IMG/VR virus record: IMGVR_UViG_3300020404_000006
From: a virus
Strand: one strand, 5' to 3'
Length of the DNA stretch: 64,000 nucleotides
Shown: positions 1-64,000 of the stretch, piece by piece
Numbering within the stretch: the stretch's first letter is position 1
Layout: every line of letters starts with the position of its first letter
Notes under the pieces: generated by a model
The model's input: the letters and a program-made list of their open reading frames with translations, nothing else
Told to the model about the DNA's origin: nothing
Database searches by the model: none
Made by a program: the position numbers and the translations under genes

Positions 1-1022
1 ACTGTTATTGCTGGAGTTTTAAACCCTGAGTATGCAATCTTTTGAGTAATATATTTTTTTGCCATAGTAAAATTACTATTGAAAAGATTGATTATCTCTT
101 GTCGTACAATACTTAAATTAGAATCATATAGTCTATTATACTCAGCCTCATTCTCCTGTTCAAATTGAAAAGTCTTTAGTGCCAATTTTGATGTTCCCCA
201 GAAAGCATAGTCAGACTTATCAATACCCTCTATAGATTCATAGTTTGGCCATAGTTTATCTTTGATTGCATTGTAAGCAGTCTGTTCACCAAAGAAATCA
301 AATATTGGTTTTACATATGTGTTCAACTTAGGTTCGGCAGATTTTGCGGTTCCAGCCTTCAAACTGATACCTAACATACCACCATTTCTATACTGAACAA
401 AAATATCGCCTGGATGACTTCCCTCTACACCACTTGGTTTTGCTCTGTATCCCCAGTAACATTGTGCAATAGGATGTTTTGCACTATGAGATCTCAACCA
501 TTTTGTTATATTCTTTGCGTTTGTTACTTTTGTTTGAAATGATCCGTTCTCTGCCTGATCTATAAACTTCTTTCCAGCAGCTGCGTCCTGTGATGTCAGG
601 TAGTATGCAGCACTAGGATTGTTTGCTTTTCTAATTGCTTGATAAAAATCCTTTACTGATAGATTGGGACTGATATTATTCATGAAAGCAATACATGGAA
701 ACAGTTCCGTCATGGAAGAGTTCAACGTTGTCATTGACATACCACCCTTTCTGGGCTTGTATATAAACGTCAAAATAGTTCCGTCACTCATCCTTACACA
801 GGATACAGGAACGGAACTAATAGATTTCTGTTCGTTATAAACTCTGCCTAGTCTTGATAGAAGTCCTTCTACATCTGATTTAGTTCTATCTCTGTCATCA
901 GATTTCACAACATAAGTGACTTGTTTAGAAGTTGCACCTTTTACTTCAACATCCCTATCAGGAATATTAATCTCTTGTAAGATCTGATTTAGTTGTAATA
1001 CTTCTTCAGCAGTTCTAGCCAT
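1..1022 (-). CDS. Putative PD-(D/E)xK nuclease-fold protein, 3' end beyond window (>340 aa; absent from ORF track)
   Basis: Manual translation from ATG at 1022 is open to the window edge (MARTAEEVLQ...). It contains HPGDIFVQYRNGGMLGISLKAG, matching the PD...(D/E/S)xK nuclease core pattern. Confidence 0.55.
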   Translation of the reverse strand, partial: MARTAEEVLQLNQILQEINIPDRDVEVKGATSKQVTYVVKSDDRDRTKSDVEGLLSRLGRVYNEQKSISSVPVSCVRMSDGTILTFIYKPRKGGMSMTTLNSSMTELFPCIAFMNNISPNLSVKDFYQAIRKANNPSAAYYLTSQDAAAGKKFIDQAENGSFQTKVTNAKNITKWLRSHSAKHPIAQCYWGYRAKPSGVEGSHPGDIFVQYRNGGMLGISLKAGTAKSAEPKLNTYVKPIFDFFGEQTAYNAIKDKLWPNYESIEGIDKSDYAFWGTSKLALKTFQFEQENEAEYNRLYDSNLSIVRQEIINLFNSNFTMAKKYITQKIAYSGFKTPAIT

Positions 1023-1038
1023 GAGTTTTTGATACTAT

Positions 1039-1443
1039 TTAGAGGTCTCCCTCCTGTCTATTCTCAGAATAGAATACATCAAAACTACCGCCTGGGTATC
1101 TCTTTTCCAGTTTCTTAACATTGGTTGCAATTACATCATCAAATGAAATGTCCAAAGCCATACAAGCGTTTGCAACATACCACATGATATCACCTAGTTC
1201 TGTTACAAGATGATGTTTGTTTGCACCATTCCAAGGCTTTCCTTGAAACACCATCTTCTTTACAATCTCAGTGAACTCACCCGCTTCAGCAGACATACCT
1301 ACTGCAGCAGTCAAAAGTCTTTCAATGTTCGCACCCTGTCCATCCAACTCAACCATACGGTCAGCGAGATTAACAAAGTCTTTGGAAGCGTCAGAGGTTA
1401 CGGCATCTACGAATGTCTCGTACCTTTTAAAATCAATAGTCAT
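1039..1443 (-). CDS. mazG: MazG-like nucleoside triphosphate pyrophosphohydrolase
   Basis: EAGEFTEIVKK...ELGDIMWY motif; position next to gp41 is typical of cyanomyoviruses. Confidence 0.92.
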   Translation of the reverse strand: MTIDFKRYETFVDAVTSDASKDFVNLADRMVELDGQGANIERLLTAAVGMSAEAGEFTEIVKKMVFQGKPWNGANKHHLVTELGDIMWYVANACMALDISFDDVIATNVKKLEKRYPGGSFDVFYSENRQEGDL

Positions 1444-2825
1444 TAGAATTTCAACGTTGCGAACTTGTCTTTAATCTTTTTAGATTCATCATTATTATAC
1501 TCCTCATCCTGTCCACTGTCAACTATATCATCCTGAGCACTCTGGTCACAATCAAATAGTTTCATTTTTGAACGATCAATACCAATAACAAATCTCTTAT
1601 TCATATTGATATCATTGTATCTATTCTTCAACTGTTTGACCATGATTTGATTTACTTCCTCTAATTCCTCCGTAGAAATAAGAGCAAACATAAGGTCGGC
1701 AGTAGCGGGAAGACCGAATGACTCAGAGGTATCTGTAAGATCAACGTCACTGTTACTATACCCACTACGAGTGGTTTGAGTTGCGGATACGATGGGAACA
1801 TCTGTTTCGACTGCAAGGCCTCTAAGTTCTTCAGCGATTGCTTTGATGTAGGAGTATGAGTTGACATTAGAACCAGCCCTATAACGTGATGATGCACATA
1901 TATTTAAGTAATCAATGAAGATAATGTCAGGTTTGAAAGACTTTTTAAGTGCAAGTTCATTCAACAAACCTTTGAAATGTCCTGAGTGTGCAGCAGCGGT
2001 AGGATACTCTTTGATGATAAGATTACCTTGAGTCTTTTCTGACAATTTAGTAACCTTAGTTTCAAACATCTGACGAGGAATCTCTGTCAACTGTTGTACA
2101 GGTATGTTTAAAAGATTAGCATCAATTCTTTCAGCAATCTTCTCCTCAGCCATCTCAAGCGTGATGTATAATACGTTCTTGCCTTGGAGTAACACACTGC
2201 TTGCGACATGACACATAAACAAAGACTTACCAACACCAGTGCCAGCGAGAGCAATATTGAGTGTTTTATTTGGAAGGCCACCCTTTGTAATCTTGTTGAA
2301 AAATTCGAGGTCAAACTCGATTCTATCTTCCTTCTTGTGGTAGAAGTCAAATCTCTCCTCATAATCTTCTAGGTAATCGTGTCCAACATGGTTATCAAAC
2401 CCAACAGCAAGTGCATCTGATAGGATAGCAGGGATAGCATCAACACCTTTCTTGATGTCATGACCATCTGCAATAGAGATACTCTCGACCAGTGCAAGAT
2501 AGATTGCTCTTTCTTTACACCACTTCTCTGTAGTATCTATCAACCAATCATCTACTGCATCTTCTTTACTTGTCTGATTCAGGCAATCTAAAATTTCTTT
2601 GTAGGTATCATCATTGATATCTTTTCTCTTCTCACATTCAATGGAGAGGATCTCTACAGTAGGGCACTTGTCATAGTCTACAATGAACCTTGCACACTCT
2701 TCAAATATAATCTTGTCTGTTGTCTTATCAAAGTAATCAGGTTTCAGAAAAGGCAATACCTTCCTAGTATAATCCTCATTAAATATGAGATTCTTGATGA
2801 TCGTATTTTCAATAGTTTCAATCAT
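1443..2825 (-). CDS. 41: Replicative DnaB-type helicase gp41
   Basis: Walker A AGTGVGKS, YITLEMAEE, IFIDYLNI, SATQTTR. Probable start MIETIENT at 2825; the track's upstream extension overlaps the neighbouring gene. Confidence 0.96.
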   Translation of the reverse strand: MIETIENTIIKNLIFNEDYTRKVLPFLKPDYFDKTTDKIIFEECARFIVDYDKCPTVEILSIECEKRKDINDDTYKEILDCLNQTSKEDAVDDWLIDTTEKWCKERAIYLALVESISIADGHDIKKGVDAIPAILSDALAVGFDNHVGHDYLEDYEERFDFYHKKEDRIEFDLEFFNKITKGGLPNKTLNIALAGTGVGKSLFMCHVASSVLLQGKNVLYITLEMAEEKIAERIDANLLNIPVQQLTEIPRQMFETKVTKLSEKTQGNLIIKEYPTAAAHSGHFKGLLNELALKKSFKPDIIFIDYLNICASSRYRAGSNVNSYSYIKAIAEELRGLAVETDVPIVSATQTTRSGYSNSDVDLTDTSESFGLPATADLMFALISTEELEEVNQIMVKQLKNRYNDINMNKRFVIGIDRSKMKLFDCDQSAQDDIVDSGQDEEYNNDESKKIKDKFATLKF

Positions 2826-3364
2826 TGATAATGAAGATATGTACTCATGATGTACTTTGGTGATCCGCCCTTGACAGGATATCCTCTGTGTGGATATTGC
2901 CATGTGGGTGGGAATACTAACACTTTACCAGTTTCAGGCGAAACTGTCAATTCATTGTAAGGAAAATCAGTCTCTCCTCCTACAAAATCGTCATTAAGAT
3001 AAAAGAGAAAAGCAAGATATCTCTTTGCACTCATATGATCTTGAACATCAGTATGTAATCCAAACTGGTCATCGCCTGGATCATACTTTTTGATTCTAAA
3101 TTCTTCAAAGAAAAATCTATCAGGAAACCACTCCACATATTCTGGTAGATCTTTCTTATATTGTTTTATTACATCTACAGTTTTATAACACAATAGTTGT
3201 ACAAACTTATCAAACTTACCAGCCGTGTTTAAATTTACCTGAGTAAAATCAGGCACTCCACCATTCTCTACTCTCTGTTTTTTCTCACAGTTTTCGTATA
3301 TTTCTATGATAGATTTGCATAATGATTCATCAAAAACCTCATAGGTCTTGATGAATTTATCCAT
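2822..3364 (-). CDS. 2OG-Fe(II) oxygenase (prolyl-hydroxylase-like)
   Basis: HTD (HxD), LFYLNDDFVGGETDF, FPPTWQYPHRG. Probable start MDKFIK at 3364. Confidence 0.85.
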   Translation of the reverse strand: MDKFIKTYEVFDESLCKSIIEIYENCEKKQRVENGGVPDFTQVNLNTAGKFDKFVQLLCYKTVDVIKQYKKDLPEYVEWFPDRFFFEEFRIKKYDPGDDQFGLHTDVQDHMSAKRYLAFLFYLNDDFVGGETDFPYNELTVSPETGKVLVFPPTWQYPHRGYPVKGGSPKYIMSTYLHYQ

Positions 3365-4358
3365 AGCTGAACGTCTCCCCTGCAATCTCCTCCAACTTTG
3401 CCATAACTTCGTCAGTAAAATATTCTTCGGGGGAAGCCAGTATTTTCTTTGCGTAGACTTTCTTGCCGTCGATTTCGTATCTTCCAGCAACATTTTTCCA
3501 GAGTCCGCCAAGTTCTCCTAGTTCGAGTAGTCCATAATATCTATCCAAACCACGTTCATCATAGTATAACCTTATGGATACTTCCTTGTTTTCTTTACTC
3601 AGACGCGACTTGTGTGTCTTAGCTTTAATAATATTTCCAACGACTTCCGTTCCTTCCTTTTCCTTAGCTTTTCTGAGATAAATGATTGTGCTTGCCGCAT
3701 ACTTGAGGCCGCTGCCTCCGCCCATCTCTTTGGTGGGAACGTATGATCCGATAACATCATAGGTATGATTGGTAACGATTAGTGGAATGTTTGCTTGACC
3801 AAGTTTAAGAGTCAACATTCTAAATGCACCTTTGACAAGTTGAGATTTAGTCATATCTCTTACTTGTTTATCATCTAACGCATCACGAATCTCTTTCTCA
3901 GTAGAAAGCATGCCTAGAGAATCCAATACAAACATACATGGTTTGCGATTCTCTTCATCTGTCTTAAGGTATATATCTACTGCTTTGAGTGCCTTTGATC
4001 TAAACTCTTCAATCGTTACCACATTGACAACAACGAGCCTTTGGAGATCAATTCCTCTAGACTCAAGTAGTCCCCTATTGACAGCAGCTTCAGTGTCAAA
4101 ATATAAACAATACCCATCAGGGTTATTGTCAAGGAAATTTTTAACGACAGCGAGGCTGAAGAAAGTTTTTCCAGTAGAAGACTCCCCAGCAATAGCAGTA
4201 ATCTTGTTCCTAGATACACCACCAAATATACTACCTGATACGAGTCCGTTAAAAATGTACGAACCTGTGTCAATAAATTCTTCAGTCGATTCTGCCTCGG
4301 AGGCAAGTTGGGTGTACTCATCTCCAATCTCTTTTACAATTTCTTTTAAAAAATCCAT
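3357..4358 (-). CDS. uvsX: RecA-like recombinase UvsX
   Basis: AGESSTGKT Walker A, YFDTEAA, VLDSLGML, MGGGSGLKYAAS. Confidence 0.96.
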   Translation of the reverse strand: MDFLKEIVKEIGDEYTQLASEAESTEEFIDTGSYIFNGLVSGSIFGGVSRNKITAIAGESSTGKTFFSLAVVKNFLDNNPDGYCLYFDTEAAVNRGLLESRGIDLQRLVVVNVVTIEEFRSKALKAVDIYLKTDEENRKPCMFVLDSLGMLSTEKEIRDALDDKQVRDMTKSQLVKGAFRMLTLKLGQANIPLIVTNHTYDVIGSYVPTKEMGGGSGLKYAASTIIYLRKAKEKEGTEVVGNIIKAKTHKSRLSKENKEVSIRLYYDERGLDRYYGLLELGELGGLWKNVAGRYEIDGKKVYAKKILASPEEYFTDEVMAKLEEIAGETFSYG

Positions 4359-4373
4359 AATGATTTACTTCTG

Positions 4374-5036
4374 TTATAATTCTACCACAGACCACAATAA
4401 ATTACCAGCGATTGATATTCTTGGTTCATCTGTGTTATAAAATGGATACACTTGATGATGTAGATTAGATGGGAATAACATCATAGCACCTTCCATTTCT
4501 GGACTCATGAAGATAGGAAACTCAATAGTGTTTCCTAGAACATCAGTATAGGTAAACTGAAAGTCTGATGCGGCTTTTGAATGAAATGGCAGATTGTGTT
4601 GTTCCACATAATCTGTTGGGATCTTCATCCAGATCACAAATGATGTGATGCCTGTATGACCGTGTTCGGGATTGAACTCAGTTTGATATTGATAGTTTAC
4701 CCACCAATTTAATCTGAACTCTGTTGTAAGTTTGTGATCCAACTTTGGGTCAATATCTATGGGAGGAAAGTAATGCTTTGGGTCTTCATCTATCAACCTT
4801 TGTGTTAGAGGACCTACAACTTGATCTCTGAATTTGTTATCAGGGTCTTTCAATCCCAAACTGCCAGTTATATTACCAGCAAGTCTGTAACTGTAATCGT
4901 TACTATTATTGACATTATCTTTCTCCGCCTGTTTTACAACAGACCAAAGATAAGACATCCAATCTTCACTAAGTTTAGTTTTATATATCGGAAGGTTAGG
5001 TAATTGAAACGCTTCCCATGATACTTCACTTGTCAT
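4374..5036 (-). CDS. Putative 2OG-Fe(II) oxygenase (TIGR02466-like)
   Basis: FNPEHGHTG (HxH), LFPSNLHHQV, RISIAGN. Probable start MTSEV at 5036. Confidence 0.7.
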   Translation of the reverse strand: MTSEVSWEAFQLPNLPIYKTKLSEDWMSYLWSVVKQAEKDNVNNSNDYSYRLAGNITGSLGLKDPDNKFRDQVVGPLTQRLIDEDPKHYFPPIDIDPKLDHKLTTEFRLNWWVNYQYQTEFNPEHGHTGITSFVIWMKIPTDYVEQHNLPFHSKAASDFQFTYTDVLGNTIEFPIFMSPEMEGAMMLFPSNLHHQVYPFYNTDEPRISIAGNLLWSVVEL

Positions 5037-5184
5037 GTTTGTTTGGATAAAACACTTGAACGAATGATTCACACTTAGGGCATGAAAGATTAGTCACTAT
5101 AGAATACTCATCTTCACAATGGTAATCTTCAGCGTCAAAGTCTGAACCCCATATTAGTTCAGTATTGCAATGCCAACAATTCAT
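5026..5184 (-). CDS. Small zinc-ribbon protein, 52 aa (not in ORF track)
   Basis: Manual translation MNCWHCNTELIWGSDFDAEDYHCEDEYSIVTNLSCPKCESFVQVFYPNKHDK: two CxxC pairs; overlaps both neighbours. Confidence 0.7.
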   Translation of the reverse strand: MNCWHCNTELIWGSDFDAEDYHCEDEYSIVTNLSCPKCESFVQVFYPNKHDK

Positions 5185-5264
5185 TTCTTAAAGACTCCAA
5201 ATTTAGCAAGAAGATATACTGACAATATTGTCCAGAATACAACTTCTAATCCTATGTTGTTCAT
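5181..5264 (-). CDS. 27-aa single-pass membrane peptide (not in ORF track)
   Basis: MNNIGLEVVFWTILSVYLLAKFGVFKK; fills the gap exactly with start/stop overlaps on both sides. Confidence 0.6.
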   Translation of the reverse strand: MNNIGLEVVFWTILSVYLLAKFGVFKK

Positions 5265-5731
5265 TAGATCCCCACTATTTTTCTTTGTCTTTCAAAGTAG
5301 TTATGGAGCAACCATGAACTACTATTTTTCTTATCCGTTCCACCCACACCAAACTCCATCTCTACTCTAGGATCATCACCAAACTTATCCATCTCTGGTG
5401 TATTACCTTTACCACGGTCACCTCCATTGGCAAAGACAACAGTTTGTGCGATCTCTAAACATCTTTCGATTGCATGACAGGCGGAACCATGTTCATCATC
5501 CTCTACTGTAATCACGGCATCAACTACATCCAAGTGACGAATGATCTCTGCACGTTCTTTCCATGACATGAAGTATTGTCCTTTCTTCTTAGTCAACCAT
5601 TCTTCCGTGTTCAACCCCACTACTAGGTAATTTGTAAGATCTTTTGCTTGCTCGAAGTAAGCAATGTGGCCACTATGAAGAGGATCAAAACCGCCTGTGA
5701 CTAGAGTAAGTATTCTCTTCTTAGTCATCAA
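5264..5731 (-). CDS. Cytidylyltransferase-family (HxGH) nucleotidyltransferase
   Basis: TGGFDPLHSGHI, KKG...ERAEII, FANGGDR. Confidence 0.85.
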   Translation of the reverse strand: MMTKKRILTLVTGGFDPLHSGHIAYFEQAKDLTNYLVVGLNTEEWLTKKKGQYFMSWKERAEIIRHLDVVDAVITVEDDEHGSACHAIERCLEIAQTVVFANGGDRGKGNTPEMDKFGDDPRVEMEFGVGGTDKKNSSSWLLHNYFERQRKIVGI

Positions 5732-5885
5732 ACTCTCCTTTTCTAGCTAAGTATACTTTAACATCATTATACTGCTTTTGTATACTTTGTGCAAACCAAT
5801 TTGCTGGATCTCTTGATTCAAAGACTTTCATCTGTCTATCAGAAAATAGTCCATCATCAGACCAGCATACTATGTATTTTGTCAT
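5721..5885 (-). CDS. Hypothetical protein, 54 aa (not in ORF track)
   Basis: MTKYIVCWSDDGLFSDRQMKVFESRDPANWFAQSIQKQYNDVKVYLARKGEFDD; ATGA overlap with the gp43 stop. Confidence 0.55.
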   Translation of the reverse strand: MTKYIVCWSDDGLFSDRQMKVFESRDPANWFAQSIQKQYNDVKVYLARKGEFDD

Positions 5886-8386
5886 GCGAAGAATGATTCA
5901 AGTGTGTTCTTGCGTTCGGTCTCCCAACCAATGCAATCAAGGATAACCTTTACAGGTTCCATAAACGACTTATTGAACTGTAGTTCGTAGTCAATATGTT
6001 TATCTAGGTCAAGTTCCGTAGGGAAATCTTGAATGAAAGATATAACATTTTCGTGCATCCAATTAGGTGTCTTTAGGTAGCAGAACTTGATCTTCTCACC
6101 GTTTTGAATAGCAGCATATTTATTGGTCAACTCTTTCTTCTTTGTGTAGTGATTATATAAGATTGCACCACGAACATGAATAGGACATCCCTTATGATAC
6201 ATGTCTGTGGATGACTTCCATTTCTCCACATTAGATAGACTACGAGGAAATGCAACTTCCTCTGGCGATAATGATTTGAACTCCTCCCTACACTGTTCAA
6301 TATAATCAATCACTTCATCTTCTGTACCAGACATCAAAAGTTTAAAGGCATCTTTCAAGAACTTACGACATGGTGCAGGGGTAGAAGTTTTGATTGCTTC
6401 AATACCCATGATCTTAAGTTTTGCCTGTTCATATCTTACACCCTCACTATCCCATACGTTAAGAATATATCTTTTCTTTGCAGTCCAAATACCACGATCA
6501 GCGATATTCTCCCGCTTCATGATCATCTTTTGATCGTAGGCGTTGACGTACTCTGCCAATTCTTCGTAAGAACTTTCAATATAAGGCTCAAGTTGTTTTT
6601 CACACACCTTGTTAAGGAACGACACAATGCTTTCAGTAGCCGCCTCTCTCCCTTCGTATACACGGTCAACCAAAGGACCCATGTGCAAGTAAATAGAATC
6701 AGTATCACTAGCAATAACATAATCGATATCTTTTGTTTTTAAAATAGTATTCATCTTCTGGTTTATTTTATTCTCAATCCATCGGATTGATACCTGTCCA
6801 GATAAGGTGATGGCCTCCGCGTTCGCAAGTTTGTAATAGCGAAAATATTGATTACCAATAGCACCATAAGCACTATTGAGGGCAATCTTCTTGGACATTT
6901 GGACGTTGTTGCATCTCGCAATCTCCTTTTCAAGTTCTTTAGTAGGGGTTTTTTCATAGGCTTTTTTTGCTTTGATCATCCTCTTTTTGAAGATGACACG
7001 TTCGTTATACATCTTCTCCATCAACTCAGGTAGAAAACCTTTCTTGTCCTTACTAAACATTGCACCATTGGCACAAACTGCATAGTCCTTGTACATCTCA
7101 AAAGTAATCTCTTGATTGAGAAGTTTATCCACCGTGGCACTAGGATGTTTCTTTTCCTGTAGTGTTTCTGGGGAGATGTTGTATTGCATAATCAAATGCG
7201 GATACAGTGAGTTCAAGTCAAAAGATACCACCCAGTCATACTTACCAGGCTTAGGTTCTTTCACATACGCACCAGCATACTTCTCATCTTTCTTGTTACG
7301 ATCCTTCTGTGGGATCACAATGTTTTTCTTTTTGAGATAGTTGTAGATAATCGCATCCCATGTGCGAACTTGAAACGCAACATCAGTGAAGTTGATCTTT
7401 GCGTCATAGGCACGAGTGCAACATAGATCAATCAACTTGAGTTTATCCTCAAGACGGTCAACCAGTTCCACGTCAACGATGTTGTAATCTACAAACTTCT
7501 GCCAGTTCTTTGTATAGAACTCACGGAATGTGTCAAACTCACTGTGATCCAACTTCTGTTGACCGAGTTCCATCATAGCAATATGATCCAATTTGAAACT
7601 CTCTTGGTTTGAAGTTGCAGGGGATTTTTTGTATAGATCCAAGTAATCAATTACAGATATGCCTGCAAGATCAAAGACAATGTTTGCCCGACCCATTATT
7701 GTGATTTCATTCTTTCTTACAATGCCCCAAGGAGAGAACTTCTTGGCCATCTTCTCACCCATAAGACGTTCTACCCTACCTACAAGGTAAGGGATATCAT
7801 ACAGTTCACAGTTCCACCCTGTAATGACCTCAGGCGTGTGTTTCTGCCACCACTCTAGGAATGTATAGATCAGACCTTCCTCGTTATGGCAGTCAATGTA
7901 AGAGTAGTTCTTTCTGTTTGGATTGGTCTTATATGGACGCGATCCAAAGGTAGTAATTCTTTTAGTATTGTAATCTTGTACCGTGATTAGAAGTAATTCT
8001 TCTGCACAATTAAAGACATCGGGGAATCCACTCTCTGCGGCAACCTCGATGTCAATAGTTACTAGATTAATTTTGCTCAGATCAAACTTGATCTCATTCT
8101 CTGGGTAATTATCAGAGATATATTGATGCACATACCTCTCATTACCATATACATTGAAGTTTTTTACCTGTGAATACTTATCAATAAACTCCCTACAATC
8201 CTTGATTGTGCCAGGTTTGATTGGTTCTACAGGTTGACCGTCAAGAGTCTTCCACTTACTTCTTTTCTTTGTAGGCACATAAAAGGTAGGATGAAACTCC
8301 TCCCTGTCACTAAAATGCTTTCCATTGTCATATCCTCTAACCAGCATACTGTTGCCGATCTGGAAAACATTAGTGTAGAATTTCAT
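5882..8386 (-). CDS. 43: Family B DNA polymerase gp43
   Basis: Exonuclease DIEV, SFDLNSLYPHLI, KIALNSAYG, SDTDS. Uninterrupted 834 aa. Confidence 0.98.
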   Translation of the reverse strand: MKFYTNVFQIGNSMLVRGYDNGKHFSDREEFHPTFYVPTKKRSKWKTLDGQPVEPIKPGTIKDCREFIDKYSQVKNFNVYGNERYVHQYISDNYPENEIKFDLSKINLVTIDIEVAAESGFPDVFNCAEELLLITVQDYNTKRITTFGSRPYKTNPNRKNYSYIDCHNEEGLIYTFLEWWQKHTPEVITGWNCELYDIPYLVGRVERLMGEKMAKKFSPWGIVRKNEITIMGRANIVFDLAGISVIDYLDLYKKSPATSNQESFKLDHIAMMELGQQKLDHSEFDTFREFYTKNWQKFVDYNIVDVELVDRLEDKLKLIDLCCTRAYDAKINFTDVAFQVRTWDAIIYNYLKKKNIVIPQKDRNKKDEKYAGAYVKEPKPGKYDWVVSFDLNSLYPHLIMQYNISPETLQEKKHPSATVDKLLNQEITFEMYKDYAVCANGAMFSKDKKGFLPELMEKMYNERVIFKKRMIKAKKAYEKTPTKELEKEIARCNNVQMSKKIALNSAYGAIGNQYFRYYKLANAEAITLSGQVSIRWIENKINQKMNTILKTKDIDYVIASDTDSIYLHMGPLVDRVYEGREAATESIVSFLNKVCEKQLEPYIESSYEELAEYVNAYDQKMIMKRENIADRGIWTAKKRYILNVWDSEGVRYEQAKLKIMGIEAIKTSTPAPCRKFLKDAFKLLMSGTEDEVIDYIEQCREEFKSLSPEEVAFPRSLSNVEKWKSSTDMYHKGCPIHVRGAILYNHYTKKKELTNKYAAIQNGEKIKFCYLKTPNWMHENVISFIQDFPTELDLDKHIDYELQFNKSFMEPVKVILDCIGWETERKNTLESFFA

Positions 8387-8643
8387 GCGGTTGCCAGTTT
8401 CAAGTAAGAATCAATGAGTTCTCGGTGTGGTTCCACCAATGTTACTATTTTATCAGAACATATCATAATTTCAACGTCATCTGTCACTTTCTTTAACCAA
8501 GGTGACATATCATCACCATCAAGTGCATAAGGTGATACAAGTTTGCAGTTTGGATCTCCGATATCAACAGCGGCTACTTCCTCTATTCCTGAGATAAGAA
8601 CGTCGCCATTAACTAGGATTAGTATCTTTACTTCCTGTTCCAT
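8383..8643 (-). CDS. Conserved hypothetical protein (Sm-like fold candidate)
   Basis: KILILVNGDVLIS...LVSPY...ICSDKIVTLVEP; resembles the adjacent ORF. Confidence 0.7.
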   Translation of the reverse strand: MEQEVKILILVNGDVLISGIEEVAAVDIGDPNCKLVSPYALDGDDMSPWLKKVTDDVEIMICSDKIVTLVEPHRELIDSYLKLATA

Positions 8644-8944
8644 AAATTTTAGTCTCGTAGGATTGTTTTACCATAGGTTTTGGTTCTACTATCGCAACAA
8701 CCCAGCTTGGGTCAATAGATATCTTTCTCTCATCAGATAAAGGCATCCAAGGATAGTATTGTACACTATATTGTGTCTCTCCTTCCTCTTGTCCTTCTGT
8801 AAGTAACACAGGTGCTTCAACCAACTTACAACAGTAGGCATTTTCAAGAACGATGAAGATGGGTTTTTCATTCTCATCTACAAGTTCTTTTACATCTGCG
8901 ATGACTTCTTCATTAGATTTTAGTAGAACTAGTTTGACGGTCAT
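8609..8944 (-). CDS. Conserved hypothetical protein (Sm-like fold candidate)
   Basis: VKLVLLKSNEEVIADV...YPWMPLS...VVAIVEP; same pattern as 8383-8643 and 25363-25770. Confidence 0.75.
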   Translation of the reverse strand: MTVKLVLLKSNEEVIADVKELVDENEKPIFIVLENAYCCKLVEAPVLLTEGQEEGETQYSVQYYPWMPLSDERKISIDPSWVVAIVEPKPMVKQSYETKIYGTGSKDTNPS

Positions 8945-8966
8945 TGCACCAGTATATAGTTTGCAA

Positions 8967-9037
8967 AGCGGATGGATGGTATTGCACCACCGTCTACAAG
9001 TTGGAAACCTGTCGTAATACTTTTATACGACATCCGC
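8967..9037 (-). tRNA. tRNA-Gly (anticodon TCC), atypical D- and T-loops, no encoded CCA
   Basis: Folded by hand: acceptor GCGGATG/CATCCGC, anticodon arm ACAGG-TTTCCAA-CTTGT, T-arm GGTGG-TGCAATA-CCATC, discriminator T. Confidence 0.88.
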
Positions 9038-9080
9038 ATGAAAGACCATCTGCCCCACTCAAGAGTTGCATCTTAGGTCT

Positions 9081-9284
9081 TGAAAAAAAGGGGGGAGGTT
9101 GGGTTCCTGTGTACCAACAAGAGGAGGGCATTTCTACAGTTTAGAATTACTCCTCTGCATGAGACCTACTTGGTTTGTAGTTCTACTGTTCCCAGCAGCG
9201 GGCACCACCCCTGTCTCATCACCTTAACCAGCTATATGCCAGTAAGTTTATTCAGTCACTCCCAGTAAGGTGATCAACCTTACA
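9081..9284 (-). ncRNA. Structured non-coding RNA, probably a manA-type cyanophage RNA motif
   Basis: GC-rich intergenic tract with nested stems (GTAAGGT/ACCTTAC, GAGAC/GTCTC, CTGCTGGG-AACAGTAG, GAGGAG/CTCCTC) ending in a U-tract. Lies between a consensus sigma70 promoter and a tRNA. Family name is from recall. Confidence 0.6.
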
Positions 9285-9289
9285 AAGTT

Positions 9290-9318
9290 ATTATAGTAGG
9301 ATCTGTGTAAGGTGTCAA
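9290..9318 (-). promoter_or_regulatory. Perfect sigma70 promoter TTGACA-17-TATAAT
   Basis: -35 at 9313-9318, -10 at 9290-9295, exactly 17-nt spacer. Confidence 0.85.
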
Positions 9319-10007
9319 CCCCCTTTCATAAATCCATTTTTTTGTAACCATTCCTTAGTCATAGGTGTGGGTGGGTAGACTTCCCACATGTTACCATTAG
9401 CACATGCTTTCAATGCTCTCATTGTCATACCCTCAGTTTTCCCTGCCCAAAATGCTTCTTTCTCCCAAGGAATTGCTTTTGGACTTGCAGCATAAGTTCT
9501 AGTGGCAATGTCTTGCCAGATCTGAGGAACCTTATCTTCATCCATGATAATAGCAATCATACTATTATCGATAGTCCCTGCCATACAATCTTGTGCAGCG
9601 TGCCATCCTTCATGTCGCATCACACTCATGAGTGCAGAAGGGCGACCCATATATGCTTTGTTCAAAAAGAAATTATTACCAACTGTGTGATATACTCCAC
9701 GATTTCCTACAGGAAAATATTTTTCATCTCCCAGATAAACTTTTACTCCGACATAATTAAGTGCCACCAACATCTCATGGAATTCCCTAGACACATGATC
9801 AAAATTCCTATTATAATTATCAGAAATATCTGCAATGGAGAATACTTCTTGGACACCCTCAGTACATTCTCGTAGCATCATACATCCCATTGCATCATTA
9901 GTGTACCATCCTTTAGTGATTTTACTTTCGATGGGTTTGGGTAATGAATGTGCTAGTACAGGGGCGCTCAATGCAAGACCAATACATGTAGCAATGAACT
10001 TTTTCAC
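9315..10007 (-). CDS. Exported protein with HExxH zinc-metallopeptidase motif
   Basis: Signal-peptide-like N-terminus MKKFIATCIGLALSAPVLA; RHEGWHAAQDC. Confidence 0.7.
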   Translation of the reverse strand: MKKFIATCIGLALSAPVLAHSLPKPIESKITKGWYTNDAMGCMMLRECTEGVQEVFSIADISDNYNRNFDHVSREFHEMLVALNYVGVKVYLGDEKYFPVGNRGVYHTVGNNFFLNKAYMGRPSALMSVMRHEGWHAAQDCMAGTIDNSMIAIIMDEDKVPQIWQDIATRTYAASPKAIPWEKEAFWAGKTEGMTMRALKACANGNMWEVYPPTPMTKEWLQKNGFMKGG

Positions 10008-10031
10008 GGATTACTCCCAAAATATACTCAT

Positions 10032-10070
10032 ATTATAACACAAAAAAAGACCCCTGCATGGCAGAGGCCT
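10032..10070 (-). terminator. Probable rho-independent terminator downstream of hsp20
   Basis: AGGCCTCTGC-CAT-GCAGGGGTCT stem followed by a T run on the minus strand. Confidence 0.55.
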
Positions 10071-10095
10071 CGATCCATCTCGAACTAAATTATAT

Positions 10096-10527
10096 TTATA
10101 GAAAGTCTTTTCGAGCATGATGCTCTGGTACTATTTTGCCCAGTTTAATTGTGAGAAGTCCATCTGCAAATTTTACATCCTTAACTGTAATGTCTTCTGA
10201 CAATGCCCAGGCTCTCTGGAAAGATCTCTGAGCCAAACCTCTGTGTAGGTACTCAGATTCTTCTTCGGTTTTCTCTTTCTTACCCTCTACAATAATCTTT
10301 CCGTACTCTGTGTAGACTTTAACCTCATCCTTACTGAATCCAGCAAGTGCAATCTCTAGTCTAGAATCTACATTGTTAATCTGTACAAGATTATAAGGTG
10401 GGTAATTAGTAGTGGAATCAAAATCGAAGAACTGGTTGAAGTAATCGTCCATACCAACGCTATTCTTCATGATCTTGTCAACTAGTGTTCCCAGATCCTG
10501 AGTATGATATCTTTGAATGTTTGTCAT
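10096..10527 (-). CDS. hsp20: Small heat shock protein Hsp20
   Basis: YPPYNL, LEIALAGF, YLHRGLAQRSF, FADGLLTIKL. Confidence 0.95.
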   Translation of the reverse strand: MTNIQRYHTQDLGTLVDKIMKNSVGMDDYFNQFFDFDSTTNYPPYNLVQINNVDSRLEIALAGFSKDEVKVYTEYGKIIVEGKKEKTEEESEYLHRGLAQRSFQRAWALSEDITVKDVKFADGLLTIKLGKIVPEHHARKDFL

Positions 10528-10594
10528 GTTTCTCCTTTTAAAGCGAGTTTAGTTGTGTCCCTTACGGCGACATTACTAATTATACAACGAGCAT

Positions 10595-10620
10595 AAAAAA
10601 AGAGGGTCGTGTAAACCCTC
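10595..10620 (-). terminator. Rho-independent terminator after regA
   Basis: GAGGGT-TTACACG-ACCCTC followed by T7 on the minus strand. Confidence 0.7.
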
Positions 10621-10640
10621 AGAGATCATAGTGATAACCG

Positions 10641-11102
10641 TCAGTCTGCCTTGACAAACGTGCTTTGTGACGATTGTACTACCTTTTTCTTCTTACCTAT
10701 ATTGTACTTAGTCTCTAAAGTCCAGTCTCCTTTATCCTTATAAGATAGAACTTTGATCTGATTCAGAGGAGCAACATCCACAATTTGTTCTGGTCTAAGA
10801 ATAGTAATCAATCCCCAATCTGATAACAGAGTGATGATTCTATTCCTACGTTGCACATCATTCATAGAAAGATTAGCGGACTTTCCATCCAATGCAAACA
10901 GTTCTTTGAAATGTACAATATAATATCTACCTTGCTTGTGCAGAATATGGCACGATTGATAAATCTTTTTTTCTTTGCGTGAAGCGACACCGATTCTCGT
11001 CAGAGTTTCTCTAACCTTCAAGAAATCATCTGGTTCGTTAAGTGTGACTTCGATCATCTGATCTTGTGACCAAGCAATCTCAGGTTCGGTAAACCCACTC
11101 AT
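10641..11102 (-). CDS. regA: Translational repressor RegA
   Basis: DDFLKVRETLTRIGVAS...QSCHILHKQGRYYIVHFKELF. Confidence 0.96.
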   Translation of the reverse strand: MSGFTEPEIAWSQDQMIEVTLNEPDDFLKVRETLTRIGVASRKEKKIYQSCHILHKQGRYYIVHFKELFALDGKSANLSMNDVQRRNRIITLLSDWGLITILRPEQIVDVAPLNQIKVLSYKDKGDWTLETKYNIGKKKKVVQSSQSTFVKAD

Positions 11103-11482
11103 CCTGTACCTCCAACGTCAATGCGTTTTTTAATAAAATTCAACTGCTCTTTGGTTAAGACTTTCAATGCTTGGATTGCTTTATCATTACTATAACCATA
11201 GTATTGTTTCACAACGTCAAGATCTTTGATCTTATCTTTGCGGAGCCAAGGAGAGAATCTCTTCTTCTTCCTGAGACTATTTAGATAAAAGTGATATTGA
11301 AGATCCTTTGATATGTGGTGATTCATGTTCATTTCATTAGCAAACATGACACAATCAATGTGTGCGGACATACATTTGTTAACAATAAACGGTGGATACT
11401 TCTTGATCGCTTCGGGATCATCCTCCGTAAGATCCTCTTTGGTGAGGTTTATGGAGTTCAACCAGTCTTTGAGTTCTTTCAT
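11099..11482 (-). CDS. 62: Clamp loader small subunit gp62
   Basis: YPPFIVNKCMS, RKKKRFSPW, VKQYYGYS; precedes regA. Confidence 0.92.
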   Translation of the reverse strand: MKELKDWLNSINLTKEDLTEDDPEAIKKYPPFIVNKCMSAHIDCVMFANEMNMNHHISKDLQYHFYLNSLRKKKRFSPWLRKDKIKDLDVVKQYYGYSNDKAIQALKVLTKEQLNFIKKRIDVGGTG

Positions 11483-12621
11483 CGTATAATATCAATATCG
11501 TCAGGGTTTTTGTTCCAAGTTTCCAACTTGGTTCTTAGTCTTCCGTCTTCTCTGAGCGCTTCGTAGCGACGAGAAGCTTTCTTTCTCCACCAAGAAACAA
11601 TCTGATCAACAGAGAACCTATCATAGTTTTCAGCTTTAACCAAAGTATCTTGCTCTCCCAAGATAACTTCTCGAGCATTCTTGAAACCATAGGTAGACAT
11701 ATAGAAACGTTTCTGTTCAGTCAGATCCTTGGCAGATTTGATCGCAGTGTTGAATGATTCTAGTTTATCTCTATCCTGTAAGGACTTTTTGATAACAGAA
11801 ATCATCTTTGTCTGGATCTTTAGTTTTCTACTAGAGGCATCTTCCTTCACTAAACATTTATTATTATTCCTTGCTGTAAACCATTTGTTTAAATCTTGGA
11901 AGATAGAGTCATGCAGTAGTGGAGTAAAGTCACTCACAGTTAGACCCTTGTATCTCATGTATGGTTTAAGTCCATCATACTGTGATGAGGATTTAGTAGA
12001 TCCATACAATGATGTAGTTTCAAACAAACAAATATCTGTATTGTATTTTGCGTTAAGTTCTTCTCTTGCTTGATGTGAACAACACAACATCGCTAAGAGT
12101 TTACCACCGAGGTAGTTAAAACCAAAAGGTTGAGTAGGTACAATGATGAAACCCATGATTGCATGGCGATTAAACCGACCCAAATCTGGTACATCACCCA
12201 ACCAATCATTCCTTGGTTTGGAATTGATGGTAGGAGAACCGAACCTTATGAATCCAATAACCTTTCCTGTGTTCTCTTCTTTGACAATCCACTTGAGTGA
12301 TTTGCCTGGAATAGAACTCTCAAAAGCATGAGACATTGTAATCTGCAATCTCTCATTGAAGAACTCATTGGTCAATCCACCATACTCTCCAGCACTGTAG
12401 ATCTTAATCTTCATATCAGAAGGGTGCATATCAAACTTACTGAAGAGATCATCCTCAGTCGCACCACCACCACCATCAAAGAAAGCTGATAGATCAGAGG
12501 GTTGTTCTGATATTCTGTCTAGTTTTACATTACGAAGATATTCATCGATCCTTCCTGTATTAGAAAAGTAATCAATGAATTTATCTGCTGCATATGCAGC
12601 TTCACTCTCAGTTAACATCAT
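11479..12621 (-). CDS. DUF4338-like (Druantia DruA-related) protein
   Basis: VIGFIRFGSP...FIIVPTQPFGFNYLGGKLLAMLCCS...LFETTSLYG...SQYDGLKP; family recognised from memory. Confidence 0.55.
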   Translation of the reverse strand: MMLTESEAAYAADKFIDYFSNTGRIDEYLRNVKLDRISEQPSDLSAFFDGGGGATEDDLFSKFDMHPSDMKIKIYSAGEYGGLTNEFFNERLQITMSHAFESSIPGKSLKWIVKEENTGKVIGFIRFGSPTINSKPRNDWLGDVPDLGRFNRHAIMGFIIVPTQPFGFNYLGGKLLAMLCCSHQAREELNAKYNTDICLFETTSLYGSTKSSSQYDGLKPYMRYKGLTVSDFTPLLHDSIFQDLNKWFTARNNNKCLVKEDASSRKLKIQTKMISVIKKSLQDRDKLESFNTAIKSAKDLTEQKRFYMSTYGFKNAREVILGEQDTLVKAENYDRFSVDQIVSWWRKKASRRYEALREDGRLRTKLETWNKNPDDIDIIR

Positions 12622-12866
12622 TGTATAACCATTTCATCCTGATAGAATCGTGGGCCTGGCATTGGAATCAATAGTTCTGGAGGTAGGATGTCTGGTATCT
12701 CTATCATAAGAGGGGCATCAAGAACTGTTTGAAGAGTCTCTGCCATTCTTCTAAATCCTGATCCCACATAGATCTGTCCTGCTACAACTGCTACAGTTGC
12801 AGTTCCCCAGAATATATAATAGAATCTAGACTTTACTTGTGCTCTAATTTTAGTTGTTTTGGTCAT
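12618..12866 (-). CDS. Small membrane protein
   Basis: Hydrophobic stretch YYIFWGTATVAVVAGQIYVG; ATGA overlaps. Confidence 0.6.
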   Translation of the reverse strand: MTKTTKIRAQVKSRFYYIFWGTATVAVVAGQIYVGSGFRRMAETLQTVLDAPLMIEIPDILPPELLIPMPGPRFYQDEMVIQ

Positions 12867-13810
12867 TTGAATTCACACTCCACCATAATTTCTGTTAGAC
12901 ATGCTAACAGGTTGATTTCTTGATCTGCTACGAAGGCAATTTGATACTGATACTTAGCAATAATGAGGACAGCAGCAGCAATGCTAGGACCTTCGAGGGA
13001 ATCAAAAAGAGCATCGTAGATACGACGCAAAAGTACAGAAGGATCATTATCCAAGTTATTGACAGCCCACTTACGAACCTCTTTAAAGTTCTTACCCTTA
13101 AGATTTTTGATAAGGTCATGAATGTTTACCTCAGAAAAATTAGCAAGAATAGATGAATCAATCTTACCACTTACAGAATGTCGTTGACACTCATTAAGAA
13201 CTCTTCTCCAATCAGGAAAGTGTTTATTGATTAATTCAGCGACGACTTTCTTGTCTGCTTCAATATGTTCTTTATCAAGGATCTCAACCAATCTTTTGAA
13301 GAACTGTGCTGCGATTGTTGCTTTATGTTTTCCAGAGATTCCAAACTCGATGACTGAACATCTTGAATGGAGGGGTTCGATGATTCTGTTCTTGAAGTTA
13401 CAGGTGAAGATGAATCGACAGTTCTTATAAAATGCCTCAATATTCGCCCGTAAGAGGAGTTGTACATCATGGGTTGTGTTGTCAGCCTCGTCAATAATGA
13501 TGACTTTGTGCTGTGCGTCCATGCCTTGAAGTGATACGGTCGAAGCAAAGTTCTTTGCTTGATTCCGTACCGTGTCAAGAAATCGTCCTTCATCGGATCC
13601 ATTGATGACATAATAATCAACTCCTAGTTCTGCACATAATGCTTTTGCAACTGTAGTCTTACCAATGCCAGGAGGTCCTGACAACAAAAGATTAGGGATC
13701 TCTCCCTTCTTGAGAAACTCTTTGAAAGTCTTCTTAGTAGTCTCTGGGAGTATACATTCATCAATAGTTTTTGGTCGATACTTCTCTACCCAAATGAATT
13801 CATCCCTCAT
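12863..13810 (-). CDS. 44: Clamp loader large subunit gp44
   Basis: WVEKYRP, SGPPGIGKTT, IIIDEAD, SRC motif. Confidence 0.97.
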   Translation of the reverse strand: MRDEFIWVEKYRPKTIDECILPETTKKTFKEFLKKGEIPNLLLSGPPGIGKTTVAKALCAELGVDYYVINGSDEGRFLDTVRNQAKNFASTVSLQGMDAQHKVIIIDEADNTTHDVQLLLRANIEAFYKNCRFIFTCNFKNRIIEPLHSRCSVIEFGISGKHKATIAAQFFKRLVEILDKEHIEADKKVVAELINKHFPDWRRVLNECQRHSVSGKIDSSILANFSEVNIHDLIKNLKGKNFKEVRKWAVNNLDNDPSVLLRRIYDALFDSLEGPSIAAAVLIIAKYQYQIAFVADQEINLLACLTEIMVECEFK

Positions 13811-14036
13811 TAGTTCCCCTCAAAAGCATTGCTGGTCTGACCAACTCAAGACATTTTTCGGCCGTGTTTAGACCTTTCATTTGTGCTACATAATCTTCCC
13901 AAGTTGCAAGATCAGTCTCTCCACTTAGGTTAGCAAGTAAATTGATCTCAGCAATCTTCCGAAGAGATTCCTCATCCATCAAACTGACGGTATATTTGAC
14001 GAACTCAAGAGCGAGTTCTTCCTTTCTTTTAGTCAT
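13800..14036 (-). CDS. Hypothetical protein
   Basis: Co-oriented ORF filling the gap; no motif. Confidence 0.55.
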   Translation of the reverse strand: MTKRKEELALEFVKYTVSLMDEESLRKIAEINLLANLSGETDLATWEDYVAQMKGLNTAEKCLELVRPAMLLRGTNEG

Positions 14037-14038
14037 AA

Positions 14039-14242
14039 TTAAATAAATCCTTTGGATTTTTTCTTTGGTTTGTCAATAACCTCAATAACTGGTGGGTCGA
14101 GAATCATATCTCTTTTGTTCCACCAGAATTCTTGGACTTCATCCCAAGATTCGACTACCTTGGAACGTCCATCCGTAAACACTATTCTATAGTGATGTCT
14201 GTCATATGGCAAGTCACTTGTCTGAGAAAAATGTTCTACCAC
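14039..14242 (-). CDS. Hypothetical protein
   Basis: FSQTSDLPYDRHHY...PPVIEVID; typical small cyanophage ORF. Confidence 0.65.
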   Translation of the reverse strand: MVEHFSQTSDLPYDRHHYRIVFTDGRSKVVESWDEVQEFWWNKRDMILDPPVIEVIDKPKKKSKGFI

Positions 14243-14370
14243 GTTTCCTCATGTGTATGAACCTTGCCTTCAATGTGATTGTGTTCGATCTCTTCGATAT
14301 GAAGATGCTCTAAAGCGTTTGCGATTCTTTCAAGTGAATCTGCAATTCTTTTGATGTCAATAGGATTCAT
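14236..14370 (-). CDS. His/Glu-rich peptide, 44 aa (not in ORF track)
   Basis: MNPIDIKRIADSLERIANALEHLHIEEIEHNHIEGKVHTHEETW. Confidence 0.6.
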   Translation of the reverse strand: MNPIDIKRIADSLERIANALEHLHIEEIEHNHIEGKVHTHEETW

Positions 14371-14377
14371 AATTTAG

Positions 14378-14911
14378 TCAAAGCCAATGCGGTTTTCTGG
14401 ATGGGTCACGAAGATAATTAGATGCAACCCAAGGCTTGGATGCGATATAACGTTTGTAAGCAGTGAGAGTGTCAATGCTTGTGTCATATTTAAACTCATC
14501 TGGTCCTGCAAATGCGTAATCTTGAACATAGTTGTAACATGTGATTGCTTCCTTTGAGAAACGATGAAAGATTTTCTTCGCTTCAAACAAAGTCTTGCGA
14601 CATCCATGTTCTTTACCGTAACGGTGAGTGTACTCTGTTGACAATGCACACCCATGTTGAATCAACCATGCTGTGTTGACCAGACTTCTGCCTGCCCATT
14701 GTGTACATGGATGATTGCGGAAAGCACCTTTACTTGTTTTGTATGGAGTGCCATCTTTCTTGTGTAGGAGATCATCACCCCAATCAAAATACCAATGTGA
14801 GAACACAATGGAAAGCATTTGACATGTTTCCAATGGCATCTTGACCACATGTTTGTCAGGTAATACCTGAGCAGACTTGCGTGGACAGTGATCAGTGACA
14901 AAGATGTTCAT
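14378..14911 (-). CDS. denV: Pyrimidine-dimer DNA glycosylase / endonuclease V-like protein
   Basis: MNIF...SAQVLPDKHVVKMPLETCQMLS, HPCTQWA. Confidence 0.75.
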   Translation of the reverse strand: MNIFVTDHCPRKSAQVLPDKHVVKMPLETCQMLSIVFSHWYFDWGDDLLHKKDGTPYKTSKGAFRNHPCTQWAGRSLVNTAWLIQHGCALSTEYTHRYGKEHGCRKTLFEAKKIFHRFSKEAITCYNYVQDYAFAGPDEFKYDTSIDTLTAYKRYIASKPWVASNYLRDPSRKPHWL

Positions 14912-15372
14912 TCTTCTAACCTCCAGCTCTTCCTCATTGTAACATAAGTTTCGCTTTTGGCAACAATATCTCTTACCTTCTTGAATATTCTCGCTGACTC
15001 TGCATATTTACTTGTCATATGATCTTCTTCTTGTGGTAATATTTCTTTCGTTCCTTTCTTATACTTTCTACCTGAGTTATGATTTGCATAACGTCTTGCT
15101 CTAGTAAATCCCATCTCTAGGAATTTACGACACATATCCATGCCAATAAAATCCTTACCATCCCTATAATCTAGGTACATGGCAAAGATTTTATTAGATG
15201 ATCTTACTGCTTCATCAGGAGTTTTGAATCTCCAATGAGCACATATATCGTTAGTATAAGGGCGTACCAGTAGTACTCCTTGTTCTCCCCTTCCAATGCG
15301 ATATAGCTTCCGAGTCTTTGCATTTGAAAAATCAAGACTCTTGTAATCGAGGTCATAATCAAATTCTTTCAT
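14908..15372 (-). CDS. DUF4385-like protein
   Basis: YRIGRGEQGVLLVRPY...HWRFKTP...DMCRKFLEMGFTRARRYANH. Confidence 0.7.
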   Translation of the reverse strand: MKEFDYDLDYKSLDFSNAKTRKLYRIGRGEQGVLLVRPYTNDICAHWRFKTPDEAVRSSNKIFAMYLDYRDGKDFIGMDMCRKFLEMGFTRARRYANHNSGRKYKKGTKEILPQEEDHMTSKYAESARIFKKVRDIVAKSETYVTMRKSWRLEE

Positions 15373-15390
15373 AATAAAATAGTAAGTTAA

Positions 15391-15558
15391 CTAAGCTCTT
15401 TTTCTTTTTTGCTTAATTGAAATTACGGATATAATTGCTGCGGTTGCAAAAACAACTGCTGCTGACGCAAGAAGATATGTGGGATCAAATACTACGTCGG
15501 GTTGTGGTTCCCATGTGCCTGGCAATGTGTAGACACTAGGGTGAGATGCAAAAAACAT
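15391..15558 (-). CDS. 55-aa membrane peptide (not in ORF track)
   Basis: MFFASHPSVYTLPGTWEPQPDVVFDPTYLLASAAVVFATAAIISVISIKQKRKRA: TM helix plus basic tail. Confidence 0.6.
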   Translation of the reverse strand: MFFASHPSVYTLPGTWEPQPDVVFDPTYLLASAAVVFATAAIISVISIKQKRKRA

Positions 15559-16233
15559 TAATCCTCCCAAGTTAGATCAGGTTCTAAAGCTATATAGTAA
15601 GTCAGATCGTATTCAGATGAGGTAAACTGTGACAAAAGTTTACGAGAGATCTTAACTTCATATGTGCCAGGCACAATCTTGATGTTTTCTACCTTGAAAT
15701 GTAATCCAAAAGTCTTAGTAGTTTCTCCTACAACGATAGAGAAATCATTAGATGTATCGTTCTTACGATCAGAAACAACCATCTTAATCTCATTACCATC
15801 ACCCACAACAGAAAGATCTGTTAGATGGTAGACCGCTGCAGCCTTTAGAAGACGATCAAGTTGAGAACTCTTAAGTGTAAACTCAACATCAACTGATGGA
15901 AGAGTAATTGATTTCTCAGGAGGAGAAACAATCACACTAGGATCAGCAAAGAAATACTTAGACTTCTGTTTGCCTTCTTTAATGTTGACAAAACTTTGTC
16001 CTGTGAAGTTTAGTTCTGGATCTTGGAAAAGACCTAGAGAGTTCAAGAACTGACTAAGATCATAAACACCAAACTCTTGAGGAATATCTTCGTCAATGTT
16101 TGCCTCTGCAAGAATGTTCTTCATTACAGAAATAGTTCTCAAGGACTTACCTTGCTTGAACAGGATAGACTGATTGATAGAAGCAAAGTTCTTCAACAGA
16201 TTGATAGTTCTATCGGAAAGTTTCATAGGGATC

Positions 16234-16250
<17 letters not shown>
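15558..16250 (-). CDS. 45: Sliding clamp gp45
   Basis: MKLSDRTINLLKNFASINQSI...FGVYDLSQFL...YYIALE; alternative start at 16226. Confidence 0.95.
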
Positions 16251-18728
<2,478 letters not shown>

Positions 18729-18734
18729 TGTTTG

Positions 18735-18805
18735 TTCTTGTCTATGTATACATTATAATGGAATGAGAGGTGGAATCAACCACCTCTGTGCCAGTTTGTC
18801 AACTG
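18735..18805 (-). promoter_or_regulatory. Early-type promoter module copy A (19-nt box + TTGATT-16-TATAAT + 14-nt leader box)
   Basis: CAGTTGACAAACTGGCACA at 18787-18805, -35 at 18774-18779, -10 at 18752-18757, TACATAGACAAGAA at 18735-18748; same layout as copy B. Confidence 0.75.
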
Positions 18806-18807
18806 GT

Positions 18808-21072
18808 CTATGCGATGTAACTCATGAACTGACCTAGAACTTTCTTGTTCATTTTCTTTGCAGAAAGTGACTTCTTGAAAGCAGACTTGATCTGTGCTTT
18901 AGTTGCATCTTCTTTCACTTCAAAACTAGAATCAGAGTTAAGTGCGGATGAGGACAATCCGAAGTAAGCATGGTATCCACCACCATCAGTAATCATGAGA
19001 GATTTTGTTTTTCTCCACTGGTTCATGATGGATTGGTGTCTTTCATAATCGAAATCAACGTAACGACGAACGAAACTGTTGCAGTCACGAGTATCAATAA
19101 CTCTGATACCAAGGAAATTGACTTCTGGAAAACGACCCTTGAGTTGATTGAGTAGTGCAGCAGTCAAATCGTAGTATGCGTCTGCACAATGATAGGTCTT
19201 ACCGTTTATGTCACGAATGAATACGTTACCATGTGCGGAACGTGTTCCCAAGTATGGTTCTTCACCTGATCTACCTTTGAACTCTTTATGAAACTTGAGA
19301 GGATGTGCTTCACCATCAGTAAGAGTGATGCACTGAATCTTCTGAACACCTGTTTTCTTTTTGAACTCAGGAATCAGTTGATTCAAGGAGACAAGTGCTT
19401 CGTTCAAAGGAGTTCCAGATAGACCCAAACGATTTGGGCACTGGTAGATAAAATTGCAGTTCCAACGACCACGATTGTCAAGAGAGTTTGTGAGTCTCCA
19501 GATGTTCATCATCTGTTTCTCTAGATCTCCTTTCTTACAATCACTTGTTAGAAACTCAACCATTGCGAATTGTGCTTCGACATAAAGTTGACCATCTTTC
19601 TTTTCGTGATGATCTGGTGGATACTGCCAATTTTCGTAGTTACCAAACCTATCATAATTTCTCTCTCCACGATTCCACTCATTAGTGAAAGCAAATACTT
19701 GGAAAGGAATTTGAACTTTCTTACAGAACCAAATCAAATTGAACAACTGTTTGATTGTATCCAAGAGAACATTACTCATAGATCCAGACCAATCAAGGAC
19801 AAAGATGAGTCCATGATTTTTACCATCAGGTAGAGTAGTGATCTTTTTGAATAGATCTTCGTTGTACTTGTATGAGTGAAGCTTTGTGCAATCAAGAACA
19901 CCTGTCTTTGATACTGTAGCACGAGAGTATGCGTCAGCAGACTTGCGGCACTCAAACTCTTTTACAAGATAGTTGACTTCTTTCTGTGCAGAACGACGGA
20001 AGAGTCTGTACTCATTGTCAACACTTCCATAAAGATCCATAGGAAGACGATAGTTGTCTGCTTGTTGAATCTCCTGATCATAATGTTGTTGTTGCTTGAT
20101 CCATTCCTCATTGAGGTATTGATGAACCTCTGCATTTTTGGCAGTAATAGTTCCAAGATTTAGTGTTGGAATGGTGCAGTATTCTGTATCGTAAATACTT
20201 GAAGTTTGTTTCTCATTATTCAAGTTTACCAAGTTATCTGAGAGAGTCTTGTCAGTGATAGTATCAAAATCACAATGCTCTCCTCCGATAGGATTGTAAT
20301 CTGGTTCGTTCTCATACTCAGTAGTATCTTCTCCCAAGTCAGGACGGCCATCTTCAACATCACCATCAGATCCATCGAAAGGAATGGGATCACCTTCTCC
20401 TTCTCCTTCTTGATCACTCTTTTCTGAATCAATAAGATCTTCTAGAGTTAGATCTCCACCGCCTTGACCCATATCAAGACTATCCAATGAAACATTTACT
20501 TTGACTGGTTCATCAAATGTAGACTTCATGTACTCATAAAGTTCTTGAGCAAGTTTCAGAACCTCATCAAAAGTATTAGTCTCAAGTGCAGCTTCACGGA
20601 AATATACTTCATCTTCATCCATAGGAACGTCAACAAACTTTCCAATCTTGTGATGGATATTGAGACGGTCAGGAAGATTCATATCTTCTACGTCATTCTG
20701 ATCCAACTCAAAGAAATCTTGATCCGCTAGTTCTTTGTATCCCATGTAAAATGTCTTGACGATACCAGCGTACTTACGCTTCATCAACTTCTCAATACGA
20801 ACATCCTCAAGGATGTTGACGAATGACATAGGAAGATCAGGATACTTGATCTTGAAATTCTCGTTAGGTGTGTAGAGTGCGTGTCCAACCTCATGACCCA
20901 CCAGAAGGTCGTATACGGTCGCAGAGGCCTTCTCCCACATTGGAAGGGTCAATACTCTACGATCTACATCAAAGGATGCTGTAGGGACTTTCTTGTTCTC
21001 GATGATCAAATCTTCGGTCGCAAGTAGTTTAGCGAGTTGACCTTTGACTTCGTAATTAACCTTTGTAAGCAT
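18808..21072 (-). CDS. CobT-like protein: N-terminal HExxH zincin peptidase domain + C-terminal vWA domain
   Basis: LLVGHEVGHALYT, NILEDVRIE; MIDAS FVLDWSGSM, LSGTPLNEAL, ITLTDGEAH. Confidence 0.85.
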   Translation of the reverse strand: MLTKVNYEVKGQLAKLLATEDLIIENKKVPTASFDVDRRVLTLPMWEKASATVYDLLVGHEVGHALYTPNENFKIKYPDLPMSFVNILEDVRIEKLMKRKYAGIVKTFYMGYKELADQDFFELDQNDVEDMNLPDRLNIHHKIGKFVDVPMDEDEVYFREAALETNTFDEVLKLAQELYEYMKSTFDEPVKVNVSLDSLDMGQGGGDLTLEDLIDSEKSDQEGEGEGDPIPFDGSDGDVEDGRPDLGEDTTEYENEPDYNPIGGEHCDFDTITDKTLSDNLVNLNNEKQTSSIYDTEYCTIPTLNLGTITAKNAEVHQYLNEEWIKQQQHYDQEIQQADNYRLPMDLYGSVDNEYRLFRRSAQKEVNYLVKEFECRKSADAYSRATVSKTGVLDCTKLHSYKYNEDLFKKITTLPDGKNHGLIFVLDWSGSMSNVLLDTIKQLFNLIWFCKKVQIPFQVFAFTNEWNRGERNYDRFGNYENWQYPPDHHEKKDGQLYVEAQFAMVEFLTSDCKKGDLEKQMMNIWRLTNSLDNRGRWNCNFIYQCPNRLGLSGTPLNEALVSLNQLIPEFKKKTGVQKIQCITLTDGEAHPLKFHKEFKGRSGEEPYLGTRSAHGNVFIRDINGKTYHCADAYYDLTAALLNQLKGRFPEVNFLGIRVIDTRDCNSFVRRYVDFDYERHQSIMNQWRKTKSLMITDGGGYHAYFGLSSSALNSDSSFEVKEDATKAQIKSAFKKSLSAKKMNKKVLGQFMSYIA

Positions 21073-21077
21073 TTGTT

Positions 21078-21148
21078 TTCTTGTCTATGTACACATGATA
21101 ATCGACCCTGTGCCAATTTCAACCAACCATGTGCCAGTTTGTCAACTG
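21078..21148 (-). promoter_or_regulatory. Early-type promoter module copy B (19-nt box + TTGAAA-16-TATCAT + 14-nt leader box)
   Basis: Identical 19-mer at 21130-21148, -35 at 21117-21122, -10 at 21095-21100, identical 14-mer at 21078-21091. Confidence 0.75.
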
Positions 21149-21149
21149 T

Positions 21150-21392
21150 CTACCCTGACCATCTCAACGCAGTATCTAAAGCTTTCTTTGCAGTATTTTG
21201 TAATTTTATAACTTTACTCTCATATGTAATCGTAAATCCCAGCAGATCTCCTTCGGGATCATTTGGCATACCTACAGGTTGCACAAAAAATATTCCAGCA
21301 TGTGCCACCGTTCTCCATTCCATGTCAATAAAACCTAAGTCCCTCAAGGCACATTCTAGTTTCAGTGAATGGCATCCATCTAATAGTATCAT
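21150..21392 (-). CDS. Hypothetical protein
   Basis: Co-oriented 80-aa ORF after gp46. Confidence 0.65.
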   Translation of the reverse strand: MILLDGCHSLKLECALRDLGFIDMEWRTVAHAGIFFVQPVGMPNDPEGDLLGFTITYESKVIKLQNTAKKALDTALRWSG

Positions 21393-21413
21393 ACGGTTAC
21401 AAGACCTATGCTA

Positions 21414-23138
21414 CTATGTAGAATACCTCACTTTTGAGAATCCATTCATCTTTTCAAAGGTAATCATATTGTCCAATCTATCTGTCAACTCATCAACCTT
21501 ATGAGAGATCATAAAGATGTAAGCATCCTTGATGACATATCTGATAATCTTCACAAATTCATCTGTACCATTACTGTCCAGAGAACTGTCAAATATTTCG
21601 TCAAGAATGAGTATGTTTGTGGACGATGAGTTCTTCATCTTTGCAATATCACGCCATGTAAACAAGATAGCAAGGTCAATTCGCATCTTCTCTCCCTCAG
21701 AGAAAGATTCGTAACTGAATTTCTCATGAATAGGCGACTTAATACACTCATTGAACTGTTCATCCAATGTAAAATTGATATAGAAGTCCATCATCTGAAG
21801 ATACTTATTGATCTTCTGATTCATGATAGGCAAATACCTCTTCATAATCTTTGCCTTGACACCAGAGTCTTTCATCATGGCGTTTGCAAAGTCTAAGTAT
21901 TCAATTTCTTCGGTATGATCTGCTTTATTTGTTTCTACTAGTGTTAAATCATTTTTGAGGCCTCTAAGCGTGGCTCTTTCAGTATTTCTATTTGCAATTT
22001 GTTCGGTAATGTCTTGAACTTCTTGTTCATAAGTGCGGATTTGTCGTTGGTACTCAGAAATTTTAAAATTGTTGGTAGAAATGTCATGCGTTAGTGTTGA
22101 GATCTGCTTAGAAACATCTATAAACCTGGCCTCTTTCTTTTGTTCTTCGTTTATAGACTTTTGAAGTTCTTTGTAAGCGGAGTTAATCTCCTTTACCTTC
22201 CCTTCGATATCTCCAATCTTATTTAAGCGAAAGTCTTCCTCTATTTTCTGCTCACAGGTAGGGCATGATACGTTTTCCTTGAAGAACTGGTGTTCTTTAG
22301 TAATAATCTTTATCTTTTGTTCAAGTTTACCCTTGACATTATTGTATTTCTTAAGAGAAGATGAAGCAGATGTCAGAGTATCTAATTCTGGTTCATACTT
22401 TTCTTTAATGTTCTTAGATGTCTGGTCATTTTCATACATCAAGGATGAAGTATCCTTTAAAAGTGTGTCAATTTTACCTTGAATGTCTTTTATTTTCTTC
22501 TTGCCTGTCTTATCGAGGTCAGAAATGAAACTTTTTTGCATTTCAATCTTTTCCTCAATCAATTCTTTCTTGATTGTGAGTTCTCGGATCTCCGTATTCG
22601 CTTTACTCATCTTCTCACGGAGAATTTTTGACATTCCAGAGAAAATTTTGATGTCCAGAACGTCCTCTACGATCTCTCTACGGTGAGTTTGACTCAACTG
22701 CATGAAAGGAACGAACGTTGCAGCACCTAAAATGGTAGTTTGAGTAAAAGATTTGTAGTTTAGTCTTAAAATATTATCTTCTAAGTGTTGTTGCTGATCA
22801 TTTGAACTAGCAAATTGATCTTGTTTCTTACCATCAATATAAATTTCAAACAAAGTCGGCTTCATACCTCTAACAATGGTATAAATTTTACCTTGAATCT
22901 CAAATTCTATATTAACTTCGCACTCTTTATCATTCACAGTGTTGACTAACTGTGATTTTTTAATCTTTCTGAATGGTTTGTTGTACAAAACAAAAGTCAG
23001 AGCGTCCAATATCGTGGACTTCCCTGCACCATTAGCACCAACTATCAAATTTGTAGGAGACTTTTGGAAACTAACAATTATAAACTGGTTACCAGTAGAT
23101 AAAAAGTTACGCCACCGTATCGTCTTGAATGTTATCAT
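21414..23138 (-). CDS. 46: Recombination nuclease ATPase subunit gp46 (Rad50/SbcC-like)
   Basis: GANGAGKST, CPTC zinc hook, FSEGEKMRIDL, LILDEIFD. Confidence 0.97.
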   Translation of the reverse strand: MITFKTIRWRNFLSTGNQFIIVSFQKSPTNLIVGANGAGKSTILDALTFVLYNKPFRKIKKSQLVNTVNDKECEVNIEFEIQGKIYTIVRGMKPTLFEIYIDGKKQDQFASSNDQQQHLEDNILRLNYKSFTQTTILGAATFVPFMQLSQTHRREIVEDVLDIKIFSGMSKILREKMSKANTEIRELTIKKELIEEKIEMQKSFISDLDKTGKKKIKDIQGKIDTLLKDTSSLMYENDQTSKNIKEKYEPELDTLTSASSSLKKYNNVKGKLEQKIKIITKEHQFFKENVSCPTCEQKIEEDFRLNKIGDIEGKVKEINSAYKELQKSINEEQKKEARFIDVSKQISTLTHDISTNNFKISEYQRQIRTYEQEVQDITEQIANRNTERATLRGLKNDLTLVETNKADHTEEIEYLDFANAMMKDSGVKAKIMKRYLPIMNQKINKYLQMMDFYINFTLDEQFNECIKSPIHEKFSYESFSEGEKMRIDLAILFTWRDIAKMKNSSSTNILILDEIFDSSLDSNGTDEFVKIIRYVIKDAYIFMISHKVDELTDRLDNMITFEKMNGFSKVRYST

Positions 23139-23409
23139 AATCTTTTGGCGGAATCACAATGTCATCGGGTGTGATAATAACGTATTTGTATTTGTGTTTT
23201 TTACAGGTTTCGACAGCTAGCATATCATCTATTTCTACAACTGTCAACACAGTGGATTCATCCGCTTCTAGAAGCCCTGCATATCTAGTAGCATCATCTT
23301 CTTGCTGAAAAAGATAGAGAGCCTTCTGACCGTCATCATTAGTAACGGCATATGCCCCTTCTCCTTCGTGACCAGCAAGTGATAAGATGTACATTAATCT
23401 GCTTCGCAA
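23107..23409 (-). CDS. Conserved hypothetical protein between gp47 and gp46
   Basis: EGAYAV...LYLFQQEDDATRYA...VIITPDDIVIPP. Confidence 0.7.
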   Translation of the reverse strand: MRSRLMYILSLAGHEGEGAYAVTNDDGQKALYLFQQEDDATRYAGLLEADESTVLTVVEIDDMLAVETCKKHKYKYVIITPDDIVIPPKDYDNIQDDTVA

Positions 23410-24437
23410 GCTTCTAAGTAGACTTCCTTGAGAAGTTTTTTGACTCTCTCTTTTTCCAATTCAAAGTCAGAGTCCTCGATGTACTTATTTAGAAGTGTGA
23501 GGGTATCCTCAATCTTTTCTCCATCAAGATCTACTTCCTTGTCATTGATCTCGGTATTTTCCACTACCTTCAAATCTATTATACCAGCTTTCAGAAGTTT
23601 TTCAAGGAACTTGTCATATTCTAACTGACTCTTTCTGGATCTAACAAATAATTTTACAATCTTATCTTTGTATAGATGTGCTTTGAATGTTGCAGCAGGG
23701 GTAGAATCGAAGTAGATCTTCTCATATATTGTATATGGATTCTGTACAAACTCAATCTCTCCTGTTTCAGTATCTAAGATATTGAATCCTCTCTTGTCTC
23801 CACAATCATTCCAATACATTTCATAAGGATTGCCTAAGTAAAATACCTGACCATCGTTACTTCTAGTATGATAGTGTCCTGAGAATACAGTATCAAACTT
23901 TGCAATAATCTCTTTGTCAATACCACCTTGCTGAGTCATGCCTGGATAGAGTTCAAACCCATGCAACTCTAAATGTCCAAAAGCAATCTTAGCATCAGTC
24001 TTTTCAATCTCTGCACAAGTCTCTTTATAATTATCTTCACATATCCACGGTAACATCATTGCCTTAAATCCATTGATGTCATATGTGCCTGGCGTAGAGA
24101 TAGGAATTAAGTTATCGTAGTGTTCCAGTAAGGAATCAATCGAGTTAATCTCATTCGTATTCTTGTAGTAGATGTCATGGTTTCCTACAAGTTGCCAAAC
24201 TTTCACGCCCAGATTTTTGAACTTATCATACACATTCTCCCTCGCCCAATTAAGAGACCAGTAATCAATATTCTTACGATTGTCAAAAGCATCTCCCATG
24301 TGGATGCAATACTCGATTCCCCTTTTCTCTAACTCAGGGAAAAAGATATCATCATAGAATTTTTTAAAGAAATCGTGAAATGTTTTGCTACCTCGTCTAC
24401 CACCAAAGTGAGTGTCCGTAATGATTGCTATCTTCAT
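23394..24437 (-). CDS. 47: Recombination nuclease subunit gp47 (Mre11/SbcD-like)
   Basis: IITDTHFG, HMGDAFD, VGNHD, GHLE, SGHYH phosphoesterase motifs. Confidence 0.97.
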   Translation of the reverse strand: MKIAIITDTHFGGRRGSKTFHDFFKKFYDDIFFPELEKRGIEYCIHMGDAFDNRKNIDYWSLNWARENVYDKFKNLGVKVWQLVGNHDIYYKNTNEINSIDSLLEHYDNLIPISTPGTYDINGFKAMMLPWICEDNYKETCAEIEKTDAKIAFGHLELHGFELYPGMTQQGGIDKEIIAKFDTVFSGHYHTRSNDGQVFYLGNPYEMYWNDCGDKRGFNILDTETGEIEFVQNPYTIYEKIYFDSTPAATFKAHLYKDKIVKLFVRSRKSQLEYDKFLEKLLKAGIIDLKVVENTEINDKEVDLDGEKIEDTLTLLNKYIEDSDFELEKERVKKLLKEVYLEACEAD

Positions 24438-24628
24438 TTACCTTTTACATTCTGGATTGATGTGCTACTCCTAGTGACGTTCTTGATCACAATAAATTTA
24501 TCACCAGCAAATGTCCCTGCCAGATTAACTTCGATCTCATCACCGTCTTGCCAATTCAAATCACCATTCTTTTTCGTATGGTTCATTGCTTCTTGGATCT
24601 GATCGATCACTTCATTCGTTAATTTCAT
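24434..24628 (-). CDS. Hypothetical protein
   Basis: MKLTNEVIDQIQEAM...WQDGDEIEV; probable start 24628. Confidence 0.65.
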   Translation of the reverse strand: MKLTNEVIDQIQEAMNHTKKNGDLNWQDGDEIEVNLAGTFAGDKFIVIKNVTRSSTSIQNVKGK

Positions 24629-24782
24629 ACTCAATTTCAATAACTTTGGATGACCTACCAGTAGAGTTTGCTCTGGTTAGTCTTGTCATAGTGCCACCTA
24701 ATGACCTAGCAATGTAATCTAATTCTTCTAAACATTTCTTTTCCAGATCCTCATAGGGATCATAATACCTATCAACCCTCAT
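24612..24782 (-). CDS. Hypothetical protein, 56 aa (not in ORF track)
   Basis: MRVDRYYDPYEDLEKKCLEELDYIARSLGGTMTRLTRANSTGRSSKVIEIEYEINE; ATGA overlap with the gp55 stop. Confidence 0.6.
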   Translation of the reverse strand: MRVDRYYDPYEDLEKKCLEELDYIARSLGGTMTRLTRANSTGRSSKVIEIEYEINE

Positions 24783-25261
24783 TGATTCATCTTCGTTTGT
24801 ACTGCCTCTTTTATAGAGTTGTAGTCACTAGAATTACCGTAAGTATCATCAACGTGCATAACCTCATCAAACCCCGACTTCTCAATGATCTTTTCACGGA
24901 TCTCCATTTGCTTCTTCTCTTTCTGGATCCGACGTAGAAAAGCGTAATGTATAATTTGAGTAAAGTATGCAAAAGGGTTTGTGGACTTCTCTGGATTGAA
25001 GTTATGAATGTATTGGACGCAGTTTTCAATGCCATCAGATATCATGTCCTCTCTGAACATATAGTTCACAAAGTTTGGTTTGTATGATAGGTGGGTTGCA
25101 ATTTTTACGAAACATTCTCCAAGATAGTTTGTGATTCTAGGTTTTGGATCACCCGCTTCCTCCGCCGCTTTTACGTCTGCTTTGTATTGAACGATCGCAT
25201 ACAGGAATTCTTTGTTGTTTACATAGTGTTCGGATCGTTTTCTAGTACCTTTTGCGGGCAT
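24779..25261 (-). CDS. 55: Late-transcription sigma factor gp55
   Basis: HYVNNKEF, YMFREDMISDGIENC, NPFAYFTQI...AFLRRI. Confidence 0.96.
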   Translation of the reverse strand: MPAKGTRKRSEHYVNNKEFLYAIVQYKADVKAAEEAGDPKPRITNYLGECFVKIATHLSYKPNFVNYMFREDMISDGIENCVQYIHNFNPEKSTNPFAYFTQIIHYAFLRRIQKEKKQMEIREKIIEKSGFDEVMHVDDTYGNSSDYNSIKEAVQTKMNQ

Positions 25262-25286
25262 CTATATTACCTCTTGTGTTAGTTTT

Positions 25287-25337
25287 ATTATACCTCAAAA
25301 CGAGATACTTGACAAGTCATATAAAAAGATGTACAAT
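25287..25337. promoter_or_regulatory. Back-to-back sigma70 promoters sharing a near-palindromic -35 element
   Basis: Minus: TTGTCA(25310-25315)-17-TATAAT(25287-25292) towards gp55. Plus: TTGACA(25309-25314)-17-TACAAT(25332-25337). Confidence 0.7.
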
Positions 25338-25362
25338 AACTCTGTCAGAGTTCAAGGGAATG

Positions 25363-25770
25363 CTATGAAGCTTCGCCTTTCTTATAAAGCTTCTCAAGAC
25401 TTTCTCTGGCCTTCTCGACTGAAATTACATATCCCATCTTCTTTGTTACCTTTATCTTCTCTCCAGATCCCCCATTGAGATTAGAGAAAATAAATTTTTG
25501 ATAATATTTTACTACTTCTGAGTCCTCGCGTGCCTCAACAACAGTGATGACTCTATCCATAGGAATGATAATGATATTGTCCGTAGGCATACTTCTTAAC
25601 CACGGCATCATTCTTAGACCTTCATGAGAACCATTCATACTCACCGTCTCGATTTCTACAGGATCACTGATAATCAAAACCGTGCGACCATTTTCATCTG
25701 ACGGCATGACTTCACCGAAGATTTCCTCTCCTGATACTAATTTGATTGAAGCGTAGAAATCTTCTTCCAT
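25363..25770 (-). CDS. Conserved hypothetical protein (Sm-like fold candidate)
   Basis: FYASIKLVSGEEIFGEV...MPWL...MDRVITVVE. Confidence 0.8.
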   Translation of the reverse strand: MEEDFYASIKLVSGEEIFGEVMPSDENGRTVLIISDPVEIETVSMNGSHEGLRMMPWLRSMPTDNIIIIPMDRVITVVEAREDSEVVKYYQKFIFSNLNGGSGEKIKVTKKMGYVISVEKARESLEKLYKKGEAS

Positions 25771-27357
25771 TTAGTCTTTCCCTATAATAGTGTTGTTTAT
25801 AACCAAGTAGTCTATATTCATATTTAGAAAGGATTGAATAGCGTCCTCTGGAGTCTCTACTATGGGTTTACCATTATCATTGAATGAAGTATTCAACAAT
25901 ACAGGGACTCCACTGATTTTATAATACTCTTCTAGTAACTCAGATAAGATGCCTTCACTGACTGTCTGAATCCTACATGTATTGTCAACATGTGTTATTG
26001 CTGGAATCTTATCTCTCTTGTCTTTCTTTACCGTTTGAGAATACAACATGTATGGACTATCAATATCTTCCTCAAAATAATCCTTGAGATAGTCCTTAAG
26101 TATGACACCAGCAAAGGGTCTCCACTCTTCTCTATGTTTTACCTTCTCGTTTAATATATCCTTATTCTCTTTATATTTAGGTGACATCAAAATGGATCTA
26201 TTCCCAAGTGCCCTAGGACCGAACTCAGATCTACCTTGATACCATGCAATAATTTTTCCGTCCTCTAAGTATTGTGCAACTTTTTTAATATCCAAACTAT
26301 CTTTATATTCTGATATATCAATTTGCTTTGGTGTAGAGTATGATTTACCTAAGAAGGCAAGATTTTTAGGAATCTGAACTTCATTCCACATTGATGCACC
26401 AAACGCCGCTGCTCCAAATGCCAAACCACAATCACTTACAAAAGGAGTGATGTGAAACTTTCTGTTCTTGAGAGTCTTTACTATTTTTGTGTTAGCATTG
26501 ATGTTAAGAAACACTCCGCCAGTTAAACAAATTGTCCCATCTAAGTAATCTTCATTTAATCTTAACATTAATTCAGTAAGAGATTCCTCAAAATTGTATT
26601 GCAATAACTGAGCTTTGTCCGAAGAAGAAATTGGATAAGGTCTTGGATCCCTCATATCAAATAATACTTCTGGGAAGTGTGATCCAAAGTTATATAACTT
26701 TTGTATATGTTTACCAGATCCATATGCGGCAAGACCCATGATCTTTCCAGCAAAAGAACAATGATGTTTTGGGTCCATAAAATCTATTTCCTGTCCGATC
26801 TTCTTACAGAAAATATGATGTGACCAGTATTGATATAGTAATCCCCACTCACCATTGAAAGGGAAATACTTAAATTTATTTCTTCTCTTATCGAAGAGAA
26901 CCATTGAGCATTTTTCTAATCCAAGAGAATTTCCATCAGTCCAGTTGTGAGAACCACCACCATCAATTACAATACACACTCCATCATTGGATGGTTGAGT
27001 GAATATAGATGAATAAGCATGTGCTTGATGATGAGAAATATATCCTATCTCCGCATTAGGGAAAATTTTCTGTAGATACTCTTGAGGTTCATTTTTTTCT
27101 AGACTCCTTACCCAATCCTGTAAACCAATATCTACAAACATGACTAGGTTGATGTCTTCTTTATTAAGACCTTCTATCACATAGTCTATGGATTTTTCTG
27201 GATATCTTCCATCATACTTTAAACCGCTAAGTCTTTCTTCCTGTATGCTACAGATATGTTCACCGTCTACAAATAAGGTTGCACCAGCATCATGTATATA
27301 ACTTTCTCTATCAGATCCATCAAAGAGGATAGATCCATATATTCCTAAGACTTTCAT
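25771..27357 (-). CDS. NodU/CmcH-family carbamoyltransferase (copy 1)
   Basis: IQEERLS, HHQAHA, IDGGG, GKIMGLAAYG, SEFGPRALGNRSIL, REEWRPFA, LLNTSFN. Confidence 0.92.
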   Translation of the reverse strand: MKVLGIYGSILFDGSDRESYIHDAGATLFVDGEHICSIQEERLSGLKYDGRYPEKSIDYVIEGLNKEDINLVMFVDIGLQDWVRSLEKNEPQEYLQKIFPNAEIGYISHHQAHAYSSIFTQPSNDGVCIVIDGGGSHNWTDGNSLGLEKCSMVLFDKRRNKFKYFPFNGEWGLLYQYWSHHIFCKKIGQEIDFMDPKHHCSFAGKIMGLAAYGSGKHIQKLYNFGSHFPEVLFDMRDPRPYPISSSDKAQLLQYNFEESLTELMLRLNEDYLDGTICLTGGVFLNINANTKIVKTLKNRKFHITPFVSDCGLAFGAAAFGASMWNEVQIPKNLAFLGKSYSTPKQIDISEYKDSLDIKKVAQYLEDGKIIAWYQGRSEFGPRALGNRSILMSPKYKENKDILNEKVKHREEWRPFAGVILKDYLKDYFEEDIDSPYMLYSQTVKKDKRDKIPAITHVDNTCRIQTVSEGILSELLEEYYKISGVPVLLNTSFNDNGKPIVETPEDAIQSFLNMNIDYLVINNTIIGKD

Positions 27358-28808
27358 TTTAAGTAAACAGTTCTAATTTCATAATTAAAGTTCTCCTCAT
27401 TGTATATTTTAACACGCTCTACCAAATGATTCAATGTGTAGTTCTTTTTACCCTTGACAGAGATGTCGTCTGCGATATCATATAACATTGCTTTGTTCTT
27501 ACCCTTTCCCTTTCTAAGGACCCTACCAATACTTTGTAGATTTCTAATTCTAGATTTGCTAGGTGATGCAAAAATGACGTTATGTAAGTTTTTAATGTTA
27601 ATTCCTGTAGAAAAAGTTCCATAAGACGCAACAATGATCGCATCTGCTTCTCTATCGACGATAGATCTAACCTCTTCCCTCTCTTCACTATCAACTCCAC
27701 CATGAACATAAAAGACTTTTCTATCGTTATCACTGTTGATTAAATTATATAGTGGTTCACCATGAGCCTCTACTCTACTGAATAGGACTAGGGTGTTACC
27801 CTTCAAACTTAAAGCAAGATTTCTGATGAATAAGTTTCTCTTCTCATGTTCTATGATATAATTCATCTCTTCCCTGTAATCATCAAAGGGAATTGCTGGA
27901 TGTTTTAACAATACAATTCTGATATCCAACTTAGCAAGTTGACCTTTCTTCTGTAGATCTGATGTTTGAGTTACCTTGTAAGAAGGACCAAACAATCCCT
28001 CCAACACCCACTTGTGTGTTTGCGATCCACTCAGAGTTCCAGTAAATCCGTATCTATACTTAGTATCTCTCATCTTAGACATGATACCAATTAGAGATTT
28101 GGACTTGAATTGGTGTGCTTCGTCTCCTATAATCACATCAAACTTAGCAAAGAAGGTCTTATCCATAGTATAGATAGACTGCCATGTTGATATAGTTACA
28201 CGTTGTTGTGTACTTTTTTTCCTACCTGCATAGACCTTATGACAATATTTCTCGACATCCCATCCATAATCTATAAAGTCCTTATACATCTGTTCTACAA
28301 GAGAGGTAGTAGGGACGACTAATAATATTCTTCTCTTTCTTCCTACATGATATCTCGCAACGGCATATATCATCAGGGATTTGCCTGACCCAGTTGGAGA
28401 TATAATTAATCTTCTATTATATTTGAGTGCATCATACACACCCTCTATTTGATAATCTCTAGGTTTGAAACTAGAAATTGCAGTCATATAATCTTTCACA
28501 CCTTCTAATGATATCTCCTCATTCTCTTCAAAAGGAGTACCATATGTTTCGTTATTTTTAAACTCTACACTATAATTTGCTTTTCTTGCCCAAGCAATAA
28601 CTTTGTCTAACAGTCCTACATACAACTCACCTGTTGCAGTAGAGAACAGTCTGATCTTACCATCCCAATGCCTGTTCCTATACTGAGGCATATACTTGGC
28701 GCCTGGAACATCAAAGGTAAAGTAATCTGACAGTTCTTGTTGCACATGAGGTTGTGCATCTACAGTAAGATGGACTTCATTCTTCTTGACAATAATAAGA
28801 TCACTCAT
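27354..28808 (-). CDS. uvsW: SF2 helicase UvsW
   Basis: SPTGSGKS, IGDEAH, FTGT, LQSIGRVLR; probable start MSDLII at 28808. Confidence 0.96.
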   Translation of the reverse strand: MSDLIIVKKNEVHLTVDAQPHVQQELSDYFTFDVPGAKYMPQYRNRHWDGKIRLFSTATGELYVGLLDKVIAWARKANYSVEFKNNETYGTPFEENEEISLEGVKDYMTAISSFKPRDYQIEGVYDALKYNRRLIISPTGSGKSLMIYAVARYHVGRKRRILLVVPTTSLVEQMYKDFIDYGWDVEKYCHKVYAGRKKSTQQRVTISTWQSIYTMDKTFFAKFDVIIGDEAHQFKSKSLIGIMSKMRDTKYRYGFTGTLSGSQTHKWVLEGLFGPSYKVTQTSDLQKKGQLAKLDIRIVLLKHPAIPFDDYREEMNYIIEHEKRNLFIRNLALSLKGNTLVLFSRVEAHGEPLYNLINSDNDRKVFYVHGGVDSEEREEVRSIVDREADAIIVASYGTFSTGINIKNLHNVIFASPSKSRIRNLQSIGRVLRKGKGKNKAMLYDIADDISVKGKKNYTLNHLVERVKIYNEENFNYEIRTVYLK

Positions 28809-29230
28809 AATCCATTCGTAAATCGCTGCCACTCAATGGCATTTTTAATCTGATACGTTCGATTCTGTATAACCTTGAGAATACTATCCAAATAATCTAA
28901 CATGATCTGATAGTATTCTATCTTTGCAGTACACCTGATAAGGTCTTGATCTGCATCAAAGTATTTGTCTAGGTCTGCTTTTAGAACTTTATAGTCAAAA
29001 GGTTTTTCTACATATACTTCTGGTGATGCCTTACCTGTGTAGTATTGCCACTTCTCCTTCTTTAAAATTTTGTACTGAGTTTCCTGAGCTTTCTGTAAGG
29101 TCAGGATGTTGGTGTAAATTTTGTAGTATTTTGCGTGTAAAGCGGGTATTTTTGTTGACTCATTGTGTAGTAATTCATTATCAATTATGGAATCTTTATC
29201 CCACAAGTCTTGTATAAATTCAAGATTCAT
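28805..29230 (-). CDS. uvsY: Recombination mediator UvsY
   Basis: IPALHAKYY, YYTGKA, NRTYQIKNAIEW; precedes uvsW. Confidence 0.9.
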   Translation of the reverse strand: MNLEFIQDLWDKDSIIDNELLHNESTKIPALHAKYYKIYTNILTLQKAQETQYKILKKEKWQYYTGKASPEVYVEKPFDYKVLKADLDKYFDADQDLIRCTAKIEYYQIMLDYLDSILKVIQNRTYQIKNAIEWQRFTNGL

Positions 29231-29786
29231 CTCCTATTAGACTCTCCACATTAAAAATAGTATATTTAAAAGTAGCAGTCGCTACAATATAATTTATATC
29301 AGTTACATCAGCGCTAAATGGAACTGGTGTCAATGAAGTTGGGAACATATCCTTGAAATCAACCTTAGCGATTGTATTGAAACTACTGTTGTAAACTAGT
29401 ATTGTTCCATCAGATCTGGCAGCGTTTAACAGATCTGTTTGTTGAGGATCCAGACTGACTCCTTCTCTAAGAGACTCAGGAAATCCAAGTGCTCTCATCC
29501 ACCTCTCAATCTGTAGGTAGTTCTCTAAGTTTTCATCTATAAAGAATTCTACATCCAGATCACCATATTGCAACTTATCGCCAGGAACAGGAATGTCTCT
29601 GAGATATGTGCTTTGGATTGCAGCACCTAAAGTTATGTTAGGTAAAGATACTGACTTGGAAAAGAAATCCACCTTGGGTGCTTTCTGCAAGGTGAATTTG
29701 AATCCAGCTGGAGACAGAAAATTCCTATTTTTAATTTGTCTATCAAAGAGATTAGGTCCTTTGATATCAGTGTATTCTCTGCTCAT
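29220..29786 (-). CDS. 3: Tail completion / tube terminator gp3
   Basis: NRNFLSPAGFKF, PGDKLQYGDL.V.FFIDENLENY, FPTSL; canonical position. Confidence 0.88.
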   Translation of the reverse strand: MSREYTDIKGPNLFDRQIKNRNFLSPAGFKFTLQKAPKVDFFSKSVSLPNITLGAAIQSTYLRDIPVPGDKLQYGDLDVEFFIDENLENYLQIERWMRALGFPESLREGVSLDPQQTDLLNAARSDGTILVYNSSFNTIAKVDFKDMFPTSLTPVPFSADVTDINYIVATATFKYTIFNVESLIGDES

Positions 29787-29801
29787 GAGTTTTATCTTTA
29801 T

Positions 29802-30428
29802 TTATTCAGCGAAGTCGGGGTCTTCACAGACATCTGCAAGTTCAGAAGCCATTTGACCACCTATTTCCGATCCTTGGTTCCCCCCAAACATTGCGACCCA
29901 ACCAGCAGCAAGCCACCCAACAAAGGGAATATTGACAAAGGCAGGAGCAACAGCAGTCCCCACGCTAGTCCCAACAAGTCGCCCTGTCTGCTTTCCACCA
30001 CCGACCGCCTCGATACACTCGACCTGTTGGGCAGTGAGCTTTCCCGACTGACTTCCTCCGTTAGTATTGTCTTGCCAGGATCTTGGGTTGGATACTGCTC
30101 CTCCTTGATGGTGAGCTCCGTCCATAGTGTACTCCTCAGTGACTCGGATTTTGTTGTTAGCCAATCCCAGAAAGCCACCTTTTATATTCTTATCCCTTTC
30201 CACACGCATCACTGTAGGGTCATTACCCTTATAGTCAATGCGATATCCGTCTTCCCCTACTTCTGCTCTATAAGAGGTATAGTCACCCACAGGCAAGTTT
30301 ATGTTTGGTAATTTCGATCCTCTTTGACTCAACATACCTATCATACCGATATGTGATACGGCAAGGAGACTACCCACAGTGCCTATAGCGATCCACTTCC
30401 ACTTACTTCCGTTTGGTTGTGTCATCAT
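29802..30428 (-). CDS. Membrane-anchored protein with glycine-zipper C-terminus
   Basis: N-terminal TM (WIAIGTVGSLLAVSHIGMIG) and GxxxG-rich GRLVGTSVG...GWLAAGWVAMFGG; probable start 30428. Confidence 0.7.
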   Translation of the reverse strand: MMTQPNGSKWKWIAIGTVGSLLAVSHIGMIGMLSQRGSKLPNINLPVGDYTSYRAEVGEDGYRIDYKGNDPTVMRVERDKNIKGGFLGLANNKIRVTEEYTMDGAHHQGGAVSNPRSWQDNTNGGSQSGKLTAQQVECIEAVGGGKQTGRLVGTSVGTAVAPAFVNIPFVGWLAAGWVAMFGGNQGSEIGGQMASELADVCEDPDFAE

Positions 30429-30460
30429 CTCACACAATATAGTGCTTACTATATAGGCAT

Positions 30461-30487
30461 AAAAAAAGAGACCCATTTGGGTCTCTT
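30461..30487 (-). terminator. Rho-independent terminator after gp23
   Basis: AAGAGACCC-AAAT-GGGTCTCTT followed by a T run. Confidence 0.85.
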
Positions 30488-30509
30488 AGTAAGATATGTA
30501 ATATCCGAA

Positions 30510-31916
30510 TTACATAAGGTTTGCAACCTTAACTCTTCTGTAGTAGCGGTTAGCGTTGGAAAGAAGTCTTCCAAGTCCTTGGTTAGATACGTTACCTTCG
30601 GCAAATGGGTTTGCAACGATTCCGTAACGAGTCTTGAAGCCAATTTTTGGTTGGAAGGTGTCCTGACCCACTGCACGAACCATCTGTAGAGGAACGTAAG
30701 GGCAGTAGAACAATCCAGCGTCATAAGGGTTAGTACCCTTGTAACCAACAACGTAGTACTGATTAGCGTCATTGTTTGCAGCGAAAGGATCGATGTAAAC
30801 TTTGTACTTACCAGCAAGAGTACCAGCAAATGTATTACCAGTATCGTCAACGTTTAAGTTAGCGTTAAGTGCAGGGGTGTAATCAAGGATTCCAGCCATT
30901 GTAAGAGCTGAAGCAACGTCGGCAGAGCAGAGAACCACGTTGCCCTTTCCGCGACGAGTTCTTTGTGCGATTTGGTTCGCATCTCTTTCGATCTGGAATA
31001 GAAGTCCTTTGAACTTCTCAACTGACCAACGACCGTTTGAGTCGGTGTCTAAGTCGAACGTTCCAGCGGTTGCAGTGTTGATTGTTGCACCTTGTTCTGC
31101 GACCTTGTAGATAGTACGGATAACTTCGCGGTTGATCTCAGCAAGAATCTCAGTTGAGAGAATGTTTGCGAGTTCAGACTCAGCGTTTAATCCGTGAATT
31201 GCTTTAAGGTCTTGAGCCAATTCTAAACTGTACTCAGCTTTGAGTGCTCTGGACTTCGCAGTCACAGTAACTTTCTCGATGCTGAATGCCATTTCTTGGA
31301 AAGCGTTAGCAGCAGCGTCTCCTAATGCCTCAGACTCACCAGTAACCATACCTTGACCAACAGAGTAGTCAGTAGTAGTTGCGGAACCAACAGGGTTAAG
31401 AACGCCTGGGTTAGTGCCGTTAGGTGAAGATGTAGTACCAAAACCAGCGGCAACGTCTGTCATGCCACCTGTAAGGTTCTGAGAGGAGTTCTGTCCAGAG
31501 AATGAAGTATCTGGTTCATCGAAGAGAGCCTCAGTTCCACTCTGATTAGTGAATCTGGATCTCATTGCGAAGATAAGTCCTGTAGGACCAGACATTGGTT
31601 GAACACCAGCAAGGTCATATGCGACCAAGTTAGGCATTGCACGTCTGATAAGACTAATCAACACAGGGTCGAAACCAGCAACAGGGCCGCCTGCGGCAGA
31701 TGAACCACTAAATCCACCAGTTCCAGCGGAGTTAGTAGGAGATGCCTCAGTCAATGACTGGAAAGCATTCTCTTCTCTGAGCATTTGCTCTTGGTTTTCG
31801 AGAAGAACCGCAGTAACGTTTCTTCTATGTGCGTCTTTAATTGGATCTGACCCTTCGTGATCTAGAAGGGGAGCCCACTTTTCAGTGAGTTGTTGATAGT
31901 TGATGTTTTGTTGCAT
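30510..31916 (-). CDS. 23: Major capsid protein gp23
   Basis: LLENQE, FDPVLISLIRRAMPNL, VTAKSRALKAEYSLELAQDLKAIHG, FYCPYVPL. Confidence 0.98.
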   Translation of the reverse strand: MQQNINYQQLTEKWAPLLDHEGSDPIKDAHRRNVTAVLLENQEQMLREENAFQSLTEASPTNSAGTGGFSGSSAAGGPVAGFDPVLISLIRRAMPNLVAYDLAGVQPMSGPTGLIFAMRSRFTNQSGTEALFDEPDTSFSGQNSSQNLTGGMTDVAAGFGTTSSPNGTNPGVLNPVGSATTTDYSVGQGMVTGESEALGDAAANAFQEMAFSIEKVTVTAKSRALKAEYSLELAQDLKAIHGLNAESELANILSTEILAEINREVIRTIYKVAEQGATINTATAGTFDLDTDSNGRWSVEKFKGLLFQIERDANQIAQRTRRGKGNVVLCSADVASALTMAGILDYTPALNANLNVDDTGNTFAGTLAGKYKVYIDPFAANNDANQYYVVGYKGTNPYDAGLFYCPYVPLQMVRAVGQDTFQPKIGFKTRYGIVANPFAEGNVSNQGLGRLLSNANRYYRRVKVANLM

Positions 31917-31956
31917 CGGTCTATAAGAGTTGTTTAGTTAAAAATTAATCCAGTTC

Positions 31957-33039
31957 CTATTTCATACGTCCAAGTGCTTCAAGATATGCAGCCATAGTGC
32001 CAGTTGCTGGCTCTACATGTTCTGCTTCTTCCTTAAGTTCTTGAGGAGCGGACGCTGTGGATGTTGTTTTCTTCTGTCCGAAATAAGATTCTTTCAGAGT
32101 TTCAATTTTTCCACGATAGGATTCTTCACTTTCAAACTCAACACTTTCTGCAAGAGTTTGTAGTTTCTCTTTCTGAGATACTGCAAGTCCTTCTGCAACG
32201 TTGTTGAAGACAGTCTGAGCAGTTGACTCACCAAGTTTTTGGTTAAGTGCAACGTTTCTTTCTATCTGCTCATTGAGCTTGGTCTCCATTTCATCAAGTT
32301 TGTCCACCATGTTTTCTAGGACATCATATTTATCTTCAGGTAAGGTTACATAATGTTCTTCAAAAAGCTTTTTCATGCCTTCCATGAAGGATTCAGTCAT
32401 TTCGGATTTAATGCCTTTCTCGATAGCGATAGCATTTTCCTCCATCCATTCTTGGGCGACATATTCGAGGTATGCGTCTGTTCTCTCAGTGAGTTCGACT
32501 TTGATTTCCTCAACCTGTTCGTTGAGTGCTTTCTCATACTCTTCGTTTAACTGATTCTCGATATCTGTGATCTTAGCATTGATAGATGCCTCGAAAATCA
32601 CCTTTGCCTTTTCTTTGAATTCCTCAGAAAGGTCTTCTCCAGAAAGAAGTGCGTTGACATCTTCTTCGATGGCAGCGTTTAGATCAACTGCTTCAGTTTC
32701 AGTTGACTCTTCTTCAGCGACAACCTCTTGGGTTTCGTCGGCTTCCGCCTCTTCGGCGTACTTGGGTGCAGTAGGCATTGGATCAGCTTTACCAGCGTTT
32801 TTAGTGATTACGTCTTTAACTTGCTTAATAGTCGCGGTTGGCGTTTTAAGCATGTTGCTGTTGTCGTCAGGCTTTGAGTTCTCAGGCGTAGGACCACCAA
32901 GATCTTCAACGGAACCTTGACCATCAGGAACGTAATTGGGAGTAGAGGGCATTGGATCGCCTTTTGCTGCTCCACTATTTACAGCGGTATTAGATTGCTG
33001 TGTCTTTACATCCATTTCTTGTAAATCTCCACGGGACAT
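31957..33039 (-). CDS. 22: Prohead core scaffold gp22
   Basis: Acidic coiled coil, LSEEFKEKAKVIFEA, YLEYVAQEW; between gp21 and gp23. Confidence 0.92.
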   Translation of the reverse strand: MSRGDLQEMDVKTQQSNTAVNSGAAKGDPMPSTPNYVPDGQGSVEDLGGPTPENSKPDDNSNMLKTPTATIKQVKDVITKNAGKADPMPTAPKYAEEAEADETQEVVAEEESTETEAVDLNAAIEEDVNALLSGEDLSEEFKEKAKVIFEASINAKITDIENQLNEEYEKALNEQVEEIKVELTERTDAYLEYVAQEWMEENAIAIEKGIKSEMTESFMEGMKKLFEEHYVTLPEDKYDVLENMVDKLDEMETKLNEQIERNVALNQKLGESTAQTVFNNVAEGLAVSQKEKLQTLAESVEFESEESYRGKIETLKESYFGQKKTTSTASAPQELKEEAEHVEPATGTMAAYLEALGRMK

Positions 33040-33099
33040 TTTGAACTCTCCGTCGTAAAACGTGTTTAGATATCGTATAATCTATGTTTATTTATTAAA

Positions 33100-33834
33100 T
33101 CAAAGATTTGATAAGAAGTTTTGGAAGATTTCCAACTTCTTCTCGTCAAGTTGACCTTGATCTACTAATTTATTTATAGTTTTTTGGGTCTTCTCAATGA
33201 CTTCCTCCACTGCCTTTTCAGGCTCAGCAACTGCAATCGCAGGGTGAGTCATAGTTTTTTCTTCTACAACTGCAATCTGTGATTGTTTTGCCTTTAGGAT
33301 TCCTGCCTCCCAAACCCAATCAACTCCCTCCATGATACCATTCACAAATGCGTCTGGTGCTGAAGGATCTGCCACTATATCAGCAGCAGTGGCAAGCATG
33401 AAATCTTCACCGACAACTTTATAGCCTTCGCTAGTGTCTTTGAGACTTCCCATTCCTCTAGATGATACTCCAAGAGTAACGCCGTCATTCAATAATGACT
33501 GTGCGATTGTACCCATCGGTGTATTGAGGAGTTGTGCTTTACCTACAAAGTTTGTTCCTTCCCTATGAAGGTCTACAATCTTGTGGGATACTCTGTCTAA
33601 GTTTACAGTAGGACCTTCGGGGTGACCTAACTCACCAAGAGCACGACCTTTGCCAACAAACGCTTCATTATATCTGCCTACCTCTTTCTCAAGAGTTTCT
33701 ACAGGATAAAAACGTCCGTTTCTGTTCTTAAGGTTTCCTTGTAAAAAGATACCCTCAATGAACATATTCTTCTTACCGTCTTTTTCTTCGATAAGAACCT
33801 TAGCGGTTTCGATCTCTTCAGTGATGAGTTTCAT
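33100..33834 (-). CDS. 21: Prohead protease gp21
   Basis: NRNGRFYP, ALGELGHP, GVSSRGMGS, DIVADPSAPDAFV. Confidence 0.96.
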   Translation of the reverse strand: MKLITEEIETAKVLIEEKDGKKNMFIEGIFLQGNLKNRNGRFYPVETLEKEVGRYNEAFVGKGRALGELGHPEGPTVNLDRVSHKIVDLHREGTNFVGKAQLLNTPMGTIAQSLLNDGVTLGVSSRGMGSLKDTSEGYKVVGEDFMLATAADIVADPSAPDAFVNGIMEGVDWVWEAGILKAKQSQIAVVEEKTMTHPAIAVAEPEKAVEEVIEKTQKTINKLVDQGQLDEKKLEIFQNFLSNL

Positions 33835-33835
33835 G

Positions 33836-34138
33836 TTAAGCCTCAGGTTGTTCTTCTTCTACTGCATCATCAACTGGTTCTGCCTCTGCGACAGGTTCTT
33901 CAACTTCTGCTGTATCCTCAACAGAACTAGGTGTGCCAGGAGCTTCTTCCTCTTCTGGCTCTTCCTCATTGTTTAGATGAGGATTAGGTCCACCAAACAT
34001 GTCAGCAGTAACTGCTGGTTTCACTATATCAATGTTCTCTGCAGCCTTATTGTATAAGATATCTTTTATCTTATCATGAATATCGGTTGCTGAACCTTCT
34101 TCGCCTGCAGCGATCATATCAAGTAAATCATTATCCAT
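33836..34138 (-). CDS. Acidic prohead core protein (gp67/gp68-like position)
   Basis: Very acidic 100 aa between portal and protease. Confidence 0.65.
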   Translation of the reverse strand: MDNDLLDMIAAGEEGSATDIHDKIKDILYNKAAENIDIVKPAVTADMFGGPNPHLNNEEEPEEEEAPGTPSSVEDTAEVEEPVAEAEPVDDAVEEEQPEA

Positions 34139-34167
34139 AAGTTGTTAATATAGAATTAGACTAGTAT

Positions 34168-34175
34168 TATTTATA
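34168..34175 (-). promoter_or_regulatory. T4-type late promoter TATAAATA
   Basis: Exact consensus upstream of 33836-34138. Confidence 0.7.
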
Positions 34176-35871
34176 TTTCGCCGCCTTCGGGCATCTCTGG
34201 AGCTTCTGTGGCACTACCATCTATGCCAGGATCTTCTGGCATTTGACCCATATTTGGATCAGGATTCATAGCACCGCCAGGCATTTGTTCTGGATGAACT
34301 CCAAGTTGTAGTTGTTGTACTTCCATAGGATCTGCAAGTTTACCTGACTTGATTTCCTTCTCCATTTGCTTATCGATCTCGATGATCTCTTCATCCTTCT
34401 GCTTAAGAATATTTCTACGAACATAGTCCAGTGAGAAATATTTACCAACATAGGGATCAACAGCGGCGACAACACCGAGTCTTTCGTTGATTAGTTCAGT
34501 TTCTTTGAGTTCTGCAAAATGATTGTCATACACAAAGTCATACTGAATATGATCTCCGAGTGTATCCCAGTCTTCTGGGGTGACAATGTTTTTTAGAATC
34601 AACTGAGTCTTCAACATATCGTTGAATAGATGAGAAAATCTCTTTCTCATTCTGCCAACAAACTTTGTGAACTTGATCTCATCTCTTAAGATCTCAGATG
34701 ATCTACCAAGATTAAACCCTTCACCTGATCCAGCAATACGAGATTCTGGAACTCCAAGTGATCTGTATAGTTTCTTTTGGAAGTATTCTATATCAGACAA
34801 TTCACCTAGATTCTGTCCACCAGGCAATGTAGTGATTTCAGTTCCTCTTCCACCTTCACGTCTAGGAAGCCAGAAGTCTTCAAGCATACTCATATGCTTT
34901 CTGTCATCACGAATCTCACCTGTACTTGCATCATAAACAAGTTTGTTTCTATAACGGTTCATCACCTCTTTGAGGTATTGTTCCGCCTTCATCTTAGGTA
35001 AGTTACCTACATCAATATAGAAGATTCTTCTTTCTGGAGCACGACTCAACCTGTAGATGACAAGAGAGTCCTCAATCATTCTAAGTTGATTGAGTGCTTT
35101 GATTGACTTATGTAAGTAAGAAAGAATAGTTTGTTTGTTCCTGTCAACTAAACCTGAGTGACAGAATGTGATAGCATCAGGTGCAATCTTCACTGGTCTC
35201 TGTTTAGTAGAGAAAGGAGTTTGACCTATAGCACCCAAGGCATTTTTACCTTGAGTTTGACTAGGATCATACTGGTAATATTCTTCTATCTCTGGACTCT
35301 CTAGATCAGCAGGGTTCTGTCCGTTTACCTGTTTGATTGCTCCTCTGAGTGTAGGATCTGTCTTGAGTTTTCTTACTAACTTGATTTTAAGTGGGTCAAT
35401 ATATCTAACTTCCTTAAGTCCTTCTTCTGGTTTCTTGATATCAATTACCTTATGGTAATAGATTCTACCATCAATATACCAGTTCCTTAGAATTTCATGG
35501 CACTTCTTATCGAAGTCCATTACTTCTTTAATAGTTTTGAACTCTTCTCTAATGAGATCTTTAAGCTTCGCAGATGCTGGAAGATTCTCCAAATCGATTT
35601 CGACAGGAGAATCATTCTGATCTGAAACTATTGCTTCATTTATAATATCTTCAATGGCACTGTCCACTTCTGGATGAAGTGCCATTTCTCTATACCTTTT
35701 TATTAACTCGTACTCTGACTTAAATACACCGTCAATATCAACGTACTGCCCATAGAATCCGCTAGACACATAATAGTCTGACGAATCCTCGTTCGATTGG
35801 GGTACAGGAGAAACGACGTTCTTATTTTGTTCGTCGTCCTTCTGGATTTTAAATCCAAATAATTTAGCCAT
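34171..35871 (-). CDS. 20: Portal protein gp20
   Basis: YREMALHPEVDSAI, LNQLRMIEDSLVIYRLSRAPERRIFYIDVGN, EDFWLPRREGGRGTEI. Confidence 0.98.
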   Translation of the reverse strand: MAKLFGFKIQKDDEQNKNVVSPVPQSNEDSSDYYVSSGFYGQYVDIDGVFKSEYELIKRYREMALHPEVDSAIEDIINEAIVSDQNDSPVEIDLENLPASAKLKDLIREEFKTIKEVMDFDKKCHEILRNWYIDGRIYYHKVIDIKKPEEGLKEVRYIDPLKIKLVRKLKTDPTLRGAIKQVNGQNPADLESPEIEEYYQYDPSQTQGKNALGAIGQTPFSTKQRPVKIAPDAITFCHSGLVDRNKQTILSYLHKSIKALNQLRMIEDSLVIYRLSRAPERRIFYIDVGNLPKMKAEQYLKEVMNRYRNKLVYDASTGEIRDDRKHMSMLEDFWLPRREGGRGTEITTLPGGQNLGELSDIEYFQKKLYRSLGVPESRIAGSGEGFNLGRSSEILRDEIKFTKFVGRMRKRFSHLFNDMLKTQLILKNIVTPEDWDTLGDHIQYDFVYDNHFAELKETELINERLGVVAAVDPYVGKYFSLDYVRRNILKQKDEEIIEIDKQMEKEIKSGKLADPMEVQQLQLGVHPEQMPGGAMNPDPNMGQMPEDPGIDGSATEAPEMPEGGEI

Positions 35872-35896
35872 TAATCACTACTGGGCTGTTCCCAGT

Positions 35897-35904
35897 TATT
35901 TATA
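35897..35904 (-). promoter_or_regulatory. T4-type late promoter TATAAATA followed by CTGGG-AACAG-CCCAG leader hairpin
   Basis: Exact consensus about 25 nt upstream of gp20. Confidence 0.75.
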
Positions 35905-35919
35905 AGTCTTTCTTAAGGA

Positions 35920-36615
35920 CTATTCAGACTGACTGGATACTAAGTCGGAAAGACTGGAAGCACCACTACCTTCACTCTTGTTATCCTTAGTGCCGAAAAC
36001 GTTTTGTCCTTTACCATTGAATACATCCCACCACTGGACTTGTAGGTCCACTGTGAACTCTTCAATAGAATCTGTTTGATCGTATGAAAGTTCAATAGCA
36101 CTAATGTTAGTTGGGAATACTCCGTGGAACTTGTACTTTCTGAGAACTGGTAATGGAGCATCAGCAGGCTTAAGTTTGAAACCTTCTACCTCTTGAGCTC
36201 TACCTATTTGATTGACAAACATATCCTGTTGATACTCAGATGGTGTTACTTCACCAGTTGCGTTATCATGTTTGTTGATTGCGTTCATCCATCTCTCGAA
36301 AGCATCTCTGATTTTGAAATCAGTATCGTTGATGATTGTGATTGTCCAGACATCGAATGTTCTGTCTCCAGCAATCTTCAAATTTCTTCCTCTAAAAGGA
36401 ACGTCAATTACGTTGATGTTAGATGCAGGGAGGTTTGCAGCTTTTACTAGAAATTTAGCTAACTCTTTAGCACCGCCTGAACTATTCTCCCCAAGAGCGC
36501 CTGGGAAGTTAAGTTCAACCTCAAACAAATTGGGTCTAGCACCACCACCGACGAGCTTCGATTTAAAGTCGTCGAGGGTTCTAGTTTCTAGTTTAGGTGT
36601 ATTGGGATTTGCCAT
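35920..36615 (-). CDS. 19: Tail tube protein gp19
   Basis: GGARPNLFEV, VPFRGRNLKIAGDRTFDVWTITIIND, VFPTNISAIELS. Confidence 0.96.
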   Translation of the reverse strand: MANPNTPKLETRTLDDFKSKLVGGGARPNLFEVELNFPGALGENSSGGAKELAKFLVKAANLPASNINVIDVPFRGRNLKIAGDRTFDVWTITIINDTDFKIRDAFERWMNAINKHDNATGEVTPSEYQQDMFVNQIGRAQEVEGFKLKPADAPLPVLRKYKFHGVFPTNISAIELSYDQTDSIEEFTVDLQVQWWDVFNGKGQNVFGTKDNKSEGSGASSLSDLVSSQSE

Positions 36616-36639
36616 GATCTTTTGAGACCTCTTCTTGTG

Positions 36640-36646
36640 TATTTAG
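36640..36646 (-). promoter_or_regulatory. Late promoter variant CTAAATA
   Basis: Upstream of gp19; the same heptamer occurs upstream of gp18, gp15 and gp13. Confidence 0.65.
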
Positions 36647-36661
36647 TAAATGGTTAGTGAG

Positions 36662-39082
36662 TTAGGCGGAACCAACTACTTCATCGAAACTGATGCCAGT
36701 TCTAGTTGCAACAAAGGTTAGACCAATGAAGTTGATAGAACGTGCAGGCTTCACGAAGATGTCTGCCTTAAATGTATTCGAGTCGATAACATCGGGAGTG
36801 TTATTACTTTCGTCGCAAATTACAACGAAGTCAGTAATACCTCTCTTTGCCTTGACATCACGGAGATATGGTTCAACGATGTTCAAGAAGTTAGTTCTTG
36901 TTAGATCGTCATTGAACTCAAACAACTGTGATCTTGCAGCTCTTTCGATAACACCTTCGATTGTTAAGAACAAACGACGAACGTTGATTCTATCAAAAGC
37001 AGATGCTTCTTTCTGTGCAGTCTTGTCCCCGAACAGAACAATACCAGAGCCAGGAGAGAATACCACAGGGTTGATTCTCTTAGGATAAAGAGCGTCTCTT
37101 TGTGCTTGAGATGGGTTGTATGCAAGTTTAATTGCATTGTTGATAGTTCCTCTAGTTGCACCAGCGGGTGAGAACCAAGGGAATGAGTTGATGGAAGTTC
37201 TTGCCATCAATCCAGCAATGTCACCATTCAGAGGAATGTATCTGAATGTATTGTTGAATCTATCAAATGTATATTTGTAACCAGAGTCAAATACACCGTA
37301 AGATGTTGAAGTTAAACTATCGTAGAACTGTATGATGCTTGCAGTTTGGTTATCAGTGTCAGTTTTACCAACAACACCGTCTCTGTAAGGTGAGATACAT
37401 GCAACGCAATCTTTTCTAGTAGATGCGATAGATAACAATTTGTTTGCTTTAGCTTGTGCTTCGTAAATGGATACACCACTTGAAGGACCTTGAATGATGA
37501 AGTTAACTGAGTATTCAGCAGGGTTGTCAAGAACCTGATAAGAACTAACAACTTCACCTAATGTGCAAGCGAATCTTTCAAGTCCACCGTAATCCATTCC
37601 ATCTTTTAGGGAGAATGTATTAGGACCTGCACCGTTAAAGGTAATTCCTTGACTTGGTTGTCCCCAAACACCAGTTGAATCTACTGTGTATCCACCCAGT
37701 GATGTATGCTTCAGACCAAGACCTGGCTGAGCAACACCAGCAAAGATTTGATTGGAGAACTGTGCAATGTAATCTTTGTAGTAGATGTTTGTAGAAGGAG
37801 AAATCTGAGCATCAGTAGCCTTGGATAATCCAGTCCACTTCTCTACAATATTACCAGAAGTACCAGTTACTTTACCTGTGTCATCAACAACGACAACATG
37901 CACTTCGTCATTCTTAGAACTTCTTTCCTTAGCGTATTCAGAAGTTGAAGGTCTAGAAGCAATCTGACTCCAACGAATAGTTTGGTTTGTAAGTCCAAGA
38001 GTTTGTTGATTGTACCAGTCAACAACAGTGTTACCTTCTCTGAGGTAGATACCACTATCGATACCAGACATTACTTGGAATGATGTGTTAGCAAATGCAA
38101 CAGTTGCCGCAGTGTCCATGATGATAACTGGAAGACCACCAGTTGTTGCATAGGAAACAATAGTACCAGAGTAACTTCCGTTAAGAGATCTGATTGTGTC
38201 GCCAGGTGCAGTCTTAAGTGTGTTTAGATCTGATCCAAATGAAATCTCTGTAGAACCAACACCAACTGCAGCGTTGAACTGAGTTCTTTCGATTTGAACA
38301 GATTGTCCAGAACTATTAAAGATCTTTAATTTATTTGGATGGTTTACTTGGTAAGCTGCATTTTCAAATTGTGTATAGATTGACTGAGAATAACCTTGGA
38401 AAGCATTAATTTCAGATCCTTCCTCGTAATCTACGGCAGTCCAAGTATCTGTAGTAACGTTATGTTTGGAAACAACCTTAACATCAACGAAACCATTACC
38501 GATTCCAGTAAGGATACCCTTTAAGTAACCTGTTTGAACACCAACTGTTCCATCTGTGTTTGCAACTTGAGATGAGAACGCAGCGGTAATACCGAATCCA
38601 ACTGATAATCCTTCTGTACCGATTGCGACTCTTTGGTCAGCCTGTGCGTCAATAGTGCAGATCTTAAGATCGTTTGCCCAAGAGCCAGGTGATCTTGCAG
38701 CGTAGTGCCAAGTTGTAGGTGACGTATGATTGTTATAATAGTCTTCCTGTGAATTGACTTGTAAGTCGGTAACTGCAGCACCAACAGGCACGTTAGCGTT
38801 AGAAAGTTCTGTGTTGCTGCTTCTTAGTACTCTAAGAACTCCACCGTATGAAAGGTAGGAGGATGCAGTCATCCAGTACTCGTATTGTGCATCGGCAGTA
38901 TAGGGTTTACCAAACGTTGCAAGTAAGTCAGCTTCGGTCTCGATCAATACTGGTGTATTAACAGGTCCTTTTGCGAAAGGTCCCGCGATAGCACCTACCT
39001 GATCAGCAATGCCGTCAATTCTTCCTACGGTTAGGTCAACCTCTCTTACCTTAACGCCTGGAGATACTAGATTAAGCGCCAT
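36662..39082 (-). CDS. 18: Tail sheath protein gp18
   Basis: SPGVKVREVD, WFSPAGATRG, LFGDKT, FDRINVRRLF, PARSINFI. Confidence 0.97.
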   Translation of the reverse strand: MALNLVSPGVKVREVDLTVGRIDGIADQVGAIAGPFAKGPVNTPVLIETEADLLATFGKPYTADAQYEYWMTASSYLSYGGVLRVLRSSNTELSNANVPVGAAVTDLQVNSQEDYYNNHTSPTTWHYAARSPGSWANDLKICTIDAQADQRVAIGTEGLSVGFGITAAFSSQVANTDGTVGVQTGYLKGILTGIGNGFVDVKVVSKHNVTTDTWTAVDYEEGSEINAFQGYSQSIYTQFENAAYQVNHPNKLKIFNSSGQSVQIERTQFNAAVGVGSTEISFGSDLNTLKTAPGDTIRSLNGSYSGTIVSYATTGGLPVIIMDTAATVAFANTSFQVMSGIDSGIYLREGNTVVDWYNQQTLGLTNQTIRWSQIASRPSTSEYAKERSSKNDEVHVVVVDDTGKVTGTSGNIVEKWTGLSKATDAQISPSTNIYYKDYIAQFSNQIFAGVAQPGLGLKHTSLGGYTVDSTGVWGQPSQGITFNGAGPNTFSLKDGMDYGGLERFACTLGEVVSSYQVLDNPAEYSVNFIIQGPSSGVSIYEAQAKANKLLSIASTRKDCVACISPYRDGVVGKTDTDNQTASIIQFYDSLTSTSYGVFDSGYKYTFDRFNNTFRYIPLNGDIAGLMARTSINSFPWFSPAGATRGTINNAIKLAYNPSQAQRDALYPKRINPVVFSPGSGIVLFGDKTAQKEASAFDRINVRRLFLTIEGVIERAARSQLFEFNDDLTRTNFLNIVEPYLRDVKAKRGITDFVVICDESNNTPDVIDSNTFKADIFVKPARSINFIGLTFVATRTGISFDEVVGSA

Positions 39083-39121
39083 GTTCGTGTTCCTCTTGGA
39101 TCTCAGTTGTTTATCTGTTAT

Positions 39122-39128
39122 TATTTAG
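39122..39128 (-). promoter_or_regulatory. Late promoter variant CTAAATA
   Basis: Upstream of gp18. Confidence 0.65.
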
Positions 39129-39168
39129 AAAAATGACCTTTTCTGTGGGGAAATCGTACATGAACCCT

Positions 39169-39393
39169 CTACCAGTCAGGATAAACGTCTGGTTTTTCTC
39201 TCTTTCTTTTCTTCTTTACCCTATCAATAGTACAGGATTTGCACTCATATGAATATGATGATGGCAATACTCCTCTACTCTTTCTGGTTAGATAAAACCC
39301 TTCTGTAAGTGGGTATGTCCTATTACAGACTCTACACTTTCTCTCATGCAAGAATAAAATAGGATCGTCTAAGTCCATCAGAGGTAATCCCAC
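39169..39393 (-). CDS. Small zinc-finger protein
   Basis: CRVC...ECKSC two CxxC pairs; between gp17 and gp18. Confidence 0.7.
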   Translation of the reverse strand: MGLPLMDLDDPILFLHERKCRVCNRTYPLTEGFYLTRKSRGVLPSSYSYECKSCTIDRVKKKRKREKPDVYPDW

Positions 39394-41036
39394 ATGTATG
39401 ATCTATCGCCATATTCATCTACATTCCATCTAGTTCCTTCGTTATCTACAAATGATTGTTCTTCTTCCAATCCATCAGCTATGAATCCAAATGGTGCCAT
39501 GTCTGCCTCTATCTGATCTCTTTGATCATCATAGACTCTCTTTCTTATATCATCGTCAGTCATCTCTTTGAAATAATCTTGCATCACCAACCATGCAAAT
39601 ATGACCAAACACATGGCAAGGTCATCATTACAACCTTCCTCTGCCTCGAACGAGTTTGCTTTTTCGATAAAGGTAGTGAGTTCTGCAATAATATTGTAAT
39701 CATTGATAAGTAACTTATCAGATTCAATGAGTGTCTTAAGGTTCAAAGCGCCAATTTTCTTCACAGTCTTAGACATCTTGACTCCTAGTTGCACCTTACT
39801 ACCAGAGAATCCTTGTCCTAATACTTGTCCAGCTCTACCTCTTACAGCAGTCATCAAAACGTTTTCGTATTCTAAATCATAAAAAAGTATCGATGCAATC
39901 TGATCTCCTATGTCATTTACCTCACATAGAATAAAAGCATTATTATATGCCTTAGCAAATTCTTGAATGACTGTAGGAAATAACATTGGTTTTATAGTGT
40001 TATTTCTATACTTAGCAACTACCCTGTAAGGAAATGTAGTGGTGTCAAAGACAATGAAAGCAGAGTAATCTTTCTCCACACCTCTTGCAACGTCTACCGT
40101 AATTGAATAATTGTGTTTATCTATTGGGTTTTCATATATCTCACCGCCTCTCTTTCCAGTATTGATTGGTTCATCATATACCATAGACTTCAACTTAGAT
40201 GGTGAAATCAGTGTATCAACAGATCCTAAGAACTCACACTCAAACTCAACACGGAACTGTGCTTCTGATGTGTTCTTGATCGTCTGTTCTTTCCACGCTT
40301 CATCTCTGCCTGGCACTTCCGACCAGTGAACGTCTGTGGTGACGTATTCATTTCTACCTAGTTCTGCATCATGCCACAGTCGGTAAAAGTGATTCATACC
40401 ACGAGGGGTAGAAACAATAATTACCTTAGTAGACTTACCAGAACTAATAGTAGGATATACACTACTAAAGAAATCATCTGCTAAATGGTTGGCAACGAAC
40501 GCAAATTCGTCCAAGAATATAATATTGAATGACATACCTCGAACAGCTGATGCAGAGGTAGATGCCGCAATGATCTTGGATTTGTTTTCCAACTCCATAG
40601 ATCCTTTGTTCCATGCAATGATACCCTGTTGCATCCACTTGGGCAAGTTCTCATATGCAATTTGTAATCTACCTAGTAGATCTCTGGCAGTCTGAGCTTT
40701 GTTTGCAAGAATACCTATAGTTACACTATCATTGAAGATGGCATAGTGCAACAGATAAGATACCACAGTCGTTGACTTACCTGACTGTCGAGGCATCTTA
40801 CAGATGTTGAATCTGTTATTATGGAAATTATTAACTAACTTCTCTTGGAAGTCATACATCTTGAATGGTACTAGACCTTCATCCAAGTTGATGATCTGTA
40901 CATACGTCTGTGCAAAATACACAGGATCTTGAGCGCACTTTAAAAACTCAGCAACTTGTTTCTTTGTAAAGTTCTGAGCAACGTTTGCTTTTTTTAGATT
41001 AGGGTTTCCAAGGTATTGTACATTATTATCAGGCAT
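39378..41036 (-). CDS. 17: Terminase large subunit gp17
   Basis: MPRQSGKST, IFLDEFAF, STPRG, DVARG...DYSA, NDDLAM. Confidence 0.98.
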   Translation of the reverse strand: MPDNNVQYLGNPNLKKANVAQNFTKKQVAEFLKCAQDPVYFAQTYVQIINLDEGLVPFKMYDFQEKLVNNFHNNRFNICKMPRQSGKSTTVVSYLLHYAIFNDSVTIGILANKAQTARDLLGRLQIAYENLPKWMQQGIIAWNKGSMELENKSKIIAASTSASAVRGMSFNIIFLDEFAFVANHLADDFFSSVYPTISSGKSTKVIIVSTPRGMNHFYRLWHDAELGRNEYVTTDVHWSEVPGRDEAWKEQTIKNTSEAQFRVEFECEFLGSVDTLISPSKLKSMVYDEPINTGKRGGEIYENPIDKHNYSITVDVARGVEKDYSAFIVFDTTTFPYRVVAKYRNNTIKPMLFPTVIQEFAKAYNNAFILCEVNDIGDQIASILFYDLEYENVLMTAVRGRAGQVLGQGFSGSKVQLGVKMSKTVKKIGALNLKTLIESDKLLINDYNIIAELTTFIEKANSFEAEEGCNDDLAMCLVIFAWLVMQDYFKEMTDDDIRKRVYDDQRDQIEADMAPFGFIADGLEEEQSFVDNEGTRWNVDEYGDRSYMWDYL

Positions 41037-41039
41037 GAT

Positions 41040-41291
41040 TTATGCGTCAATTACTAATAGGGGTTTCGTAGGGTCTTTGTCACTGGCATCAAAGTATAAG
41101 ACTTTACTGCCTGGATATACTTTGTTCAATTCATACTGAACATTCTTTTTTAAGGGTCGTGCTCTTTGAGGAAAAAACATCTGAATGAACTTAGTCTGTC
41201 CTCTAAATTGAAAAGTAATAGTATAGGTTGCACCATACTTATTCAATCTCTGCCAGTTACCTTCTTCGTTGATTGATTTGAAACTTTTCAT
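41040..41291 (-). CDS. Hypothetical protein
   Basis: QMFFPQRARP...YPGSKVL; between gp16 and gp17. Confidence 0.7.
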   Translation of the reverse strand: MKSFKSINEEGNWQRLNKYGATYTITFQFRGQTKFIQMFFPQRARPLKKNVQYELNKVYPGSKVLYFDASDKDPTKPLLVIDA

Positions 41292-41725
41292 TTGGTGTCC
41301 TTTTTCATTTGTTTTAACATCTTTTGTAAGTCAGCAGTGCTTCCTACAAACAAAGAGTTATTAGTAACATTGGTAGTATTCTTCTCTTTGACCTCATCAA
41401 TGTCCTTCATTTTTTTCTGGAGATCAATTAGTTTATCTGCTGTATCTGCAACGTGTTTGATAAGTTGACCAGCAACCTCATACGCCCTTGCAGAGTCAGA
41501 CTGTTGTGCAACATCTAATGCACCGTCCACTGCCTCTTGACCTTTCTCTACTAAAGAATACAACTGAGCTCTACTATATTTGTAGTCCTTCTCTACGTCT
41601 TCTTCATCAGACTTGAGGTGTTTAGGACTAGTTCTTGTAGGTTTGGCAACAGGTTCTTTCTGTATTATTTCAGAAGAAACCTCTAGTGCCTCATCTATAG
41701 AGTCGAAGTTCTCATCTTCAATCAT
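41288..41725 (-). CDS. 16: Terminase small subunit gp16
   Basis: DYKYSRAQLY, ARAYEVAGQLIK, NNSLFVGSTADLQK. Confidence 0.93.
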   Translation of the reverse strand: MIEDENFDSIDEALEVSSEIIQKEPVAKPTRTSPKHLKSDEEDVEKDYKYSRAQLYSLVEKGQEAVDGALDVAQQSDSARAYEVAGQLIKHVADTADKLIDLQKKMKDIDEVKEKNTTNVTNNSLFVGSTADLQKMLKQMKKDTK

Positions 41726-42804
41726 TTTTCAACGTCCCTACTTTGGCTCTCAGAGTAGATAGTTCCATCTGATTTGTAATCTGTGACAGTTTCACCGAAT
41801 CCAAAATCATCACCAAACTCAACTACCCTTTCGATGATTTGAGTATCATCTTGAGCATTGATAACATTTATAGGAATATTTATGTCATGTGCTACAATTT
41901 CACTAGTAAACTCACCTCTCTTAACTGTTAGTCTATTTCCAGATACACCTCTAATCAACATCTTCTCATCATCAATTTGTATGTAATCACCTTTATTGAA
42001 TGGAGTTGCACTGTTGACATTAAATTCCGTTACTGTGGTATCAATAACCTCATTTGTTCTAGCGGTGTCATCTGTATTGTAATCTTGGACTGCAATAGGA
42101 ACAGCAGTATATCTTTGTTGCCTTGTTGCGATCTTGATGTTTTGTGTCTCTGAATAGTAATCTGTCTGTACTTTCTTGATAAGTCCGTCACTACTGTTGT
42201 TAACAGGTCCGAATAGGTATGTCTTACAAACAAACGATAACGTATATACTAATGCTCTTCTGGTGAGGAAGTCATCCTCATAGTTATCTTCCATCTGGAT
42301 CCCCTCCAGAGTGATAGGCATATCTCTTTTCTCTCCAATGATATCTACCAAATCAATAGTAAGATTAAATGCTGGTTGGAAGTAAGGAAGTATCTGTTCT
42401 AAAATCTGTATCGCATCCTCATTCAATTTTGCAAGGATACTCAGTTGCATATTGATGTTATATGGAACTGGCATGAATGTCTTAACAAGATTTTTAGTCT
42501 TCTTATTGACCGACTTGAAAGATTGCATAGTTGATACCTTTCTTGTCGAATCATAATTCATCCCAACCACTTCAAAAGACATCCTTGGTAGAGTAAGTGT
42601 TGTACCAACACCATCTTGATAATCTCTACCTTGAGTCACTCTAGCTAAAAATTTCTGCTGAGGTCCATACGACACTGGCACCTTTATAACACTGACTGTC
42701 TTTCCTGACTTGTCAGTATGTTGTATTTCTATATTATTAAAGAGTGTTCCAAAAGACACGATTGTCTTCCGAATAATCTCATGATAGAAGTGATTCGTTA
42801 ACAT
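41722..42804 (-). CDS. 15: Tail sheath stabiliser gp15
   Basis: HFYHEIIRKTIVSFGTLFN, LPRMSFE, PVPYNI, EQILPYFQP. Confidence 0.94.
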   Translation of the reverse strand: MLTNHFYHEIIRKTIVSFGTLFNNIEIQHTDKSGKTVSVIKVPVSYGPQQKFLARVTQGRDYQDGVGTTLTLPRMSFEVVGMNYDSTRKVSTMQSFKSVNKKTKNLVKTFMPVPYNINMQLSILAKLNEDAIQILEQILPYFQPAFNLTIDLVDIIGEKRDMPITLEGIQMEDNYEDDFLTRRALVYTLSFVCKTYLFGPVNNSSDGLIKKVQTDYYSETQNIKIATRQQRYTAVPIAVQDYNTDDTARTNEVIDTTVTEFNVNSATPFNKGDYIQIDDEKMLIRGVSGNRLTVKRGEFTSEIVAHDINIPINVINAQDDTQIIERVVEFGDDFGFGETVTDYKSDGTIYSESQSRDVEK

Positions 42805-42825
42805 AATATTAGCACTTTATGAAAC

Positions 42826-42832
42826 TATTTAG
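42826..42832 (-). promoter_or_regulatory. Late promoter variant CTAAATA
   Basis: Upstream of gp15. Confidence 0.6.
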
Positions 42833-45117
42833 AATTCCCCAAAAGGATTTCTTTCTGTGAAGTCTAAAATTTGATCTGCCTCTGTTTCTATTTCGTCATT
42901 TGCAGCGAAAGGAACGTCATTAAATTCCTCATCAGTAGAGAGGATTCTGTAACTTGCAGCAGCACCAACGATTGTTTGTCCTACTATAAAGTCACCACTT
43001 GCCGCAACAACTTTGAGGATGTTGTTTGCAGTATCCCAGTTAGCAACGTATGCACTTGTGCCTGAAGATACTTGTGTTACTATCTCATCAATTTCAAACT
43101 CTCCGAAGAAATCACTTGTTACTGATTGGATACCAACATATGCGGTTGTATTAGTATAACCAGCACCAGCATTACTATATCTAATCTCTGTAACTGTACC
43201 AGCAGTGCTAATGATTGCCTCTGCCTGTGCGTTCTGTAAGAGAGGTATTGTCTCGTTAGACTGTTGTATATACACAGAAGTAATACCAACTGTAGGTGTA
43301 AACGTATATCCTCTACCACCAGTAGTAATTCCTATAGGTCCTAAAACTGCATCAGAAACTATAGCAGTGGCAGCCGCTCCAGATATAGGACTACCCCCAC
43401 TGAATACAACTAGAGGTGGTGTTGTATATCCTGTGCCTGGATTTGTTAGTAAGATTCTATCAATAGCTTGATTTGAAATACCATCTCTAGTTGTCATAAT
43501 TGCAACAGCAGTTGCTTGAGTTCCTATATCTGGTTGTTCAATAGTCATGATAGGAATTGAAGTATATCCCCATCCCTCGTATTCTATTGTCAATGCAGAA
43601 ACAACTCTATTTGCATCAGTTGTAGCTCTGACTATAGGAAGTTCATTATCTAATTTACGAATGAACTGTGCAGTGGTTCCTGTTTGTGCATCTGTATTCT
43701 GGGATGTTTCAGTGCCTGGCACTTGCGATGCAGTAGAACCTCTAAGTGCATTATCACCAGTTAAGTTAATAGTGATGTGGTCTAAGTAACCTTCCCATGA
43801 TGCAGTTTGTGAAGGAATGAAACCTTGTCCTGAAGCATCAGCACCTAAATTCAGGAGATCGCCTGCAAAGAACATGATTGGGTTTGCAGTATTGAGACTG
43901 TTACTTACAGTTCCATTTACAGATATAGTTGCATCAGTATTGTACTGTTCTACTCTGATAAAGTTCCAAGCATTTAGATTCAGTTGTGTAGTATTTTCAA
44001 TAGATCCAGAACCAGAAGCAAAGATAATATTACCTGTTTCTCTATAGTATATCTTAAATCTATCAGTCCACATGATAGTTCCACCATTCACTGCTGGATC
44101 AAACTTAGTTGGATATAACCAGAAACTTAATGATAATCTACCATCACCAGTATCTCTAGCATCTACGTTATTTGTAAACTTAAAGTTAGCACCAATTACA
44201 TCTGTTATAGATGTATGATGGAGTGAGTTGTTACCAAACTGTATCTGAGCAGATGTAGTTTTGTTTGGAGGTGTAAATGAAATACTAGGAACACTGAGAT
44301 AATTAGATCCAGCATCAGTAAGAGATACAGTATCAATACCACCTTCAGCGATAGTTACTGTACCAGTTGCTTGGTTTCCTCTGGTTGGTTTGAAGATCTG
44401 TACAGAGGGAGTTCCTTTGTAATTACCATCATCTACTAGTTGTATGCGTTGAATTGATTTCACGCCTGGAACTGTAGATGCCAGAGACACATATGCTAAA
44501 GCGTTCTCGTTATCATCTCTCTCTAACCTAAGAGTAATCATATTGCCGCGAGTGATGATACCATCATCCACATCTTCACCATTCTTATCAGTAAGTCCAT
44601 CAGGTAGATCGATAACTTCATCTTCTGGTTCAAAGATCTCACATCTAAACTCATACATGAAGAGTTCATTTAACTGGTAGAAAGGAACTTTTCTTTCAAT
44701 ATATTTGATTTCAAATAGAGCGTTGTCAAGAGGTAGATATATCAAATCTCCTTCATTTGGATGAGCCGCATTTGCCCTTTCCCCTTCTGGGAACTGCTTT
44801 ATGAATGGAGTAATAAAATCATCATACCTTTCTTTAGATACTACAAGAGTAATCTCATCCTGATCTCTAACACCAAACTTAGTCAGAACATCAGAAGGAG
44901 TTCCAAATCCATCTACATTAGTAAGGTATGCTTCCAATCTAAAACTATCGTCAAACTTAGACGCAGTAATCTCTCTGATTACTGTGTTCTGATTGATGAT
45001 TCTTCTAGGAAGATACAATACATCCTGTCCGAACAATTTTAAGTGTTCGTTCACCAAGTCTTGAACTAGTCTTTGTTCACTTGGAGATCCATGTAAAAAG
45101 AAAGGTGATAGAGGCAT
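42829..45117 (-). CDS. 14: Neck protein gp14 with large internal insertion (LamG-like domain + GxGY repeats)
   Basis: N-terminal gp14 motifs (EQRLVQDLVNE, PNEGDLIY) and C-terminal FTERNPFGEF flank ~480 extra residues. Confidence 0.88.
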   Translation of the reverse strand: MPLSPFFLHGSPSEQRLVQDLVNEHLKLFGQDVLYLPRRIINQNTVIREITASKFDDSFRLEAYLTNVDGFGTPSDVLTKFGVRDQDEITLVVSKERYDDFITPFIKQFPEGERANAAHPNEGDLIYLPLDNALFEIKYIERKVPFYQLNELFMYEFRCEIFEPEDEVIDLPDGLTDKNGEDVDDGIITRGNMITLRLERDDNENALAYVSLASTVPGVKSIQRIQLVDDGNYKGTPSVQIFKPTRGNQATGTVTIAEGGIDTVSLTDAGSNYLSVPSISFTPPNKTTSAQIQFGNNSLHHTSITDVIGANFKFTNNVDARDTGDGRLSLSFWLYPTKFDPAVNGGTIMWTDRFKIYYRETGNIIFASGSGSIENTTQLNLNAWNFIRVEQYNTDATISVNGTVSNSLNTANPIMFFAGDLLNLGADASGQGFIPSQTASWEGYLDHITINLTGDNALRGSTASQVPGTETSQNTDAQTGTTAQFIRKLDNELPIVRATTDANRVVSALTIEYEGWGYTSIPIMTIEQPDIGTQATAVAIMTTRDGISNQAIDRILLTNPGTGYTTPPLVVFSGGSPISGAAATAIVSDAVLGPIGITTGGRGYTFTPTVGITSVYIQQSNETIPLLQNAQAEAIISTAGTVTEIRYSNAGAGYTNTTAYVGIQSVTSDFFGEFEIDEIVTQVSSGTSAYVANWDTANNILKVVAASGDFIVGQTIVGAAASYRILSTDEEFNDVPFAANDEIETEADQILDFTERNPFGEF

Positions 45118-45936
45118 TTATCCAACAAAGTCTAGGGGTGGCATTGCATACTCTTGCATTAACTTCTCATCGAGTTTTTCTAACTCTCCTACTGCATCGT
45201 CATATATCTGTCTACCATTCAGTTCTAATCCGCCAGGTAACTTAACACCAGTGAACTTAATGAGATTCTGACCCCATTGACGTTTGATGAGTGACGTTAC
45301 ATACATCTTCAACCAGTGATCATTGTAAACATTGCTTTCACTTTCTGGGTCTACAACTCTAAAACAGTCTATAATTAAGAAATTATTATCAGTTAGTTCT
45401 TTTACATTCAGATCCATGTATAATCTACTGTTCTTCTTATTAAATCTTACTTGAACATCGGGATTCAACATGTAATCTAGAGTTTCTAGATATGATTTTG
45501 TCATGGCATAGTTCAATAAATCGATCGCTCCGTAGTAGTATAAATCATTAAGGAAGATCTGATATTTGATATTGAACATACCCGCCGAGATGGTGGATGA
45601 GTCCATTTTAAATACCTTATTGACTGCAATAACAGTATCAGGTAGTGGAAGGTAGTTTGCACCCTCTGTATAGTCGATAGAAGCAATGCCGCCAGCAGTG
45701 CTGGTTGCAGTTGTAGTAGAAGCAACACCAATCATGGTTTGTTTCTCTTGTTCAGTAATCTTATGCTTTAAGAATACTCTATCAATACCTTCACCATGTC
45801 TTTCATGAAACAACTGGATGGCATCGTCGATTAGATCATCTATCTGATCATCGTCAACATTGATCTCAAGAACAGGCTTTCCAAGTTTCCTAAGAGCATA
45901 TTCTTTCAATCCGTCTTTACTATTGGGTTTTGCCAT
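45118..45936 (-). CDS. 13: Neck protein gp13
   Basis: LKEYALRKLG.PV.EINVDDDQ, KRQWGQNLIKF.G..LPGG..LNG. Confidence 0.95.
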   Translation of the reverse strand: MAKPNSKDGLKEYALRKLGKPVLEINVDDDQIDDLIDDAIQLFHERHGEGIDRVFLKHKITEQEKQTMIGVASTTTATSTAGGIASIDYTEGANYLPLPDTVIAVNKVFKMDSSTISAGMFNIKYQIFLNDLYYYGAIDLLNYAMTKSYLETLDYMLNPDVQVRFNKKNSRLYMDLNVKELTDNNFLIIDCFRVVDPESESNVYNDHWLKMYVTSLIKRQWGQNLIKFTGVKLPGGLELNGRQIYDDAVGELEKLDEKLMQEYAMPPLDFVG

Positions 45937-45962
45937 TCCCTCTATTCATAAGTTCTCCGAAG

Positions 45963-45969
45963 TATTTAG
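45963..45969 (-). promoter_or_regulatory. Late promoter variant CTAAATA
   Basis: Upstream of gp13. Confidence 0.65.
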
Positions 45970-45973
45970 TTAA

Positions 45974-46660
45974 GTGAAAAAGTATTTTATCGATGAAGCG
46001 GAAACCTTCGCTATCAACACCCCTGTAGACGCAACTGTAGAACTCATGGGATGGGAGGAGTTCCCTGTAGTTTACATTGATAACTTCTACAAGAATCCAG
46101 ACAAGGTAAGGAATCTGGCATTAAGAACACCAGGCACCAAATGTCCCAGAATACTGGGTGGAGTTCCTGGCGAGAGAGTAGATATGAATATGAATCTTGA
46201 TCATATGCACGAAATATGGCTTGAAATAGCAGAGAACGTGTATGGATTAGAACAGAAAGATAGAAAGGCATTTGAAATGTCATGTATGAACGTCTCCTTT
46301 TCAGTCAATGTTACTCAGTCTCATTATAGAAGAAAAAAACCACATATAGATTTATCAGATGTATCGGACAGGGGATGGGCTGGTGTCGTGTATCTCAACA
46401 AACCCAAAGAATGTAAGGGTGGCACTGGGTTTTATACATATAAAGGACAACAAGTTAATCCTAGACAAGATGGAATATGGCAAGAGGAACATGTTTCAGA
46501 TAGTGTAGGTCCATGGGATCTGATACACCTTGCTGAGATGAAATATAACAGAATGGTAATGTATCCATCAAATGTTCTTCATGCCCCTTATGATAAGGAA
46601 GGATTCTTCACTGACGACATATACAGATTAACTCAAGTATTTTTTATACCACTAACATAA
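45974..46660 (+). CDS. DUF6445-like 2OG-Fe(II) oxygenase
   Basis: VVYIDNFYKNPD.VR, PHID, WAGVVYLN, GGTGFY, MKYNRMVMY...LHA; GTG start. Confidence 0.75.
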   Translation: MKKYFIDEAETFAINTPVDATVELMGWEEFPVVYIDNFYKNPDKVRNLALRTPGTKCPRILGGVPGERVDMNMNLDHMHEIWLEIAENVYGLEQKDRKAFEMSCMNVSFSVNVTQSHYRRKKPHIDLSDVSDRGWAGVVYLNKPKECKGGTGFYTYKGQQVNPRQDGIWQEEHVSDSVGPWDLIHLAEMKYNRMVMYPSNVLHAPYDKEGFFTDDIYRLTQVFFIPLT

Positions 46661-47529
46661 TGCACAATATTATTCTTACAGGATCAAATGGGTTTATAGG
46701 TAAAGCATTTGCAAAAAGAATTGGAGGTGAAAATTTATATCAAGTAGAACAATCACATGCTTTTGAGTTCTTGAATCAGTATGATAAGTGGGATGAGGTA
46801 GATTACATCCTTCATCAAGGAGCAATATCAAGTACAACTGAGACAGACGTAAGTAAGATTCACAAATACAACGTAGAGTTTTCAATCAAACTATTTGAAA
46901 AAGCAATAGAACACTCTATTCCAGTCAAATATGCCTCAAGTGCATCTGTCTATGGTAAGATACATGCTGACTTTGGATACTTAAAAGGAACTATCAATCC
47001 CTTAAATTTCTATGCACTGAGCAAAGCAACTGTAGATTATTGGGTTCTAGATCACATAGATGAGTTTGAATTGATACAAGGATTTAGATACTTCAACGTG
47101 TATGGAGAAGGTGAAGAACATAAAGGAGATCAAGCAAGTCCTATAAGTAAGTTTACCAAACAAGCAAAAGAGGATGATATAATCAAACTCTTTGAAGACT
47201 CAGAATATGCCTTTAGAGATTTTGTATGTGTAGATGATGTGGTAGATGTTGTCCTAGATAATACGGCAGGGAGCGGCATCTATGATGTTGGGACTGGCAA
47301 TCCTATCTCTTTCCAAGAGGTTGCAGAATTGATTGCCAAAAAAGAAGGGGCGGAGATTGAAGTAATCCCCTTCCCCAAACATCTAGAAGGTAAGTATCAA
47401 GAATATACATGTGCAGATACCTCATGGTATCAACATGATTATAAATCAGTATCCGAATATCTTAAATTACCAGCAACAACTACTCTACCATCACATTCAT
47501 TTTCTGGCACAGAATGTAGTTCATCTTGA
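46660..47529 (+). CDS. hldD: ADP-L-glycero-D-manno-heptose 6-epimerase
   Basis: TGSNGFIG, HQGAISSTTE, YASSASVYG, YALSK, GFRYFNVYG...HKG..AS are HldD-specific. Confidence 0.88.
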   Translation: MHNIILTGSNGFIGKAFAKRIGGENLYQVEQSHAFEFLNQYDKWDEVDYILHQGAISSTTETDVSKIHKYNVEFSIKLFEKAIEHSIPVKYASSASVYGKIHADFGYLKGTINPLNFYALSKATVDYWVLDHIDEFELIQGFRYFNVYGEGEEHKGDQASPISKFTKQAKEDDIIKLFEDSEYAFRDFVCVDDVVDVVLDNTAGSGIYDVGTGNPISFQEVAELIAKKEGAEIEVIPFPKHLEGKYQEYTCADTSWYQHDYKSVSEYLKLPATTTLPSHSFSGTECSSS

Positions 47530-47897
47530 AAAATGACACACATTCCTTCATGTGGTTGAATAATATATCCATCAAAGTTTAAAGGAGAACTGCCTGGCGG
47601 AGTAGAAACATAGTAAACAAATGAATACTCACTTTTGCCATGTCTATGTTCGTAAGCAAAATCACCGTAATTATATACAGCACCCCATAATTGATATTCT
47701 ATTTTATCTGAATCTAATTCTAATTTTTCTACAACCCAATCTTTTAACTTAATAAAAGGTTTAGGGTATGTATTGTATCCTGTATGTTTTTCTACTGCAA
47801 GATTAGTAAATTCATCTGTGTCATTAGGCAAAAAATCTATCCATGATCTTAGTTCTTTGTTCAGAGATAAATCAGGATAATCTACAATATCAATCAT
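47439..47897 (-). CDS. Putative 2OG-Fe(II) oxygenase
   Basis: EHRHG (HxH), SFVYYV, LHSV, RVVVAGNL. Confidence 0.7.
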   Translation of the reverse strand: MIDIVDYPDLSLNKELRSWIDFLPNDTDEFTNLAVEKHTGYNTYPKPFIKLKDWVVEKLELDSDKIEYQLWGAVYNYGDFAYEHRHGKSEYSFVYYVSTPPGSSPLNFDGYIIQPHEGMCVIFQDELHSVPENECDGRVVVAGNLRYSDTDL

Positions 47898-48495
47898 TGT
47901 ACATGGGCATATCGTAGTTTAGATTTATAAAAGCAGTTAGTATATACTTGTCGTGAGATATATTAATATTAGATCCGTGTGGGAACATCCAGTTACAGGG
48001 GAATATAAGTATTTTGCCTCTTTCACATCTACATCCAATATTCCAATCAGGAAAGAATGTTTCTCCTCCCTCATCCACATCATTTAGATATATGATGCAG
48101 GCAAATAATCTAGATATAGTTCCTCCATCTAGTTGATCTACATGAGTTTTAAATATACCTTCTCCCTTTGGATACACTCTGATTGTATAATCTAATATTG
48201 CAAGATCTGATGCTGGTAATACTGGTAGTTCGCATCTATAGTTCATGTATGCGTCTTGAATAACTTGTGTCATCAAGTTTGCATACTTATGGTTAGGTTC
48301 AAACTGAAATTGAGTACAATTTTTATGATCCTTGTTTACTAACTTACCTTTATATTCACCATCAATAAAATGTTCTACTTTGCCATCATCATGTAACTGT
48401 GTGTTGTCCCAAAAATATTTTATTAATTCATCACACTGATCTTGAGATAGAACATCTCTTTCAACATATATCATGTCGGTAATGTTCTCTATCAT
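47890..48495 (-). CDS. 2OG-Fe(II) oxygenase (prolyl-hydroxylase-like)
   Basis: HVD, IIYLNDVDEGGETFF, FPCNWMFPHG. Confidence 0.85.
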   Translation of the reverse strand: MIENITDMIYVERDVLSQDQCDELIKYFWDNTQLHDDGKVEHFIDGEYKGKLVNKDHKNCTQFQFEPNHKYANLMTQVIQDAYMNYRCELPVLPASDLAILDYTIRVYPKGEGIFKTHVDQLDGGTISRLFACIIYLNDVDEGGETFFPDWNIGCRCERGKILIFPCNWMFPHGSNINISHDKYILTAFINLNYDMPMYND

Positions 48496-48893
48496 ATAAG
48501 ATCGCCAGCTAAAATTCTATGTGAATCAGAATCCATATGTTCTGTACTGAACTCAAATAGTTCCGTATCTTCCAAAGCATACATTCTATGTTTTAGTCCA
48601 ATAGGTACATGAAATTTATCACCTCTTCTGAGGATCATAGTTTCTGCTTTCTCGATATCATCATCCCATCCGTAATATATTTTTATCTTTCCACTCTGAA
48701 CAAAAAATACTTCGTCTTTTAATTTATGATAGTGCCATGAACATTGTTTTCCTTTTACAATGTACAATAATTTGCCACAATACTTTTCACAGTTGGCGAT
48801 CCATTTTTCAAATCCCCAACCTTTTGCGACATATTTTACTGGTTCTGCTGCACGGGCATTACGAGGTCTTCTACTTGGTCCCAAAGAACTCAT
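48492..48893 (-). CDS. Cupin (sugar-phosphate isomerase-like)
   Basis: KGWGFEKW, SWHYHKLKDEVF, HVPIGLKHR. Confidence 0.8.
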   Translation of the reverse strand: MSSLGPSRRPRNARAAEPVKYVAKGWGFEKWIANCEKYCGKLLYIVKGKQCSWHYHKLKDEVFFVQSGKIKIYYGWDDDIEKAETMILRRGDKFHVPIGLKHRMYALEDTELFEFSTEHMDSDSHRILAGDLI

Positions 48894-49206
48894 TTGCGTT
48901 CACCCCCTTGTCATCTATAAAATAATCTGCATGTGGTTTACCTAGAATCAGAGAGTGATATCTACATCCCCAACTCTTAAGTTGTTGTTCTGTGAGGTCA
49001 AACAATAAAGCAGATGCTTTTACACTTGCATCTGGATCATCACCAAATCTACCCATACCACGGGCACTGAAATAAGTGATATGATTACCCTCATCATATA
49101 ATTTATTTATGACGGCAATACGAGCTGGCCATGATTGTGCTTTGGAGTAATCCCTACCCAATGTGGGTGTGCAGATAGTATTATCAATATCAAAGCAGTA
49201 CCTCAT
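48871..49206 (-). CDS. HAD-family phosphatase (capsule-biosynthesis type)
   Basis: CFDIDNTIC (DxDxT), SARG, GKPHADYFIDDK. Confidence 0.85.
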   Translation of the reverse strand: MRYCFDIDNTICTPTLGRDYSKAQSWPARIAVINKLYDEGNHITYFSARGMGRFGDDPDASVKASALLFDLTEQQLKSWGCRYHSLILGKPHADYFIDDKGVNANEFFGTK

Positions 49207-49910
49207 TTCTTGACCTCCATGTAATAAATGTCATCATACTGAACACTATTGAAGGTTGCAGTAATTCTCAAGCCAGCTTCCTCAACCATTGATCTAAATG
49301 TATCAGCACTAGATCCACCTGAGTGAAGTTGTAAACATATTGTACCATTATCTGAGAGTCTTGTCGATAGTTCATTAAACATATCTCTATGAGCATCCCA
49401 ATTTGCATCTAACAAAATTTCTGACAGGTGATTATCAAACAGGGGTGTCCCACCTAACTTACTCAAAGCTTTTATTGCATCTTCTTTACACTCAAAATGG
49501 GGAGGATTGCCTACAACTAGATCTATTTTGTGATCAGATAACACCGAACAAGTATCAGAATGATATATTGTTGTACGAGGAAAGACTCTTCTGTGATATA
49601 CAGTTTCTACATCTATAAGATCTAATCCATGTTTTATAAATGAATTCTCAGCAGTCTTCTTTGCTATCTCTACTGCTGGTTCAAATTTATCCAACAAAGT
49701 TAGTTGATCGCAAACATTAGCTGCCATCATTCCATAACCTATAAATCCAGGTCCACTACACCATTCCATGAGATGATGAACTCTGCCATAGTTTTCTAGA
49801 ACTAAGTTTAGATATTCTGGAAAGAAGTAATCTCCACCACCATTTGTTTCTGGCGTGTAGAAGATATCAGATCCATCTACTCTAAAAATATATTCAATCT
49901 TCGTCTTCAT
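49203..49910 (-). CDS. Class I SAM-dependent methyltransferase with NPP motif
   Basis: MEWCSGPGFIG (motif I), DLVVGNPPHF (motif IV). Confidence 0.85.
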   Translation of the reverse strand: MKTKIEYIFRVDGSDIFYTPETNGGGDYFFPEYLNLVLENYGRVHHLMEWCSGPGFIGYGMMAANVCDQLTLLDKFEPAVEIAKKTAENSFIKHGLDLIDVETVYHRRVFPRTTIYHSDTCSVLSDHKIDLVVGNPPHFECKEDAIKALSKLGGTPLFDNHLSEILLDANWDAHRDMFNELSTRLSDNGTICLQLHSGGSSADTFRSMVEEAGLRITATFNSVQYDDIYYMEVKK

Positions 49911-50118
49911 CTATGACTTCCATTTCTAATTCATGAACTTGATCATGAAATACTTTATGCTCTCCGATACGATAGAGGTGTTTCAACTCTCCATCCTTAT
50001 CTTCTTCTTCTCCCAAGTATTCAATATCAGGACAACTATGTTCACGCAACCACGCTTGCAGTCTGTGGTGCATTAGATCCGCTTTGCCTATCGACAGTTT
50101 TTCCATTTTCTTCTCCAT
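49894..50118 (-). CDS. Hypothetical protein
   Basis: Small acidic ORF, DLMHHRLQAWLRE; probable start near 50118. Confidence 0.55.
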   Translation of the reverse strand: MEKKMEKLSIGKADLMHHRLQAWLREHSCPDIEYLGEEEDKDGELKHLYRIGEHKVFHDQVHELEMEVIDEDED

Positions 50119-50881
50119 ATAGTGAGATAATATCACTCCTAGTCAGATAGTAAGCGCCAGGGTGAGTTACTGTAATTGCAGCGGCTTTATTTGCCAGTTC
50201 AATGGCCTTCCGCATATTTTTTGTTCTTAAAAATTCATAGACTAACGCTGATAGAAATGTATCTCCAGCACCACATACGTCAAAAACTTTTACAGGGTCG
50301 GGTTTAAATATGGTATTATTCCACATTGCGCCATCAGACCCAAGAGTAACGATAAGGTTACTGCTGTCAGGTACACTTTCTGGTACAAGGTCATCGTATT
50401 CTTTCTTGTTTATTTTCCAGAATACATTATCTTTGTTGAAAAGTCTACGCTTCTTTGTATCCACGAACACAGGTCTGTTAAAATTGTGACATAGATGCCA
50501 CAAATCTTCATCGTTAATGTATCCTTTGTCATAATCTGATATAACAATCGCATCAGGGTTCATGTGCATCAACGCCATTTTCAATTCTGCATTTGCAATT
50601 CTACTCACCTTTGGAGTTTCATCTAAACGCAATAACTGATAGCCACTGTTAGTATCTACAAATCTTGTTTTGGTTATAGGTTCTCTTTGTGAAAGCAGAA
50701 CAGTATTGATTCCAAATGCTTTGAGATTTAACTCAGTATTCCCTGCCATTCCAGGCTTTTCTTCAACCTTAGATTTGTCCAACACAGGTACAGGTTGTTC
50801 TGGACTCAACCTACTACATTCACCATAGATGTACTTGTCAGTACACTTATCACCTATAACAATTACGTTAAACTGTTGCAC
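50042..50881 (-). CDS. PfkB-family heptose-7-phosphate kinase (HldE N-terminal domain / HldA)
   Basis: RLSPEQPVPV, SDYDKG, VFVDTK, VTLGSDG, DVCGAGDTF. Confidence 0.88.
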   Translation of the reverse strand: MQQFNVIVIGDKCTDKYIYGECSRLSPEQPVPVLDKSKVEEKPGMAGNTELNLKAFGINTVLLSQREPITKTRFVDTNSGYQLLRLDETPKVSRIANAELKMALMHMNPDAIVISDYDKGYINDEDLWHLCHNFNRPVFVDTKKRRLFNKDNVFWKINKKEYDDLVPESVPDSSNLIVTLGSDGAMWNNTIFKPDPVKVFDVCGAGDTFLSALVYEFLRTKNMRKAIELANKAAAITVTHPGAYYLTRSDIISLYGEENGKTVDRQSGSNAPQTASVVA

Positions 50882-51270
50882 CTTACTTTTCTGATAATTT
50901 CGGTTGTTGAATAATTTAGGCGAGGTAGATACCTTATCTCTTTGGCAAATTGTCTGCCAACTACATCTCCACCTTTCCAGTCATCTCCTAACAATAGTAT
51001 ATCAGGAGAGTATAATTCTATCAACCCCTCCAATTCTGATCTATCGTTGAAGTAAAAAACTTCATCAATATATTTTATCGCTTGTAACATCGAAATTCTG
51101 TCACAAAGGTTATTGATGGGCTTAGTTTCACCCTTATCTTGACGTATCTTCTCATCCGTATCTGTTGCTACAATAAGTTTGTCTCCCAAAGATTTGCCTA
51201 CTTTAAATAATTCAATGTGGCCTGGATGCAAGATGTCGAAGGTTCCATTGCACCATACTATTTTATTCAT
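50863..51270 (-). CDS. Heptose-1-phosphate nucleotidyltransferase (HldE C-terminal domain / HldC)
   Basis: NGTFDILHPGHI, KGETKPIN...RISML, GDDW, YSTTEII. Confidence 0.85.
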   Translation of the reverse strand: MNKIVWCNGTFDILHPGHIELFKVGKSLGDKLIVATDTDEKIRQDKGETKPINNLCDRISMLQAIKYIDEVFYFNDRSELEGLIELYSPDILLLGDDWKGGDVVGRQFAKEIRYLPRLNYSTTEIIRKVRCNSLT

Positions 51271-52754
51271 TCTAATGTATCTAAATGTGTGATATATTGA
51301 CTCTGAATAACAGAGTTTGCTTGATTCTCACGCAAATCGTTATTTACAAAATTGAGAAATCTTGGGACTACGGTTAGGTCTTTTTTCCAATACTCTTTGG
51401 AGTTAATCTTATCTGTCATCAACTGTAACAACCATACATGCCAGTTAGTGCCATCAAAGAATGATCCTACCTTTCCTGTTTGAGGAGTTCTTATATTGGG
51501 ATCTTGAATATACTCCTCCATCAATTCTTGCATTGATGATTTCTTATATTTAGATCTAACATAATCCCAGAATTTACCTGTTCTACGGCAGTAAGAATAG
51601 TGCATATTGACATAATCTACTGCACTTTCATAACTACATTTCATCTTAGAATCATAGAAAGGTGCCTCTACTTTAGAATCAAAGTATCCACCAAAAAGAC
51701 TTTCTTCGAGATACTCCACACCTCTAATCATCAGTGCGAGTCCTGTACTTTCCAATGGTTCAATGAATCCAGCAGATAATCCAATAGGAATTACATTACC
51801 AACCCAAAAATTCTTGGCATATTGTGGTTTCCAATCAAGTAATCTCATTTCATCTGGTTTGATTCTACCATCCCAATGATCAGAGAACGCTTGTCTTACT
51901 TCATCTGGATCATTGATATCTCTATTGAAACAGTATCCTGTTCCTATTCTGGATCTTGTAGGAATCTTCCAAATCCAACCATGTTCTTGTGCAGGGCAAG
52001 CAGTATATGGATGTTGTTCTTTTCTATAATCTTCATACTTTACTCTACCAGCAAGAGCTGCATTGATATACAATCTGTCACTTAGATCGACATTATGTTG
52101 ACCAATAAGAAGTTGTTTCCAACCAGTGCAATCTATGAATATATCTCCAGTAATTTTTGATCCATCATCTAACACCAGTTCTTTTATATTTGACCTTGTT
52201 ATATCATCAGCATTGCCATCTCTGTAGATATCTACCACATCAGATTGGATATATTTGCAATAAGGTGTAGTATGTCTCATTAAAAATTGTACTAACTTTC
52301 CACAGTCAATTTGAAAGGCATAGGAATCATGTACATAATTGGTCTCAATCTTATTCTTCAAAGAAGAATTATACATTGGTGAGATATCTTTCAGATCATA
52401 TTTTTCTTGAAATGACTGCCATATATCATACAAAGGTGTTTTTGATTCACCTACGCTTGTGAACGAAAATGGATGCCAAATTTCTGCATCTTCATGTCCC
52501 CAGCCAGGAAATAGAATACCAGACTTAAATGTTGCATCTACTTCTTTCAACCAATCTGTAGGTTTGTATCCCATCATCTTCATGACATTTGGGAAACTAA
52601 GAAGAGTTGCTTCCCCCACACCAATTCTTTCTGGTTCGGACTTATCAATAATTACAACCTCAAAATGATTTGCCCATCTACGAGCAAACCAAGATGCAGT
52701 AATCCATCCAGCAGTTCCGCCGCCAACAATAACTAATCTTTTAATTCTTTTCAT
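51267..52754 (-). CDS. Flavin-dependent halogenase (tryptophan-halogenase family)
   Basis: GGGTAGW, IGVGEAT, ATFKSGI (catalytic Lys), GWIWKIP (WxWxIP), GFIEPLESTG. Confidence 0.9.
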   Translation of the reverse strand: MKRIKRLVIVGGGTAGWITASWFARRWANHFEVVIIDKSEPERIGVGEATLLSFPNVMKMMGYKPTDWLKEVDATFKSGILFPGWGHEDAEIWHPFSFTSVGESKTPLYDIWQSFQEKYDLKDISPMYNSSLKNKIETNYVHDSYAFQIDCGKLVQFLMRHTTPYCKYIQSDVVDIYRDGNADDITRSNIKELVLDDGSKITGDIFIDCTGWKQLLIGQHNVDLSDRLYINAALAGRVKYEDYRKEQHPYTACPAQEHGWIWKIPTRSRIGTGYCFNRDINDPDEVRQAFSDHWDGRIKPDEMRLLDWKPQYAKNFWVGNVIPIGLSAGFIEPLESTGLALMIRGVEYLEESLFGGYFDSKVEAPFYDSKMKCSYESAVDYVNMHYSYCRRTGKFWDYVRSKYKKSSMQELMEEYIQDPNIRTPQTGKVGSFFDGTNWHVWLLQLMTDKINSKEYWKKDLTVVPRFLNFVNNDLRENQANSVIQSQYITHLDTLE

Positions 52755-53218
52755 ATTAAGTTACCTGATAATACGCATCTACCATTATGATTACTAGGAG
52801 GGACGCAATGTGGGAGATCGTTATCCCATATCATACAAATACCTTGGTTAGGATACATTGTAGTCTGTTTACCTTTCATTGGATCTTCAGCAAAAATTAT
52901 TGATGAACTATTTTCTGGCACCTGTATGTAATAAACAAATGAGTATCTAAAATCTCCCATATGTAAATGCCATTTTATACCACCACCATCATAATACCAA
53001 ACTCCCCATATGTCTTCTAATATAGTATCTGTTGTCTCTTCTATCCACTTTATAAATCTTTGAACTGCTAGTGAACTTTCGATTCCTTTTACTATGTGAC
53101 AATTCTCAGATCTTTCTGCATAACTCTCTGCTACAGGAGAAGTAACATTAAGAATCGCCCCCATTAATTCAGTGTTATCTTCTTGATATGGGTATGCGTA
53201 TTCTTTTATTTCCCTCAT
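52751..53218 (-). CDS. Putative 2OG-Fe(II) oxygenase
   Basis: KWHLH, SFVYYI, LPHCV, RCVLSGNL; paralogous to 47439-47897. Confidence 0.7.
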   Translation of the reverse strand: MREIKEYAYPYQEDNTELMGAILNVTSPVAESYAERSENCHIVKGIESSLAVQRFIKWIEETTDTILEDIWGVWYYDGGGIKWHLHMGDFRYSFVYYIQVPENSSSIIFAEDPMKGKQTTMYPNQGICMIWDNDLPHCVPPSNHNGRCVLSGNLI

Positions 53219-55020
53219 CAGTTCTTTACTTCGATCATGAGACCATATTCAGGCAGATAGAGGTATTCTATCAAACTGTTTGCAAGAGTCCTTAGAGCGT
53301 CGTCTAGGGTCTCCACAAGAGGTTCTCCGCCTAGGTTGAACGATGTGTTGAAGATAATAGGGCATCCTGTCTTCTCGTAGAAGGTATTGATTACATTATA
53401 GTAATTTGGATTTACTTCTTTGGTAACAGTCTGTATTCTACATGTATCATCAACATGAATAATTGCTGGAATCTTTTCTTTGATTCCGTCCTGACATTTA
53501 ACTGCATACATCATGAATGGAGTTTCATCCATACCACGAAGATCGAACCATTCATGAACATGTTCTTTGAGAATAGAACCAGCAAAAGGTCTGAAGTATT
53601 CACGACGTTTGATAGTATTGACATGATCTTTACCATCTGGATCTCTAGGATCATACATGATTGATCTATTACCCAATGCACGAGGACCTGCTTCTGACTT
53701 ACCTTGGAACATTGCAACAATATTTTTCTTCATAATCAAATCAACTACGTCTTCATCCGTTGCCTCAAAGATTCTAGTTGCATCATAATAGTTAGCAAGA
53801 TCTGTAATATATTCTGTATCGTATTCATACTTAGGTCCATAATATAGATCGGTAATGATGGGTTTTACCTCCTTATCTTGTGTCACTTTATGATAGTGCC
53901 AGTATGCAGCACCGATTGCAGTTCCAGCATCATTACTTACTGGTTCCACAAATAGATTAATACCTTCACCTTTTAATTGTTCAAGATACCAATAGTTTGC
54001 AACACAGTTCAATCCATATCCACCAGAGAGAACAACATTCTTTTCACCACTCATCTTAACTGCCTTACGAATCAAATCCAGAACCATCTGTTCTGATTCT
54101 ACTTGAATCGCATAAGCCATATCTCTACGATTATCTAACTTCGTAATATCTTTTACTGTGCTTGGATCTTGAGGTTCTCTCAATTCTGTAAATCTACCTT
54201 TGTTTACTATTGCTCCATTAGGATAGGTGGGTACAATAAGATCTCTATTGGTAGTAGTCCAATCACTCATACCATCATAGTCGGTGTAGATATCTGGTAT
54301 CTTTAAATTCTGTTGACCATATGGGAATAGTCCCATAGTTTTTCCAGCTTCAATCGGAGCCCATCCACAGTATTGTGTTACTGCTTCGTATGCCTTAACA
54401 ATTCCAGCAGAGTCATCTATAATCAATTCATGAGTGCCTTCTTCATCTTCTCTTTCAGATGGGAAATTAGGTATTTTTGCAGCACCCCAAGGACCTCTAC
54501 CTCCCTGATGTTTGTATAGAGTTTTGAATTTATCGGGATAGGCACAATTAATAATAGTTTCCAACTCCCATGTCATTTCCTGTTCACCATCAATCTGCAT
54601 AGGAATGAATGTCCCTGCACCGTCTACTATAACGGATACTGCACTCTTAAATCCAGATCTATAGAAAGCACAAGAAGCGTGAAGTTTGTGGTGAATATGA
54701 CTGTAATCTACAACTTGAGGATGTTTGTAAACATCTGCATTACGATCAATGAGACCTAGTTTTCTTGCAAGAGCAACGTAGACAGGTTCTCCTGTAAAGT
54801 CATTTCTCCCAGCTTCATCTAAAGGTTGCGTGTGTGCAACTACAAGATAATCAAGTGTATCGGTATAATCCAATATCTTAATCATGGAGGCAAAAGGACC
54901 TCCATCATATTTCTTTCTTGATAATCTCTCTTCTTCAATAGAGAAAACTAATTGTCCATCTTTCAGTAGGCATACACCAGAGTTGTGACCTCTAGCGATT
55001 GCAGCAATCCATTGTGTCAT
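53218..55020 (-). CDS. NodU/CmcH-family carbamoyltransferase (copy 2)
   Basis: GHNSG, IEEERLSR, HHKLHA, VDGAG, AGKTMGL, GPRALGNRSI, REYFRPFA, FNTSFN. Confidence 0.92.
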   Translation of the reverse strand: MTQWIAAIARGHNSGVCLLKDGQLVFSIEEERLSRKKYDGGPFASMIKILDYTDTLDYLVVAHTQPLDEAGRNDFTGEPVYVALARKLGLIDRNADVYKHPQVVDYSHIHHKLHASCAFYRSGFKSAVSVIVDGAGTFIPMQIDGEQEMTWELETIINCAYPDKFKTLYKHQGGRGPWGAAKIPNFPSEREDEEGTHELIIDDSAGIVKAYEAVTQYCGWAPIEAGKTMGLFPYGQQNLKIPDIYTDYDGMSDWTTTNRDLIVPTYPNGAIVNKGRFTELREPQDPSTVKDITKLDNRRDMAYAIQVESEQMVLDLIRKAVKMSGEKNVVLSGGYGLNCVANYWYLEQLKGEGINLFVEPVSNDAGTAIGAAYWHYHKVTQDKEVKPIITDLYYGPKYEYDTEYITDLANYYDATRIFEATDEDVVDLIMKKNIVAMFQGKSEAGPRALGNRSIMYDPRDPDGKDHVNTIKRREYFRPFAGSILKEHVHEWFDLRGMDETPFMMYAVKCQDGIKEKIPAIIHVDDTCRIQTVTKEVNPNYYNVINTFYEKTGCPIIFNTSFNLGGEPLVETLDDALRTLANSLIEYLYLPEYGLMIEVKN

Positions 55021-55024
55021 AATC

Positions 55025-56311
55025 TCAATCTTTCTTTTCTATAGTAATTGCGTTATCTTTATCGGATTTTAACAGATTTTTAATTTCAGATTGGAAACCT
55101 TTCTTATTCTTTGGTTTTTTTGGTTTTTGTGGTTCCATAGTAAAGGTAGGTTTAGGAGCACCACTCATCAAAGGATTAGTTGTTTGTGTTGCAGAAGGAT
55201 TCCAATTTGGAGGTGAACAAGATTGTCCCTGATTTGGAATTAAGTTATTTAAACCTGATTGCATTGGTGATGCAATTCCTTGTCCCATCTGTGGTTGCGT
55301 TGGTGCTTGTTGTTGAGGTGAACAAGATTGTCCCTGCTGTTGTGGGGGAACGTAAGTACCAGTATATGATTTTGGTTTACCTAATCTCTTCTTACAAGAT
55401 GCAATGATTTCATCAATCTGTTTCTTACTTAGTTCCATCGCTTCATCATTGAAACGATCTACTCTCTCATCCATTGCAATTCTGATAGGAGCATACTCTC
55501 TACGACCATCTCCCACATCAATAATATCAAAGTCCTTGTGGCCTGGATAACTAATGTTCTCTGGGTATGTTGAACCAATCACAACAGTTGCAGTCTTATC
55601 AAATGCTCTTGCAATGTGTTGACCCATACTGTCACATCCTAAGAAGTGATCAGCAATCTCAATCACACCAGCCCAAACTCTCATATCTGAAATTTGAGGT
55701 CTAGCAATAGGATATTTGTCTTCATTTTCCTCGGTTGGGAAATGAATCTCACTCATCACAATCACTCCATAGTCTTTCTTAAGAGCGTTGATGATATCTA
55801 CAACTCCTGTAAGAGCCATACTTCTGGAAGTTGGATCTGCAATAAACTCTCCCATCTGTTCAACAGATCTACCAAAAGGTTGAACAACAATTACTTTGTC
55901 TTTTTTAGTAACAGATTTGATTTCTTCAACGATATTATAGGCAGCAATACTCTCTGTTTTATTGAGATGAATTGTAGGTTTAGGAAGTTCTCTGGGTTCT
56001 TCTAACCCATTGATTTCCATATCATATGCTTGTGCTAGATTGCACTTCTGATTGTAATAGTGCCATACTCTGTATGGTTCTGGACTCTCGCAATCCCTTT
56101 GTTTAACGTGTTCTTGGAATACTCCTTTATGCCAGTGGTCGTAAACCCTACTATCTAATGTAGGATGCCCTTTGAAGAAATCAGTACCACCTTCACAAAT
56201 GATGACAAAATCATCATGAGTTTCTGCATATTTTTCAAATGCTGGTATTGAACTTATTACTCTCCCTGCCCCACCATTGACGAAGAATGCTTTTGATCTC
56301 ATAGTTCTCAT
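55025..56311 (-). CDS. GT9-like (ADP-heptose heptosyltransferase-type) glycosyltransferase with Q/P-rich C-terminal tail
   Basis: GGAGRVISSIPAF (cf. GD-l---P), IVVQPFG, and ADHFLGCDSMGQHIARAFDKTATVVIGST (cf. GT9 DSG--H-A-A------lfGpT). Confidence 0.65.
   Translation of the reverse strand: MRTMRSKAFFVNGGAGRVISSIPAFEKYAETHDDFVIICEGGTDFFKGHPTLDSRVYDHWHKGVFQEHVKQRDCESPEPYRVWHYYNQKCNLAQAYDMEINGLEEPRELPKPTIHLNKTESIAAYNIVEEIKSVTKKDKVIVVQPFGRSVEQMGEFIADPTSRSMALTGVVDIINALKKDYGVIVMSEIHFPTEENEDKYPIARPQISDMRVWAGVIEIADHFLGCDSMGQHIARAFDKTATVVIGSTYPENISYPGHKDFDIIDVGDGRREYAPIRIAMDERVDRFNDEAMELSKKQIDEIIASCKKRLGKPKSYTGTYVPPQQQGQSCSPQQQAPTQPQMGQGIASPMQSGLNNLIPNQGQSCSPPNWNPSATQTTNPLMSGAPKPTFTMEPQKPKKPKNKKGFQSEIKNLLKSDKDNAITIEKKD
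55210..55336. repeat. Exact 22-nt direct repeat (55210-55231 and 55315-55336) encoding QGQSCSP twice
   Basis: GAGGTGAACAAGATTGTCCCTG occurs twice, 105 nt apart, in frame. Confidence 0.9.
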
Positions 56312-56329
56312 AATTCCTATAGTATATAG

Positions 56330-56989
56330 TCACATAAAAAATACCTGTGCCAGACGAGGATATTCCTTGAACATCTTTCGATTTATGTCTGCTCCGTGGG
56401 TACATTCAGCTTCATACATTACCATTCTATTATATTTCATTGGACATGTAAATGTTATATCATTTCTTATGTTGTAATCCCCATAAGCATGATCTTCCAT
56501 ATATTTGTAAAAATCTGTTCCTCCCTCAGATTCCTCATCCTTGTTCAGATAAACTAGAGCAGCCCAACTGGAATCTGCATCTTTATGGTGAGTAAAACAA
56601 TAAACTGTTTTATTGAATCTTTCGTTTATATCTTTATTAGTTGTATGATTGACCCAGAACTTTTGACTGTCCCATCTATAATCAAACATTCCCTCACTAA
56701 ATTGCAGATTTGTCCACTCTGGATGTTGGCAGAGTTCTTTGAAAACTGGTTTCAGATTCTCAACCATGTCTGGCCTATCTTCAACAACTCTCGTTCCTAT
56801 AAGACCGCCACAATGTTCTTTGTCACTTTTTCTATCACACGATAACGCATAATCCCTGACTTCATCAGGATTTTTGTAGAAATCATCTACTACAAATACC
56901 TTTCTCCACTTGTAACCAGAGTCATTATATCTGTCGTAGTCGTAGCATCTTTTTATTTCAGTAATTGTGACTGGATTTACTTCAAACAT
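56330..56989 (-). CDS. DUF6445-like 2OG-Fe(II) oxygenase (paralogue of 45974-46660)
   Basis: VVDDFYKNPDEVR, HHKD, WAALVYLN, GGTDFY, MKYNRMVMY...HGA. Confidence 0.75.
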   Translation of the reverse strand: MFEVNPVTITEIKRCYDYDRYNDSGYKWRKVFVVDDFYKNPDEVRDYALSCDRKSDKEHCGGLIGTRVVEDRPDMVENLKPVFKELCQHPEWTNLQFSEGMFDYRWDSQKFWVNHTTNKDINERFNKTVYCFTHHKDADSSWAALVYLNKDEESEGGTDFYKYMEDHAYGDYNIRNDITFTCPMKYNRMVMYEAECTHGADINRKMFKEYPRLAQVFFM

Positions 56990-56994
56990 GTAAT

Positions 56995-57023
56995 AAAAAA
57001 GATCCCCTTATTAGGAGGATCTT
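56995..57023 (-). terminator. Rho-independent terminator after tail chaperone
   Basis: AAGATCCTCCT-AATA-AGGGGATCTT followed by a T run. Confidence 0.75.
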
Positions 57024-57051
57024 AGTGATGTAATTTATATATAAAACTAAT

Positions 57052-57837
57052 TTAGATAGAATTAGGTGGTTCCCATGCTTGTCCAGTTTCTGAATCAGGG
57101 TCTCCTTGGTGAGGAGGATTTTGGAATCCAGGCTCAAAGGGGAACATCAAGTCAGCGAAGTTAGGATGAACGCCAGCAGCAATCATTTTGTTAGGAAGAT
57201 CTCTCAATGACTGACGGTATGCTTTCCACTGATCTTTAAGTGCATCGGGCATATCTTCTGCAATCTGGCCGTCACTATTAGAAAGAACACTGTCTCTATG
57301 CTTTCTGACATGTTCCCATGTCTTGTCCTCATCAGTACCGTTTAACTTCTCTCTAGGAGTGAATTGACCGATAGTAATGTCATCAGGTCCAGCACTGCCA
57401 GGATTTGCAACTCTGATAGTATCCCAGTTGTAGATGTCATCAGGGAAGAGTGTTGAAGAATATGTGAACTGAGGATACACACCTCCATCTACATCTGGAG
57501 AGCCAGGATGGTTGAGATCTGTACCAGCACCTCTGTCTTCTTCTTTCTCGTTTACAACGGGTCCTCTTAACTGACAGATGAGTGTGTGTAGATCAGATCT
57601 AGCACAATCAACTTCATACCACTGAACTACGTCAGCTGGTTTTGGACGACCATCTGCGATGTCATCTTCTGTGAGAGGTCCGTATACCTCTTTTCCTTCT
57701 GCATTGATTTGCAGAAAAATCTTGTCGGGACCATCATAAGTTTGGTCTCTCTGGTTTCCATCAGACATAGAGTGGTCTGAAAGGAAAGCGTTCGGAAGAT
57801 TTAACTTCCACTGTCTTTCGATAATTTTTGTTGCCAT
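57052..57837 (-). CDS. Tail-fibre assembly chaperone-like protein
   Basis: C-terminal WEHVRKHRDSVLSNSD...WKAYRQSLRDLP...FP pattern. Confidence 0.75.
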   Translation of the reverse strand: MATKIIERQWKLNLPNAFLSDHSMSDGNQRDQTYDGPDKIFLQINAEGKEVYGPLTEDDIADGRPKPADVVQWYEVDCARSDLHTLICQLRGPVVNEKEEDRGAGTDLNHPGSPDVDGGVYPQFTYSSTLFPDDIYNWDTIRVANPGSAGPDDITIGQFTPREKLNGTDEDKTWEHVRKHRDSVLSNSDGQIAEDMPDALKDQWKAYRQSLRDLPNKMIAAGVHPNFADLMFPFEPGFQNPPHQGDPDSETGQAWEPPNSI

Positions 57838-57869
57838 TTTGGATTTCTTCGGGTTTACTCCTTCGGGAC

Positions 57870-57877
57870 TATTTATA
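57870..57877 (-). promoter_or_regulatory. T4-type late promoter TATAAATA
   Basis: Exact consensus upstream of the chaperone, abutting a terminator. Confidence 0.75.
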
Positions 57878-57904
57878 AAAAAAGAGGGTCTATGACCCCC
57901 TTTT
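57877..57904 (-). terminator. Rho-independent terminator after the Cys-rich triplet
   Basis: GGGGGTC-ATA-GACCCTC followed by T7. Confidence 0.75.
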
Positions 57905-57924
57905 GAAAAATTTTCTTGTTCGGT

Positions 57925-58713
57925 TTAGACGTAAGTGATCTTAACGAGTCCTCCTCCACCTTGTCCGCCTTGTCCACAACACCTACCACAGTAGTTACTG
58001 TTTGCACCTTGACCACCGTGTCCGTATGGAACTGTCCAGCAACCACAACGCATCCAACACTGTCTTTGTCCGTATGAAACACCAAGAGTTCCGATGAATG
58101 GAGCACCTGTTGGTAATCCTTCATTATAGAAACAGTGACAGTTGAATCCGTCAGGTCTGTATGAGTTACCACCGTGGTTACCCATTCCGAAGTCTCCTCC
58201 GTGAGCGCCAGGTTGCATACAGCAAGTATGGAATTCTGAATAACAGTTTGCAGACCAGTCACCAGTTGCACAACCTCTAGTACCACCTAAGGCACAGAAG
58301 TTAGAGAGGTTATATCCATTTACATAGGAGTTACATCCGCAACACCCTGTACACTCTCTAGAACAACAACGGTAAACACCAGCAGCACATACAGTGTATG
58401 AACATCCAGCAGTTGTACTAATAGTTTTAGTATTGTAGTATCCACCACCAGCACCATGCCAGTTTTGACATCTGTTACATGAACACGCACCGTGTCCATT
58501 TCCCCCAGAACCCCAGATTTCCCAAGTGATTCTTGTTACTCCAGTTGGAACTTGCCAGTTGCAACAACAGCCAGGTGTGCAATAACATGGATGACCATAC
58601 ACCCATTTTACACACCAGTTAGAGAATGAACCAGCTTGAACTTTTGAACTACCGATCGTTGAATCAATAATTCTCTCGTTAGTAACTTTTTTATAACTTG
58701 AATAAGTAGCCAT
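57925..58713 (-). CDS. Cys/Gly-rich tail-fibre-associated protein, paralogue 3
   Basis: 30 Cys in 262 aa; WGSGGNG and GQGGQGGGGLVKITY glycine-rich motifs. Confidence 0.8.
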   Translation of the reverse strand: MATYSSYKKVTNERIIDSTIGSSKVQAGSFSNWCVKWVYGHPCYCTPGCCCNWQVPTGVTRITWEIWGSGGNGHGACSCNRCQNWHGAGGGYYNTKTISTTAGCSYTVCAAGVYRCCSRECTGCCGCNSYVNGYNLSNFCALGGTRGCATGDWSANCYSEFHTCCMQPGAHGGDFGMGNHGGNSYRPDGFNCHCFYNEGLPTGAPFIGTLGVSYGQRQCWMRCGCWTVPYGHGGQGANSNYCGRCCGQGGQGGGGLVKITYV

Positions 58714-58722
58714 TTCTTCCCC

Positions 58723-59517
58723 TTAGAAGTATGTAATTTTGACAAGTCCGCCACCGCCAGTACCACCCTGACCGCAACATCTACCACAATATGTAGACAT
58801 AGCACTTTGTCCGCCGTGACCGTAAGGTACGATCCAACAACCACAACGAATCCAACATTCTCTAATAGACTGAGTAACTTGTGTACCAATCAACGGTGCA
58901 GAAGTAGGTCTCTGACCGTAGTGATAACAGTGACACCAACCTCTGTAGGTATCGTGTCTAGATACAGACCAGATAGAACCGTGGTTACCAATTCCGAAGT
59001 CTCCTCCGTTTGTACTGGGACCTCTACAACATGTGTTAACTGATTGACAAGAGGTTGTCCAACTTGGGTTAGCGTTACCTCTACATCCTCCGATAGCACA
59101 GAAGTTAGATAAGTTGTATCCATTTACATAGGATGAACAACCTATACAACCATAACACTCTCTAGAGAGACATGGGTAAACACCAGCAGCACAGATACTA
59201 TATCCACAATTACTATTGGTTGTAATCATTTTGGAGTTATAGTATCCTCCACCACCAGATTGGAAGTGTTGGCATCTGTTACATGAACAGGAACCAGTAC
59301 CATTTCCTCCAGCACCCCAGGCCTGAACCCACATGTTGTTCACACCTGTTGGTACTGACCAGTTGCAGCAACAACCTGGCGAGCAACGGCACATTGTACC
59401 GAATACCCATTTTACGCCGTAGGTACAGTTCGGAGATCCACTAAAACTAGTAGCACTGAGGATATTATCCTCTAATTGATCTCCATTAATTTTTTTGTAT
59501 GATGAATAACTTGCCAT
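58723..59517 (-). CDS. Cys/Gly-rich tail-fibre-associated protein, paralogue 2
   Basis: 28 Cys in 264 aa; same motif order as its neighbours. Confidence 0.8.
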   Translation of the reverse strand: MASYSSYKKINGDQLEDNILSATSFSGSPNCTYGVKWVFGTMCRCSPGCCCNWSVPTGVNNMWVQAWGAGGNGTGSCSCNRCQHFQSGGGGYYNSKMITTNSNCGYSICAAGVYPCLSRECYGCIGCSSYVNGYNLSNFCAIGGCRGNANPSWTTSCQSVNTCCRGPSTNGGDFGIGNHGSIWSVSRHDTYRGWCHCYHYGQRPTSAPLIGTQVTQSIRECWIRCGCWIVPYGHGGQSAMSTYCGRCCGQGGTGGGGLVKITYF

Positions 59518-59929
59518 TTCTGTTTAATTCCTAGACGTAAGTGATTCTTACAACACCAGAGCCGCCTTGACCGCCCTGACCACAACAACGACCACAATAA
59601 GAAGTCATCGCACTTTGTCCACCTGTTGCATAAGGAGCAGTCCAACAACCACAACGTGACCAACACTGTTCAGCCATAGTCTCAACACCTTCCGATGTTA
59701 AGAATGGAGCACCTGATGACATTGTGTTTGTAACCGCACCAGTACAGTGACAGTTCCAGTGACCTGACCAACCTTTTTGGTGAGGAGACATTGCGAAATC
59801 TCCACCCCATGTTCCAGGCGATACACAACAGAAGTGTCTAGATGTACATCTAACTGTCCAGTCGGGGTTCGCACAACCTCTTGCACCACCAATAGCACAG
59901 AAGTTAGATAAGTTGTATCCATTTACATA
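59093..59929. repeat. Exact 38-nt repeat shared by paralogues 2 and 1 (59093-59130; 59892-59929), degenerate third copy near 58292-58326
   Basis: ATAGCACAGAAGTTAGATAAGTTGTATCCATTTACATA is identical in otherwise diverged genes. Confidence 0.9.
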
Positions 59930-60316
59930 TGAGGTACAACCTTGACATCCGTTACATTCTCTTGAACAGCAACGATAAACTCCACCAGCACATACAGTAT
60001 ATTGACAACCAGCAGCGGTACTAATTGTCTTAGTATTATATGTACCTCCAGAAGGAGCTTGGAAGTGTTGACAACGGTTACATGAGCAGAACCCATTACC
60101 GTTACCTCCAGCACCCCAGAGTTCGATAGTTAACTTACCTACACCAGATGGGACTTGCCAATAACAGCAACAGCCTGGTGTGCAATAACATGGATGTCCG
60201 TAGAACATCTTGACACAATAATCAGGGGTCACACCCGACGCTAACTTCGAGATTCCGATGGATCCCGAAGTTATTTGGTCTGATCTTACTTTTCTATATG
60301 ATCTATAGTTGGCCAT
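59531..60316 (-). CDS. Cys/Gly-rich tail-fibre-associated protein, paralogue 1
   Basis: 29 Cys in 261 aa; same motif order. Confidence 0.8.
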   Translation of the reverse strand: MANYRSYRKVRSDQITSGSIGISKLASGVTPDYCVKMFYGHPCYCTPGCCCYWQVPSGVGKLTIELWGAGGNGNGFCSCNRCQHFQAPSGGTYNTKTISTAAGCQYTVCAGGVYRCCSRECNGCQGCTSYVNGYNLSNFCAIGGARGCANPDWTVRCTSRHFCCVSPGTWGGDFAMSPHQKGWSGHWNCHCTGAVTNTMSSGAPFLTSEGVETMAEQCWSRCGCWTAPYATGGQSAMTSYCGRCCGQGGQGGSGVVRITYV

Positions 60317-60367
60317 TTACGATCCTTAAGAGGGGTTGAATAAAAACATGATATAAAGGATCTCAAA

Positions 60368-63300
60368 TTAGATGGAGAAGATTCTCCAACCGTATGTAGA
60401 ACCAGAGTAAACGAGGGTAAATGCAGCACCTTCAGTTGAAACTGTCAAGTCAGCATTGTCACCTTGAATTGGTCTACCGTTTCTTCCACATACAAGTGCG
60501 TTAGAATCAAATGTCTTCGCAACGTCCATGAAAGTAATTTCGTCACCCAAGTTAGGTGATGCAGGCAAGGTCAATGTAACCTGACCACCACCTGTGTTAA
60601 CAAAGTATGTAACTCCAGAAGTTACAGATGTACTTGAGGAAACTGTACTGTATGTCTTAACACCAGGCTGAATCCATGAAGTACCGTTGTAGTACTCAAG
60701 AGCACCCAAGGTAGTGTTGAATCTCAACGCACCAGTGTTGAACTCGTCGTCGATACCGCCTGGTCTTTGAGCAGTTGTACCAACAGGAGGTGTCATTGCC
60801 TTGATACCCATTGAACCGCGAGTTAAGAATCCCTTAACCGCAAATTCTGTAGGACATGCAGTGTTAGAGTTACCAGCGAGTGTCTCGTCAGAGGAGAATT
60901 CGTTGATCGCCTCACCAACCTGACCACCAATCGCACCAAGTCTCAATTCTGTCAAACCAGAAAGGTTGAACGCGGAAGCATCCAATGTAGCACGACCAGT
61001 CAACTGGTCAACGGAGAAGAAGTCTCCAACTCGGAAGTTACCACCTTGGTCGGTAGATACGAAGAACACCTTACCAGGTCCGAACACGTTAGTTTCTTGA
61101 CCTTGGATAACGTTCGCCAAGTTGACGTTTGGATATCCAGTTTCAGTCTTGTTACCAGTACCAACTGCGAGGAAGTCATGTCCTGTTAGTCTTGCCTGTG
61201 AGAACAGTGTTCTGATTTGAATATCAGATCCTTGACCAGAACCTAAGTTTCTAGTATCCCATGTTCCTCTTGATTTCTCAGGAGAGATTGTCAGAGTTGC
61301 ACGATTATTGTAGACAACTTGTTGTCCAGCACCCGATCCTGCCTGCCACTCAAAGAAAGTGGATGCGACGGATACGCCCGTAATTGTGTTAATGATGTAG
61401 AATCTATCATCTGCACCATATAGTGATGTTTGGAATCCAATAGCATCACCGATTAGAAGTGTTCCAGATGTTTGGTCAACTTCTAGAATTGTACCTTTTT
61501 GTCCAGTTGTGGAAGATGCAGCCGCACCAACTGTGATCGAACCGATACCAGAACTCTGTTCTGCACCAGCACCGAACCAGACGATTTCACCGTCTACGAA
61601 TCCAGTTGTACCGATACCAGCGTTACCGTAACCAGACTGATACTTGAAGTAAATCTTATCAGCAGAAATCTGATCGTTCAAGAACCATGCAGTTGCCTTA
61701 GATGTTTGTCCGAACATGGTAGCACCAACTGAAACTGTTCCAGCCTTAGTTGTACCTTGAACTTCCATCATGTCACCGAAGACTTGTGCAGTTCTTGGAA
61801 CTTCATCAGTTGAGAAACCAGATGAGATAACACCGTAGTCTCCGTAAGAGTTGTTTCCACCAACACCCCTGATTCTTGATCCACCACCTGAGTAGTAACC
61901 CCACTTAGCGTAGTATGTGAAACAGGAAACGATTTCAGCGATTGCACCCTTATCAAGAATGTAACCAGCACCATCAGATGCAACGTGCGTGAACGCATCG
62001 AACACCATTGATTTTGCACCAGTGTCGTGTACACCACCATCGATGAATACACCAACACCACCACCACCGAATCTGCCACTTTCTGTTGCAGGGTCAGAGA
62101 AACAAGTACAGTCCTTAACGTAAGGTGACTTGTTATCGATAGGTGAATCTGGGTTCAAGGAGATGAACACACCAGCAGCAGTTGTACCGATACCAGTTCT
62201 TAAGTTTGCATTGTCTAACTGTAAAGGAGCGTTAGGATCATAGTAGAATCCTTCCATTCCTTTCATGGAGATTGCCTGAATAGTTGTTGCATCAGACATC
62301 TTGAACATGTGACTTCTGTTGTTAGGAGTCACAGAGTCATCAGATGTTCCATCTTTAGGTAGAACCTGAGAACCTCTAAGTGCGTTACCAACAATCGAAG
62401 TGAAAGGAGGAACTGTAACTGGTAACTGTTCATAGAACTGAGACGCAGACAGTTTCAAGATAGCAGGTGTTAGGTCTGTTACCTTACCACCTTCAACGTA
62501 TGTGTGGTTGATAGTTGAGATACCAACGTTGACCTTAAAGTTGTCAACATCAGGAACTTCAAGAACTTCGTAGTAAGACTTAGCAACTTTATCTGGGTAG
62601 ATAGTAGTTGTTAGACCAACGAACGCAGTACCACCAGAAACATAGAGGTAATCAGTAGTTGAAACACCTACGTTAAGAGTGATTGAGTTAGAGTCGGGTA
62701 CAGCCTGTACAAGGAATTCATAAGTACCTTGAGTATGTACAGCAGGGAACTTACCAGTGATTGTCTGGTCATCAGACGCAGTACCAACGTTAATTGTAAT
62801 TGTGTTGGTTGTAACAGCGGTAATGTTAAGAGCTGTATTGTATGCAGGGTCAGGGTTTCCGTCTCCAGCAACAGCACGAGGATAAGAGTGATCAGTTGTA
62901 TATCCGTCCATTGAGCAACGGAATGTCATACCATCTGTTTCTAATCTTACAGAAGTACCAACTGTTAATGCGTGAGCACCGATTGTGCAAACCATGTCAC
63001 CAGTTGCTTGGTTATAGGAAACCGCAGATGGTTGATGGTTGACGATTGGAGAAGGTCCAACGTTTACAGTAAATGTATCAGTTGTTGTACCTGTAATACT
63101 TAACTGTTGTCCTTGTGCAGGGTCTTTGCCAGGTCTAGGATATGTCTTCTGAGAACCATTGTTGTTCATCGTACAGGTGAACGTAAATGCGTTATCAGCA
63201 ATAGTAACCTTATCGGAAGTTGATAAACTATGACCAGTAAGGGTCATTATAAAGTTACCATTTGAAGGATCGTATGTAGCACTTGTAGGTGTTACAGCTG

Positions 63301-64000
63301 ATCCACCAACAACTTGAACTCCGTTTGGAGCGCAACTGTTAAATGTGTGAGAATAGTCACCACCAGACTGAATAGCATTTGCTAATGCACTCTGGAATGT
63401 ATGGGCGAACTGTGCGGAACCTTGGTATTGGACACTTAAGTTTCTGATTCTAACTGTTGCACCAATTCCAACTTCGGGAGCAGCACCAAGACCAATAGCA
63501 GTAATAGTCGCAAGACCAACTGCCTTGTTATAGGTCATACCCAAGACAGTAAATACGTTACCTCCAGATAGACACTCAAACTCGATGTCTTGTAACTGAA
63601 CGAACGTACCAGTGTTTAACAGACCGTGACCAGGCGCAGTAACCGTTGCCACACCAGTGGAAGCGGTATACACCATATTGGTGATATCTGTCTTAGGACG
63701 AGCAGCCTCGCAAGCCTTCTTGATAGTCTTGAACGCCAAGTTAGGTGCAAGACCGTTATATGTGTCTAATCCGTCTTCGGAGTCAACGTAGTAAATTCTA
63801 GTTTGGTTACCTACAATCTCGTAGCCAGGTAATCCATTTGACTGAACTGCAAGTGCGTAACCAGTAGAACCGATACCGATTCTTACGTTACCTGAGTTGT
63901 ATGTAAGTAAGTCACCCTTGGTGTTAAGAGCAGCGGATGAATCTCCTGATGCAAGTACTTCCCAGAATGTTCCGATTCCAGCAATAGGAATAACATTCTT
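60368..64000 (-). CDS. Large tail-fibre / virion structural protein (5' end beyond window, >1200 aa)
   Basis: Frame stays open from 63739 to 64000. Gly/Thr-rich with repeated Y...tG....t...H.l.....v.l....F.C modules; C-terminal VTLTLPASP...GW fibre domain. Confidence 0.85.
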   Translation of the reverse strand, partial: KNVIPIAGIGTFWEVLASGDSSAALNTKGDLLTYNSGNVRIGIGSTGYALAVQSNGLPGYEIVGNQTRIYYVDSEDGLDTYNGLAPNLAFKTIKKACEAARPKTDITNMVYTASTGVATVTAPGHGLLNTGTFVQLQDIEFECLSGGNVFTVLGMTYNKAVGLATITAIGLGAAPEVGIGATVRIRNLSVQYQGSAQFAHTFQSALANAIQSGGDYSHTFNSCAPNGVQVVGGSAVTPTSATYDPSNGNFIMTLTGHSLSTSDKVTIADNAFTFTCTMNNNGSQKTYPRPGKDPAQGQQLSITGTTTDTFTVNVGPSPIVNHQPSAVSYNQATGDMVCTIGAHALTVGTSVRLETDGMTFRCSMDGYTTDHSYPRAVAGDGNPDPAYNTALNITAVTTNTITINVGTASDDQTITGKFPAVHTQGTYEFLVQAVPDSNSITLNVGVSTTDYLYVSGGTAFVGLTTTIYPDKVAKSYYEVLEVPDVDNFKVNVGISTINHTYVEGGKVTDLTPAILKLSASQFYEQLPVTVPPFTSIVGNALRGSQVLPKDGTSDDSVTPNNRSHMFKMSDATTIQAISMKGMEGFYYDPNAPLQLDNANLRTGIGTTAAGVFISLNPDSPIDNKSPYVKDCTCFSDPATESGRFGGGGVGVFIDGGVHDTGAKSMVFDAFTHVASDGAGYILDKGAIAEIVSCFTYYAKWGYYSGGGSRIRGVGGNNSYGDYGVISSGFSTDEVPRTAQVFGDMMEVQGTTKAGTVSVGATMFGQTSKATAWFLNDQISADKIYFKYQSGYGNAGIGTTGFVDGEIVWFGAGAEQSSGIGSITVGAAASSTTGQKGTILEVDQTSGTLLIGDAIGFQTSLYGADDRFYIINTITGVSVASTFFEWQAGSGAGQQVVYNNRATLTISPEKSRGTWDTRNLGSGQGSDIQIRTLFSQARLTGHDFLAVGTGNKTETGYPNVNLANVIQGQETNVFGPGKVFFVSTDQGGNFRVGDFFSVDQLTGRATLDASAFNLSGLTELRLGAIGGQVGEAINEFSSDETLAGNSNTACPTEFAVKGFLTRGSMGIKAMTPPVGTTAQRPGGIDDEFNTGALRFNTTLGALEYYNGTSWIQPGVKTYSTVSSSTSVTSGVTYFVNTGGGQVTLTLPASPNLGDEITFMDVAKTFDSNALVCGRNGRPIQGDNADLTVSTEGAAFTLVYSGSTYGWRIFSI

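Follow-up and report, generated by a model that had tools for sequence, protein, structure and literature searches.

Which molecule do the sugar-modifying enzymes encoded beside the tail-fibre genes of a cyanophage act on? We address this question in a 64,000-nucleotide stretch of viral DNA (hereafter the window) from a T4-like cyanomyovirus with ~87% identity to Synechococcus phage S-SSM7. A preliminary description had placed an island of 13 ORFs at 45974-56989 and read it as one joint pathway decorating a virion protein. All the enzyme functions it named are found there, and its account of the flanks holds, with gp13/gp14 neck genes on one side and the fibre side on the other; the ORF count is 14, not 13. 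A doubtful 80-aa ORF at 49894-50136 is a possible fifteenth. Genes of this island have been described before as co-occurring "LPS genes" (Sullivan et al. 2010, PMC3037559).

Two adjoining genes form the fixed core of the island:

55025-56311, minus strand: divergent GT9-fold putative heptosyltransferase (T4-GC302, phrog_8954), 428 aa (homologue profile, AlphaFold, structural alignment)
53218-55020, minus strand: NodU/TobZ/NovN-type O-carbamoyltransferase (T4-GC303), with both Pfam domains (Carbam_trans_N 94.6 bits, Carbam_trans_C 201.5 bits)

The window protein of the first gene, previously called GT9-like, has no Pfam match when searched alone; PF01075 is matched by 46 of 72 homologues, and in a profile of these homologues a D-S-x-G-Q-H motif aligns with WaaF and WaaC. 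Its AlphaFold model (pLDDT 96.3) gives structural Z scores of 22.7 to 3tov, 20.8 to WaaF, 19.7 to TibC and 18.5 to WaaC, and every solved GT9 heptosyltransferase scores 18-23, clearly above the other GT-B folds, none of which exceeds 12. From this modelling, we regard the GT9 assignment as well supported. The catalytic domain spans residues 1 to ~320; the ~100 aa behind it are a Q/P/S-rich tail whose Lys-rich end is conserved. The best solved structures for the second protein are NovN, TobZ and GdmN. Wherever loci had enough sequence to be counted, the carbamoyltransferase gene lies directly downstream of the GT9 gene (60/60 IMG/VR viral loci and 13/13 genome-bin loci), including divergent genome-bin loci in which GT9 identity falls to 38%.

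Five further genes probably concern the sugar donor:

50042-50881, minus strand: PfkB-family kinase, closest to D-glycero-beta-D-manno-heptose-7-phosphate kinase (HldA / RfaE domain I; TIGR02198, E 8.8e-40)
50863-51270, minus strand: nucleotidyltransferase, closest to heptose-1-phosphate adenylyltransferase (HldC / RfaE domain II; TIGR02199, E 9.6e-30)
48871-49206, minus strand: small HAD-like sugar-phosphate phosphatase, 111 aa (PDB 9iqw, capsule biosynthesis protein, E 1.3e-13)
48492-48893, minus strand: cupin (Cupin_2, E 9e-9)
46660-47529, plus strand: ADP-glycero-manno-heptose 6-epimerase-like SDR (HldD-like; TIGR02197, E 1e-63)

All heptose-pathway matches score below the NCBIfam curated cut-offs (kinase 136.8 against 345 bits, adenylyltransferase 103 against 181.5, epimerase 215 against 274.6). 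The five genes occur in an all-or-none manner: they are present in 24-27 of the 27 loci with the kinase (adenylyltransferase 27, cupin 26, epimerase 26, phosphatase 24), while none of them, the cupin included, is found in the 10 loci without it. The epimerase gene is on the opposite strand in all relatives. The phosphatase also matches the capsule biosynthesis phosphatase model TIGR01689 (E 5e-4) and is a candidate GmhB analogue; in the lineage without the donor module, the cassette still has a canonical GmhB. A search of the whole S-SSM7 genome gave no SIS_2 (GmhA) match, and the cupin, which weakly matches sugar ketol-isomerase cupins, is a candidate non-orthologous replacement for that isomerase. 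Judged by homology, kinase, phosphatase, adenylyltransferase, epimerase and cupin would together constitute an ADP-heptose supply line. The GT9-fold protein would then move heptose onto an acceptor, and the adjoining NodU/TobZ-type enzyme would O-carbamoylate the transferred sugar, so that the likely product is an O-carbamoyl-heptose on that acceptor.

The genes beyond the island suggest what the acceptor may be:

56999-57039, minus strand: boundary element, TATAAATT at 57039-57032, then a hairpin and T-run terminator at 57023-56999 (sequence reading, terminator scan)
57052-57837, minus strand: fibre-assembly-chaperone-domain protein (phrog_9740; Phage_tail_APC, E 3e-10)
57925-60316, minus strand: three tandem Cys/Gly-rich ~262-aa paralogues (phrog_4205, Gly_rich_2; translations, alignment)
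60368-64000, minus strand: long tail-fibre gene running off the window (S-SSM7 orthologue annotated as tail fibre protein)

The three Cys/Gly-rich paralogues share conserved Cys, Gly and Trp columns in their alignment, are rich in Trp and Tyr, and lie upstream of GT9 in 60/60 loci (46/46 in the reciprocal test); across 50,697 phage records, their homologues turned up solely in those that carry GT9 as well. The core pair comes after the tail-fibre gene in every case, too. The chaperone-domain protein, which additionally matches the tail fibre assembly families phrog_4912 and phrog_4697 and has its own TATAAATA at 57870-57877, is upstream of GT9 in 50/60 loci and is a possible partner. Co-occurrence with the fibre module, set beforehand as a test, was thus borne out in many relatives. 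The same gene order is found in S-SSM7, P-SSM2 and S-CAM1, which represent three genera, and in the unclassified Sf-FS3, and the gene immediately preceding GT9 in the most divergent loci matches fibre-assembly families. In the N4-like Vibrio phage SBP1, a distant GT9 homologue with no sugar genes is located between tail-fibre genes, and in the myovirus Aeromonas phage HJ05 another follows a fibre-like gene. This neighbourhood evidence comes mostly from related phages, in which the arrangement was possibly inherited once.

Transcription signals bear on the timing of expression. The late-promoter-like TATAAATT reported earlier is indeed present at 57032-57039, on the minus strand; it lies upstream of the terminator hairpin, not downstream of it, in a boundary element immediately ahead of the ATG (56989). 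The window contains 11 copies of TATAAATW where 9.2 would be expected, which is no enrichment; of 71 distinct intergenic sequences, only 24 retain TATAAAT. The hairpin is preserved in relatives, though its stem sequence varies, and through this conserved terminator the cassette is insulated from the fibre genes. In P-SSM2, a near-consensus sigma-70 promoter of early type (TTGACT-17-TATAAT) precedes the GT9 gene. Since promoters differ by lineage and that of P-SSM2 is early-type, late-only expression is not supported.

Based on this gene neighbourhood, we propose that the acceptor is a virion fibre protein, with a probability of about 0.42. The Cys/Gly-rich, fibre-tip-like paralogues are the candidate acceptors and the long fibre is the alternative. 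Given the fixed link of these literature "LPS genes" to an unusual Cys-rich fibre module, the virion fibre is a serious candidate target, and if the fibre is the acceptor, the transferase pair would act in maturing the receptor-binding apparatus. The LPS of marine Synechococcus contains neither heptose nor Kdo (PMC4515613), and therefore the canonical GT9 acceptor is missing in the host.

The remaining seven ORFs of the island are accessory:

56330-56989, minus strand: DUF6445 / 2OG-oxygenase-like (PF20043, E 6e-9; phrog_1644)
45974-46660, plus strand: DUF6445 / 2OG-oxygenase-like paralogue (PF20043, E 1e-16)
47890-48495, minus strand: prolyl-4-hydroxylase-like 2OG-Fe(II) oxygenase (oxygenase B; 2OG-FeII_Oxy_3, E 1e-8)
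47439-47897, minus strand: extra 2OG oxygenase paralogue (oxygenase A; PF13759, E 1.6e-6)
52751-53218, minus strand: small 2OG oxygenase (oxygenase C; weak Pfam matches under cut-off)
51267-52754, minus strand: flavin-dependent Trp-halogenase family, cyanophage VirX1 type (PF04820, 279 bits)
49203-49910, minus strand: HemK/PrmC-like methyltransferase with an NPPH motif (MTS domain, E 8.5e-6)

Both DUF6445 genes bracketing the island are present as described, yet the two paralogues share only 31% identity. The one at 56330-56989 is the first gene after the terminator and a common, though not universal, member: 35/60 loci have a counterpart upstream of GT9. Two of the accessory products hint at protein-directed chemistry: the best solved structure for oxygenase B is a Bacillus anthracis prolyl 4-hydroxylase (E 2e-8), and the methyltransferase contains VVGNPPHF (TIGR03534, E 2e-6, far under cut-off). 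For the halogenase, the best solved structure is VirX1 (6qgm, E 6e-52). Oxygenases, halogenase and methyltransferase may act on the same target as the core pair, and in its full version the proposal makes all 14 genes one pathway that hydroxylates, heptosylates, carbamoylates, methylates and halogenates a virion protein. In line with this, the genes of the island are densely packed, most of them overlapping on the same strand; several lineages, including a divergent type (L071), again have oxygenases, DUF6445 and halogenase within the cassette; and the Trp and Tyr of the Cys/Gly-rich proteins, together with the P4H-like oxygenase and the HemK-like methyltransferase, would fit such chemistry. 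However, in the 37 loci with 9 kb or more of sequence downstream of GT9, the accessory genes assort independently: the DUF6445 gene at 45974-46660 is present in 24/37 loci, oxygenase B and the halogenase each in 25/37, oxygenase C in only 5/37, the methyltransferase in 3/37 (S-SSM7 subgroup only) and oxygenase A in 0/37, being confined to this phage and an identical contig (L007), where its gene and the epimerase 3' end, on opposite strands, share 91 nt. S-CAM1 carries all seven core genes but lacks the accessory halogenase, methyltransferase and oxygenases, and in P-SSM2 the halogenase is not part of the cassette. Moreover, the presence/absence table of Sullivan et al. 2010 (PMC3037559) lists 2OG oxygenases for 14 of 16 cyanomyovirus genomes, and halogenases also for several cyanophages in which our tblastn found no GT9 gene. 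We consider the full version improbable. What survives of the joint pathway is a functionally linked set inside the island, which is a mosaic around one conserved functional unit, not a 14-step pathway, with the halogenase, the methyltransferase and the P4H-like and DUF6445 oxygenases as lineage-variable add-ons, not required parts.

The cassette might instead add carbamoyl-heptose to a surface glycan or glycolipid of the host during infection, which we judge possible, if somewhat doubtful. Such editing could mask the receptor of the linked fibre module and so prevent superinfection or the waste of progeny on debris and cells already infected; an enzyme that edits this receptor would equally be expected to be inherited together with the receptor-binding module, and in other phages receptor-modifying genes tend to adjoin tail genes. 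The closest chemistry on record, in which GT9 and WapO yield carbamoyl-heptose, is an LPS-core pathway; one GT9 homologue is a GT8-GT9 fusion, an arrangement typical of glycan builders; and in S-SM2, P-TIM68 and S-T4 the heptose module resides in polysaccharide-type clusters with several other glycosyltransferases, far from the fibres. The early-type promoter of P-SSM2, the terminator between cassette and fibre genes, and the LPS or cell-wall labels of these genes in the literature (PMC3037559, PMC7378029, PMC12801897) point the same way. Against it stand the host LPS described above, a cassette that encodes just one glycosyltransferase and lacks any flippase, polymerase or membrane protein, and a core pair that follows fibre-chaperone genes even in very divergent phages and in N4-like phages, which are strictly lytic.

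That the product is soluble, with ADP-heptose or a carbamoylated heptose derivative altering host metabolism or signalling, or that the island is the weakly selected 'stuffer' DNA considered by Sullivan et al. 2010 (PMC3037559), seems quite unlikely. The closest solved carbamoyltransferases do act on small molecules (novobiocin, tobramycin, geldanamycin), and there is no scaffold synthase; however, a GT-B transferase implies an acceptor, gene order and adjacency are fixed across lineages of 38-100% identity, and conservation is strong, the best 120 of 2645 GT9 matches at E<=0.001 being 60-99% identical to the window protein. Phages also glycosylate and otherwise decorate hydroxymethylated bases, a precedent for placing the sugar and carbamoyl groups on phage DNA. 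We give this very little credence: the cassette holds no base-hydroxymethylase or TET-type partner that we could find, it tracks the fibre module and not replication genes, and no GT9 enzyme is known to act on DNA.

Fibre modification, the reading we favour, can be set beside known systems. TibC is an enzyme that heptosylates a protein, and the phage GT9 fold resembles LPS-type and protein-type enzymes equally well. TibC has an N-terminal extension that is absent from the phage protein, the alignment spanning TibC residues 89-392 only. Mycobacteriophages are known to have glycosylated virions (Freeman et al. 2023, as cited in PMC12801897). O-carbamoyl-heptose itself is a known decoration of HepII in the Pseudomonas LPS core, where WapO carbamoylates HepII (PMC8005017), and is here the predicted product of a phage-encoded pair.

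Over 95% of its length, the island at 45974-56989 is 86.9% identical to the DNA of Synechococcus phage S-SSM7 (genus Lipsvirus, Kyanoviridae) and is syntenic with ORFs 119-134 of that phage, which have the neck genes gp13/gp14 on one side and the tail-fibre region on the other. This identity, together with the matching gene order, indicates that the window belongs to a T4-like cyanomyovirus. All functions named for the island in the preliminary description were recovered in the ORF listing and in Pfam, PHROG and NCBIfam scans. The island holds 14 ORFs, however, rather than the 13 counted there, plus one doubtful 80-aa ORF, and the reported five oxygenases comprise two DUF6445 proteins, which share 31% identity, and three small 2OG-Fe(II) oxygenases (A-C). 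A 528-aa ORF lies outside the island at 25771-27357. The genes referred to most often below are:

47439-47897, minus strand, oxygenase A
47890-48495, minus strand, oxygenase B
52751-53218, minus strand, oxygenase C
53218-55020, minus strand, carbamoyltransferase
55025-56311, minus strand, GT9 gene (family T4-GC302)
57052-57837, minus strand, chaperone-domain gene of the fibre module
57925-60316, minus strand, Cys/Gly-rich paralogues of the fibre module
60368-64000, minus strand, long fibre gene

The 428-aa product of the GT9 gene (phrog_8954) itself has no Pfam match (the PF01075 gathering score is not reached), no NCBIfam match and no direct PDB match. Its relatives in a metagenome protein collection number 2645 at E<=0.001, and the best 120 of these 2645 are 60-99% identical to it. 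In a diverse alignment of 72 sequences taken from a 50%-identity library, 46 homologues match PF01075 (Glyco_transf_9) at E<=0.1, the best at 1.2e-8. The profile of these 72 homologues aligns the segment FiGiDSvGqH to WaaF 247-292 and WaaC 239-287, the D-S-x-G-x-x-H region of the nucleotide-sugar motif, and in the homologue alignment D227 and H232 never vary and S228 rarely does. The AlphaFold model of residues 1-320 reached a pLDDT of 96.3 from the 72-sequence alignment (47 from 22 close relatives) and matched, over 250-280 residues, the Veillonella GT9 protein 3tov (structural Z 22.7), WaaF (20.8), TibC (19.7) and WaaC (18.5); all solved GT9 proteins score 18-23, and other GT-B folds <=12. 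Based on the profile, the fold and this gap in Z, we accept the protein as a predicted heptosyltransferase of the GT9 fold, a divergent branch that is recognised by profile and fold and not by the curated Pfam model. We rejected the fold as a means of telling LPS-type from protein-type GT9 enzymes, because WaaF and TibC lie within ~1 Z unit of each other. Residues 320-428 form a low-complexity tail, rich in Q, P and S, whose Lys-rich end is conserved. A chloroplast NDH-PSI supercomplex subunit (7wff_a, 9grx_1, 7f9o_6) also matches the fold at Z 18, about the value of WaaC, a reminder that the GT9 fold can persist without transferase activity. Two variants were seen among relatives: a 558-aa protein (P0263) in which a GT8 domain is fused to a GT9-like domain, which suggests that a two-sugar product may be made in its organism, and one divergent locus (L165:3034-6740) with the order GT9, carbamoyltransferase, second GT9 paralogue.

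The adjacent carbamoyltransferase matches both domains of the NodU/CmcH/TobZ family, the Kae1-like N-domain (Carbam_trans_N, 94.6 bits, cut-off 24) and the YrdC-like C-domain (Carbam_trans_C, 201.5 bits, cut-off 27), and its top solved relatives, NovN, TobZ and GdmN, transfer the carbamoyl group to hydroxyls, most of them on sugars. The 7-O-carbamoyl-heptose of the LPS core of Pseudomonas is made by such a pair, a GT9 enzyme and a NodU-type carbamoyltransferase (PMC8005017). Given these relatives and this enzyme pair, we consider an O-carbamoyl-heptose glycoconjugate the likely product of the cassette. The donor for the GT9 enzyme would be ADP-heptose, since a heptose module is co-located and a GmhB gene is found in a lineage that lacks that module.

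The donor module consists of five genes (kinase, adenylyltransferase, small phosphatase, epimerase and cupin), and the heptose genes behave as all-or-none, being absent from 10/10 loci without the kinase. Kinase, adenylyltransferase and epimerase have their best NCBIfam matches in the right families (E 9e-40, 1e-29 and 1e-63), all below the curated cut-offs (137 bits vs 345, 103 vs 181.5 and 215 vs 274.6, respectively). The window phosphatase, 111 aa long, belongs to the capsule type and not to the GmhB HAD-IIIA type; among solved structures it is closest to a capsule-biosynthesis protein (E 1.3e-13). A canonical GmhB heptose-bisphosphate phosphatase (E 8e-41) is encoded in the cassette of the L071 type, the lineage that lacks the five-gene module. 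For the GmhA isomerase, no SIS_2 (PF13580) match was present in the complete S-SSM7 genome or the nearest viral record. Because S-SSM7 lacks a GmhA-type SIS protein and the cupin is never seen apart from the module, we infer, with weak support from its own sequence, that the cupin may substitute for GmhA as sedoheptulose-7-P isomerase. Homologues of all five genes also occur together in S-SM2 (L152), P-TIM68 (L153) and S-T4 (L154), far from the fibres and without the GT9 gene, in polysaccharide-type clusters that contain several glycosyltransferases and transketolase-like, alcohol-dehydrogenase and aldolase genes, beside hli genes and tRNAs. These clusters look like a different, larger glycan pathway. 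The donor module therefore appears to feed different transferases in different phages, and its distribution suggests that it is mobile.

The surroundings of the GT9 gene were compared by mapping every window protein onto 80 viral contigs that carry the gene (54-100% identity).

Genes accompanying the GT9 gene. Denominators are loci with enough sequence; the 37 loci have at least 9 kb downstream of the GT9 gene.
Carbamoyltransferase directly downstream: 60/60
Cys/Gly-rich paralogues upstream: 60/60
Chaperone-domain gene upstream: 50/60
DUF6445 upstream: 35/60
Kinase and adenylyltransferase: 27/37
Cupin: 26/37
Epimerase: 26/37
Small phosphatase: 24/37
Halogenase: 25/37
Oxygenase B: 25/37
Oxygenase C: 5/37
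Methyltransferase: 3/37
Oxygenase A: 0/37

The preliminary description had named co-occurrence with the fibre module across phages as a check, and the Cys/Gly-rich paralogues indeed stand upstream of the GT9 gene without exception. Its proposal of one joint pathway holds for a conserved core that is linked to the fibre module and fails for the 14 genes as a whole, as the accessory genes vary among loci. The core order is common to four isolates, S-SSM7, P-SSM2 and S-CAM1, which belong to three different genera, and the unclassified Sf-FS3. The minimal cassette, of seven genes, is that of S-CAM1, in which oxygenases, halogenase and methyltransferase are all lacking. The Cys/Gly relatives in P-SSM2 and S-CAM1 belong to phrog_35878 / phrog_4205, and a chaperone family (phrog_9740) lies immediately upstream in S-CAM1. 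In the reciprocal test, which started from the 80 best Cys/Gly loci, all of one broad clade, the GT9 pair was present in 46/46 loci with room for it. Across a collection of 50,697 phage records, every phage in which a Cys/Gly homologue was found also carries the GT9 gene, in a search whose sensitivity for these proteins is lowered by the BLAST low-complexity filter.

The pairing extends to far more divergent loci in assorted genome bins (GT9 identity down to 38%), where GT9 adjoins the carbamoyltransferase in 13/13 cases and fibre-like, Cys/Gly and chaperone-like genes lie upstream in most; where no fibre-module gene can be recognised, the immediate upstream neighbour of GT9 matches families of tail-fibre assembly. 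Distant GT9 homologues without sugar or carbamoyl genes were found in two other phages: in the N4-like Vibrio phage SBP1 the homologue is flanked by tail-fibre genes on both sides, and in the Aeromonas myovirus HJ05 it follows a fibre-like gene and precedes the sheath gene. Phage-like contigs with the fibre/GT9 cassette (L155-L167) also occur in bins labelled Woesearchaeota, Polynucleobacter, Methanobacteriota, Flavobacterium and others, and are probably mis-binned viral DNA.

A late-promoter-like word had been reported ahead of the cassette, and TATAAATT does lie on the coding strand at 57039-57032. We rejected it as evidence for late expression, because the corresponding word TATAAATW is not enriched in the window (11 copies vs 9.2 expected) and this copy precedes a terminator-like hairpin with a T-run (57023-56999), located 3' of TATAAATT and ending 10 nt before the ATG. 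A T4-type late unit would have a canonical TATAAATA a short distance ahead of its first gene. The window has 11 copies of the late-promoter core ATAAATA, all on the minus (coding) strand and fewer than in shuffled sequences (17.5 +/- 4.1), a pattern like that of a functional word which is avoided at other sites:

6117, 10093, 29799, 32327, 33089, 33171, 34168, 35897, 41877, 49104 and 57870, minus strand, ATAAATA

The copy at 49104-49110 is inside the island, within the phosphatase ORF and 211 nt before the cupin start. The hairpin behind the chaperone-domain gene is retained in the intergenic regions of relatives (L004-L151) with quite different stems, that is, with compensatory changes, and the word ATATATAA is conserved just before it. 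Promoter words vary by lineage, and some loci have both types. CATAAATA follows the terminator in S-CAM1, as (N)ATAAATA does in several distant loci; in P-SSM2 a near-consensus sigma-70 promoter (TTGACT-17-TATAAT; L002:13940-13985) lies just upstream of the GT9 gene and overlaps the word TATAAATC, and in loci L077, L081 and L083 ATAAATA is followed by TTGCAx-17-TATAAT. The elements in P-SSM2 and these three loci look like putative dual early and late promoters.

Among the accessory enzymes, the halogenase is a full-length family match (PF04820, 279 bits over residues 6-439). Oxygenase A, a 152-aa 2OG oxygenase present only in the window and an identical contig (L007) and missing from S-SSM7, is encoded on the strand opposite the epimerase gene, with an overlap of 91 nt at the 3' end of the latter. 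The methyltransferase (49203-49910) has an NPPH motif, as in the glutamine-amide methyltransferase PrmC/HemK. The substrate motif of PrmC is GGQ, and the Cys/Gly-rich paralogues have a conserved HGGQ(G/S) near the C-terminus. This pairing is suggestive only, as the methyltransferase occurs in just three of the 37 loci. Collagen-like repeats, as possible substrates of P4H, were sought in the long fibre and none was found.

What the cassette modifies can be approached from the host and from the arrangement of the genes. The LPS of marine Synechococcus contains neither heptose nor Kdo (PMC4515613), so the canonical GT9 acceptor is absent, which would explain why the phage brings a donor pathway of its own. 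We propose a virion fibre protein as the acceptor, a plausible target to which we assign a probability of about 0.4. It is favoured by the unbroken linkage of the cassette to one type of fibre module, by its position after fibre chaperones even in unrelated phages, and by the presence of a single transferase without glycan-export genes. The protein-type accessory enzymes, a P4H-like oxygenase and the HemK-like NPPH methyltransferase, may be further hints in this direction. Against it stands the conserved terminator that separates the cassette from the fibre genes. Moreover, linkage to a receptor-binding module is equally expected for an enzyme that edits the receptor of that module, and a host surface glycan, which we consider the somewhat less probable acceptor, would account for the linkage just as well. 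DNA modification and a small-molecule product were both ranked low. Sullivan et al. 2010 (PMC3037559) cite structural proteomes of S-SM1, S-PM2 and Syn9, none of which was among the matches to the GT9 gene in the phage collection search.

Taking the fibre as the acceptor, we speculate that the receptor-binding tip of these marine phages, a widespread group, could be matured by a phage-encoded cascade, in which the Cys/Gly-rich tip proteins would be O-heptosylated by the GT9 enzyme and the heptose O-carbamoylated, with hydroxylation, halogenation or amide-methylation added in some lineages, and with ADP-heptose supplied by the phage because the host makes none. This full scheme is a long shot. 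If true, it would be the first case of a protein bearing carbamoyl-heptose and of a phage adhesin tailored by enzymes; virion glycosylation in phages, heptosylation of proteins and carbamoyl-heptose are each of a kind already known.

Ocean cyanophages carry "auxiliary" genes that have long gone unexplained, the cassette genes among them, and in marine metagenomes the near relatives of the GT9 family alone number in the thousands. Should the cassette belong to the fibre module, part of the marine-virus "LPS/AMG" inventory would have to be moved to the virion-maturation genes, the host range of cyanophages would depend in part on receptor-binding proteins decorated with glycans, and protein O-carbamoyl-heptose would be new biochemistry. 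If a host glycan is the target instead, the close tie of the cassette to a single type of fibre would suggest that lytic marine phages edit the receptor. As named host strains were used to isolate S-SSM7, P-SSM2 and S-CAM1, a direct test is possible.

In a previous study, the "LPS genes" of S-SSM7, P-SSM2 and S-SM2 were described, and T4-GC304, 305, 307 and 308 were found to co-occur in the three phages and considered probably functionally linked, while it was left open whether they are functional genes or stuffer DNA (Sullivan et al. 2010, PMC3037559). That cluster comprises the same genes; its target was assumed to be LPS, T4-GC302 carried no transferase annotation, and the fixed link to fibre, Cys/Gly and chaperone genes was unreported. 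The LPS or cell-wall label is repeated in later papers (PMC7378029, PMC12801897), and a literature search of limited coverage found no paper that treats T4-GC302 as a heptosyltransferase, notes the fibre linkage or proposes virion decoration for the cassette.

Several known systems resemble parts of the cassette. As in the canonical ADP-L-glycero-beta-D-manno-heptose pathway (GmhA, HldA/E, GmhB, HldC/E, HldD), homologues of the kinase, adenylyltransferase and epimerase are present and travel together, whereas the phage set has no GmhA (SIS; S-SSM7 genome), a 111-aa capsule-type phosphatase in place of GmhB and a cupin as fifth invariant member. The best solved relative of the island halogenase (E 6e-52) is VirX1, the flavin-dependent halogenase of cyanophage Syn10 (PDB 6qgm); the predicted island enzyme differs in being an accessory member of a cassette. 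The Pseudomonas inner core (WaaC/WaaF with WapO, PA5005; 7-O-carbamoyl-L,D-heptose; PMC8005017) shares the family pairing, the ADP-heptose donor and the predicted product. Its acceptor, in contrast, is Kdo2-lipid A, which marine Synechococcus does not have, and its genes lie in a core-OS cluster, while those of the phage lie in a tail-fibre module without WaaP-type heptose kinases.

The BAHT family (TibC/AAH) has the GT9-like GT-B fold in common with the phage protein. BAHT enzymes use ADP-heptose, are encoded beside their protein substrate and add single heptoses to it; the phage GT9 gene always lies beside genes for fibre-module proteins, which are candidate substrates. However, sequence identity to TibC is ~12%, the alignment covers TibC 89-392 only and the phage protein starts at the Rossmann core, so that the N-terminal extension that bears the iron-finger motif in the dodecameric BAHT enzymes appears to be missing from it, and BAHT systems have no carbamoylation. 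Finally, in chloroviruses and in mycobacteriophages (Freeman et al. 2023, cited in PMC12801897), virus-encoded glycosyltransferases decorate the virus's own structural proteins. Those systems involve other GT families and sugars, with glycans proven experimentally, whereas decoration is predicted here, and its proposed target is a fibre rather than the capsid or tail tube.
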